Shown: piece by piece, positions 1 to 64,000 of the stretch | Position numbering within the stretch: the stretch's first letter is position 1 | Layout: each line of letters opens with the position of its first letter | Assembly (NCBI GenBank): GCA_964247055.1 | Contig: OZ176053.1 | Span: forward strand, 9,300,001-9,364,000 | Reading direction: 5' to 3' | DNA length: 64,000 nt | Source of the DNA: Paragordius varius | Taxonomy: Eukaryota; Animalia; Nematomorpha | Translations under genes and position numbers: made by a program | The notes under the pieces: model-generated | Seen by the model: the letters and a program-made list of their open reading frames with translations, nothing else | Database searches by the model: none | What the model was told of the DNA's origin: nothing

Positions 1-2344
1 ACACCATCGTTCAACAATGATTCGCCGAATACTATAATATGTAAAACTTCATTGACATGAGCCTCCTCAAAAACAGCTAAGATAGCGACAGGATCTACTG
101 CGGATATTAAGCTTGCAAACAGGAGACAGTGCATAACTGGAATGTAAACTCCGGTGATTCCTATATAAAAATTGGAAATTAACAAAGTAAAACTTCATTT
201 TGTGTAATTACTAAATGTTCTTTGTGAGTTATTTGACAGCAGCAATATTTAAGTCAATAATTAAAGAGGTTGTTATAAATAATTTACGCCCTTTTAGTAT
301 AATTTAATATATTTGAACAAATTTTATTTATTATGTCTTCTCGACACATTTTTAAATAAATAAAATAATGTTTAAATATTAATGGACGCATAAGTTTTAC
401 GAAATATCACTTTAAAGCCAAATAAATTGGTTTGATATTTTTTCCTGTTTTAATTAGTATTAGCACTTTTTATAATAGGGCAAGACCCCATTTAATATGA
501 CCACCATATAAGAATAAATGGCTTTGAAGCCCTTTTTGCATAATTCCAACAAGCCCCATTAAGTCAATACTTAAGATTAGGTTTTGGGATTTTATTATTT
601 AAATTTTTTTTAATAATTAATATTAATACTTGAGAGAGATCGATTTTTTTAAAAAAGTGTAAAAACATTAATTTGGGCAAAATTTGAAAAACTGTCTTTT
701 TCTTCAAAAATTAGCTTTAAAGTAACACCTTTATGTTATGGCACATTTGGCATAAGGCCTTTCTATCGGCAAAAAAGCATACCAAAATTTTTGCCTATTG
801 AAATATTGATAAGCATTATCTATGGTGAGATAGATTTTCTGAAAAAATCGCGTTATTTATTTGATAGCATAAGTTACAAACCGTGGAACCCTATCTAGCC
901 GATAATTATAAAAAGCTGAACAAATCATTATATAGGGGTAATTTTTAAAACAATATTTAACATAGGGATGTATGAGTTTTTATTCAAAGCTAAATAATTT
1001 ATATATAGTGCCGTATTGGAGTCCTACACAGCGGTCTTTTCTAAAGCGCTGGACTAAGTTTTTGCTTTTTACGGGATCAACAGAGGGTCTTCCGTTGGGC
1101 TGTCTAAAATTACTTTAAAACATTTATTTAAGGTGGCGCATTGTACATAGCTGGAGCTTTTCTCACATTTTAAAGCCACTATTTACATAATCTAAATAAA
1201 ATTTCATTGAGATTATAAAAAATAGTTATATAGTCAGCGCATTCATAAATAATAACTACTTTCCACTTTGATATTTAAACAGGACTTAGAGTTTACAGAG
1301 AAAAACCATCATCTTATATTTCTCAACAGGTATAATAGCTTTTAGGCCAATTATGAGAGCGCATAAAAAATCATAAAAAATATTTTTATATCTTTATCAT
1401 AATACCGAGCAATGTTTCAAAGTTTGTATTTAACCAAAATTTCTCATAAATGATGTGCTATGTTACATTAAACATTTTTGTGACTTGAACTAAATTACAA
1501 ATATTAATTTTAGGTGACAATAAAATTTAATAGAATAATTTTTCCAATTTAAAATGATTATAATATACCCGCCTTCCCGATACCCCATAGAGCGATTCCA
1601 AGTGCCACAGTATTCCAAATGGTGCCGATAATTGCCAACAACAATATGGTCCCTATATTTTCAAAGAAAGGACGAAGTGGCATGAAATAGCCAGCATCCA
1701 ATACAATTGGTGGTAGCAAAACCAAGAAAAAAAGGCCCGTAGATAGCGTATATTTCAGACCTTGGATGTGTGAAAAAAATAATACAATGCCTGAAATAAC
1801 GCCCAAAAGCAATAACATGCAGGATTCGGGGATAAATTCCGATGGTTTGGGTGATAGGTAGAATCCTAATTAGTTGATAGACAAATGTATCGGTGAAATA
1901 TAAAAAAAATCATATAATTGGAATTTAATATATTGTTATTCAAAAGTAGATGTATAGTTTTATCAGCCATACGGCTATCAAATTCACTTTTGATTATTAA
2001 AAGGGCTAGAGTGAAATGATTACAGGTGGAATATAAATATACTTACCTAATCTTGCAACACTAGCTAAGAGCATCCATATTGTTAACATGAATGCATCTT
2101 TCACATGATGAAAATTGATTCCAGCGATTTGATATCTGAGTTCTCCCTTGGCCTTAGTCTGAACAACATGGTCATGACTTATTGCTTCAACATCGCTCCC
2201 GCCTGAACCTACTTGAGTCTCCGTGCTTGCCTGTGCACCATTCAGAATAATCGAATAGAAAGAGAATAACATAAAGATCCATATGTGAAATTTATGCTGG
2301 TGTTTCAGCTTTTTTATTGTTAATAAGGTCTGAGATATGGCCAT
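1..2344 (-). CDS. SLC9A: Na+/H+ exchanger paralogue A (plasma-membrane NHE type), exons 1-3; gene continues beyond left edge
   Basis: Exons 2047-2344, 1569-1865 (297 nt) and <1-160 with GT-AG boundaries and matching phases. They translate to [22 protein letters not shown] / [27 protein letters not shown] / [34 protein letters not shown], the canonical NHE motifs. Confidence 0.93.
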
Positions 2345-3634
2345 AATTTGTTTAAAGAATTATATTTATGGATAAATGCTATGCTTGATTTGTTAAAGTA
2401 AGATACCTCTTTTACAAAAAAAGCTAGCGTATTCAATAAGTAGCTCGGGTATCAATGAGATTCATAAAAAACTAAAAAGATTCACCTTTAAAAAACTACA
2501 ATATATATAAAAAAATCCATTCCAATTTTACTAATAAAAAATCAATGCATATGTAATGTTTTATTTAAATTTTGGTATAATTTATATTATACGATAGATT
2601 TTGGCTGTAATTACATATATTATCTTAAAACTCAACCTGCATTTATTGTGCATATGAAAAATAAAACAATTGATTTAACTTTAAATATACTATATTAAAC
2701 ATGAGAATCAATAAACAAATATTTTATATATATGTCAATAACTAAAGAACGCACCTAGAGCTATATTTTATTAATATAATATAAGCCATATCATTCTGAT
2801 GAAAATTTTCATATAAAATTAGCTTATTATTTTATAGTTAATGAAGTTATAGATTTTCAAGTATTTATTTAAATTTAAAATGTATACAGATAAAAATATA
2901 GTGGTTAAAGCCATTTTATTGTGATAACATAGTTTTAACTTATATATTATTAATGAGTGAACATAAAACTTAATTATGTCGAAATTTTTTGTCATAAAGT
3001 ATTTAAAGATAAATTTATTAACTTTAAAAAAAGTACGGAAGTAAATTTTAAAGGGTAGATTTTGCTAACTTAGAAATACATTTTATATTAGTGCATGTTC
3101 CATGTCACGCGTCTCTGTGATTTAGTTAAAAAGATATATTTTTACACAACAATACACGATAGGGCATAGGAAAATGTTAAATAAAATATCATTTACCATC
3201 CTATGGGTAGTTTTTTATTCGTTTATTTAATTTTATGCCATTGAAACACGGAGCTATGCAATTTTTATATGGGGGCGAGAAGGGTTTAATATAGAAATGA
3301 CTAATATTTTATGATTTCCAATAATTGGCAACACCATTTATATATATTCTGATTATTAAATATATTGCTTCAAAGCCGATGGTGGTCTAACAGAGTCAAA
3401 AGAAATGCCCAGCTAAAAGTTTTGCATTTCTGCGAAAAATACCAAAAACTAGTAAATACAATATATATATATACATACCATAATATCTCAAGTTTTATTA
3501 TTTTTTTAATATCCTAAATTTTCACTTTTTGCCTATTTTTGATTTTCTCTCAATATTTCAAAAACTAGGTCGTCAACAAAAATTTTGCGGCAAATGTCGC
3601 TGGTTGTAAGCTATCTCATAAAAATAATTTATAT

Positions 3635-3665
<31 letters not shown>

Positions 3666-3669
3666 ACTC

Positions 3670-6298
3670 ATTATTAATATGAAATATATCTTAATTCTGT
3701 AGACCACAAACTTGCCATTACCAATACCTTTTTTGATATTCCCCTCAGAAGAAGATATACGTGGGTTTCTCCAAAAAATACCCGCTCACAAATTGACTTT
3801 ATCCTCATCCAACAAAAATGGCTCAAATTCATTATTGGAGCTAAAACTTTCCCAGGAATCGTAATAGGCTCCGATCATCGACTTCTAGCTATTAAACTTA
3901 AATTTAAGTTAGGAACCAAATTACCGCACAATAAAACTAAAAACCGCTTCGACTTTTCCAATGTTACAAGTGAATTTATATTCAAACTGAATACTTCCCT
4001 AAGTAATATCAATACTAATAATCTGAACGTGAACAACCATTGGCATCAGACCTTGACTGCAATCAACGAACTAATACCCAAGCACTTCCCACTCCAACGA
4101 AAACATTCTAACAATCCGTGCCTCTCAAATGATTCTATTGTCTTAACCAATAAACGCAGATTGGCTAAAATAAACAACAACATTACTGATTACCGCACAT
4201 TAAATACTCAATTCAAGATACAATCCAAGATTGATATCAATTTACACTACCTAGCTATTTGCAAAGAATTAGAACTGGCTCACGCCAAAGGCCAGAACAT
4301 ATACTAAAAACTACATTTACTTGTCCCTCACAATTCCAAAAATCTGGGGAACATAAGTGTTAAAAGGGTTATCATCATACGCAAATTATCCTTCTCTTTT
4401 TTAGTGCATAATACACTTTGGTCCTTGTTACGTTAAAAATATATATTACCTTGGTTGTGAATGCAAATTATTTTATTTATACTTATTATCTTTAACAACG
4501 TTTAAACCACACAACTTTATCCTTGTGAATGCAATAACCAAATTTCCTAATGTATATAAGGAATCATTGTAACACACAGAAGACATTATATTATATTATT
4601 CGATTTTGATGTTATACTAAATAAATAAATATATCCTTTATAATTTATATTAACTATTTGTCAATAAGCAACATGGATAATGTAATATTAACAAATAAAA
4701 ATGAAATTATCAAACGCTGGGAAGAATTCGGTATTTCTCTTTATCATGTCGACTCCAGTCCAAATTCATCCATCGGTACATTCCTTAAAGCTTCTGAACT
4801 TAATCCCCTAATTTTACCTGATGAAGTTCAATACGCCTTAAAACAATTTTCATCCTCCAACTCCTTAGGTTACAATGATATTCCAATAAAAATTCTACAC
4901 ACGATCCCCCTCTACTTCTTAACTGATCTTTTACAAAAAGTTTTTCAAACCTGTATTTGGCCGGATGATTGGATCAAATCTTTTCTCCTACCCTTTTTTA
5001 AAAAGGGAAATCCCCATCTTTGTCAGAACTATAGAATGATCGCTATCACTAATAAACTATCCAAACTTCTTCTCAAGATTATACTCAAAAGAATCTCATC
5101 CTCGCTGGACTATAAAATATAGGTGCAGGCTGGCTTTAGAGCAAAGAGAAACACTACTAATCACATAGTTAATCTTAATACAATAATTAGAAGATACAAT
5201 GAATTTGGGAAAAGTCTATACTGCTGCTTTTTAGACTTCAGTATGGCATTCGATACAGTCAACCACGACTGCCTATGGAGAATATTACGATCCTTCCGGA
5301 GTTCCGCACATAATACTCTTGCTTCAATCGCTGTATTCTAGACAAACAGCTGCGATCAAAACCCAATTCGGTCCCACCGACTGGTTTCCTATTCTCAGAG
5401 GTGTGAGACAAGGATGTGTCCTTCCCCTCCTATTTAACATATACACAGAAACATTAATACGCAATTATAACTTTCCCCAACATATTGGGGCACGGATCGG
5501 TGGTCCTACTATTTGCAATCTCCGGTACGCCGACGACACCATTCTCTTGTCAGAATCCCACACGGACATGACCTATCTTTTAAATAATCTCACCATCGAA
5601 GCAAGTTTGGGTTTTAAGCTGAACCCAGCTAAATCTAAAATAATGATCCTAAACGCTCCACAACTACCATTTACAATCAATAACTCCCCCATCGAACTAA
5701 CCGATTACTGTAAATATTTAGGCTCCATAATTACATCCAACGGTAGCTCGGATCCCGACATACGAGCACGGCTAGCATTGGGACGTGCTACTATGGGTAA
5801 ACTGTCCAAAATTTGGAACTTGTCGGTCATAAGACTTCCAACCAAACTTGCCATCCTGAAGGCGATGATATACCCCGTGGCAATTTATGGGTCCGAATCA
5901 TGGATATGCAAATCCATTGACAAAGCCCGCATAAACTCTTTTCAAATGTGGTGCTTTCGAAAAATATTGAGAATCCCCTAGAAAGCCCACATCTCCAATT
6001 CTTACATCTGAACCTCATCAAACCCGAATTTTTACTTCACGATTTAATAACCTTTAAACAGCTAAAATATCTGGGTCATATCCTGCGATCCGACTCGTTA
6101 GAAAAAAGCATACTCTTTGGGTTGATAGAGGGCACCCGCAGAAGGGGCCGACCCAAAAAGCGGTGGATCGACATGCTTAAAGCAATAACAAACCGAACCT
6201 TTCTTCAATTGTTGAGAGAATCACAGAGTCAAAAATGGAGAACACTAATCTATGAGAAAGCCAAGAGTAGCTACATGACTAGCTTATAACAACAACAT
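3670..6298 (+). mobile_element. RTE-clade non-LTR retrotransposon, 5'-truncated and decayed (APE C-terminus plus RT)
   Basis: Endonuclease motifs TNTFF..YTWVSP..QIDFILI..GSDH (3720-3890). RT motifs QAGFR, LDFSMAFD, GVRQGC, LRYADD, YLGS. RTE-type end YLGHILR..GTRRRGRPKKRWID. Internal stop near 5120 and frameshifts near 5320 and 5990. Short CAA tail after the stop at 6289. Confidence 0.92.
4358..4663 (+). mobile_element. Solo LTR (306 bp) inserted in the RTE
   Basis: Begins TG and ends CA; flanked by 5-bp duplication ATAAG (4353-57 and 4664-68); AATAAA near 4620. Removing it restores the RTE frame (NLGNISNMDNVILTNKNEIIKRW). Confidence 0.85.
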
Positions 6299-6300
6299 TA

Positions 6301-6448
6301 TTCAAATTTAAACGAAATTTCATTTTTTAAAATATAAAAAAATATTAATAATTTTTAATCTTTAAAAACACTTAATTTGTTTTAGGGTGTTGAATTGTTC
6401 AAGAGGGAATTTGAATTGTTCAAGGGTGAATTTGAACTGTAAATGGTA
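6301..6448. mobile_element. Right half of MITE family 1 (terminus ...GAACTGTAAATGGTA)
   Basis: Matches the right half of the complete copy at 18361-18663, including ~20-bp subterminal repeats (gggtgaatttgaattgtt). Confidence 0.75.
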
Positions 6449-6469
6449 TATTTATATTTAATATATATA

Positions 6470-8719
6470 TATATATATTTATAAAAATGGAAAATGATGG
6501 ATTTGGGATCTGTTATCGGAAAACCGGCAGACCCCTTCAAATCCGATGTCGAAAAAAATATAATCATTAATGAATGCCCCACAAAAGCTTCGCTCTTTTT
6601 TTAATTAGGCCCCCAGTTCGGGGCCCCCGTGTAAAAAACGGGTTTTTAGAAAACAAGTCCACAATAATCGTGTCCTTGAGACAATTTTCCGGAAAACGTG
6701 TTGGAACATTCGATTTCAAATATACTTATTTTCGATTGCGCCGAACATAGTCGGCTCGCTTTTTTAATGGCCCTCTTTTTACCCGCTCCCCCCGTAAAAG
6801 GACATTTTTTTCAGAAAAATTAAGTCTACAAAAAAAATTTTTTGTATCTATTTTTTGCCCAAGGTATGATACCGTAAAAATTCAATGAGGATTCAGGTAT
6901 TCCCTGTTAAAAGGCAAAAATTTTAGTCGTGTGTTTTTTATATTGGCTTCTGGGTAAACAAATACCCGCTAAAAACTGCCCTGTCATGACAAAATAGCAC
7001 TTTGCGGCTAAATTTCAAAAAGCCTGTCAGGCCATATGAGTGCAGTAATTTAAAATACGTAACAAAGCAAAAATTTAGGTCATGCGGTTTTTTAAAATTA
7101 GATGTTAACCCCTTTACCCCCCGATGCGCTATCATTGAATTATTTAGTTTTGAAGCCATTCTTCCAAAAAATATTAAGAACATATGGAATGAATGATGAT
7201 TTCAGGTATTTCCCTTTAAAGGCAAAAATATTATCCAGCGTCTTTTTTATATTGGCCTCTGGGTAGGGGGTTACTGGCCTATAACTGTGCAACCATATCG
7301 ATACAGCGTTAGTTTGGAGACAATTCTAGAAAACTTATCAGGTCTATGAGTTCAATAGGGGCTTAAAGTATTACCCGTAAAAAGGCAAAAATTTAAGTAT
7401 ACTGTTTTATTAAATTATCCCTTAATTAGGCCCTTTCCCTGAAAAATGCGCCACAATGGAATGATTTTTTGGTTTTGAGGCGATTTTTTGAAAATTCCAC
7501 GAGAGCATATGGAATCAATCAGGATCCAGGTATTACCTAAATTAAGGCATAGTTTTAATCGAGCGTTTTTTTGTTTCACCCATGGTTGGGCTACCCTCGT
7601 AAAACTCCATCACCATATGGATGCGGCATGCCTTTGGAGCCGAATTTCAGAAAACCTATGAGACTATGTGAATTCAGTAAGGGCCTAATTTATTTCACCT
7701 TAAAAACCATTAGCATAGGGCATTATTTTAATGACCCGCTAAGCCAAGTTTTACGCCCTGAAAAAGGCGCCGCCATGGAAGAATTTTTTAGTTTTGAATA
7801 TTTCCAAGAAACATATGGAATCCATAATAATTCCAAATGTTCCCCATATAAAGGCAAAAAATTGCTCAACTACCTGCCCCTGGGTAAGGAGCTATTCACC
7901 TAACGCGCCACTATATAGAAATGTTATTTTGGAGCTAATTTACAGAAAATTTATGAAGCCATAATGAGATCATTAGCTTGAAATATTACCCGTAACTAGG
8001 TTAAAATTAAGGTTAGGCGTTTTTTTATTAGCAGTTAATTTGGGCCTTTATCCCCTAAAAAAACGCCATCATATAACGATTATTTAGGGTATTTTTTCGA
8101 ATAACCTATGAGACAATGGTATCAAAGATAATTCCAATTGCTCTATAAAATCAAAGAATCTAACTCAGCGCTTTTTCCATATAAGTCCATGAGTAGGGAT
8201 CTACCAGTTTAAAACTGAGTCATACAAAAATGGCGTGGTTATGGAGTTAATTTTCAAAAAATTAGGAAGCCATACGAGTTCAATAAAGGCTTTAACTAAT
8301 ACCCATAAAAAGTTAAAAATTTTTGTATAGCGGTTTTTTCAGTAAGCCGTCAATTTGAGGCCTTCACACCAGTAAACAATATATTAGCATGAATGCACAG
8401 TTTTGAAAATTCTATGAAATACCGTTTTGAATATCCTATGAGATCATAACTATTAAATAATCGAAATAATCCATATATATGGATCAAAATTTTGTTGATT
8501 CCTTTTTTCAAATAGCTTCGCAGGCTTCAATTCAATTGTTTGTAAGCCAGACAAAATCATACTAGTCTTTTTTATTATTTATATTTTTAAACTTGGTGTG
8601 TTTGGGGCCTTTATACCCTTACACCTGCTCAATAAGTTTTTGAGACAATTTTTCGCCAAAATTAGCTCATACGCGTATAAAGGCAATAAATTTGCCTCCC
8701 TCCCCTCCCCGGACGCTAG
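6470..8719 (+). mobile_element. Long non-autonomous Helitron-family copy carrying an internal repeat array
   Basis: 6481-6860 and 8370-8500 are homologous to the short Helitrons at 12815-13362 and 60990-61568. CTAG|T candidate ends at 8565 and 8719. The 5' TC is lost in a TA run. Confidence 0.75.
6862..8370. repeat. Degenerate tandem array, ~155-bp monomer with ~310-bp dimer periodicity
   Basis: Motif (t/c)aggtattccc..taaaaggcaaaaattt recurs near 6890, 7050, 7205, 7370, 7525, 7690, 7840, 7985, 8135 and 8300; alternate units resemble each other more than neighbours do. Confidence 0.7.
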
Positions 8720-9213
8720 TATAATAAATTTGCAACCATAAAAATTTTAATAGAAAAGAGTAAAAGGATTTTTCCCATTACTTATATAGCTCACGGTGGT
8801 CGGGCAATTGGTTCACCAATTGTACGAAAGGGTGTACCCCATATTTTCATTGTGAGTTCAGCAGCTGTCTGTTTTAACCAAATATAAATTTTAAATTATA
8901 AATCCAAACTTTTATATCATATTTTAGCAAAAACAACTTTCGTAATAGTTTTTACAAGTTAAATGTAAATAACCCAATAATAATATTGTAAAAAATGAAG
9001 AAGTAATAAAACGTTTACTTTATTATATAATTTAAAAAGACATTAAAAATTATAAGAAATTCATGCGTTTTAACTACTCGGTAAGTGAACTGGTTAAACG
9101 TAAGATCCATAAAAATCAATCTTATTAAAAATGTTTTATCATAACTTTTGTTTTAATTATTTCAAAAATTTTAAAGCAATTAAATAATTAAATTCTATTC
9201 GCATAAGTTTATA

Positions 9214-11411
9214 TAGGGTGACCAGACGTCCCCCTTTTAGCGGGACAGTCCCGATTTTTTACCATTAGTCCCGCGTCCGCTACTTTTTTTAAAAGTCCCG
9301 ACTTTTAAAATCCAGACAAATTTTATATTAACTCATTGTTTTGTGCCTTTTTGTGTTCGTACTGCTAACTGAACAGTCAAATCAAGTCAGTCACTTACGC
9401 TTACCATAGAAAATGATAATAAGTAATTTATTTATATTGATAAAATTTATTTTAAATTTTTAACAAAATGAATACGAAAAGAGGATGTAAACTTACCGAT
9501 GATTTAAGAAGTGTCTTTTATTAAAAAATCTAAAAAGGATTACATGGTTAAATATCAAACAGCAACGGCGAGTTAAGTATTTTGCACGGCTGAAAGAATG
9601 ATATATCAAGGCATTTGGAGACACAGAAAGATAAAAGATGTCTAAATACTGTTGCATCATCTTCTAAAATGCCAGATAATTTTCAAAAAACAACTTATAG
9701 GGATGGAGAAAATAATTTAGCATTAGCAGAAAGAACATCTTTTCACGCTGTTAATCATAGTCATTCCTTCAGATCTACGGAATCTACATCGCAAGTTATC
9801 AGAGCGCTATTTAATAAAAAATTTACCTGCGCTAGAAATAAGGCAGAGGCAATAGTATGTAATGTGCATTCCCCTTATGCATTTTTTAAATTAAAAAATG
9901 TTACAAAAAATTAATTTAATTCCATGTATTCTGACGCATCTAATCATAACGAAGTAAAATTATTTCCAACCATCATAAGATATTTCAATTCAACTACTGA
10001 TAAAATTAAAATTTAGATTTTATTTCTTTACCCGGTGAAAATATAAAATAATTTTTAGTTCTATTATTGATATTTTGGAAAAAAATAATTTATAACAAAA
10101 AATTATCGCATACTGTTCAGACAATTTGAATACTAATTTCGGAGGAAAAGCGAGAAGAGGCAAATAATATTAGCGAAAGATCTGAATAAAATATTATTGT
10201 TGTTGGGTGTGTAGCGCATATAATACATAACGCTATTCAAACAGCTGCTGACTGGTCAGCAGATGTGGAAAATATTGAGATAAAATACATTCTTACTTCT
10301 AAGACTGTTCATGGTGAAAATTTAAAGAATTAATACGGAAGTTTAATATTAGAAAATACTTGGATACTGTAAAACGCGTTGGTTAGCTCTTCTGCCAGCT
10401 ATCGAAAGAATATTGAACATGTATATGATCCCTTAAAATCCTACTTTCTTCGCAAGACAAATGTCTTTAAATTTTAGAAAAGTTTTTGAAAGTAAATCGT
10501 CAAAATATGGCTGGAGTTTCTACAAAATCAAGTTGCTCTTTTTCAAAACGTCATTAAGTGAAGGTTACAAATACAATCGAAATAGCAAATGAAGTCAATA
10601 ATTTAAAATACCAATGTCAAGAGAGGTTAAAAAATAATTTTCTGCCCTTTACTATTCGCAATAGTATCAAGGAGCTCGAAAAGCTAGGTGCTATAGATCA
10701 CTAGGATATCGTGAACCATATAAAAAGGTTTTATACCAACTGCAAAGATCATTTAAAAGACTGGACGGTACAATTAATGGTATTGATGATTTTTATTGGA
10801 TACATTAAAACCAGAATTTACTTGGTATGATGTTCAAAATCCTTTGATTATATTTCTCATAAATTTCCAATTAGTAATACTAATAATGATATTTTTTAAG
10901 TATTGTAGGTTAAAAAATATATTGATATGGAAAAGCTCAAATATTGGGCATCAAAAAAAATAACAGTAGAAAACAAATTGTAGGAAATATTTCATCATTT
11001 TGAAACAAACTACCTACAAAAATGTTTAAAAATTGTGGAATTCGCACTCTCATTAGCTGGAACTAACGCTGCGACTGAACGCGTTTTTTTTCCAGTATAT
11101 TAAGTGTGAAAAAAAAATCAAATAAATATTAAACCCTGATAGCCATTTTATGTATCAAATATAATATAATAGATTCTTGTGAAGATTTTTATAATATATT
11201 AAAACATAATTACGACTTGCTCAAACGAATTGGCTCAGATAAAAAATATATGAAGGAATGAAATATTATAATATTTTTATATTATAAATTGTATTATTTT
11301 AAAAATAAAAAATTTTACGATATTATTTTTTGTAGAAAATTTCGTAAATAACACCCACCACCCCCATACAGAGCTGTCCCGCTTTTTTCATTTAAAAATC
11401 TGGCCACCCTA
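9214..11411 (+). mobile_element. Decayed full-length hAT DNA transposon (2.2 kb)
   Basis: TIRs TAGGGTGACCAGA / TCTGGCCACCCTA. Transposase remnants LAERTSFHAVNHSHSFRS..FTCARNKAEAI (9615-9914) and dimerisation-domain LAGTNAATERVF (~11055). Many stops; TSD degraded. Confidence 0.88.
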
Positions 11412-12361
11412 ATTATACTATGTTTAAAGTAGATAAAACAATGAAAAAACTAAATAATATAATTTGTAATCATAGTTCGAGATTAGAATGAAATCTGTGG
11501 AATTAATTCCTTATTAAAAATAATCACCATTTCATACAACCATTTTTTTCAAAATGATTATTAATACGTAAAAGACAACTAAATTCAACTCAATTCCAAT
11601 AATATTTTGGTTAAAAATTTTAATTTTCTAAACGATGCTTAATTTACTAGCACTAAGTATTTAATTATCCTAGGTTGCCATTATGATTTTTCCCCGTTAA
11701 ATCTGCTATTAATTTAAGCTGTGATGATTAATCAATTTTTGCAATAAAAAATCTGAATTAAAAAAATTAGCGCATTATAAACAAAATGATTGTAATGTTA
11801 CATATCTATGTTATATGTTTGTGATTCGTTTACATAAGCTCCACAAGTTTTAGTTATAATCCTATAATATTTTGGCCTGTGCTAAGTAAACGTGAAAAAG
11901 TATAAAGACTTAAATTTCTAGCCAAATATTTTCAAAAAGAAAACAGTTGCTCCATAGAAGTTTATGAACACATCAATCAACCGTTTAAGATTTTCCGCAT
12001 ACCCAAATAGGAATTCGATGCCGCCATACATTATTATCACCTTTATAAATTATTTTATTTATTGTGTCTTCAAAAAACAAAAATGTGGGCTTTATTTTTT
12101 GGTATATGTAATACACTTATTTTTTGATTGGGTTACTTATATAATAACATTGCCCAGGGTTATTATATGCTATTTATCATTCATAATTATAAACTAATAA
12201 CAAACAGTTAGTTATCTTATTCAGCTTAATTGTTAAAGAAATTAAGTTTTATTTTTTATTTTTTTGGTTTTTTTATATTTACATACATAGTTTTTATATA
12301 AATATAGTTTTTAAAAATAACATAAATTTAACTACATTATTATCCATGAAATTAAATTTAA

Positions 12362-15300
12362 ATGACAGGAAATCATACACAGACTACTGCAATAAATCAG
12401 CCTAAACTTGCAACACAATTTAACTATCGAATCGCTGGAATAAATTTTCGCCACTTGGAAGATGTTTTTATGCTAACAGCATGGATACTGCTAGTTTTCG
12501 TTGCTAAATTTGGTATCTTATTATTTATTTATAACGCCAAATTAATAAATAAATTCTATGTTGTTAATGCAATGATTTGGTTAATATATTAAGTGTAAAG
12601 TGACCAGATATTTAGAACCCTGGCGCAGTACAAAATTAAAACATACTTTGCCTATTTTTAACCGGATTTTCGGTATTTTATATTAAATAATTTTTTTCGT
12701 TACTATTTTTAAGCTCATTAGAAACAATTAAATTATTAAATTTATTAAAAATTTAATATAAATGTATGTACATATAATTATATTATATGTTATATATATG
12801 GGTATATAATAATACTAGTGTAAATCTCGTGCTGCTACGCAGCCCGAAGAAGCCCTTCGGGCTGGGGGGGGGGGGGGCTATTTGAAAAAAGTGACAAAAT
12901 GATCCACATATATGGATTATTTCGAATAGCAATTTCAAAACGGTGCATTCATACTAATATATTGTTTACTTGGGCGAAAAATAGATTCAAACAATTACTT
13001 TTGAATTATTTTTGAATAATGGCATTTTACGGGAGGAGCGGGTAAAAAGAGGGCCTTAATTTAAAAAGCGAGCCGATTATGTTTGGTGCAATCAAAAATA
13101 AGTAAACAAAAATGAAATTGAATGGTCCAACACGTTTCCAGAAAATTGTCTCAAAGACACGATTTTTGTGGACTTCTGTTTTTAAAAAAAAACGTTTTTT
13201 ACACTGGGTGGGCCCGAACTGGGGGCCTAATTCAAAAAAGGGCGAAGCTATTGTCGAGGCATTCATTAATGATCATATTTTTTCGACATTTCGATTTGAA
13301 TGGATCTACCGGTTTCCCGGAAATAGATCACCAAGCCACTACTTTCCATTTTTATATATAGATTATAATGGTATGTTTGTTTTAAAAAATGCTAATTGTC
13401 AAAAACAATATTATTACCAAATATATGGAGGGAAACAATATATCGGGTTTTTATAAGATGTTGCTGTGTAGATAAAATCATTCACACACGATCTTATGAA
13501 AGTTCTGTTCCATAGCTTTTTTAAAAAATGACTATTTGACAGCAGGTAAAACTATGCGTTGATGAAAAAAAGATAGGTGAATGGATAGAAAATTATTTAA
13601 ATGCCGACTTTGCTACAGTGTAAAATTCAAAAATAATTCAAATAGTTTCGAGTCTACCCAATTAATGGTATATGACGTGACATATTAAAAAATAATTATT
13701 TTTTTATAATAGTAATAATATCTTAAAATAATAAATATATATTTTTCAGATTTATGTAATTGTCCCAATAATTTATGGTTTTGCGAAATTTTATCTAAAA
13801 AAGCTTCACAATTTTCTTCTGTATTTTTGATTATTACAATTGCTTTCAAGGTATCTATTGTGAGTTGTGTTTTTTCCGTAGTCCATATTTTGTTTATAAG
13901 AAAAGGCACGGAAAAGAAAATTAAAATGAGAATTAATAAAAAAATTATTATGTGTGTGTGTATGTGTGTGTGTATGTGTGCCAAAATTAAAATAGGTCTA
14001 TAGATTTGTTTATGCACAAAAGAATGAAAAGAAAACTGGATACAATTTAAAGTTTAGGGAAGCAAAAAATTAAGGAACATACCTCCCACCCAAAACATAA
14101 AAAAGTTGTTTTTTTCCTAGAAAAAAAGGGTTATATCGAAACCAAATATAATGAATTTAAATAATATGTTGCGGTAATACAAAAATTTTCCGTTTGATAA
14201 TTATAATTAAAGTAAACTCAAACAAAATTTAATTAAGCTGAAACCTATATGAAACAAAAATGAATTTTCAAAAGATCAAATTACTAAAATATTAATTTAT
14301 TTTGTGTTTATTTTTGAGGTCGCTTTTGCGGAAGCCCTCAGTGAAAGGTTGGCCTAAATCTGGAATCAGATATTGATAGTTCTGCCATTTCGCGAATGGC
14401 TGCATTTATAAGCGATTTGACCGGTCCAAAACCCAACTCATTTATAATTAGAGCAAAAAATAAAATATTGAAATTAAAGGCCAGAGTTTTTTAGAGCAAA
14501 AAAAACCATTTATTTATTTTAACTAAGGGTACTCTATCGAATTCTACAAACAAAACTTGTATAAATAATTGGTAATTAAAACATATTTATAAAAAAATTA
14601 TTTCAAAAAGCAGTACAAAAGTCAGCGCAGTACGGGCGCGGTTATTTTTCAAAAACCCAGTACTGTACTGCGAAAAACAGCCTATCTGGTCACTTTAATT
14701 AAGTGAAAAAATTATTTTGAAAAAATCTTTAGTTGTGATGCACTCATTCTTTTTTATGTGACGAATTACCGTGGATGAACTAAGGCTTACACGAAAAAAT
14801 ATTGGGATACACGATATAAAAATAGGCTTTTTTCATTTTATTATAACTACGGGCCTGCTCTTTCACGAAAGATAAAAGAAAATCGAAGACGGCTGCGATA
14901 CGCAAAGGGCCACATTTATCTCATGTTAAGATAACTTAGGAGAATGATAACTTTTTATGTTTTTATTCATATAGGGTATAATCTCTCACCTAAGCTGTCC
15001 GAAAACATTCCGGAATCATGTGTTATCTTGCTTTTGGGCATTATTTCAGGCATCGTTTTGTTTTTTTCTCAATTAAGCAACGTAAAGTATACAATTTCAA
15101 CCCAGGTGTTTTTCTTAATACTACTGCCAACATACGTATTTAATATCGGCTATTTTATGCAAATCGGCCCCTTTTTCAAAAACATTGGAATTATTTTGGT
15201 TCTATCGGTTGTTGGAACTGTTTGGAATACTGTTTCGATTGGCATTGGATTATGGGTGATCGGGGAATATGGTAAAACATTTTTTATCGTTGATGGTGAT

Positions 15301-18300
15301 ATTTCAAGTTTTAGCCAATATCATATAATATACTAATTTTTAATCAAATAATTTTTTATTTAAGATTATGAAAATCATATTGTCTTTTTCCTACCCAATA
15401 TAATTTGATTTGATAACACAACAAGAAACTGTAACAATTGTTAATTCACATTTAAACTAAATCAAAAAACTACGGAAAAATTATTTAATTAAAAATTAAG
15501 TATTTTAAAACATTGGAATTTAATTTAACTTATTATATATATATATACAATCGACAATTTTGTTTTAATATTTTTATTAAAATATAATTATAGTTTCTAA
15601 CCATCGCTTTATCATAATCTATTCAATTTTATTAAATGCAATTAGAACAATATATTGGATTGACGAAAACAAAATAAACTTTTAGGTTTAACCGGAGTCA
15701 ATATCCCTGCTCTTCATTGTCTTTTGTATGCCAGCTTGATGTCTGCGGTTGATCCTGTCACTATCATGAGCGTTTTCAATGATGATCATGTGAATGAAGC
15801 TTTAAACACTATAGCTTTTGGTGAATCCCTTATAAATGATGGTGTGGCTATAGTAAGATATTTAATTTAATCCATAAAAAAGATTCGCTATTTAAAAATC
15901 AGAATTTCATTTTATGTAATCAAATGAATTTAAGCTAATCCAGATTGCAAATTGGCTACTAACCCTATCAATATAATTAAAATTATTTTTTAAAAAATGT
16001 TTATGTTCTTAAACTAACCTATTGAAAATTTAATTATATTTTATTTTTAATTTCTTGAATTAAATGGTAACTGTTAACACGCGAAATGGAAAGAATTGTT
16101 ACATAAGCCACTAGTACTACAAGTCTTTGTAAAAAATTTATTAAAGGTTAGAATTATAAATCTTATCTCTATATAATAAAGAATACGTAAATTTTACATA
16201 TGCTTTAAGGCCTTAAACTTTAGATGTTTATGATTCCCGATAAAAGATCTTTTTTGGTATAATAGCAGATTTATCAGTCTAATTAATGTAGTGTTTAAGT
16301 TAATTATTTTTTGTTGCTCCCGGGGTCAAAGCCCGGAGCGAAACCAAATCCTTCTTAAACAATTTAGCCACGATAAGAGTATAAAATGTGAAACAGCTAG
16401 TTTTTTTAAAGCCGTTTTAAAAAAATAAATCGGTTTTAATATTTAACATTGTTAGAAACACCAAATTTCCAGGTATCTGATAATTTATCTACTTGTGTAA
16501 ATTCAATTAAAAAGTTATATTGTTACCTTACAAACATATATTTTTGTTTAAAAAATATAAAAAGTAGGATTCTATTAACTATTTAAAAAAAAATATATTT
16601 GAAAAGGTTTGAAACTGCGAATGTTTTACCAACAAAATGAATCCGCTGTAATCCCATGTCTAAAATGATTTATTATTTAGGTACTATTCAGAATTATTGG
16701 TTCATACAGTGAAATTGGTTTAGTAACGAAACGTGATATATTGTTCGGTGTCATTTCTTTTTTCGTGATTTCTTTTGCTAGCACAATCATTGGGATCATT
16801 TTTGGCCTATTCGCAGGATGGATTACTAGGTAAACTAATATAAGGTCTTCGAACCGGAACCTTATGGAACCGAAATCCGGTTCCGTTGGAGCGGAACCAA
16901 CCCGGTTTTTTTCTCAGGAATCACTCCGGATCTGGTTCCAAAATCTCAACCAGCCCGGTTCCAACCGTCTAGGAACCAATTCAGTTCCCCTTCCACCTCC
17001 AACAAAGTGTCCTATGATATTTTCTTATCCATTTTAAATGGAATTACCATGTTGACAATTTTTTTGTACACCTTACCTTAAAGACTTGAGAAACACAAAC
17101 ATATTACGTAGTTTTTTAATCTAAAAATTATGAACAATATCATAAAAATTTATTAATCTATTAACAAACCAATAACTATACTATAGTGTCCTTAATCAGT
17201 CACCCATAACGGAAAAATGAGCCACATTATATATCAGAGACCGAGGTCCACGGACCGCATGAACCCCTTAATATTCTTTTAATCACGTATTGAATAATAT
17301 CAAATATCATGTAAGGTTATATTAAGGGTACATATTACGGCTCATAACATGGAGAAAAACTTTCTCACGCTAAATTTAGTTTCAGAAGAAATAGTCCAAT
17401 GACCGAATTGCTTGGTATAATCCTTTTTTAAACAATACAAAACACTTATTACCTATCTTTGTACTTATGCGTTTGGCTATTTAATTATTCTAATTGTGTT
17501 TGATTACCACTGCAGATATTTTGGTTTATATTATTTTAAAATGTGAAAACATTTAATGAAAGTCAGAAACCAAAATGGACCGGTTTCAGATGTAAAGAAC
17601 CGGTTGCGGAACCCTTAATCTTTAAGGAATTAACCCAGATCTGGTTATAGTTGCTCGGAAACCACCCCGGTTGATTTTTAAATTCTTAGGAGCCACGCCG
17701 ATTTCGGTTTAAACCGTCCAGGAACCAACCTGGTTCCGGTTACACTTTTTTGAATTGGTTCGAAGCCCTGATACATATATCTTTATAACATTCAAAACTT
17801 TGATAATAAACACATCTTTACCAAATTCCACACAGTTTAAAACCACACATAATTTTGCTAAAATCTTTATTGAAGGATTTTTAGTTAGAAGTTTAACAAG
17901 CATGTATAGTCCCTTACCTTTGTGCGCAAAATCGGGAGGTGAAATAAATATTCTGATATAATATGTATATATACATATATTCTCATTTTTAATTATCAGA
18001 ATTATCATGGTACTTTTAATTTTGGGCTTTACAAATGATAAAGAAAGTCAATAGTACTTTAGTAGTGGTTCCTCCATATGAAAAATAGCAAATGTAGCCA
18101 TGCTAAATAAAATTTTTGGTAAATGGTAAATGCTACATTTATAAAAATATCATTAAATAATTTACTATATTAAAACAGAAGAACAATATTTTTATAATAA
18201 TTTTTAGGGCTTCAAAGTCTTAAATTTTTGGCATACTCAAAAGAATGAGCTAGTTAGACGAGAAGAATTATGATATGCTAAATTAGATTATGTCAACAAA

Positions 18301-21300
18301 TATTATATTTTTGAAACTTATTTCATGGTATATTAAAGCATGGAAAGTTTATAGCATAGATACATTTACAATTCAAATTCACCCATGAACAATTTAAATT
18401 CATTCTTGAACAATTCAAAATCCTAAAAATAAATTATGTTTTTTCGGGCTCGTATAACTCAGCATTAATAAGAAATATATTCTTATGGCATAGTTTATTA
18501 TTTTTTCAGTATTAATTGTAAACGAAATTTCATTTTATAAAAATATAATCAAATATAGGTAGTTTTTGATCTTGAAAAAAAACTTAATTTATTTTATGGT
18601 GAATTTAAAATGTTTAAGGGTGAATTTGAATTGTTTAAGGGTGAATTTGAACTGTAAATGGTACATTATAAAAACCCTTTTTTATAATATAGTGACGATA
18701 ACATTTTTATTAGTAGAATTTTGATTAGCAAATCTTTTCATCTGCAAATTTAAATTAATGTTTTCACAAAATTTTACTTAAATTTAAAGACGACCAAATG
18801 TTTTAAAGAAACGTTCAGCGTTAGGAATTTTATAGAAAAGTGTTTCCAATCTCTTAAAGTGTTCTTATACCGATGACACTATGCTAAGATTTCGTGTCAA
18901 AAAAATTGCTAAAATTTCATATCAAAATAATTGTTAAAATATTTATCAAATATTTTTTATTTTTTATCGCAAATTCTCGGTATTTTTGCGGTTTTATAAA
19001 TTTAGCTTTTATTTGAGGAGGACAAAAATTTGAGACTTTTGAACTATAAATATTGTTCCCTTAAATATATTATATAATAAATTTTAATATATTTGGAATG
19101 AAGTATTTATCTTTCATAAAAAGTTTTTAGCAAAATGTGAAGTGTTAATAACTTTCTCAAAGTACCACAAGAGTCCTGAGACATTTAGGTACAAGAACTC
19201 ATATGAGAAATTAATAATACTAACTCTAAAAAAGTATATTTAAATTTATCTTTTAATTTTAAAGGAAGATCTCAAAACATTTTACTAAATTAATATATTT
19301 AGATATACGAATGCATTACCAACTTCCGAACCAATCTTCGTTTTACTCTTGGCTTATTTGTCATATCTGTTAACTGAAATCTTCACATTTTCTGGAACTT
19401 TATCGTATATATTTTATTTTATTAAATTAATTCTTCTGATTTACTAGTTGTGACAATTTTTCTCTTAGAATAATGTTTTGTGGAATAATGATGCGCAAAT
19501 TGGTAGAAGCCAATATTTCACCAAAGTCAATTTTAACCATAAATTATATAATAAAAACAGCAAGCGCTGCCTGTGAAAGCATAATAATTTTATTCCTTGG
19601 TCTGCTACTAATATTGGATGAGCATGCATGGAACACTGCCTTTGCGTTATTTACACTGCTTTTTTGCTTCGCTTCTAGAGCCATTGGTAATTTCTATTAT
19701 TAATTCTTATAGATTAAAAATTAGAATAAAATTTGAGAATAGAGGGCACTAACGGATACAGTAATTTAGGATTTGACAGTATGATATTATAAAACTGCGC
19801 GCAAAATCGTAGGAGGGTGTAAAAAATATCTTGTTTAAATAAGTAACTTCTGATAGACAAAAAAATTAATCTATCAGGATCACATGGTGCCTTTTATTTT
19901 GGGCCCCACAAGTGGATTAAGACAGTTGTTTCTACTTTTGTGGTAATTTTCCATATCAAAGTCGCAAAATTAGCGCACATTAATATTTTTTGGTAAAAAA
20001 CTAAATTTACTTAAAAAATATTATTAAATTATATTATAAACTATAATTAATAAACTAAGTATTTAGGTGTTGTTTACAAATTTTTCAGTTATATTTAACC
20101 TTTTGTTCACAAGCACCACCCTTATCCCAAAAAAAAACAAAGTAAAATTTAAATTTATTTAATATTATTATGTGTTTTATCCAAAATTTGATGTATTAAG
20201 TTTAGCAAAGTATTTAATAGTTAAATCATGTTTCAACTCAAATGCTTCTTTCCATAGTTCTATCGGAATAGTTTTTACATCAAATGTAAGATTATTAATT
20301 GTTCCATTTAGGTAAACTAACAAAAATATTTAGCAAATTTATCCACTAGAAATTACAAATGATCAACTATTGAATTTATAACAAGTGTATTAATATATAT
20401 ATAATGAACTTGTAGGTCAAATTAAAGGTCAGAAACCGAGCTAATTCATAATTTCCGCTTCTAAAATCCATTAACGCAGTTTTATAAATGAACCTTGTAC
20501 TGATATAATATAATGATTGCTGTTTTAGATATAAATTCTTATTCTAAGAAATATAGGAGTATTTAATTGAAAATCTGAATCGAAAAATCATGATAGAGTT
20601 CCAATTTGTCTTGATGTCCAAAACAATGATTACTTCGTTTTACAATTTATATAGACTCCGTAAAATATTCCCCTTAGATTAAATATATTAAATTAACCAA
20701 TTATCAAACAATAGCAAGTTTAGGCTTATTAACATTATTTATGGTTGTTACTCCAAAAATTTCGCGCCACCTTTTTTCTACAGCCCTTTTTAGGAACCAT
20801 TGCTTTAAGATATTATTAAGATTTTATATAATTCGATGAGACTGTCTCCCCTTAGAAGGAATAAAAAATAGCACATCTTCAAATATATTTTAAATATAAA
20901 TTGTGTTTTTTACAAATCACCAAAATTTGATAGTTAACTAACCTTTAAATTAAATGAGATGATTGATAAAAACGTTTAGTATCATCAAATTATATAGAAT
21001 TTTTTTTATATCTTAAAGCAGGGGTGACCAATACGCGATCTGCAGGCCGCATGCGGCCCTCCGAAATATATATGCAACCCGAGCATTATTTGTAAAAAGT
21101 GGTATTATTTACAGTCATATATTAATTTAAAATAATACTTATTACCCAAACATTTGTCAAATGCGGCCTGTCAGTTTTTTACACAAAAATGCGGCCCTCC
21201 TAGCCATTTGTGTTGGACACTCTGTCTTAAAGTGTTTATGCCAATAATATTTTTTGTTTTACATGTATGGCAATAATTACATTAATTCATATTGTATCTA

Positions 21301-23208
21301 TAATCCTCTTCAATCCTTTTCAACATAAAAATTGTTTAATAGACACCTGAAAAATCTATATTTCCCTTTCGTTTTATGTATGTTGTTTTAATTTATATAA
21401 TGATAAGAAACGAGACGGGTAAAACAAAGTTAGAAACTGGTCATGAAATCCAAGAAGTGGTTATCACTTATTTTCGTAACCAGCCCATTCCACCAATTTA
21501 GTTCTGGTTCCAAAATTTGGAAAACCAGCCTGTTTTTTAAAAAAATTTATAAACCAGCCTTTCTGGTTTTTTAGCGTTTATGAATCACGCTAAATAAAGC
21601 AATTTTTCCGGGTATGTTTTAAGCTTTGATATATGAGCCCTTTTCTGACACTTTAGTTTTTTAAATAATGCATTTCAAAAAAAAATAATTTACCAAAAAT
21701 ACTAAACAATTTAATTTTGTTTTGCGCGTTAAAATGTTTTTTTTTCAAATTATTATTGCAATATTAATTTATATAGGTATTCTAATAATTGTACCTTGGC
21801 TCAATCACTATCGCGAGGATAAGCTCAATAAATTAGATATTTTAATTTTGATTTACGGTGAATTGCAGAGCTCATTTTCGTTTGCCTTAGCACTACTTTT
21901 AGATGAAGATGTTCTAGGCCAACATGTACAACAAATGTTTGTAACCACGACAATCTTTATAGTCATATTTGCGTCCTATATTCAAGTAAAATGATACGAT
22001 ATGTTATTATGTATTTTTTGAACACATATCGAGTTTTTAGAACAGGGGCGTCAACATACCGCCTGTGGGCCGCATGCAGCAGCGACATTGAGCGTTGCCT
22101 GCGTTAATACCAAATTGAAATTGATATTTATTCTTTGTTAAATATCTATTTATCTTGTTAAAATTAAATAAACTTGATACATTTCCCCAACAAATAATAT
22201 TGTTAATTGCTCTCTTCTTAATTTACTCAGAAAATTATATTTGCTGCTTCAATTACTAAACACTATTGATAGTTAGGTAAAGAGTTAAATTAATTTGTTG
22301 CCCACTTAATATTAATTAATTAGAATATCCTAGAAAACGATCGGATATTTGTTTATATTTTTTGAAAATGCGGCTCGCGAAGCCATTTTAGGCACACCTT
22401 ATTACGAATCACATTTAATCTTACTCATTTCTTTTAGAGTAAACCAGGGGTGTCCAAAACAAATGATTTTGTAGACCGTTCTATTAACCTAAAAATCAGC
22501 GAGCTCTTTCGCTGTATATGTGGGCATTCCTGAATGATTTAAGATTTCAAACATAAGACTTTAAAATGCAAATACAATATCAATTTTTAGTTCTTGCACT
22601 TATAAAAAAAATGTTTAGTAAATATCAATTTTACTGAGATTTTGAGAGTTATCCAAATTGCGGATTTAATTTTGCTCGGGCCGCACAGAATCGCGGAGGG
22701 CCTTATGTGGCACGTAGGCCACATGGTTTTTAGTTATTAAGAAAACTAAAGATACGCAAATATAATTTGTCTGTTTGCCTAAAATTGTTATATTAATTTA
22801 AGTAAAAAAACGAAGAACATGTTTGCTCTCACACATACACACCCACTACTCTATTAACAATTTCAAAAATCATATAACTAATAATATAGTTATTTACCTA
22901 CAAAATTCAATAGATAAAACTTTTACTTTGACAGGGCTTGACAATCCGTCCTTTGGTTAAGCTGATTAGAATTTGGGAAAGTCCGCATGAAGAAACATTG
23001 AATAGCATTATATTTACACAAGTTATATATATGTAAAATAAAAACAAAGGGCCTGAATTATGTAACGTTTGGCATCAAAAGCGTTTTGGGACCATGTAGT
23101 ATAAAAGACAAGTATATTTAACTATTATATATGTTATTTTATTCGTATAGAACAGCTGATTATAATGTATTATTTATACAAATATTTTCATCAAAAATGT
23201 CAAATTAA
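12362..23208 (+). CDS. SLC9A: Na+/H+ exchanger paralogue B, divergent, with truncated cytoplasmic tail (~499 aa)
   Basis: Exons 12362-12512, 14975-15271, 15686-15852, 16681-16829, 19303-19404, 19469-19686, 21777-21985, 22935-23021, 23050-23111, 23151-23208 (stop). All introns are GT-AG and the total is 1500 nt in frame. Exons 2, 3, 5, 6 and 7 are identical in length to paralogue C (297, 167, 102, 218, 209). The last exon and the true start are less certain. Confidence 0.87.
12596..14697 (-). mobile_element. hAT transposon derivative in intron 1 of NHE-B
   Basis: 15-bp TIRs TAAAGTGACCAGATA / TATCTGGTCACTTTA; perfect 8-bp TSD ATTAAGTG (12588-95 and 14698-705). Carries a transposase C-terminus (NKIWTTEKTQLTIDTLKAIVIIK..LGQLHKSEKY, 13740-13900, minus). 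Confidence 0.93.
12815..13362 (-). mobile_element. Complete non-autonomous Helitron (548 bp) nested in the hAT
   Basis: On the minus strand: A|TC start, CTAG|T end, no TSD, subterminal hairpin TTCGGGCTGC-GTA-GCAGCACGAG about 11 nt from the end. Homologous to 60990-61568. Confidence 0.9.
16842..17770. mobile_element. hAT-like non-autonomous element in NHE-B intron 4
   Basis: Imperfect TIRs AAGGTCTTCGAACC / GGTTCGAAGCCCTG; many GGAACC/GGTTCC subterminal repeats at both ends; flanks match only 5/8. Confidence 0.7.
18361..18663. mobile_element. MITE family 1 (TA-flanked, terminus TACCATTTACAGTTCAAATTCACCC)
   Basis: Long inverted termini with ~20-bp tandem subunits; related copies at 39178-39424 (opposite orientation) and 6301-6448. 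Confidence 0.8.
21019..21224. mobile_element. hAT-Charlie-type MITE
   Basis: Ends CAGGGGTGACCAA / TTGGACACTCTG; GCGGCCC subterminal motifs; perfect 8-bp TSD TCTTAAAG. Confidence 0.88.
22043..22730. mobile_element. Two adjacent degenerate hAT-Charlie-type MITEs (about 22043-22400 and 22444-22730)
   Basis: Starts CAGGGGCGTCAAC and CAGGGGTGTCCAA; GGGCCGCATGC and AAAATGCGGC motifs; TSD degraded. Confidence 0.65.
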
Positions 23209-23292
23209 TTATGATTTTAAGATTGGGTTACCAATTTAATAACAATAATATAGAGTCTAAACTTTTCAGACTTAAATGGCACTAGACTTAGT

Positions 23293-23358
23293 TAGCATTC
23301 ACCTGTTCAGGGCTGACAGCTATAGTGAAATACACATGGTTTCGGGGTAATTCCTCAC
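23293..23358 (-). mobile_element. Fragment of the tRNA-derived SINE family
   Basis: Shares cctg..cagggctgacag..gtttcgggg with the copy at 48176-48359. Confidence 0.55.
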
Positions 23359-24872
23359 ATATTTATTCATTGTTCATTAATTAGTGAACTCCATTGAAAC
23401 CCTCGCCTTAGTAATTATAATATAAACGTGCTTTATAAAATATATCTCTTTTATATTGATCAGAGCTAGATTGTTTAAATATTTTTGCATAACAATTCTT
23501 GAAAACTATGTCTTGTAAAAAAATTAACATGGATAAATTTTTGAAAAAAAAAATTGTGGAAATCTTTTGATAATTTGTAAACCAGTTTTATCAGGCTCAA
23601 TTCTTATTAATACCATAAGAATAATTTATTTGGTCTTCCCAATAAGAATTTCGCATAATTACGGATTTTCTGATTTTGAAAAAACAAGAAATTATTCACC
23701 CTTTTTTAATATATCTTAAGAATAAAAATGTCTATAATATCAAATTTATATCATTTAATAAAGCGGAAAAATCTCTATCTTTTGAATACAAATATTTTTA
23801 TATAAGGAAGAAAAACAGACATCGGGTATAAACAGTAATAATTATAGGTTTTTTAAATTCACAATTTAAATATTGGTTTCTTCATATGAGAAAAATAAAA
23901 TAATAAGGATGTAGATTAAGTGTCGGCTTTCAGAAACTATTTAGTTTTTGGTGTAATTTTATTCTATCTAGAGTTGTGATTGTTTTTTTTTCTTCATGAT
24001 TACATTTACGATTGCAAAAAAGCTACCATTCCGCCTTTTAAGATTTAATATTAAAAAAAGTTTTTCAATTTTTGTAAATATATTCATTTTTAAAGTTTTT
24101 CACGCTCTATCAATTGGTATATGTTTTGTATACAAAATTATATTCATTGAAAATTCTAGAAAATACACCTAAATTAATATTATTTTTAAAATGGGAAAAA
24201 TCACAGTTTTTAAAAACCTTGTCGGGATTTTTTTTGCTTTTAGCCTACTACAGCATAAGTTATCAGAAACGCAAATAGAATGGTAAAAAACCTTGTCTGG
24301 TGTTGTTTAAAACTGTTACCAAATTTTAAGTATAAATTTAATCTTTATACGATATAATTTTATTTTTTAGATTAGCAATTTAATGCAAAACCTAAATATT
24401 TGGTGGCGATTTGTGTGATATTAAAATTTTACTACTTCATATTTTAAAATATTTTAACGATAAATTATATTTTCCTACCTGATGGCTGCCATTGACAGAA
24501 AAATGATTGCGTTGCATATAATAATAATTACTCCAAAAAAACTATTTTAGTTATTATAATATTATTTTTGAATATAATGCTTGTGTGTCAGAAAACTTTG
24601 ATATCTAAAAAGTGAAGCGTCTAAAATGCAATATTTGAAAGGATAATCGTATTTGATGAAACTATGCAACAAAAGGATTAGGGATTTTATAAAACATAAC
24701 ATTTTTTATGTAAAAACTTTAGTATATTTATTTTTTATTAAAAAACATATAAATAACTCATTGTTCCAAAATTACGGACAACATTTTTAACTCTAAATTT
24801 GGTGTACCCTCTCTATGTATAGAATTTAAAGAAAATATGAATTTCCTGGTCAATGTAAATAATCGTTTAAAT

Positions 24873-25204
24873 CAAAGGTCTCCAACATGAGGCCCTCGAA
24901 AAAAAATTTCAGCCCGCGAAAAAAATAAAACTAAATCAACGCAAAATATTATCATTGAAAAGGGCTATTTACAACTAAGTAACATTGATATTCCTTAAAC
25001 GAACTAAATATTTCTTTCCTTTTGACAATGAAGTAGAAAAGATTTTTATAAAAAATAGTATTTATTGTGATAGTAATTTTTTTAGAGTTTTTTTTATGTT
25101 TGGAATCTAATAAAATATTTATTATTGGCCATATATTTTTCGAATGCGTTGAGATGTTTGAGCTAAAAATGCGGCCCGAAAATAAATTTGTGTCGAAACC
25201 CCTG
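24873..25204. mobile_element. hAT-Charlie-type MITE
   Basis: Ends CAAAGGTCTCCAACA / TGTCGAAACCCCTG; AAAATGCGGCCC motif; perfect 8-bp TSD GTTTAAAT. Confidence 0.88.
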
Positions 25205-26765
25205 GTTTAAATAACTTTAAATCGTCGACTCATGCCTTAAGCAAGGAATAGCAAAATAGAGAAAGCATATGGAACTCAAATTGAAGTTCCATTATTAACA
25301 AAATAATTTAAAAAGTGTATGTATGTAATCTCTATTAAAAAATGAGTTTGCGTGTAGAATGTTTGAAAGCATTTGCTTAAAAGGTCTTTTGAATAGATAA
25401 ATATAACCTCTCGATTAGAAGCATGTTTTTATGATTCCCTTAACACCTATCTTTGTGATGATTGATACAAATGCAAATGTTCTAAAATTAACTTAATATT
25501 TATAGTTTGATAGGTTAATGGAACTATTTTTGTCGTCGAAAATCTTAAACAAGCTGGATACTAACTTGTATTTTTTCTTCCTGTTTAGCCAATATATACA
25601 ATTTTCTGTGTAAATTCCAAGATTATCCATTTTATTTTTTAATTTTTAGAAAGAATATGCATACTTATTCATGATGGGTCAAACACAATTTTAAACATGA
25701 TTAGCACACTTCATTCTTTAATTTAAATGTGATTACACATTATTTATCCTTTATTTTTATTTACAATGGAGCTTCATATTGAGCGAATCATTTATACTAA
25801 ATTTTAATTTTTTCTGTTTATGAAAAAAACTTGAAATTATTATATAAAATAGAATAGCCTCAAATCACAGTGAACATATACAACGTTTTCTCTTGAGGAA
25901 ACCGATAATCGAGCACTAGCTTTATGGCGAAGCAATGAACAAATATTAGCTGTCGGCCCTCCCTATAATACAATTATTTGGTTAAAAAAATTCACCTAAT
26001 GGTTTAGCGCTATGTAAGTGGTATTTGATTTATTAGATTGAAACTATGAAGTAAAATGTGAAACCGTCCGTCAACAATAATCAAAAATCATTTTTCCTTT
26101 ATTTACTTATTATAACACAAAAAAATTGATTTTGCCAAAAATTTATATTGAATAAATTGGTGGTGGATCTTTAGAACTATTACATAAAAACGTTATTTTA
26201 TGATTTGCACTGATCCATCAAAATAAGTTTGTGCTGATAATTAGAGACCTATGTAATATAATTAATCTTTTTGCACAATGTTAACTGGTAACATTTTAGA
26301 AAATGATGAGAGGCTTTATTAACTTTTTTTTAATCTTCTTAACAAAACCCTTATTTTTTTCTTAAGCGGGAAATTATAGAATCGGTAATTGGTGGTTAAT
26401 AATGTTTATCTGTAACGTAAAATATCAAAAGTTTTATATAAATTCAAAACATTTTTAAAAAAACTAATAAATTTATTTTGATTACATATTTAAAACAAAA
26501 ACTCTTCGCAATAGTCTCTATTAATGGCGGAAATGGTAACATCGAACGCTAAACATAAATATTTAATTAGAATGCATGGACCAAAGTAGATGGCTACATT
26601 TATTTTGCTATAGGTTTAGTAATAACACATAAAAGAATTCTGTGATTAATAATTTACTAATATTTATATAAATAAGTTTTTTATAGATATACATGCGTTC
26701 AAATACAAAACTTTAAATTAATCTACAAATGTATAGAATAAGGCACCAATCAACATAAATAAATT

Positions 26766-29700
26766 TTATAATTGATCTTTTTGCAAGGTGTCTGTAGATG
26801 GGACTGTTGAGGTTGATGGTTTAGAGCTAGTCGATTTTATAGAATTTGTCCGATGAAGGTCATTTTTATTAACGGGCGGTGGTTTAAACGTGATGGCTGG
26901 TACATCGTATATAGAATCCCGTTTAACTAATGGTGATGTTGGGGGCATATCTAATAATTTTTTAAATTTATCTGTCAATTTTTGTATTATGTTTAGGTTA
27001 AAAATTTTTAATAAAGGCGCAAAAATATTGGTTAATACCAGTAACAGATGGAGTGGCAGATAGAAATGATGCGGGAGAATCTAAAACAGATGCATCATCA
27101 AGTTTCCCTAATTATAAAATACAACTGTATAATGATAATTATAATACGAATCATTTTAGTAAAAAAAACTTATAGAATATAAAAACCAGCAGCACATATA
27201 TGAGTAATAATAATAAATAAATGATATGGAAAAGAAACCTTTTGCTTTCATAATTTCTTGATTGCTTATTGGTGGTTTGGGGTTAGGATCCAAGATAGAT
27301 GGTAAATGCGCAGGTGCGTTGGAATAAGCATCACTTAGCTTTCTAGGTGGATTGGGCATTTTTTGGGGCGTTAAAGCTGGGGTTTTCCATGGCAATGCCT
27401 TTTCCGCGATGGTTAAAGATTGCCTTGGTATTTCAGCATCTTCAGGCTTTTCGGATTCCGTGGCATTATTTTCGTCTCCATCGGTTTTTTTGTCCTCGCC
27501 AACATCTACTAATTGCATATCTTTTTCAATAGCTAGTGATTTTGGTTTTGAAGTTGACACTCCACTCGTGTCTTTCAAAATACCCTGAGGAGGTGGTGGC
27601 GCAATGATTTCCTCTTTTTTCATAGGTGTTGGTGTAGCGGGAGGTGGGGGCTAATGTGGTATAAAAGCGAAAAATAAACTTGAAGTTTTATTATTCATGA
27701 ACAAATGCTTTTTGAAATTTATAACCTTTACCAAATGAGGATATTTATATGTCGTTTTCACAGGGCACAAAATATAAGGGTTAAAAAAATATTCTGATTA
27801 CCTATAAAAAATGTATCAGTATTATGGTGCTTTTGGTATTATATGGCTTATGAGTGATTTATGAAATTTATTTGCACTTTCATGGTATTTTCCCCATAAA
27901 ACTCGCAAAATTAGCTCACATGTCAAATAAAAAATTTTCGGTGAAAGCTAAATGCCACATTCCAAACATATCATTAATATATATCATAAACCATATTTAT
28001 AAATCAAAACCACATTTATATTTTAATTCGTACTCCGGAATTCAAAAATTTTTGGCCCCATGGATTAGTTATTTTTAATTAAGGCGAAAATGCCGAGGTG
28101 AGCGATAAAAATTTAATACATGCTAGATTGTGACATCAAACATGAATTTTTTTTAAAAAAATGGATATTTTGCTCTAAAATTCAAATTTTGGTAAATATT
28201 GTAGAAGGGTACTTGATGGTATTTTAGCATGGTGGAAACGTTAAAACGCTTTAATTAAATACCACCTTTCTATATAAATTCGAGGATGCTAAAACATTTC
28301 AATCACCTCATTCTGAGGTGATAGATATGTTCAGCATTATTGAATAAAAAGGTGTTTTTCATATATTATAGGTTTTTATATTGTTTCCACTAAAAACCAT
28401 GAGGCAGGCTTCAACAAAATTAGACTTAGCAAGGTATTTCTTATTAAAAAATTATGTCGTAATCTACCACTTATTAACAATTTTATCTCGCAACCTAGGC
28501 ATTTTGTGATTATTTTGAGAGAACTAACCCATTTTGTAGGGGTCCAAAAATTTGCGTATTTTTGGAGTTTACGTATAAAATTATTAATCTAATATAAATC
28601 TGGTTTAGCTTTTTAATCTAGATTTATGATTTTTGAATAGAACATTTAGCATACACTATAAAATATTTATCATAAGGTGTGCTTTTGCAATCTTTGCAAT
28701 GAAGCAATTACCACAAACGTGCAAATAACTTTCTTAAATTATTTTTAAGCCCCAAAACAAATAGCTCCATAACATTTTTCGAATATCTATATATTTCATC
28801 GAACTATTTTTTTGTGTACATTGTGTTTTTAATTATTTTCGAGTACCTTTGGTACAATGGATGGAGGTGTTGTCTCATTTTCATTAGTTTCCTGGTCTTT
28901 GAGCAAATGCTCATTTTCTTGGTTTTGATTAATTGTTTCTTTGTACATTGGCTTTTCTAGTTTTTAGTGTATAAATTTAATTCAATTTAAAACATAAACC
29001 TTAGTTCAAAAAATTATATCATGGTAGCGAAGAAAATTTAATATAGTTACAAGTCGACAAATGTTTAGTTGCGCCTACAAATAAAAATTTTAACTTAATA
29101 AAAAGAAAATGCCCATATAATTTCTAGCGTAAAGCAATAAATGGCAAATAATCCTTCATATATCTATTAATACCACTTGAGATCATGGCACTTAGATGAA
29201 CATCGCCTAATTCTATCTTTTATTGAAGTCTTTTTGGCAAACGATTAGGGAAGGCAAGAGTAAGAAAAATTATTTATAACACTGGAAAAATTCGTGAAAA
29301 ATGTGTTACGAAACATATATTTAAAAACTTCTTTATAGTTTATCATAAATTTAACTTGCGTCTTTTGGAGTTATGGCCACCGTAACTTTTTTCCCTTGAG
29401 TCGATGGTACTGCCTGAGTGTTTGTAGGGCCTCCTGATTTAATTATCTCACCATTTGCCATATTAGGCAATAAGGGAGTTGCATTTGTAGATGGAGGCTT
29501 TAAAGTTTGTGGCTGTTGTTTTTGCAAAGGAATGTCCCCATTAATTTTTATGGTAGGTGGATGTTTAGCTGGGCCAGCTGCAAAAAATAAGCCCTCTTCC
29601 TCTCCACCGCTGCCTGCATCTCCCAAATGACTGCTTGGAGATAAATGCGTTGGAGAACCCGTAAGAGTCATAGATAAGCGTCTAAGAGCTCCGCCGATAC

Positions 29701-32700
29701 CACTAAATTTGGATTTAGTCGATGACCCGGAAATAATGCTATCTGTATTATACAACAAAAAAATAGATTGGAAAGGGAAAAAATATATTATTCTGTAAAA
29801 AAAATTCAACATTCCGTGATATAACGGTAAAGTTAACGAAAATAGGCATTAAAGAAAATAAAGCTACGGACTTCCAAAAAAGTCTATATAGAACATGATC
29901 GATTCCTAAATTTACCATAAATATCTTATTTCCCGAATTTTGGCAGCATATAATCAACTAAAAATATTATATAATGAAAAAAACGCTTAAATAATAATTT
30001 AAAATATATTGCGATAAAAACTTTTTATAATAGTATCAATTATAAAAAATTTTAACCAGAAAGAAAAATATTTTTTTATCAAACGATTATCAACACTTCC
30101 TTCATTATCTTTTTGATATCAATTACATATTGGGGTTGGTTTTGTACCCCAGAACTTAAACTGTGAATAAACTAGTGTGTTGAAAATATTTTGTCAAAAT
30201 TTAATTATCAAAAACATTTTCCTAAACTTCCAGTCCGAAGATGGGATATCTTCAAAATCCATTGAATAAAGAGCTAATTTCAAAATTAATTATCAAATGA
30301 CACCAATGCAATTTAAACCCATTATAAAAGTTAATACATTTTTAAAACATTAAATAAATTTATCCTGTTGTATAAGCATTTAAATAAGTTCAAAGAAAAA
30401 ATGGCGGCCAAGAGATTGAGATAAAATATTGTTTACAAATATAAATATTCAAAAATTGAACTTTGCATATTATTTGGCTTAATATTGAATAGATCGCTCA
30501 AAAAGGTATAATTGATATGTAACAAATGACTTTAACAATAAAGCGAAAGATAGAATGATTATATAAAGGTTGTAAAAAAGGATCCCACATCTTTTATAAT
30601 ATATTTTAATCAAGATTATTTGTGTAATTATAATTCTATCTTTAAATTTTTAATAAATCCAAGTCAATATGTGCTGCACTAAATCATCCATATTTAGATC
30701 GTTATATTATAATCAAACCGTTTTTTCCAAGTCGTTTTTTGTGCGTTTTTGCTCTAGTAAAGGACGTGGTGTTTTTTGTTTAGCTGTGTATCTGTGTTGC
30801 GGACTAGGTTGACCAGATTGTGGTGGATTATTATCGAAAAGCATGTGCCGACTATATTTTTTAACCTGCAATAATCATGAATGTTTGTTAGAAAATCAAA
30901 TATTTTTAATCCAAAATAATCGTAATAAAACTTACGGTATGCATCTGGCGGCAAAAGATATAATAAATGGAATTAAAAAATTTATCTATTAATATTTGAC
31001 TAAAAATATTAATTTTATACAATTTTAATACATTATTTAAATAAGGTTTAAGCTACCAGGGAGAAATTGGAAAGAGCATCGTCAAACCTGTAATAATTTC
31101 ATATTTTAGTGCGTTTTTTTACTTTTTGTTATTTAAATAAACTTTGAGAACAGTACCACAATTTGTTTTGCTAAAATCGAGCATTGATTCTTAAATTTTG
31201 TCCAAAATTTAATTAAGTAAAAATCATAAAATATACTTTTTGCCTGGGTTGGTACATCATGTCCTCAACTAAATGATGCCATTTGTCAGTCTCTTCACGG
31301 TTAAAATAAACCGGATCAAGATGTGATGTGTCAATAATCGGCATTTCTCCAATCGCTTGTTCTTCATTTATCATTCTTTATATTTTAAAAAAAAATAGGA
31401 TATTTTTGAATATGTTAGAAACTAAAAATTAATATCTCTTTTTCTAGGTAATTAAAGTATATTATTGCAAAAATTACGATAAATCCTTTTTGTAAGCATG
31501 AATATCTCCTCCATGTTCCTGGATGTATTCATTAGCATCCCGAAGGTTTAACTTGGTACAGACTTCTACCAATTTATTTTCACGGGATGTTGGCATACGT
31601 TTCATTAAGAACGGTTTGATATATTTGGTTTCCCATAATTCAAATCTTAGATTTTAAAAAAGCATTTAAATTACATTAGATCATCCAAAACATAATAATG
31701 TAAAAACATAGTTTTGTTTAAAAACTTACTGATCTCGAACACGGTTTCTCCCTTTAGCACCAATTAAATCTTCTATACCCACAAGTAAATGATCAAAACA
31801 CTACAAAATTTTATTAGCTATATAAAAAATACCCGTTCAAAAAGAATTTCCGTCATATTTTTATCCTTTGGAGCGGCTTTTTTGACTTGTAAAAACTCTA
31901 CCAATGGCCTTATCGTTAAACCCTAAAATATGAAAAAATAGATTTAGACAATATCCATGTTAATAAACCTATTTTTTAAAATTAATATATTCTAAACCAG
32001 TGTAATTTATTAGACTTAACTTATAACCAAAATGTGAAAAACTAAATTTAAATTATATCCATATAGATAAACCCTATATTAAATAAATTATGTTTTCCAC
32101 CATTCTTAATTTAGTTAACACTTTACATCTCATATGTAATCAAAAAATTCACCCGTATAATTGGGACATAATAATTAAGAAATATAAATGAAATACTCTA
32201 TTCAACATAAATGTTTTCGTATTAATAAAATAATATATTCCGATAATTTCTTAAACCTGAAAAAACGATGTGAATATAACAATGACCACAGTAGTCGTCA
32301 TAAACATGCGTTTAGTATGAAGTCCCAAAGAATCTTGATCTAACAACATTGCCAGTGAAAAGGATATAGCACCACGTAATCCACCATATATCAAAATAAA
32401 AATGTCAACTTTGTTCATTTTAACTAGGCGTCTCCGATTAAGGAGTGGTATTATCAACAAAACACCTGTATATTGCAAAAGCGGTAAATAAATTATTCTA
32501 TCTATATTGGTAAATAATAATTATTGAATTCTATTGATCTAAAACCAAATATTTTGCCATAAAAATGAAAGTTTTAAACGGTTACGGATTTCATAGTTTC
32601 GCTTAATATTCCTTTTTTTGCGCAAAAATTCCTTAGTTTGGGGTTGAATGGGTATGATTTTGGTTCTATATTTCACATTTATAGTAAGTCTAATTTACAG

Positions 32701-35700
32701 TGTGAAAAAATACCCAAAAATAATTTATAAACTACAAGATTTTGTGTGCTACTTTCCTAAAAAAACTAAAAAAAGAAACTAATATAAAAAAATAAGGTTA
32801 ACATCTATAGTTAATTGCAAATGCTTCCAAAAAACGCACATGGTTTCATTTCCCCTGAGAATATTTATGTTGTATTTTGTACAAAATATTCTCTGTATTT
32901 AGTTATGTTACCTATTGCACGATATGACAAGCAAAATACTATGGAACAAAGTGTAAATGCCGTATTCCAAACGTGAGTATCCACGACTGTAGATAAACCA
33001 AGGAAAAGAAATATAATGCTTTCACACATACTACTGAGTAGCTTCATGGTATATTTGACAGAAACGGTCGATTTTTCAGCTATATTGGCTTCAACATATT
33101 TGCGCATAATTAACCCACAAAACACAATTCTATGCAAAATATAAATGTATTTCTTACAGAGCTAAATGATTTAAGAATGAACCTATGTGACTTTAGCAGT
33201 GAATTTGCATTGTTTAAATTAATATTTATAAGTTCTCCATATAAAAATTATTTTTCTATATTAACTTTCATAAATATTGGATATCATTAAAATAATTATT
33301 CAAATTAAAATTTACTCATTAAAACCTTTAAACACCCTCATCAATAATGACAGCAGTTAAATATTTTAATTTATATTTATGAGTCAAAATTAAAAAATAT
33401 ATATTAATTTATATAATAACTTATTTAACAAAAAACTATGGAAATATTGTACAAAAATTTGTTATATTCTCAAATGTGATTTAAAAATCAATATTTACAA
33501 GCCAAAACGCAATGTATATTCTAAAAAAATTTTAATCATATAAGAAGAATCAATATGTTGTATATGATAAAATATATTACGCTAAAATTCCCGAAAGCTT
33601 GAACATGTCCGCCATGAGATAGGAGACGTAAGCCAACAGAAATATAAACAGTGGTTCAATTACAGTTACCTTTTCAGTATATCTAATTTGATATGTGTAT
33701 TAAAATTATGTTTTAGTAATTACTAACTATGAAAATATGATTAATTTAATATATATTCGAATTAATTATCATTAGTTATAAAATCTCTAAAATCCTGTAT
33801 AATCCCTAAAATTAAAAAAAGACATAAGATTGTCTCATCTCTCTTTTTCAACGGATTTATGACAATAAAAAAGTTTTTTTTCCATGTTTCTAGATTTACA
33901 AAGAGTGCATTACATACTTAGTTAGCCAACTTGTGAAGAATGCAAAAAGGCTACCAATGAGTGTACCACCAAGTGCCACGACGAAAAATGATATAACACC
34001 ATAAACAATATCTTGAGTTATTATATTGCGAGGACCAATTTTGCTATATGTACCAAACATATTGTATAGCACCTAAAAAATATTACAAATATATAAATAT
34101 CATCAATAAAGTTCATTTGAAAAAAACTATGATAAATGGTTAATTTTTTTGTCAAAAAAAATAAAACTGTACAACTAAAACGTATCTAAAACTTCTGATA
34201 CAGGAAAACATTTTCTTATCCGTTAAATTTTTTCTTTTGGCGAAATTAATTCTCATATGAATTAATTTAAGTATAAATTCTCTTAATTAAAATATCATTC
34301 AATCATTTACTTACAAAATATTAAATATATTCTTTTTGTGACCACTAAAACATATAACTAAGCCAAATTTCGCTAGATTATTAAATTAAATACAACTTAC
34401 AACGGCAACACCGTCGTTTAATAAGGATTCTCCAAACACTACGATATGTAGGACCTCATTTACTTGGGCTTCCTCAAAAACCGCTAAAATAGCGACAGGG
34501 TCTACAGCAGAGATCAAGCTACTGAATAGCAAACAATGTAAGAGAGGCAAATGGTATCCATACCAACCTAAACGCACAAATAAATTTGTGTAATAAGTTG
34601 ATTTGTTAATACTTGCATAGGTTAAAAACTGATGAAATTGCAGATATAAAATGTTTTGCAAAAAATATTCTTATTAACAAATTTTTTATTTATAATCTAT
34701 ACATTTTAAGTATTACAACTTAAATCTGTTTAAAGTTTTAGTGGCATTTCTCCCCCATATTATGGGCTAAAGTGGGTAAAAATGAACCTATTATAAAAAG
34801 TTTTTAATTTATACATATTAATCTTGGACGTTTGAACATATACACGACCATGTGATCATTTATTATAATTCAGGCAGTGATTTCATAATATACTATCACA
34901 AATCATTGTATACAAAAATATAGATCCTCTAACGTTTTTAATATTAATATATTTGTTTGCAAAAAACTAACCCGCCACAGATACGGCATACAGAGAAAAC
35001 CCGACCATTAATGTGTTCCAAAGAGTGCCAACCACAGCCAATAGTAAAATGGTACCGATATTTTCAAAGAATGGTCTTCGAGGCATAAAATACCCCGCTT
35101 CCAACACGATGGGTGGCAGCAAGAATAAAAAGAAAACGGACGTTGACAAGCTATAATCCAGATCCTCTGAGCTGGAGAAGAATAAAATCATTCCAGTCAA
35201 AACGCCAAGCATAATTAACATACATGATTCGGGTATGTAGGATGCCGGTTTATGAGACAAATGAAAACCTAATTAGGAAAAATTATTTTTTACTTTTTTA
35301 TTTTTTCAATAACAAATATGCATTTCCTGGCCAACTTTTACCATTCTCAAAAGTAAGGACCTAAATTGGATAATTATTACGGACCCGTGGAGGCTTTAAT
35401 TTAATCGATCGCAAGGCCTAAGGCTGACATTGATGATATAAAATTGTGAAGTTAAGGGGCTCAAACCTATACAAAAAAGCAATCGGACGCCCTGACCACC
35501 CTACTAAACCAATTAATAAGTTGTGCTATGATAATATATCAATCATACAATAGTGTGCTGTGACCAAGGTGTGTATACATGTGTATATTATATGCAGTAT
35601 AAAATAACGATTATAAGGACAAAATCTTAAAACTAGAAAAATATTTTTTAAAAAAGACAACCATATATTTGTTTTAAATAAAATTCATGTTTTGGAATGC

Positions 35701-38700
35701 ATAATATAAAATAAAGCTATAAATTTAGACAGTTAATTATAATTCACAATCTTAACATAAAGGTTGTATTAAAAAAGAAAAAATGTCTCAAAAAAGTGCC
35801 TTTCGGTTTTTGACGTTTTATCTTGATATAAATGATAAAAAATTACATATTTTTCTTAATTCCATCAATAACTACTAGAGAAAGAATATAATGTACATTT
35901 TATGGGATAATTATTTATTAGCTATTTACATAAACGACTTTCAAATACATTTCGGAAGTTTTATGTCCATTATTTTGATAGAACGCCAATTTATGAAGGT
36001 AAGGCAGACAAAAAGTAAAAACTAAAAAACAAATATTTTTAATAGCCTTGAAACCTTGATATTTTCTACATAAACTTTATGATTAGAATTGTGAAATGTC
36101 TAATTAGTAATTAATTTCTCTATTGCAACAAAAAACCATAATAATTACAGTGTGCACATTTATGCAGACTTTTCACATAATTATTGGTCATCTTGTAAAA
36201 CACTAGTGTGTTATAAAACAAATTTTAACCATAATCTAATAAATAAAGTAATGTAATATGGGAAAAAAATGTTTAATTTAAACATTTTGTCGTTTTTTGC
36301 CATACACTACTGTGTTGCCAATCTACCAACTACAATATGAAAAAGCCAGCATATATGTTCATACTATATAATCTAAAAAATTGAAAGCAGGGGCGTACCG
36401 ATGGGGGGGCAAGGGGGTGCATCATGCCCCGAGCGCCGTTATTTAGGGGCGCCTAAATAATTTTTTAAAATTAAATTTTAATTATGCAATAATAATAAGA
36501 ACTTTCAAATGAGATTTTTCAGCAATTTAGGTAATAATCCCTATAATATATACTCTATTATTCACCTAATTAGTACCATTGAATAAATTAGTATCATATA
36601 TATATATTTAATAGATTTAAAATTTATATGACTGTGCTGTCATATCTATGGTGTTTAGGTTACAAAGTTTGCATTTTCTTTTACTAAATTGTTTTATTGG
36701 CTTTAAAGAAAAGGGGGGAGGGGCGCCATAAAAGTTTTATACCCCGGGCGCCGCAAATGCTCGGTACGCCACTGAGATTAAGTCATGGTTGTCTTAAAAA
36801 AATATTTGTCTCTTGGTTTTTATACCTTTTGTCTGATTATTTTATTTTTTAACTGGTATTCATTTTAACAAATAAAATTATTATTAATTGTTAAATATAT
36901 TGTACCTTTTCCACCTTAAATGCCGGTTTATAAGAGAGAGAAGAAAAATAAACTATTTCCCATTCAATCAAACATTTTCCCAATCAATAAAAACGGTTTT
37001 ATAACTTTTTCTTATTATGAGCATACTAAAAAGTATATTATTTTTTGTAAACATAAAAATTTACTTTTTTTTATTTTTTTAACTTTATTGTGCAATCATT
37101 AAATAACTGATATGATTAATTTATTAAGTGTATTTTTTTTGCACCTCAAATTTAACCTCAAACATTTCACCACCCTTAAACTTGTAAAATTCCCCTTTAA
37201 ATCTTTCTAATTACTCTAAAAATAATTTGGGTAAGCTAAATTAACTCACAATTGAGATTAGTCATTTTGGCATAGTTTATTATTATTTTTGTTTCCCATA
37301 ATAAAGTATTGTTTTGCTAAAACTTTAATTTAAACATTAAGCCATTTGAAAAAAAATATAATTAATTTTTTAAGATGTAAGGAAGAAAAATAAGGATGTA
37401 CATACAAAAATCAAATATTAATCTCAATTATAATTTATCTCAAAATTATCCATATTTTTTTTAAAGATAATTTGAAAGATAAAGGGAAATTCGACATGAA
37501 GGGTTAATGAAATGTTCGAGGAATTTCAAGGTGTAAACAAATTAAACCTTAAAAATCAAAATTTTATTAGCTTAAGTCATTTAATGATTGCGCAATAAAA
37601 AAAATAAAAAAAAGCATTAAATTTCTGTTTTCAATAAATAATATTCTTTTTGGTATGATCTTAATAAAAGTTATTTATATATCTCATTTTGATATTTATT
37701 ATCAAAAATAAAGTCGTTTTTCTTGAATACCATAATGCTTCGATTGACGGGGAAATCGTTTCAATCGACTAGGACAGAGAAATCATTATTGACTGAGAAA
37801 ATGCTTTTTTAGACTGGGAAATGGTATATAAAACGTAATTCTAATTTTTTAATGTACACCCTCTTTCAAATAATATCGGCGGCATTACTAAATGTTTTAA
37901 TACTCCACTATAACCAATTGGTATAAGATCCCCATATTCAACTATTTTACTGTTTCTCATTATATTGGTATATATTCAGAGATTAAAACCTGGACCGAAA
38001 CCTTTAATTTTTGAGTAACCGTTCAGAGTTTAAAGAAATAAATTGGGAAAAATTTAACCATTATATCAAAAATCGTGCATGATGGTCACTCCAAAGTAAA
38101 AGCCAAAAGCTTTTGTTATTACATTTTATTTATAAACTAACATACCAATATTAAGTATATTATTTGACCATTGGATGGCTTTTAGACATGAAAAGAAATG
38201 AATAATTTAAGTAGAATTAGGTGACCCGTTAATATATTTTAGAGTAAAAGGAATGTACTATTATTGATTTTTACGTTTAAATAAAGTGTCTTCTCATAAT
38301 GTATTTGTACTAGTGAGATTTTTAAATTTAGATTTAATCAATATTTAAATTCTTTTCATTCAATAAAATATAGTAAACTATTTAAAGTGATAAGATATAT
38401 GAATTTAACTATTAAATAATTGTAAAAATTATTTTAAAAGGTTTATTTTAAACGTGGTAAGCGACAATTTCAAAGTGTTTAAGCTTACCAACAATAATAG
38501 ACAATATATTTCGGGATTGTATAAATTTACAGAGAGATGGACAAAACAATAATCCAGAACCTACTAAAATTTTACGATCGATAAAGGAGTTAGTTAGTTA
38601 TCTTTTCTGATGATGGAATTATTAGATAATAGCCATCCTGACAAATTTGTTGAATAAAACATTTTTTACGTAATATAATTTAGTTATATCACCACGCTAA

Positions 38701-39954
38701 TTTAATTAGTATGATAAACACATATAGTATAAATTTGGTTAATTTTGTTAAACACGCCCTCTTCTCAAATTATAATTGTTTTTTCAGTTAATAAATTATC
38801 ATATATTATGTGTGTGCCCTTTAATCTTGACAATAAAACGATTTTCAAAGTAACATAACAATTACAAATTCATCTTTTTGCTTCATTATATATGGGAAAT
38901 ATGCAACAAGCCTTTAGTGTGCATAAATTATTTTTATTAAAAGAAGAAAATTAATTAAGCAACTAGATAGTTAACAAGTTTAGCAGTGATTTTATTTTTG
39001 TCTTTTGTTAAATCGGCATATATATAACCTTTTGTAACGTATCTCGTTATGATATTAGACATATTATGTGTCATTGGATAATAATTTGAAGATTTTTAGC
39101 TGGATATACTAGATTTTTAAAAAATTTCACCGAGGCTAAAATGTTAACATTTCATAATTTAGCCTACACATCATGTATACCATAACAGTTCAAATTTACC
39201 CTTAAACAATTCAAATTCACCCTTGAACAATTTATCACTCTCGAACAATTCAAATTCACCTAAAATAAATTATGTATTTTTTAAGATTAAAAATTGCCAA
39301 AATTAATAAAAAACTGATAAAATTATAAACTATGCCATAAGAATATATTTCTTTTTAATGATGAGTTATGTTAGTTCGAAAACACATAATTTATTTTTAG
39401 GGTGAATTTGAACTGTAAATGGTTTATTATATATTCTTCACTCTCATCAACTTTTAAACTAAAACCCAATAATTATGTAACCTTGAGGTTAGTTTTTTAA
39501 ATATGGGTGGCTTAATTCACATTTAAACTAAATATAGCCAATAATTATCAAACCTTAGGGTTAGGTTAAATATTGTATATCAGCGTCTTTTATCACATAA
39601 AATTAAACACTATTTTGCTTAGTGATTTTTAAAGTTCATCATTTTTTAAACTAACAACCATTATTAACATACGTATAATGAATTCAAAAATATTTGGAAT
39701 AATTTCAAAATTAACATTCAATTAATTTTACCTATTTTAGCGAAACTTGCTAATAGTATCCAACAAGCAATAACAAACGGTTTCTCAACATGATGGAAAT
39801 CAACCGAAGCTATTTGGTATCTTAGCGGTTTTTCGCTTCCAGGGAGAGGCGTAGTATGCACATGTTTGGGTTTTGAATCGACACAGGATATCAAAAATAG
39901 GAATATTACAATCGTAACACATTTGATCATTATGTGATCTTTATTTGGTTTCAT
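26766..39954 (-). CDS. SLC9A: Na+/H+ exchanger paralogue C, full-length plasma-membrane NHE with long regulatory tail (~1070 aa)
   Basis: Exons 39732-39954, 34972-35268, 34401-34567, 33918-34072, 33581-33682, 32912-33129, 32257-32465, 31833-31922, 31730-31800, 31478-31645, 31237-31375, (30936-30944), 30719-30865, (30127-30160 or 30227-30272), 29356-29742, 28847-28956, 27239-27650, 27039-27107, 26766-26971. Phases are consistent. Signal peptide present; motifs [59 protein letters not shown]. Bracketed micro-exons are inferred. Confidence 0.93.
35370..35510 (-). mobile_element. Degenerate copy of the tRNA-derived SINE in NHE-C intron 1
   Basis: Shares aggctttaa..aggctgaca.tgatgat..gtt..gggctc(g/a)aacc..cggacgccct..ccctact with 48176-48359. 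Confidence 0.6.
36388..36774. mobile_element. hAT-like MITE with GC-rich ends
   Basis: TIRs CAGGGGCGTACCGA / TCGGTACGCCACTG; GGGGCGCC subterminal motifs; TSD not recoverable. Confidence 0.8.
36903..37826. mobile_element. Foldback/MITE family 2 copy with a nested inverted-repeat element (about 37141-37534)
   Basis: Left arm ttttcccaatcaataaaaacggtt and right arm ..gactgggaaatggta match the arms of 60717-62612. The inner element has ~65-bp inverted ends. Confidence 0.7.
39178..39424. mobile_element. MITE family 1 copy
   Basis: TACCATAACAGTTCAAATTTACCC ... GGGTGAATTTGAACTGTAAATGG; interior is the reverse complement of 18361-18663. Confidence 0.8.
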
Positions 39955-41037
39955 CTTTTTGATTTTCGTGTATATTATGGATATGATTTAATAACTTTGG
40001 TACGAAAATTATTGGGCCAATTTCTGATTACATGTCTAAGAGAGCCAAGGTGAGATGGTTAAAACAAAATAAATTTTGATACGCTAAACAATTTTATTTT
40101 AACGGCGGTGTAGGCACATAATTGTCTGGCGCTAGAGTGGATATGAATAGTAACAAATACATATATTTTAAGTTACATTAAAAATAAAATTATTTTACAT
40201 TTACATTACTATAATAATAATAATAATGTTTTTGACAATGTGATCATAATATAATGTAGCATTATAATAGGAATGAATATATAAAACCTAGCTAAAAGCT
40301 TTTAAACGTATTGTTTTGTTTTGTCAAATAAGCAAAAAAAGCTCTTGCGCGGTTAAATGTTTATTTGCAACATTATGTAACTACTAATTGAATTAGTCCT
40401 ATGTTATAATATGTCAGGCAGGTCATTCGAAACTATAAAAACCTACCAGTCATTAAATTTTTATGAGAACATTAGACCTCTGATTTCCATAGTATAGTTA
40501 TCAATTTGATTAATTATAAAAATTAACAATTATATCCTGAATAATTATATATAAATTTAGCTTTTACATTTTTTTTCATGAATATATATGAGGGTAATTT
40601 TTAGACTAAAATATAATGAAATATTACATTATACCGGATTTTATCTGAATAGCATCAAACGTTAAACTTATATGTTAGCTACTATTTATCAAAAATTTGC
40701 TGTCAAAATATAATCGAAAGCATTTTATACAAAGCATTTTATTTTTAAACCCTAATACAATATTTTTATTTGCCAATTAGCTATAAACTTATCATAAAAA
40801 AGTGACAGGTATAAGTTGGATTTATGAAGTTTTTATATAATTTTAAATTTTTATAAAATATTTATATATATAATGCGCCTAAATGGCCACAAAATGCTAT
40901 TTTAAGTTTTGGCCCAAAATCATAGATACTTTTAAATTTAATTATATTTGATGTTGTCCACGATAGAAAACCCCAAAATGGTAAAGAAGTGTTATAAAAT
41001 CGTAATAAAATTGAATTGTAAATGTTAGGTTATGTGC

Positions 41038-42738
41038 CAGTGGTACTCACCAAAAAAATTTGACGGGCCAAATAAATTATTTTTTTTTCCGAGGGCCATG
41101 AACCTAATAATGACAAATATTCCATAGTATTTGACACATATGGACATATTTCTACTAAATCAATACAATGAATTTTTTGCGGATCGCATGTAAATCTAGC
41201 TAAAAACTCGTTTTTAACCATTCAGTTTAAAAAATTAAAATATTTTGATAACAACATTTATTATGATATTAGCCAATAATTTTTGACAAATATGCTTTCA
41301 TAACAGGCCAATCTTAATAGGTCGTCCATATGATCATCGGTTTAGCGATTTCTGTATGTATTCTTGACATGCTTCTTTTTTGAATATGCCGTCTCACACG
41401 TGTAAGTTGAGGGAAAAACAATTAGGATGACTTGAAAATATTTTTTTATATTTTCATATTTATTTACAACTTGCCAAAACTCTACATATCTTTCTTCTCT
41501 ACGATTCTCCTGAATATGGCCTTTAAATTAGAATAATTTATTAAATCTACGAATTCTTTAATGATATGCGCCTGATCAAAACGAAATGCTCAATTTGCTT
41601 AATATTGGATATGCATATGCCATGGATTTTCAACGAGTTTTAAGCATTTTAATATTTCTTAATTCTTGAAATCTGAATTTCATCTCATTAGATTGTCTAT
41701 TATTAAAATAATCTTCGCGGTAAATTCCATATTTTCTTTATAAATCTATTTAAGTGTTGGAAAATATAGGAGTTATTTATAAAATTTTGTTTATAAAAAG
41801 CAGATATTTTATTAGCAAATTTGGTTATTATTTTGCTCCCTTGAAGACTTGTTTAAAAAACTAAATTTATAAGTAATGTCGCAAAGGTAGGCTAATAAAA
41901 CTCACCATTTTATTAATTTCCCCGTCATACTTTCTGTTACTTTTATAAATAAAAGAATTTTCCTTAAAACAAAATATATATTTATTTTTTGCTAAGGCTA
42001 GATATCTCACAACGGTGTACAAAAGAATATCAACTGTGGATATCTTTGAATTTTGAATTTACGGCGGTTGAACTCTGTCACAGACGTGGTTATCTATATC
42101 TTTTCGTTTCTTTTATCATGATTTTCTGGTATTTTATGAAAATGATATATTGTAAATTGTCTGTTTTTATTTAAAACGACAAAGAATTTTTCTTCCCATT
42201 CTTTTTAAAGGGTGTGATTTTCATCGGATAATTTACGTTTTTAGTATTAGATGTTATTCTTTAAATTAATGTTTAAATATTATGTTATTTTTTTAAAAAA
42301 TTAGGAATATAATTTTAATTATGCATTAAAAAACAGGTCGAAATTTAATGAAGTTGACTTAAAAATATTTTATGGGATTGAGTTATAAACAATAATGCAG
42401 GATAGCATTGAAAAGAATATGTATATGCAAGTTTGGGTGAAAGGCTGCTTAAATACAAAAAAAGAAATTCAATAATTCCAAATAGAAAAGAAAATACAGC
42501 AGAAACAATGTGTGCCAAAATTTTGAAATTATTTTAATTAAGGAAATTTTTCTCCATTTCAAATTGGGTAAATATCCAAAATAAAATCTAAAGAAAATAA
42601 ATTAATTAAATAGTCGAAAACGTTTATGTCTATTTTAAAAATTCATCGATAAAAAATAAAATTAATTTGGTCATAGGGCAATTTTATAGCACTCTTAGGG
42701 CCGCATGCGGCCCGCGGGCCGCGGTTTGAGTATCACTG
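41038..42738 (-). mobile_element. Decayed hAT-Charlie/SPIN-like transposon (1.7 kb, internally deleted)
   Basis: TIRs CAGTGGTACTCA / TGAGTATCACTG; TSD TTATGTGC vs TTATATGC (7/8). Transposase remnants LLYTVVRYLS (about 42000-42030) and PSTYTCETAYS..RNR*TDDHMDDLLRLA (41305-41410). GCGGCCCGCGGGCCGC subterminal motif. Confidence 0.88.
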
Positions 42739-45700
42739 TTATATGCTGTGAGTAAAATTCAGCCATCAACTTAATTTTTATAAAAAAATATTATTTACAA
42801 TTTTATAGAAAAAGATTCTTTAATTAACTAAGGGAGCAGGAGACGAAGTTATTTAGGAGAGAAGCTTATCAATTTCAAAAAAAGTTGTTAACGCTTTTAT
42901 AAGCTGATTTGAGGCCCATTAGGTTAAAGAATTTTTGTGCAAGAATCTCTAGAGGTTTTAAAACAAATTATTGTTTGATGTATTATACATGCTAAATTTT
43001 TCGATAAACTTGTTCGAAAAAAACGTTAATATTGTGTTTAAAATCATTTAGAAATATATTAAGGGTATTTAGAGGTTTATTGGATTAAGCCATGTCAAAA
43101 ACGATGTCCGGCACTCAAAGTTTTAATAATAGTTAGCGTTTAAATTTACGATATGAGGGTCAAAAGATCATTTGTTCTAAACTAATATCCTTAAAATCTT
43201 GTGAAAACTTTATTGAAAATATGCATTATTATAATTTATAGTTTAAATTTAAATGTGCATAATATTGCGTAAGATTATAAGATGTAACAGACAATTTTTA
43301 ATAATTTAAGAGGTAAATAAAGCGGCATTGGAATTTAATAAAAAACTATTTTCAGGTAAAATGTAAACCTAAAGTTTGCTGTAAAAACACAACTTCGCTT
43401 GATTTATATATTAGGATTCACTTACAAATTATTTTTTAAATATGTTTTGCACCTTCGCGCCTATTAAAGCAAATTTTAGAGATCTTGGAGTATTTAAACA
43501 GATTTCTAGGAGAGTGTGTTAGGTTATTAATCAAAATTTTGAATTAATTCATAGTTAATCCCAACGCTTTTCATAATTAAAAAAAAACAAAACACTAACT
43601 TAATCGTCAATTGTTAAAGGTTTTACAGACGAGAACTTTTCCGGATAAGCTTTTCTCAATAAATAAAAAAATTTAAATGGCAAACTTTTGTGTTCTTAAG
43701 AAAAAAAATAATTTATTTTTAAATGAGTAAACAGATGAAACAAATAAAATATTCAACTTTATAATTAAGCTTATCCATAATAAACTAGTATACCTGCTAA
43801 TTGAATATGCCGGAATATATTAAATAAAGAAGTTAACTTTTTAGTTATTGGTGAAGATTTCAAGCTATTTTTTGATAATTTTAAAGAACAGTTGAATAAG
43901 GATGAACTATTAATTTTATTGATATTTTCGCACCAATTTGTCTTTAAATATAGATGCACAGGATAGCGCAGATATACGCACGCTAATTGCTTTTTAATTA
44001 AAATTATGACATGTCATAAAATAGTATTATAGAAAACATTTAATTTATCATATTAAAAATATATATATGGTTGATGAGATTTTTAGTTTAACCATAAACA
44101 GTGGGCAATAATTTGTTGTGAATACATATTTAATTTAGATGAGATTCTAGATATCATTTCTAATCCGATAAATATCGGATAGATTGTTACCCATCGAATG
44201 CCCCAAAAAATAATTTACGGGTTAGATTAAAGCTTTTTATATAAATTTACAGGATAAAAGAGTATCTGTGTGTGCCTAATTTTTTTAAATTTGAAATTTT
44301 TCTCGGAGGATGGATGATAGTATACAGATAAATAATAATAATTATAACATCATTTGTCACTTAGATATTAAAAAAATAAAAATATTATCTAGTAAATCTC
44401 TCTTAAAATCTAATGATGAAATATGAAGATGCGCTCGCGTTATTTACATGTGCCACTCCAGCGTTAAAATATAAAATTAACTAACTAAACAGAGAAAAGC
44501 AAGATATTCCGCTCAATAAAAATGTGTGTTTTTCCAACATTGTCAATGCTAAAACCTAAACCAATATTCGCATATATAAAAATATATTTTGATTTTTCAA
44601 AAAATGTTATTTAATATTTATTTATAATAATAAAAATAATAACATAATATAAAAAATATTTTATTGATATTTCTTTAGTATATAAATATAATATATAGTG
44701 TATTGTTCGTTTATACATTCTATTGTAATAGCAATAATATTTTAGCTCCATTTTCTTTGAAAAAAATCGATTTTTATTTCAACAATAATAATTATGAAAA
44801 TAAATGTACATAATATATATAATTTTGTTATATTTAAATCTTACAAATTTGGGCATATTAAGCCAACTAAATATGAGAAAGTTGATTGGTTTTAAACAGA
44901 TTTAAAAAAATTATGAATTCGTCAATAAATTCTTTAGAAATTTATAAAACATTTAATTTTTTTAGCGATTGAATCTTATGATAGCACCTTGTAAAAAATC
45001 ATCACCGAGTTTACATGATTCCAATTTTAAATTATATTTTTAATGTTTTGGGAGCAAATTAAATATGTTATTTATCCACTCATGTCTCATCCGCATGTAT
45101 TGTATGAAAATTTAAATTAAACACAGTCGATGGTGGGTTTTCCAAGAAAAAATAGGACCTCATATATATATATATATATATACATATACAAAAATTTTAA
45201 GAATTACCATACAGATGATTTAAAAATATTGCCTTAATAAATGGATAAAATTAGTCATATTTTATTAATGCGTTACAACAATTTATATTTGAAAGCTTTA
45301 TAAAGTTTGTAAATTTATTGTTATAATATCAATAAATGATCCGGCGAAGAGTTTCAGTTATAAAATCAAATTTTGTGAGTTGTCTAAAAAGGTCATGGAT
45401 AAAACCATTGATATATTTTTTCCCGCCATCAGAATGATTTTCAATTACAATAATTATTTTTCAGATTTGTTCAATTATATTCTAACCTATATTAATTACC
45501 AATTTGCTAATTTTGTACGATCACAAGCATAAAAATCACCTGACTACCAAATTATATAGTTTGTTTAAAAGTAGTTATCGTAAAGAGAGTTAATTTATTT
45601 TACACCTAATATAAATAAATAATAATTCTAATTACTTTTTTTTAATATATATGCTAGTAAAATATCACACAATCTTTTCTTATGCAATATACAAAATAAT

Positions 45701-45795
45701 AATATGAAACATTATAAATTTTAACTATAAAATAATGTAAAAAAAAGATTATATGAGGTTAAATAGAAAAAAAAACGCATTCTCATAACTTTTTT

Positions 45796-48700
45796 TTATA
45801 ATATCGCAGCCGATTGTATTTGAGATTTTCTGGGGTCAGAAGTTGCCCAAATAACATCATTCATCTTCATAACGCTCAAAACAGAATTTAGTCCTTCCGA
45901 AACTTTAACAATATTATGATTTCTTGCTTGCAAATCCTGTATCAACCAATCAGGCATATCACCTATAAAAATGGAAATAGCAGTTTATTGAATTACACAA
46001 AAGTATCAAATTAGAATGATGTCTTAAAAATTTCAGTCATTATTTGACAATATTTTATCAATATCAATAATATCAGAAATGTATTTTATAATATATAATC
46101 AACATGATTATAACATCAGTTTCCGAATGTTTTTTAAATTAAAAATAATAATAGACTCAAATGATTGAAAAGTATGAAAATGTTTAAAAGATCAATTTCA
46201 TGGGTCAGTATCTGCATCACAATCATTATTCAAAAATATTAGATTATGATAAAATTTAATTAACAATAATTTGTATAACATAATAATTAATAAAATCCTA
46301 AAGATATTGGTAATAAATCATTTAAAGAATGATATTAAATTATTGAAGGACCTTTTATGGGTTTAATAATACCCATAACTAGTAGATTTGCGGGAAAGTT
46401 CTACTTTAAAAAATTAAAACTCAATTTTAAAAAATAGAGTGTTAGACATATGTAGTTTTTCATTACCATATAACATATACGGCAAAAATAAATATTTTAT
46501 TACCAGTTGCCAATAAGAATGTTAGCCGTATATGTTATGTGGCAATGTTTGATGACTAGCAATGTTCACACTGTATTTACTATAGAGAGAAGAAGATCCA
46601 CTGTACAACATAAAAATAATTGATACGTTACCTTCAACTTCCACAATATCCTTTTTGATATCAACGTACAATCTAGGTCTATTCATAGCTGTCCCCAAAT
46701 CATCGCCAAACAGCAGGACATTATTCATGACTTGAGCAATCCCACTAATGATCCGAGATCCATTAGAACCCCCGAGCGCTAATTTTAGCCCGCAAGGCAT
46801 GTTTTTCTGCAAAGCAATAGTTGGAATCATGCTTGAGATTGGTCTCCTTCCAGCTCTTGGTATATTTGGCTAATTACCAAAATTATATGGTAAAATTAAT
46901 AGAACTGTAAGTTTTTATAAGGATACAGCACATTAGAAATTAATACAGACAAAACGTAAATACGGTCGGAATGCGGTTTATATAAGTCCGCATTATTGGC
47001 TTGTGAAATAAGAAACCTACGCAATTTTTCTTGGCGTCTCCGTTACCTGAATGGTAAAGAACAAGGTCATGATATTTTATAAGTACCGTGACCTTTCCAA
47101 TGGGGCTCGCTAAGTCCTATTGTATTGAAATATTTCTATTTATGATGGAATTATTATATCCGTTTTCTAATTTTTCTCTTATATTTTCTGTTAGCTTATT
47201 TTTGCCTTGATTATATTTTGAACAAATGAGAAACGAATTTTTTTATCTTAAATTTTTGATGACGAACATATTAACCTCATTTAAACCTATCACACTACAG
47301 TTATTTTTCACAATAACAGCTTATCTACGAAGCTTTATCCTAAATTTCTCTATTCATCCATAAATATCCGACACTTCGTATTACATCTCGATGACTAACC
47401 CTTACAATATTATTCATGAAACAAAGAAACAATGCCTTAAGCAAATTTAGCTGCTAATTACAACAATATAGCTACACTAAATGTCCGTGGTTTAAATGAT
47501 GAAAAGCTCAGTGCCTCCTGACAAATACCATGATAAATAGAGGTATCTCAATACTTGTACTTAGCGAGAACCATTGGAATGATCACAGTCCTTATGAATA
47601 TACCGACTTTACCATTCAGGTAACGCAGAAGCCAAGAAAAATGGCGTGGGTTTCGTACAAGAAAATTTGCAGTAACGCGGACTTATATAAACCTGACTCC
47701 GACCGTATCAATCAATAAGCATCCCTAGAAAGCCACTCGATATCACTATCATTAAGGCTTACGCCCCCATAAAAACATCAGATGCTAATATAACAAAATT
47801 TTACTCACACCTACAATCAGAAACATCCGAAGTCAAAAAAAACAAACTTTCTGATTATTTTGAAAGGTTTTAATGCAAAATTGGGATTTCCTCAATATTA
47901 AGTCTGCGGTGGTAAAAGACTGGTCGAGCTTAGCGCTAGCGGGGAAATTTTAAATAATTTTTGTATCAACAATATATTTTTTATCAAACTCCTACTTTTC
48001 TCAACCAAAGAGACTCTATACCTGGATTAGCTCAGATCAAAAGATAAGAAACCAAATCGATTATATTATTTGTCAACATAAATGGAAAAATTCGTTTGCA
48101 AACGTCAAAACGTTCCCAGGTGTTGATTGCGAGGAAAAAACCCTCGTGAATGCCAAAATTAAACTAAAAATCAACCATATATACAGTTTAAAACCTTTTT
48201 TTTCCTTTTATATTATAGGGTGACTTAATTGTATCCGGACATGTAAAGGCTTTAACACTCGCCTGCCCAGGGCTGACAGTGATGATGGAAAAAATGCGTA
48301 GTTTCGGGGTTCGAACTCCGGCACTCAGTGTAAGAGTCCGAAGCCCTACCTACTTACACAAACTAAAAATCAACAAAAAAAACAAAAATATACATAACAA
48401 TAATAACTATTATTATTTGGATACACCTGAACCCTTTATATTGTACTAAATAAACAGATTTGCATCACTGGAAACCAAAAGAATTAGACACCAATAACTG
48501 TTGGAATTAAATAAAAACAGAAATTGACGTTATTTCACAAAAACATCTAACTAATAAACCAAATAAAAGATGACTTATCTTTCAATAGCTGCCCTTAGTA
48601 TCTCCGAAAAAAAACAAATAGCCAAACCAAATCAAAAGTAAGATTATAATAAATTGAATAAAGATTTTGCTAAGGAACAAAAAGTTGATATAAAGTATAT

Positions 48701-51700
48701 TATGATAATCTCTGCGAGATTGAAACTAAAAATAAAAAGGTATAAACATTCACCTTAGTCAAACACACTATTGCAACCAAAAACATATTTATAAAGGCCC
48801 AATACTTGATTCCCATGGGATATATTACTGACAAAGAGAATATATAACAGATGAAATCAGTATTCCACATATCTCTACATATATCCAAACGTTTAGCAAT
48901 CTTTACAAAACACATAGCATAAATGACCACCCATCCTAAAAAGTGAGGTCCTAAATGCAATCAAATCCCTTCCTTGCAACAAAGCTTCATAAAAATAATA
49001 AATTATATCATAAAAACACTTCGAATCGCTTATCAAAAAATCTTTAAATTCTGTATTTGGCCAAATAATTGGACCAAACCTCTACTTATTTCGATTCACA
49101 AAAAAGACAACCCTAAAGTATGCAGCAACTACCGAACAATACCTATATCGCACACCTCAAAATTATTATTAAAAATTTTTTATTATGGAATATCATCCCA
49201 AGTTGAGACTAACATCCCACAGAACTAAGCTGGTTTTCGCAAAGGAATAGGCTGCCAAGTCCACATCTGCAACCTTAAGTTTATCATGGAAAAAAATATT
49301 AAACACAACAAACCAATTTGTGTCTTTTATAATTATACAAAAGCTTTTGATAAACCTATCCACAACCTACTATGGGAAGCCACAAAAAAATTGGCACAAC
49401 ATCTGGTCTCATTCAAATAATTAAAGAGGCATGTATTCAAACAGCACACGGTTCCTCTGACTGGTTTACTACAAACAGGGGCGCCAGTCAATGGTGTATC
49501 CTTTCATTTCAATTATTCAACATACATACCGAACACTAGTCCAACTTAGATACTCATAATCATATCGGTGTAAAAGTAGGCGGAGAAATAATAAAAAACC
49601 TCAAATACACTGACGATACTGTCATACTCGCTGATATACAAAACGATTTATAACAGCTCCTAGTAAAATTACATCTTGAAAGCAATCTCATGGGCTCTAA
49701 ATGAATTTAGAAAAAACCAAAGTCATATCAAATGACGCCACTTGCTTAATCAAAATGGGCAAACATTGTTTAGAAACATTATAAACCCCAAGACTACATC
49801 ACTTCAAATGATAAAAACGCAGACTAGGTTACTTCGGCTACCTCATCCACAACAACAAATAAACAATCATGCTGGACCTGGTAGTGGGTAAATGTAAAAG
49901 AGGCAAACCCAGAACAAGATGGACAAAATAATTAACAGACAGCACCCACCTTACAATCTCCAATCTGATCAATTTATCCTCTAGAGATCAGCCTACAGAA
50001 AATATGTCCATGAAATTAAGCAAAAAGTAGAGTAATTAACTACGCTGATATTCAATCATACTTTTTCAAAACTTATAATTTTCACATATATTTGATTACA
50101 TAATTTAAGTAACGATTTCTATATCTGTTCCCTTTTTATCCAAAACGATGGGTAGTATTATAAGAGTCAGATTTTAAAAATATGGTTGTCTTTAAAAATA
50201 AATTTATCTTTTAGTTTTTAAGTTTTGTCTGTATACTGTTTATTAAAAGATAGCAGCATATATAGATTGAGTTAATTACCGAATTAAAAATATTAGTTTT
50301 TGGGTTTTCAAAATCCTTCAATTCATCATTAAGGAGTATCCCGTCCTGCGTCATAATTTTTGATCCAAATAAATTGTTCAGCGTACTAATATAAAAATAA
50401 TTTCATGGCAAAAATTATGTGCCATAAACTTTCAACAATTATTACCGATACATCCCAAAACAACTTAATTTTGAGATGGGATGAAAATGACTGATTTATT
50501 TTAAGAATATCAATAATATTAAATTAAGTGATTTAACAACTATATAATATTATAAATTATGTGGTTTAACCTCTAAAATATTAATAAGAAGTAAATGCAA
50601 TTCAAGGGAAAAAAATCGAATAATGGGAATTACGTAAATGGATTTGGCAAATGATTTTTATATCTAAATATAACCAAACAAATAATTTAATTAACTTAGT
50701 GTTATAGAAAATCTATATATTAGTAATAATCATAATAATAACGAAAAATAAAAGTATTAATTTATTTTACTATATATAAAATTTCAAAACTTGAAGGAAA
50801 ATAAAATATTTAACCTAGTTACTGACACAATCATATCTTTGCCATCTATAACACTAACATGGGCCGTTCCCTCTTTATCCTGATCAGGGATGATTGCTTC
50901 ATATTGGGAAATATTGAAAGCGGTTTCATTTAAAATTTGGTTAGCTAACCCTTTGGGATCATAGGGTATCTTTATACCAGGCAAAAGAGTTTCATCACTG
51001 CTATCCTACCATAATATTATGCATTGTAAACAAATATTTTATTATATAAATTTAAAAAAGGTCAAAAAGCTTAAAAATTATATAACCAATAGTATTTTAT
51101 ATATTGACCTATATTAAATTAAAAATGTATTCTTAAGTTAAAATTAAATTAATCTATAATTCCACATTTATAATGTTGAAACAATTTAAAAAAATCAAAC
51201 ATAATTTTATTGAGACTGTATCATAATGATGACTTTAAAATACCCACAAACTATACGATTTTTAAAATGGTAAATGTAACTTTTGACATTTCTATCTTAA
51301 AAATATATTTCTTATTTGAAAAATGAAAAATTGAATGATGAATTCATTGAAGAGGTTGTCCCAAAAAGAACGTCTCTTGTAATTGTTTTCTCCATAACGT
51401 TCTATAAAGAGCTAAGATTATAAAATTGTGTTGCGCTATCTCTTGAATTGTATGCAGGCAGGTTTTATGGGGTCTGTCCGCTTTAGGTGCGGTGTCGACT
51501 CTCTAATGATGTCAATCTAATTATTTTATTGGCACTCTTTTATTTTAAACAACTTTAAAGTCATCATTAGATGGGTAAATGTCCGCAAAAAATTGGTCCC
51601 TTCATAATTATTTGTCAAAATTAGCGTTATAAAAATAGCAAATACAACACACAAAACAAACCATAAAAGTATGGAAAAAATGTCTGCTAAAACTTTTAGT

Positions 51701-54299
51701 TAAAAAGTAATTTAGTTTACTCCCGAAACGTCCTTAAGGCTAAGTTTATAGAGACGAGCTACTTTCATCGCTTCAATCAGCCAATGGTAATAAAGCGACG
51801 TGTATTTGGCAGGAAGTGTTGCAAACAATTGTTTTTCTTCAGTTATTTTTAGTGGTTGACCTTGTAAATAAAATTATTAATAATGTATCCAATAGTAAAT
51901 ATAATATATAAAATATATCTATAAAAATATGTATTACTGGCATATTATAATAAAAAATAAATATAATTTTGTATGAATAAACTATTTTTATGCGTTAAAC
52001 TTTTCTTTATAATTTGTGAAAAATAATTCTTTGTATGAAATTTATGGAAAACTATAAAATAATACTTAAGTTGATTACTAAATAAAAATGCATCAATATT
52101 TAAATATTTTAATCGTTAATTTTTAATAGTTAAAAAATAAAAAACAATGGCTCCAGTTTTAGCAAGTTTTGCATGTTATAATAATACATTGGAAAATTTT
52201 GATTTTTTAACCGACGAAATTCAAAAAATGATATTTTATGCAATTCATTTGACAAAAAGAGACGGAATGTATTATATATATTTAAAACCTTTAATATCAA
52301 GTGGACTATTTACATTGGCCTTAAAAAAATTATTTTTGGATGAATTCCTAAGTCGTTCCATCATAAATCTGAGATTGGAGTGGTGATAAGCAATTCTGAA
52401 ATAAAATAAAAAAAATCTTGATTTATTCAACAATGTATTTATAAGAAATTATTAGAAATTCGAGAAAATTTTAGAGTTCAAATTTTGAATAAAAATAATC
52501 TTAATCAGTTACATTATCAGCCATCCTATCATATAAAATTAAAACAACTAGTTTAAAATAATCAATAATGTGACAAATGCGATGAAAGAAAAATTCTAAT
52601 AATTAGCTCATAACTTAAATTGTCTAAAAGAACAGAGAAGGACCGCTATATTTAAAAAAAACAAAAAATTGGAATTTTTGGTTTAAAATTATATCTAAAA
52701 AATTGAAAGGCTCTAATTATTAAATTCAAGCATTAAGAGTTTATGCGATTTGAGCACCCAATTCATAAATCCGCCCAATAATAAAAATGGGTTCCTTAAC
52801 ATTTGATAAAAATTAAAAAGTTTGGAAGCTGAACTGTATAATACTTAAATTTCCTATTGATGATAAATATATATTTCACTTTTCATTTTCCGGCGATTGG
52901 CGAAAGGGGATAATTAAGTTATTGATTCCTAATTCTAGCAGGATTTGCGTTTCGAGCGCAAGTACGGGTCCACTGCTAGGCAAAGGGAAAGTTAAAATTT
53001 CATATTCTGCAAAATTTTCTCGAACATTCGATGATGATGATGGCGTATTCAATAATAATCGTTTAGATGGCATGGAAAAGTGATAAGGTGTTAAATTATC
53101 TTCAACAGTGTAATGTCTTAAATCATCCATAGTCATGAATCCATTGTTCCGTTTAACCTGTATGCAAAGTGAAAATATTATTAGGCTAAAAATAAATAAG
53201 AAATTGAAAAATATACTAATGATTATGAACAGAATCTAAGCAAAACTTTAAATATTTTCAAAGTATATAGATAGAAATTTGGTAATTTTAAAATCAAAGA
53301 AGTCCAATATTCCTGAGACTTATATGTAAACGAATATTCTTTTCATGTTAACCTATTAAGAGTGTGATCGAAATGACATAATTCTTATGGTAAAATTTTT
53401 AAAAAAATATTTAGTTTAAATGAAAAAATGCATTACATAGTTATTACCTCATCAACAATGTTCTTTCCAATTTCCCCGTTATAAAAAACGTGAGGCCCTT
53501 TCTCTGCAATCAATTTCAAAGTTTTTGCCAAGCGAGGATTCCGTGTAACATCCCCGGCTGTGACAAAACGCGCTACCCTTTTCTGTGTAGCCAGCGAGGA
53601 GCTCGTGACATTTATTAAAGAGACGTATTTAACATAAATTTCAGCTAACAGCGGATAACGAGTGATAAGTTCCATGGGATCTTTGAATTTTTTATTTAGT
53701 GCTTTTTCTGTAAGCAGACACATACACATAATTTGTAATTTTTAAATAAATTTATTTTTATTAAAGAGACAGGGAACGATTATTTGCTTTGGATGTTCGG
53801 TATCATACTTTTAAGTGTTATTAACAAATCTTTTGTTAACAACATATTTCAACTGAAAACAATATTATTTGCACACAATCCCTCTAAATTCAATTATACC
53901 GAATCCATAAACCCGTACCATATACTCAATCTCAACCCCATCAACAACGTCATCAGAAATCTCCGGTTACAATGGGCTGGACATGTTAAAAGACGGCAAG
54001 ATACTCACATTCTTAAAACTAAAAATTACTCGGTTGAACTACCAGCGAAATCCGGCCGACCCCATACCACATGGCTCAACACAATAACTACAGACCTCGA
54101 ATCGCTCAATTTAAATCTAGAATTAGCCAAATCAAGAGAAGAGTGGAAAAAACGGGTGTACCGTCATTTAATGGCGAATCCCCATACAAATGAATGAATG
54201 GATGAATGAATCTCAAATATAATTACTCCGAAATAATTTTGGAAAATCTACTATGTACCGGATTCCCTTTATTTTTTACTCAAAAAAAATAATTTTTAA

Positions 54300-54365
<66 letters not shown>

Positions 54366-57300
54366 TATTTATATATCAAAAATATTAAAAGATTGGAAAA
54401 TCAGTCCTTAGTTTAATTTGATGCAAACATCAAATTAATAAATAAAATAAAAATTATTTGAATCCTTTTTGCCACAAATATTAAGAATAAAAATGTAAAG
54501 AAATCTGGCAACTACACATATTCTCAAATGTTAATAATAGGATGGCTGCAAATGCGCTTACATATAACACCCCTGATTTTGCCATCGTGTAATATAAGGC
54601 GCGTTCGATTTAACGGAAAAAATACACTTTTTCTTGAAAAAAGGGTTTACGAATGATAATATCTGCAAATGCCTTTTTTACGCGAGAATATAAATTAAGC
54701 TATCATCCGGAATATAGAAAGGTTTCACTCCAAAAACAAGAAGTGCATATCTATTTTTATCACCTACTAGAGTTCCACTAATTTTCCCTCAAATTACGAA
54801 AGCAACCTTTATACCATATAAAATATAAAAAACATTTCGTAACACCTGATCAAAAAAATATTCACCACCAAAGATAATACAAATAGATATGGTAAGAAAA
54901 TTATTCCACAATGGGTATGGATAATACTATTGAGACATTGACATGTTTTTCATTAGTTAAAAAATATCTCTTTGATTTAGGCGACGTAACAACAAGTGCT
55001 GAGTTAGAGAGACAGCGTTAATGTGAACATAATTGATTGCAAGTAACAAAATACCAATGCAAAAAATTAGCTACTAAATATGTGACTTCTTAAAATTTTA
55101 CATGATAAAACGAGGTTAGCCAATATCTGACCTAATACTCAGCAAAAAAAAATAAATTTGGACAATATTAGATTAACAATTTAAATAAGGAAGGACATTG
55201 TATATATAATGAAAACAATAGATTAATAATTTTATCAACCATGGATATATCTCAGAACTTAAAATTTATTTTTAAGAGTAAATCTAAAATTTAATTCTGA
55301 CGACTCTCTTTCAAATATTGAAAAATAATATGAAAATTGTATGTAAGAATTATATATACGTCAAACTATTATTTGTTTAGGTAAAACTTGATCATTATTT
55401 ATAATATAGGTAAATACATTTTTAAAATATTAAACTATTAGAGTATCAATAAAGCTAAATTTTTAAAAGTTTTAAATTACAGTCATGTATATGTAGAATT
55501 GACAGAAATTCGTTTTTAAATGATTATAATTTGTTTTTAATTGTTTTAATGTTTGTTATGTCAACTTTCAACATGCGCATTTTTAAGCATTAAAATAATA
55601 ATAGCTTATTTATTGTAAACAATTAAAAACAAAGTAAAATCAATTAAAAACGTATATCTGACAATTCTAAACATACATGACTGTATATAAAACGTATTAA
55701 AATTTTAACAAAAATATTATATAATTCTTTAGATATTAACTGACCTGTGGCTTGTGTAATAGGAAATCCATTGAGGGCAAGATTTATAGCAGGATTTAAA
55801 AGTTTCGGCCAAGATAAACTACAATTAATAATTTTTATACCTTCCATATTTTTTATGAGCTTTATATAATCCCAAAAGCTCGCCAGGAATACCTATTGAA
55901 GAGGCCTTTTAATATAATGTACTTTTTACTTCATTTAAAAAGGCATCTTTATCCGAATTCGGCATAGTTTCTCGGAAATTAATAGCAATGGTTTTCTTTT
56001 CTTGTGAAACATGTATTAGCATAAAACCACCACTAATATAAAAATGAAACATACCCTCCGATGCCGGAATGAGCATTATTTATTACACCTATACAGAATA
56101 CGGTTGTAATTGCAGCATCCATTGCATTTCCCTCTCGGAGTGCTTCAACACCATATTTAGAACAAATTTGTACATCGGATGCAACTGCACCATGAGGTAC
56201 TACCTAAAAAATCGAAAATAATTTACTTCATAATTTCCGATAATAATATTGGAAAGTAGGGCGATTGTTATTAAAAAGCTAAAAGAAAAAATAAAAACAA
56301 TAATTTTAAGTAAATTTCTTTGCATGCGATTCAAAATCCGCTGACTCTAACATGAATATGTGCTTTTAGTATGATGAATATTCAAAAATCTTAGCTTTAA
56401 AACAACCATATTTAAGACTTCCATTTGAATTGGGGTGACTAAATACCCCAGACAATATATAAGTTGATGCTTAAACTATTTGAAGATACGGTTTTAATTT
56501 AAATTTATGCTAAGCCAAAATATCTAAATAGTTTTAAAAAGTTCAGTATCAAACTATTTGGACGCCATTTTTATACAACATTTTCGCAAAATATTGTGCT
56601 TATTGGATTGTAAGCCTAAAATTAAGTTAACATTTTTATTAAAATAACATTTAACATTGGTATAAACTTAAAAGTGTATATTTTGCATTATTTTTACATT
56701 TGGCTTGCGCAAACATGTCATAATGGCTAAATTTTTACCTTTGAGCTTTACCTGTGAATAAAAATATCCAAATATTGAATAAATTTTATATTACTTTCGG
56801 TTGATTAATGTTCTATGTGAAAACTTTCACAGTGGTTTTAATTTATTCAGTTTTGTTTATATTAATTATAAACAAGCCTGGGGTATCTAACAAACCCAAT
56901 TCGAATCGAAGGACCCAAATGAATGTCTTGTCTTAAGTATTAACAGAAATAGCATTTAATGACTATAATTGTGAAAATTATATTTTAGTGCGAAATTTTA
57001 AAGTAAATTAATTATTGAATTATTGTAATTATTTTTAAACAGTCGGAATTCAGTTCTCAATTCTCGTTCAAGTCATTTTTATTGTTTCCGACCCTATTAA
57101 TATTTTTTAAAGCACCTCTGGACGAGACAGTTCTAGTTTCAATATTCCGATTTTTATTATTTGATTAAATGATTGAAATTTTCCCATTAGCATAAATTAC
57201 ACAAATAATAATTAGCTGGAATAAAATTACCACATATTAGCTTTAAAACCATAAAAATTTATTCTTTAATACTTTTTTCTCTAAATTACATATTTATTCA

Positions 57301-59203
57301 AGAAAAATGGAAATATTTGATAAATATTAAATTAATTATAACGTAGAACCCGCGGTTCTTGGTTCCGGTGTTAAAAACGGTTTGGAATCGCTTTTAGATT
57401 TTCGGTTCCAAAACGGCACTGACAAAAAAAATTATAGCTCCTGATGCCACAAAAACAGTTCCATTTCTAATCACTGATTCATAAATTTTATTTTTTTTCA
57501 AATAATTTATTTTTAATGACTTTTCCTACTACTAAAACGCTTGACAATTGATAAACTAAAAATATGATTGAAAATTAATAATATGATTTTAGTGGTTGCT
57601 TTTTTCACACTATAGTAGGGCAATTTGCAAAACATGGAAAAAACAACAAAATAAATAAACAATATTCCTTTCTTTTATCCATACACTTGTGTGCTGCAAA
57701 AATTGCCCTACTATAGTTTGAAATAAGCAACAATTAAAATGCATACTGTAAATAAATAAATAATTTTACCATAAATATTTTTATTCTAGATATCCAAATT
57801 CATATCAAATAAAACACATTTCCAATTTTGATTGATTATGAAAAATAAACTATTTTAAATATGTATTAATCCATACTTCTAAATAAGTAACTAGCTTTTT
57901 ATTGTTTTAAACAAAATGTCATACAAATATATATAATAAGGTTATATCTTTTTTATAAATTTCGTCAAAAAAAAATGTAGGTTAATTTTTTATAACATAA
58001 TATTTGTTTTATTTGTATGTAATTATGATAAAGTTGAAATATAGTTGGGTATAATAATATTTGAATGTAAAATGCATCAGTTTTTACCTATTTATACATA
58101 TTTTTGTCAGGTGTAGAATAATTTAAGATTCATGTACAAATTAGCTTTTTTGGAATTCATAAAAAATTTGAAAAATATATACTTAGTTATGTAATTTGGA
58201 ATATTTATATGAATTATATAATACATATTATGCATAATAAAAATTATACCATCCATTACAGTAAACTATGTAGCCTTTTTGTTCAGGCCCCCTTATCACA
58301 TTTTTTGTACTCCTGTACCTATAAGGATACAACTAGTGTGCATGCATTAATTATTTAGAGTTTAAAACAAAAACGGTATTAACACTTCGATTCAAATTTG
58401 GGTATCTATATACCCCAGACTATATTTAGGTTGAATTTTTTAAAAAACTAATGAAAGAAAAGGTCCCAATTTAAATTTATGCTTCTATCCTAATCAAAAT
58501 TATATAAATAAGCCGAAATATTTAAATATTTGGTTTTGAGAAAAAAGTTTCATATCGGACGCCATTTTGATTTTACAACATTTTTGCAAAATATCGTGTC
58601 TATTTGATTTTAAAGCTAAAATGAAAGCCAATTTTTCATTTAATTACATCTAACATAGAAAAAAATAGAAGTGGTTTATTTTGTATTATTTTTAAATTTA
58701 ACTAATGAACAGATGTCATGTTGACCAAATTTTTACCTTGAGGTTTTACGTAAAAATAAGTAATATCAAATATTTTTGAATGAATTTTTTTATATATTTC
58801 GGTTTATTAATGTTATGTAAGTGCAAATTTTTGCCATGGTTTCAATTCATTCCATATTTTTTGAATTATTCTATTATAAACACGCCTGGGGTATCTAACT
58901 ACCCCAATTTGAATCAAGGACTGAAATGAATGTGTTGTATCCAAGTGTTAATGTAACATATTATGTTAAAAATTTTTAAATTTTGTATGACATTTAAATA
59001 ATAAAACTTAATGGATATAACAAAACTTGAATGATAATTATTGTTTGCTTATCGTAAAATCAACATTTTAAAAATTTGATTTTAGCGGAAACACAGCCGT
59101 ATATTATATTTCACCTTAATTAATTATTTTGTTTTTAATATTGAATAGTTAATCCCTTTTAGGATTCGATTGGCTAATAAACAATCATTGTTCTTAATTA
59201 GAT

Positions 59204-59258
<55 letters not shown>

Positions 59259-59620
59259 ATATTATAATATTATGAGCTATGATTATGTCCAACTCTAATA
59301 AATATATTTCTAACTATAATATAATCAAGTTATTTGGTATATTTGATATGAATTTTTCTTTTCAGAAATCATTAATAAAGTGTAAGCTATTTAAAAAAAA
59401 TGTAAATCAAAACATGCTTATGTCTTCTTTGTCAAATACTTAAATTTAAACCACTCATTGCATAATAATAGTATCATAAAAAACCTTAGTTATAATTAAT
59501 TAATATATACTCTACCTGTACGAAATTGAATGATAAAATATATAATGTGATAATAATATAAAACATTGAAAATAATAATAGTGAAATAAAAGGTGTACTA
59601 TTTTTAAATGACGCTTTAAC
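45796..59620 (-). CDS. GGT: Gamma-glutamyl transpeptidase / glutathione hydrolase, GGT7-like (~650 aa)
   Basis: Exons 59516-59620, 56055-56203, 55841-56032 (in-frame TAA at 55909-11 unless 55906-55929 is spliced), 55745-55818, 53448-53707, 52880-53157, 52289-52368, 51721-51860, 50815-51005, 50280-50385, 46632-46869, 45796-45962; phases consistent. Motifs GAVASD, NAMDAA, SGIGGGGF, FRE, IPGE, YHWLIEAMK, GTAHVSV (catalytic Thr), STLN, NDELKDF, RRPISSM, CGLKLALGGSNG, SDPRK. Start codon uncertain. Confidence 0.9.
47390..50045 (+). mobile_element. Decayed near-full-length RTE-clade LINE in a GGT intron (antisense to GGT)
   Basis: APE start NIATLNVRGL (~47465), YTWISSD..RNQIDYII (~48020), NYRTI (~49130), QAGFRK-like (~49230), KYTDDT (~49605), GK.KRGKPRTRW (~49890); many stops and frameshifts. 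Confidence 0.88.
48176..48359 (-). mobile_element. tRNA(Lys)-like SINE (184 bp) inserted in the RTE
   Basis: Flanked by 15-bp direct repeat AAACTAAAAATCAAC (48161-75 and 48360-74). The minus strand has an A-box-like GTAAGTAGGTAG, a loop CT-CTT-AC and a B-box GAGTTCGAACCC. Confidence 0.8.
53830..54210 (+). mobile_element. 3' fragment of an RTE-like LINE with (TGAA)n tail
   Basis: RLQWAGHVKR..SGRPHTTWLNTITTDL..REEWKK followed by tgaatgaatggatgaatgaat. Confidence 0.82.
54301..54360. repeat. Compound (CA)n(TA)n microsatellite
   Basis: Directly visible. Other (TA)n tracts lie at about 3630-3662, 6460-6478, 45162-45185 and 59206-59260. Confidence 0.95.
56412..56943. mobile_element. TTAA-flanked MITE (piggyBac-like), copy 1
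   Basis: TTAA-GACTT ... AAGTA-TTAA; inner inverted arms (ttgaattggggtgactaaataccccagac / gcctggggtatctaacaaacccaattcgaa); collinear with copy 2. Confidence 0.7.
57586..57740. repeat. Long inverted repeat (~45-bp arms)
   Basis: Perfect 18-bp core ACTATAGTAGGGCAATTT (57609-26) / AAATTGCCCTACTATAGT (57700-17), extended by imperfect pairing. Confidence 0.8.
58379..58951. mobile_element. TTAA-flanked MITE (piggyBac-like), copy 2
   Basis: TTAA-CACTT ... AAGTG-TTAA; internal homology to 56412-56943 throughout. Confidence 0.75.
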
Positions 59621-60989
59621 CTATAAATTAAATAAAGGGATATCTTTTATTAATGTATTCATAGTTGTAAACAAGTCCCTGTTTTTATTCCAAAAAAGGA
59701 GAGTTTTGAGGACAAACTGTTTAATACATACCCTATGCTAAAATTCACAAAAATATTAAATTTGCATCAAAGCGGAACCATATAACTTTTGCGAAACATC
59801 CATATTTAAAATAATTATTTATCTAGCGATTCGATGTTTCACATTTTTTAGGGATATTTTATACCTAATTTAAAGATTGTGGCGCCATTAATTTGATCCC
59901 GAATTTTGAGTATACAGTTTCCCCTAATCAATAAGTGAGTCGATAAAAGTTGTTGTATTGCAGAGAAAAAATATTTATTTATCCACATGCATATTTATGC
60001 TGTACAATCGGTCATACAGTAGGGTATGAATTAAAACAAATTTGTCAATAATTAAATAAAAAATTTAATTTTATGAAAGAGGAAATAATCTATACGCTAC
60101 TATATTTCCAATCGACCAAATATAATGTGAATTAGTCAATATATATGTGCATATTGCACATTAAAGATGCAATAAATGCGCTAAGTCTCTCGTGCAAATT
60201 ACCGTAAATTTTTTTATTTATGGCTTAATATTTTACGCGAGATAGGAAAATAAATTTTTTAGCGTTAATTCTTGTCTTTCAGGGATCTTCTAAAATAATA
60301 AAAAAATTATATCGATACTATGAGTTTAGGATTGTTTAGTGATTCATTTAACCAATAAAATTTAGTTGAAGCTATGTCCACTCTTGCATATAATTTTATT
60401 CGGCCTAATGTAAGATAAAAATACATTTTTTTGATATTAGCTAATAACAGGATTAAAATTCTTTTCAGGATAATAACCGCCCTTTTTGGTATTTATTTTA
60501 GTGAAGCTATCAAATAAATAATTTATAAACACTTATTTTTTTAGTTAGAATAATAATAAATTCGCGTAAAATTTATTAAATTAAGGTGTATCCATACTGC
60601 CATTTTCGATAATTTCTAAACATCTAAGTAATTATAAACTATTCGATTTTTAAAAATTTATTTTATGGACATATTAGGTCCAAGATCAACATTATGAAAT
60701 TTGAGTTATAATTATTATATATTTACCAGTCATTCGAAATATTTTCCCAATCAATCGAAACGTTTTCCCAGTCTTTCCCAGTCAGTAACAACATTTTCCC
60801 AAATAATTTTCCCAGTCAATAAAACCGGTTATATTTTTATGATAATCAAAACAAGATATGAAAATAACTTTTAACCATTAGCAGCATAATATTTTAGGAT
60901 ATTATTTTTTTATAAAAACAATTATTGAATGACAATTTTTCCTATTATTTCCGGGACAAAATCATTAATATCTTATTTTTTAAAAGTTA

Positions 60990-61568
60990 TCTATATATTT
61001 ATAAAAATGGAACTGGCTTTGTGATCTGTTTCCGGAAAACCGGTAAACCCATTCAAATCCAAATATCAAAAAAATATAATAATTAATAAATGCCCCGACA
61101 ATAGCTTCGCCCTTTTTTTTGAGTTAGGCGTCCAGTTAGGGCTCACCCCGTGTGAAAAACGGGTTTTTTTTGAAAACAGAAGTCCACAAAAATCGTGTCT
61201 TTGAGACAATTTTCCGGAGAACGTGTTGGACCATTCAATTTTAAATATAATTTTTGTTTACTTATTTTCGATTGAGCCGAACATAGTCGTCTCACCTTTT
61301 TAATTTAGGCCCTCTTTTACCCACTCCCCCCGTAAAATGCCATTTTTTTCAAAAAACAAAGTCCACAAAAATAATTTTTTAAATCTATTTTTCACCCAAG
61401 TAAACAATATATTAGCATGAATGCACCATTTTGAAATTCCTATGAGTCTAAATAATGTTTCGAAATAATTCACATATGTGGATCATTTTATTGTCCCTTT
61501 TTCCTAATATCCCCCCAGAAGTCCGAAGGACTTCCTCGGGCTGCGTAGCAGCACGAGATTTACGCTAG
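60990..61568 (+). mobile_element. Complete non-autonomous Helitron (579 bp)
   Basis: A|TC start, CTAG|T end, hairpin CTCGGGCTGC-GTA-GCAGCACGAG ending 11 nt before the 3' end, no TSD. Confidence 0.92.
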
Positions 61569-61775
61569 TATTTTATAGAATTTGAGTGTTTTTAAGAAAA
61601 TAATTAATAATTTTATATTTTATTGATGGTTCGCATTAATATTCGGGGCTAACTTATAAATCTATAGTGGAAATAATAAAATTTAAAAATTCACCATTTT
61701 TATCACAAATTATTCATTTAATGCTTCAAATTGGATCTGCAACTTTCCCTAATTAATATATTATATTTATCTTTC

Positions 61776-62060
61776 CAGGGGTGGCCAACACAGGGTTCTG
61801 AAATCCCGTCCGCGCAAAATTTGGATACCCACATGCAAAAAAATGCCCATAAAATCTTAGTAAAATTAATATTTCATACGCAATTATTCCGAATAATTCT
61901 ATTTGGCAACGAACTTGAAAAAATTATAATATTGTGCTTGCATTTTACAGTCTTATGTCTAGAAAAAACTATTTATAAATATATGTATATTCGAATGCGG
62001 AACGCCGTACTTTTTGACTTAAAAATGCGGCCCGAGAAGCCATTGTGTTGGAATATCATT
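61776..62060. mobile_element. hAT-Charlie-type MITE
   Basis: Starts CAGGGGTGGCCAAC; AAAATGCGGCCCGAGAAGCC near the right end; right TIR degenerate. Confidence 0.65.
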
Positions 62061-62949
62061 TTTTATAAAATATTTTTAAATCAAAAACATTTTTATCAAA
62101 AAAATATTTTCTGTTTAGATATTTTTTCCTATATTTTTAATCGATAAACTTGACATGTTTAAAAACCAATTTGAAGCGTTTGTACCAATAGATAAAAATG
62201 GTCAATTTTATATTTTTTCATCCACTATAGATTTTATAAGTTAGCCCTGAATATTAATGCGAACCACATCGATAAAATAAAAAATATTAATTATTTTTTT
62301 AAAAATACTTAAATTCTATAAATATAACTTTTAAAGAATAAGTAATGATTTTGCATTGGAAATAATAGGAAAAATTGTCATTCAATAATTGTGTTTTTAT
62401 AAAAAATAATACCCTAAAGTATTACGCTGATAATGGTTAAAAGTTATTTTTATATCCTGTTTTGATATTTATCATCAAAAATAAAACCGTTTTTATTGAC
62501 TGGGAAAAGGTTTTATTGATTGGGAAAATGTTACTGACTGGGAAAACGTTTCGATTGACTGGGAAAATCTTTCGATTGATTGGGAAACCGTTTTTATGAC
62601 CGGGAAATGGTATAGATTATTATTCTTTGCTAATTGGATTATAACGAAAGATTGAAAATTAGTGAATGGAATGCTAAATAAGTTTTTTTGGTATAAAGAT
62701 GCTTCATTCTACAAAATATTAAAATCTTTCATACACTACACTTAACCAATCTTATATATTACTTTTAAAAAATGGACTCGGAAAGTATTAACTTTTTAGT
62801 CCCTTTAAAATGAGTTGCTTTCTAATATAAAGGCATAAATGCCGATTTTACCATTGACAATATTTAATATTGAAATATATTGTAAAATTACAAATAATAA
62901 TTTTCATTTATTAAAATTTCTTTATACTTTTTATTAATTATAATTTTAA

Positions 62950-64000
62950 CATGCATGTGCGTCACAATTGTAAGAATATGTCTTTTATTCTACGAATATT
63001 TATATTAGAATTCCACGAATAATGACGCACGAATATAAACGCCAAACGCGATTAATATAATAATAATATGATGTAAGTAAAATATAATAATGCAATGTTG
63101 TAATATCAACTACATATCTTTCTCTTCCTCCTCTAAAAAACGCTTAGGAGGTTTGCGGACTCGATCTGGGTAACTCCTGGCGATTGAAATAATTAGCCTT
63201 ATCAGATATTAACATTCTTGGAAAACCATAAGAGGAAAACCATTTCTCCAATTGTTTCAAAATTACATCAGATGTAATACTGCTAAGTATCTCCACCTCC
63301 ACCCATCTTGAGAACGCGTTAATAAAATCAACTAATATTTACCACACATGGGACCCGTGATGTCCACATGGAGTCTTTCCCATATTCCCACATTGAAGTT
63401 CCATTTATATACCGGATTCTCAGCAATGTTCGCCCTGTTCCTCTGACAACACTGACAGTCGTGTACTAACTTTTCAATGTCCTTATCCATTCCGGGCCAA
63501 AACACCAACGACCTGGCTGTGTTTTTCATAGCAACGATCCCCGGATGTCCAACATGAAACCAAGCCAAAATTCGTCTTCGCGCAGCGGTTGGGATAATTA
63601 ACCGATCACCAACATATAAGAAACCATTAGCTTGTTTGAGATCATTTCTCACGGCTTTGAATGCGGATAATTCCTGTGTTGACCAACCATTATTAAGTGC
63701 TATAGTAATCGTTTAAACAGTTAATCCTCCAAACAATCTTTTTTTATTTGGGTTTTATTAAAATTTAAATCCACGAATGCGGTTTGTCGGATTTTTTCGG
63801 CCACATATTCATCATCATTGGCTAATGGTGTCTGACTTTCGGAAGTCTTGAAAACACATCGGCCATGTTTGTCGATCCCGCAATATATTTCACATGAAAA
63901 TCATGCGCGGCGACCTTGTAGATCCAACTTAACAATTTACAGTTTTTATTATCACTTAACTTCCGATTGTTTCCGAATAAATGAACTAACGGCTTATGAT
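62950..64000 (-). mobile_element. Ty3/Gypsy LTR retrotransposon remnant (RNase H end, integrase zinc finger, truncated core, PPT, 3' LTR)
   Basis: DHKPL..N..ADVFSRLP followed by H..HPGI..AR..FWPGM..C..CQ, WERLHVD..GP, FSRWVEV, GFPR..ISD, then directly RVRKPPKRF. Polypurine tract AGAGGAGGAAGAGAAAGA precedes TGTAG.. at 63114; AATAAA in the putative LTR. LTR left end approximate. Confidence 0.88.

What the first reader, a model, noticed from the sequence alone, without database searches (positions are those of the whole stretch)
14975..21985. NHE-B: intact gene with near-invariant transport residues replaced - candidate non-canonical or non-transporting exchanger
Seen: B keeps frame, exon sizes and splice sites, yet has LLPTYVFNIGY for LLPPI.L(D/E)AGY, DPVTIMSVFNDD for DPVA.LAVFEE, and YGELQSSFSF for YGGLRGAI.F. 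It retains GESLIND, TEIF..SG, CES and SRAIG. C has the canonical forms of all three motifs, and A of the two that lie in this window. Established: in human NHE1 the equivalent P167/P168, D172, G455/G456 and R458 matter for activity or pH sensing, E262/D267 form the ion site, and NHEs are dimers. Inference: B may have altered ion selectivity or stoichiometry, act as a leak or sensor, or be an inactive subunit modulating A/C by heterodimerisation.
Basis: partly seen in the sequence, partly recalled or inferred. Interest (0 to 1): 0.75.

Follow-up and report, generated by a model that had tools for sequence, protein, structure and literature searches.

The report
Fast-evolving, tail-less Na+/H+ exchanger copy
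In a hairworm genome, the middle of three neighbouring sodium/proton-exchanger genes is an inverted, shortened copy that evolves 10-18 times faster than its sister gene yet keeps a clean reading frame, so it is more likely a still-used but deregulated exchanger than a dead gene, although no RNA evidence could be obtained.

Summary
Copy B (+ strand) of an NHE3-like Na+/H+ exchanger has clean GT-AG exons and the three replaced motifs; neighbours A and C are canonical. The window comes from a hairworm (Nematomorpha). Gordionus has the same three-gene cluster, all copies canonical.

B is sister to A and inverted, and its protein branch is 10-18x longer. It is not a long-dead pseudogene:
- B-branch changes hit 57% of conserved third codon positions but 12% of second positions.
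- Replacements are conservative.
- Neutral drift of 0.05-0.1 substitutions/site leaves the 464-codon frame stop-free in only 3.6%-0.2% of simulations.

"Intact" is only half true. The ORF runs 12362-23036, wider than the reported span. It lacks the signal peptide of A, C and Gordionus, and no cytoplasmic tail (CHP/PIP2 region) is detectable.

The ion site is kept (D238, E262, S263, N266, D267, E391, R425). D172N is tolerated in NHE1, and P168T and FEE variants occur in other NHEs. The truly unusual loss is the invariant GGLRG crossover (G456E, R458Q, G459S).

No RNA evidence either way. Best reading: a constrained but relaxed, membrane-domain-only exchanger. A recently dead relic is the main rival. 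The scan had not noted this before.

The parts
12362..12512 (+). B exon 0. The ATG at 12362 lies directly after in-frame stops. It encodes the mature N-terminus and first helix (..YRIAGINF..AKFG). The signal-peptide segment present in A, C and Gordionus is missing.
14975..15271 (+). B exon 1, 297 nt as in C. Holds LLPTYVFNIGY (P168T, D172N by NHE1 numbering). E131-equivalent PES is kept.
   Evidence: (PF00999, 49.2 bits)
15686..15852 (+). B exon 2, 167 nt as in C. Holds DPVTIMSVFNDD (D238 and P239 kept; E247N, E248D) and GESLIND (E262, S263, N266, D267 kept).
   Evidence: (48.9 bits)
16681..16829 (+). B exon 3, 149 nt (155 in C; an in-frame 2-codon deletion).
19303..19404 (+). B exon 4, 102 nt as in C. 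Holds SEPIF (E391 equivalent kept) and TEIFTFSG. It is followed by a 64-nt intron.
19469..19686 (+). B exon 5, 218 nt as in C. Holds MMRKLVEANIS (R425 equivalent kept), CES and SRAIG (R440 equivalent kept).
   Evidence: (25.5 bits)
21777..21985 (+). B exon 6, 209 nt as in C. Holds YGELQSSFSF in place of the invariant YGGLRGA(I/V)(S/A)F (G456E, R458Q, G459S).
22935..23036 (+). B exon 7. Holds GLTIRPLV (R500 equivalent kept), then a juxtamembrane stretch that has lost its basic residues. If the weak GTTATA donor at 23022 is not used, the frame ends with TAA at 23034-23036 and an AATAAA follows at once. All three frames hit stops within about 170 nt.
   Evidence: tail HMM E=0.002
23037..26770 (.). 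Space between B and the 3' end of C. No cytoplasmic-tail exon of B is detectable here.
1..2272 (-). Gene A (first three coding exons: 2272-2047, 1865-1569, 160-1, cut by the window start). Canonical; it has a signal peptide and is the sister of B.
27237..39954 (-). Gene C. Canonical and full length, with a signal peptide and tail exons. It has a 32-nt intron at 31832-31801.

Best explanation
B is a lineage-specific, inverted duplicate of the neighbouring NHE3-like gene A in a hairworm. It encodes a 464-residue protein made only of the membrane domain. Shown: it keeps the NHE hydropathy profile, the cation/proton site (S263, N266, D267, D238) and the buried E262-R425 pair. It has been under purifying selection, relaxed roughly ten-fold (omega at most about 0.3, against about 0.02 for A). 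Inferred: it still folds and dimerises like an NHE and still binds Na+/H+ at D267. It has lost all tail-borne control (CHP binding, the PIP2 motif, pH set-point). Its TM12 crossover is remodelled: the R458 positive charge is gone and a glutamate is added at 456. The E247 partner of the R500 salt-bridge switch is also lost. The most likely outcome is a poorly regulated, kinetically altered exchanger, or a weak or inactive protomer that pairs with A or C. It is unlikely to be a new kind of transporter.
For: Family and residues: PF00999 hits on exons 1, 2 and 5. Best solved relatives are NHE3 7x2u and NHE1 7dsw. Residue roles come from PMC8190280, PMC7014192 and PMC6181914.
Origin: nearest annotated relatives are the Gordionus NHEs. 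Gordionus has the cluster C-orthologue / middle gene / A-orthologue on one strand, in the same order as C-B-A here, but here B is inverted. (A,B) is a clade with support 99/98. B's end branch is 0.86 against 0.08 for A, or 1.10 against 0.06 on the columns both have.
Selection: A-B differences by codon position are 0.29/0.13/0.60. NG86 dN is 0.233 and the four-fold-site distance is about 1.5. At sites where A and both A-type Gordionus copies (A-orthologue and middle gene) agree, B changed 12% of second positions and 57% of third positions (Fisher p = 7e-9). Replacements average BLOSUM62 +0.52, against -0.37 for random single-base changes. The hydropathy profile correlates with C at r = 0.88.
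Frame: there are no stops in 1392 nt, and all 14 splice dinucleotides are intact. In simulation, P(no stop) is 0.036 at 0.05 neutral substitutions per site and 0.002 at 0.1.
An ATG sits within four codons of where homology to A and C begins.
Against: No transcript evidence. The only RNA-labelled run laid (small, and its RNA label is a guess) has nothing on B's exons, and the run index found no RNA holder. The signal peptide and the whole tail are missing or unrecognisable, although CHP1 binding to the tail promotes maturation and surface expression of NHE1 and NHE3 (PMC8190280, PMC9132474). The GGLRG crossover, invariant in the other NHEs compared, is lost; the equivalent Arg is needed in a plant NHX (PMC7014192). 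Changes are spread evenly over the exons and lean modestly to A/T (GC>AT 31, AT>GC 23) and to FYMINK residues, as expected from plain relaxation. No orthologue carrying the same changes is known, and the Gordionus middle gene is canonical. The frame test cannot exclude death within the last 0.03-0.05 substitutions per site or so.
Confidence: 0.5

Rival explanations
1. B is a relic. It was a paralogue that evolved fast under relaxed constraint and has recently died, for example when a rearrangement removed its signal-peptide end and its tail. It has not yet collected stops.
For: Both ends are truncated relative to A, C and Gordionus. B is inverted relative to the ancestral order. Invariant residues are lost. 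There is no RNA signal. Drift is towards A/T and spread evenly.
Against: No remnant of the removed parts is recognisable on either strand within the window. So the loss is either old or was a clean deletion. If it is old, the eight membrane-domain exons have stayed open while the rest decayed. The frame and the 14 splice sites limit any neutral phase to under about 0.05 substitutions per site, against a B-branch silent divergence of at least about 0.7.
Confidence: 0.3
2. B is a complete gene whose first exon (signal peptide) and tail exons exist but are too diverged, or too far away, to be recognised. It works as a fairly ordinary, regulated Na+/H+ exchanger.
For: NHE tails are poorly conserved, and B's last recognisable exon already differs at 62% of hairworm-invariant columns. 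A possible acceptor (ACAG|G) lies at 12367-12368, just inside the ATG codon region. A weak donor follows FTQ at 23022. The core ion-site residues are kept.
Against: The strongly conserved exon after TM13 (..DHLL.G.ED.IG.., profile E=6e-7 in C) has no counterpart in B. A profile of the first 220 tail residues finds only exon 7. All three frames close within about 170 nt after exon 7. The GGLRG loss argues against ordinary kinetics.
Confidence: 0.15

Closest known systems
Gordionus sp. m RMFG-2023 NHE cluster on OX940784.2: XP_065315280/CAK9295652 (A-type), XP_065317017 (middle gene), XP_065316980/CAK9295649 (C-type)
   Same: Same three-gene tandem cluster in the same order. Same exon structure in the membrane domain. 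B is nearest to the A-type copies (56% to P0001, 59% to window A).
   Different: All three Gordionus genes lie on one strand, have signal peptides and tails, and carry LLPPI..D/E, FEE and YGGLRG. B is inverted, truncated and 10-18x faster. A B + middle-gene clade is rejected (p-AU 0.0046).
Human NHE3 / NHE1 (SLC9A3, SLC9A1; PDB 7x2u, 7dsw, 23xi)
   Same: Plasma-membrane-type CPA1 fold. Kept residues: E131, P167, D238, P239, E262, S263, N266, D267, E391, R425, R440, R500.
   Different: P168T, D172N, E247N, E248D, G456E, R458Q, G459S. No CHP-binding helix, no juxtamembrane basic (PIP2) motif and no C-terminal regulatory domain.
Archaeal NhaP exchangers (PaNhaP, MjNhaP1)
   Same: CPA1 exchangers that work as little more than a membrane domain, with the E-N-D-R signature (PMC6181914). 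They show that a long tail is not needed for exchange as such.
   Different: Prokaryotic and only distantly related. B is a secondarily truncated animal NHE whose relatives depend on CHP.
Schizosaccharomyces pombe SpNHE1 (sod2)
   Same: An active Na+/H+ antiporter with no Arg or Lys at the centre of the TM XI crossover, where human NHE1 has R458 (PMC5643542). It is a precedent that antiport can survive without that charge.
   Different: A fungal NHA-type protein with a His nearby that is itself essential. B instead adds an acidic residue (E456).

Membership tests
CPA1 / SLC9A Na+/H+ exchanger (Pfam PF00999) | Significant match to the Na_H_Exchanger membrane-domain profile | tested here: met
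   Exons 1 and 2 score 49.2 and 48.9 bits (cut-off 26.2); exon 5 scores 25.5 bits. The C exons score 65.7, 53.3 and 37.1 bits.
CPA1 / SLC9A Na+/H+ exchanger (Pfam PF00999) | CPA1 signature: Glu one turn below the site, an Asn-Asp pair, and Arg on the partner helix (E262, N266, D267, R425 in NHE1; positions 5-8 of Masrati et al. 2018) | tested here: met
   GESLIND and MMRKLVEAN are present. The motif definition is from PMC6181914.
CPA1 / SLC9A Na+/H+ exchanger (Pfam PF00999) | First crossover helix with the Asp-Pro (D238-P239) | tested here: met
   SAVDPV is kept.
Animal plasma-membrane NHE (NHE1-5 type) | Second crossover Gly-Gly-x-Arg-Gly with R458 | tested here: not met
   B has YGELQS. YGGLRG is in 34 of the 35 other NHEs that cover it, and the last has YSGLRG.
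Animal plasma-membrane NHE (NHE1-5 type) | Cytoplasmic tail with juxtamembrane basic motif and CHP-binding helix | tested here: not met
   None found by tblastn or by tail profile. The C tail is found easily by the same searches.
Animal plasma-membrane NHE (NHE1-5 type) | N-terminal signal peptide or first hydrophobic segment | tested here: not met
   B's ORF opens at the position of the cleavage site in C, with stops just upstream. An undetected upstream exon is not excluded.
Animal plasma-membrane NHE (NHE1-5 type) | 13-helix membrane-domain topology | tested here: inconclusive
   The hydropathy profile correlates with C (r=0.88) and with P0001 (r=0.86). No structure prediction was made, because the joined model has no reference.
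Animal plasma-membrane NHE (NHE1-5 type) | Electroneutral Na+/H+ exchange; homodimer | not testable with these tools
   Needs expression and flux assays.
Processed or decayed pseudogene | Stops, frameshifts, broken splice sites, and equal change at all codon positions | tested here: not met
   No stop in 464 codons and all GT-AG sites intact. Second against third codon position: 12% against 57% changed. Introns are retained.

The most novel reading that the evidence does not exclude
B is an expressed, selected, membrane-domain-only NHE. Its charge-altered TM12 crossover (R458 lost, E456 gained) and lost E247 switch give it a non-exchanger behaviour. It could be an uncoupled cation/proton leak or a conformationally locked protomer, and it could modulate A or C through heterodimers. 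That would make it a natural pseudo-transporter subunit in the SLC9A family.
Probability: 0.2. Interest if true: 0.6.

Novelty: new variant of a known kind. Interest (0 to 1): 0.35.

Why it matters
If B is expressed, it is a natural experiment on an animal NHE. It shows which parts can go (signal peptide, CHP/PIP2 tail, the invariant GGLRG crossover with R458) while selection still holds the fold and the D267 site. That bears on what R458 and the glycine-rich crossover actually do, and on whether SLC9A dimers can contain non-canonical protomers. If it is not expressed, it is an ordinary case of asymmetric decay after tandem duplication in a little-studied parasite phylum.

Tried and rejected
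1. dN/dS from relatives' reads. The runs labelled as other organisms (X3, X6, X7) hold contigs nearly identical to the window, so they contain the same species and give no divergence.
2. Expression. No RNA holder is in the index, and the one RNA-guess run laid (X9) has only a 36-nt intronic scrap. This is uninformative, because the run is tiny.
3. Pairwise dS. NG86 and YN00 fail because silent sites are saturated between A, B, C and Gordionus. I replaced them with codon-position and four-fold-site counts.
4. A decayed tail exon. The in-place string AFWDHVV* at about 23085-23110 looked like the DHLL exon, but DNA alignment to three orthologous exons is no better than shuffles (p 0.08-0.67). The 15-residue match at 26659-26703 sits in a 23-codon stop-bounded scrap (E 0.04-0.5). 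Both were dropped.
5. Tail exons left behind on the other strand by the inversion. None were found.
6. One-to-one orthology of B with the Gordionus middle gene. Rejected by the AU test.
7. Word search with exon 1 for same-species or related ORF fragments or spliced fragments. Nothing scored. This says nothing about longer proteins.
8. A compensated frameshift as the cause of the GELQSS cluster. The in-register DNA identity gives no sign of one.
9. P0084 looked even more divergent than B, but it is a bad gene model with a repeat insertion.
Full report
WHAT IS THERE. The window is AT-rich animal DNA (GC 0.23-0.36) and carries three Na+/H+ exchanger genes:
- A lies on the - strand (2272 down to 1, cut by the window start).
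- B lies on the + strand.
- C lies on the - strand (39954 down to about 27237).
Exon pieces of B hit Pfam PF00999. Their best solved relatives are NHE3 (7x2u) and NHE1 (7dsw and others). The alignment to NHE1 confirms the equivalences P167 / P168->T / D172->N.

GENE MODEL. Reading the DNA and running a scripted junction search guided by the Gordionus proteins gave the same eight exons: 12362-12512, 14975-15271, 15686-15852, 16681-16829, 19303-19404, 19469-19686, 21777-21985 and 22935-23033, plus TAA.
- All junctions are GT-AG.
- Exon lengths and phases equal those of C, except for a 6-nt in-frame deletion in the fourth exon.
- The product is 464 residues with no stop.
- The gene therefore extends beyond the reported 14975-21985 on both sides.

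Two things are missing.
(i) The signal peptide. A, C and the Gordionus proteins begin with a hydrophobic signal-peptide-like segment in the same exon. B's frame opens with ATG exactly where the mature part begins, and in-frame stops lie just upstream.
(ii) The cytoplasmic tail. After exon 7 all three frames close within about 170 nt. Neither tblastn with four NHE tails nor a profile of the first 220 tail residues of 29 NHEs finds any tail exon of B on either strand. The same searches find the tail exons of C at E down to 3e-12. Two faint look-alikes were examined and dropped. The juxtamembrane stretch that B does keep has lost its basic residues.

WHOSE GENOME, AND WHERE B CAME FROM. An exhaustive profile search with exon 1 gave as best hits three proteins of the horsehair worm Gordionus sp. 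m RMFG-2023, at 54-57% identity; everything else was at 35-50%.
- A is 76% identical to the Gordionus A-type protein and C is 82% identical to the C-type protein. B is only 50-59% identical to any of them. The window is thus from another nematomorph.
- On Gordionus chromosome OX940784.2 the order is C-orthologue, a middle gene, A-orthologue, all on one strand. The window has the same order, C-B-A, but B is inverted.
- All Gordionus copies have canonical motifs.
- In a maximum-likelihood tree of 39 NHEs, A and B are sisters (99/98). The two Gordionus A-type genes are sisters (95/80). The four form a clade (100/98) next to C plus its orthologue.
- A clade of B with the Gordionus middle gene is rejected (p-AU 0.0046). 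So there were either independent duplications or concerted evolution within each species.
- B's terminal branch is 0.86 substitutions per site against 0.08 for A. On the 201 columns that both have, it is 1.10 against 0.06.

IS B UNDER SELECTION? Silent sites between A and B are near saturation. Third-position difference is 0.60, and 28 of 44 four-fold sites differ, giving an F81 distance of about 1.5. NG86 dN is 0.233. With nearly all protein change on B's branch, omega is at most about 0.3 for B and about 0.02 for A.
- A branch-specific count agrees. At sites where A and both A-type Gordionus copies (A-orthologue and middle gene) agree, B changed 28 of 114 first positions, 17 of 139 second positions and 26 of 46 third positions. 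Second against third gives Fisher p = 7e-9.
- Replacements at hairworm-invariant columns are conservative (mean BLOSUM62 +0.52, against -0.37 expected for random single-base changes).
- The hydropathy profile is kept (r = 0.88 with C).
- Simulated neutral drift with the intron base composition leaves the 1392-nt frame stop-free in 25% of trials at 0.02 substitutions per site, 3.6% at 0.05 and 0.2% at 0.1. The 28 splice-site bases would all survive with probability 0.25, 0.06 and 0.004 at 0.05, 0.1 and 0.2.
- B was therefore held open by selection for nearly all of its divergence. Only a very recent death is compatible with the data.
- The signature is still one of relaxation, not redesign. Departures are spread evenly over the exons (25-42% of hairworm-invariant columns, 62% in the last exon). 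Base changes lean modestly to A/T (GC>AT 31, AT>GC 23). FYMINK residues rise and GARP residues fall.

WHICH RESIDUES REALLY MATTER. Against 38 other sequences, B departs at 8 of 28 invariant columns and at 11 of 56 columns conserved at 95% or more. A, C and the Gordionus copies depart at none. The only worse sequence is a faulty gene model.

Kept in B:
- E131.
- D238-P239 (D238A abolishes NHE1 transport).
- S263 and D267 (direct cation ligands; D267N is dead).
- N266.
- E262 paired with R425.
- E391, R440 and R500.
Residue roles are from PMC8190280, PMC7014192 and PMC6181914. The CPA1 signature E-N-D-R is intact.

Changed in B:
- P168T. This also occurs in two otherwise canonical NHEs.
- D172N. 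NHE1 D172E/N/Q mutants are active.
- E247N and E248D. In NHE1, R500 switches between E247 (inward state) and E248 (outward state). The FEE motif does vary in other NHEs.
- The crossover YGGLRGA -> YGELQSS, that is G456E, R458Q, G459S and A460S. This is the only change with no natural precedent in the set. R458 is one of the four core charges said to compensate the helix dipoles, and its equivalent is needed in a plant NHX. G455/G456 mutations shift NHE1 pH sensing (Wakabayashi et al. 2003, known to me by title only; the paper is not held). An active fission-yeast antiporter lacks this Arg (PMC5643542).
- The N-cap of TM12b interacts with D238 in the outward state. An acidic residue at 456 next to it could plausibly disturb the cycle; this is inference.

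EXPRESSION. No evidence either way. The run index lists no RNA holder. The runs under other organism labels contain the same species at low depth (contigs with 0-1 differences). The single RNA-guess run laid has nothing on the exons. A word search with exon 1 for ORF or transcript fragments found nothing.

VERDICT.
- The best reading (0.5) is a selected but strongly relaxed, membrane-domain-only NHE paralogue. It keeps the ion site but has lost tail regulation and the R458 crossover, so it is probably a deregulated or weak exchanger, or a partner protomer for A or C.
- A recently dead relic (0.3) and a complete gene with unrecognised end exons (0.15) remain open.
- B is a new variant of a known family, of moderate interest.

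LIMITS OF METHOD. The joined model was built only inside scripts, from coordinates, for local alignment, trees and simulations. No full-length database search or structure prediction was made with it. Earlier scan notes on this genome mention micro-introns in an NHE gene just outside the window and an NHE/Hippo half-duplication on another piece. Neither describes B.

Noticed in passing
window 4658-6289 (+): Between A and B lie ORFs of a non-LTR retrotransposon. One ORF (5319-5978) hits reverse transcriptase RVT_1 (E=8e-11). Fragments of a related repeat occur in B's first intron (13102-13453) and at 6385-6725.
   Followed up: partly
window 18300-18700 (B intron 3): A very high-copy element. 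Contig depth there reaches 4,981-27,751 in one run, against mostly about 1-100 elsewhere on the stretch. Two 21-nt tandem arrays in inverted orientation lie at 18368-18419 and 18598-18655.
   Followed up: partly
window 31801-31832 (- strand, gene C): A 32-nt GT-AG intron lies between the exon ending ..ILFER and the exon starting CFDHLL. It fits the micro-introns noted elsewhere in this genome.
   Followed up: partly
window 15807-15849 (B exon 2): One low-depth contig of run X3 differs at five places in 43 nt. Four are third codon positions. The fifth, together with one of those four in the same codon, turns the Ser of GESLIND into Ala. It may be a second B-like copy or a divergent haplotype.
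   Followed up: no
L001 34228-39855 and L002 10001-22788 (Gordionus): The Gordionus middle gene and A-orthologue are 85% identical in protein, with dS about 0.65, while every comparison involving A, B or C is saturated or close to it. This suggests recent duplication or gene conversion inside Gordionus. The RefSeq isoform XP_065317017 skips membrane-domain exons and carries a second GLTI..-like segment, so it looks like a doubtful model.
   Followed up: partly
protein P0083 (522 aa, sister to the hairworm NHE clade): It naturally carries Asn at the D172 position and YSGLRG at the crossover. So mild departures at these sites occur in another long-branch NHE.
   Followed up: no
window 16840-17000 and 17540-17780 (B intron 3): Stretches rich in GGAACC/GGTTCC palindromic units. 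They look like a small foldback or MITE-type repeat.
   Followed up: no
window 19403: One contig of run X3, at depth about 204, shows an extra A after 19403 at the end of B exon 4. Depth in that bin is otherwise about 37. It probably comes from an unrelated abundant AT-rich sequence laid at 80% likeness.
   Followed up: no
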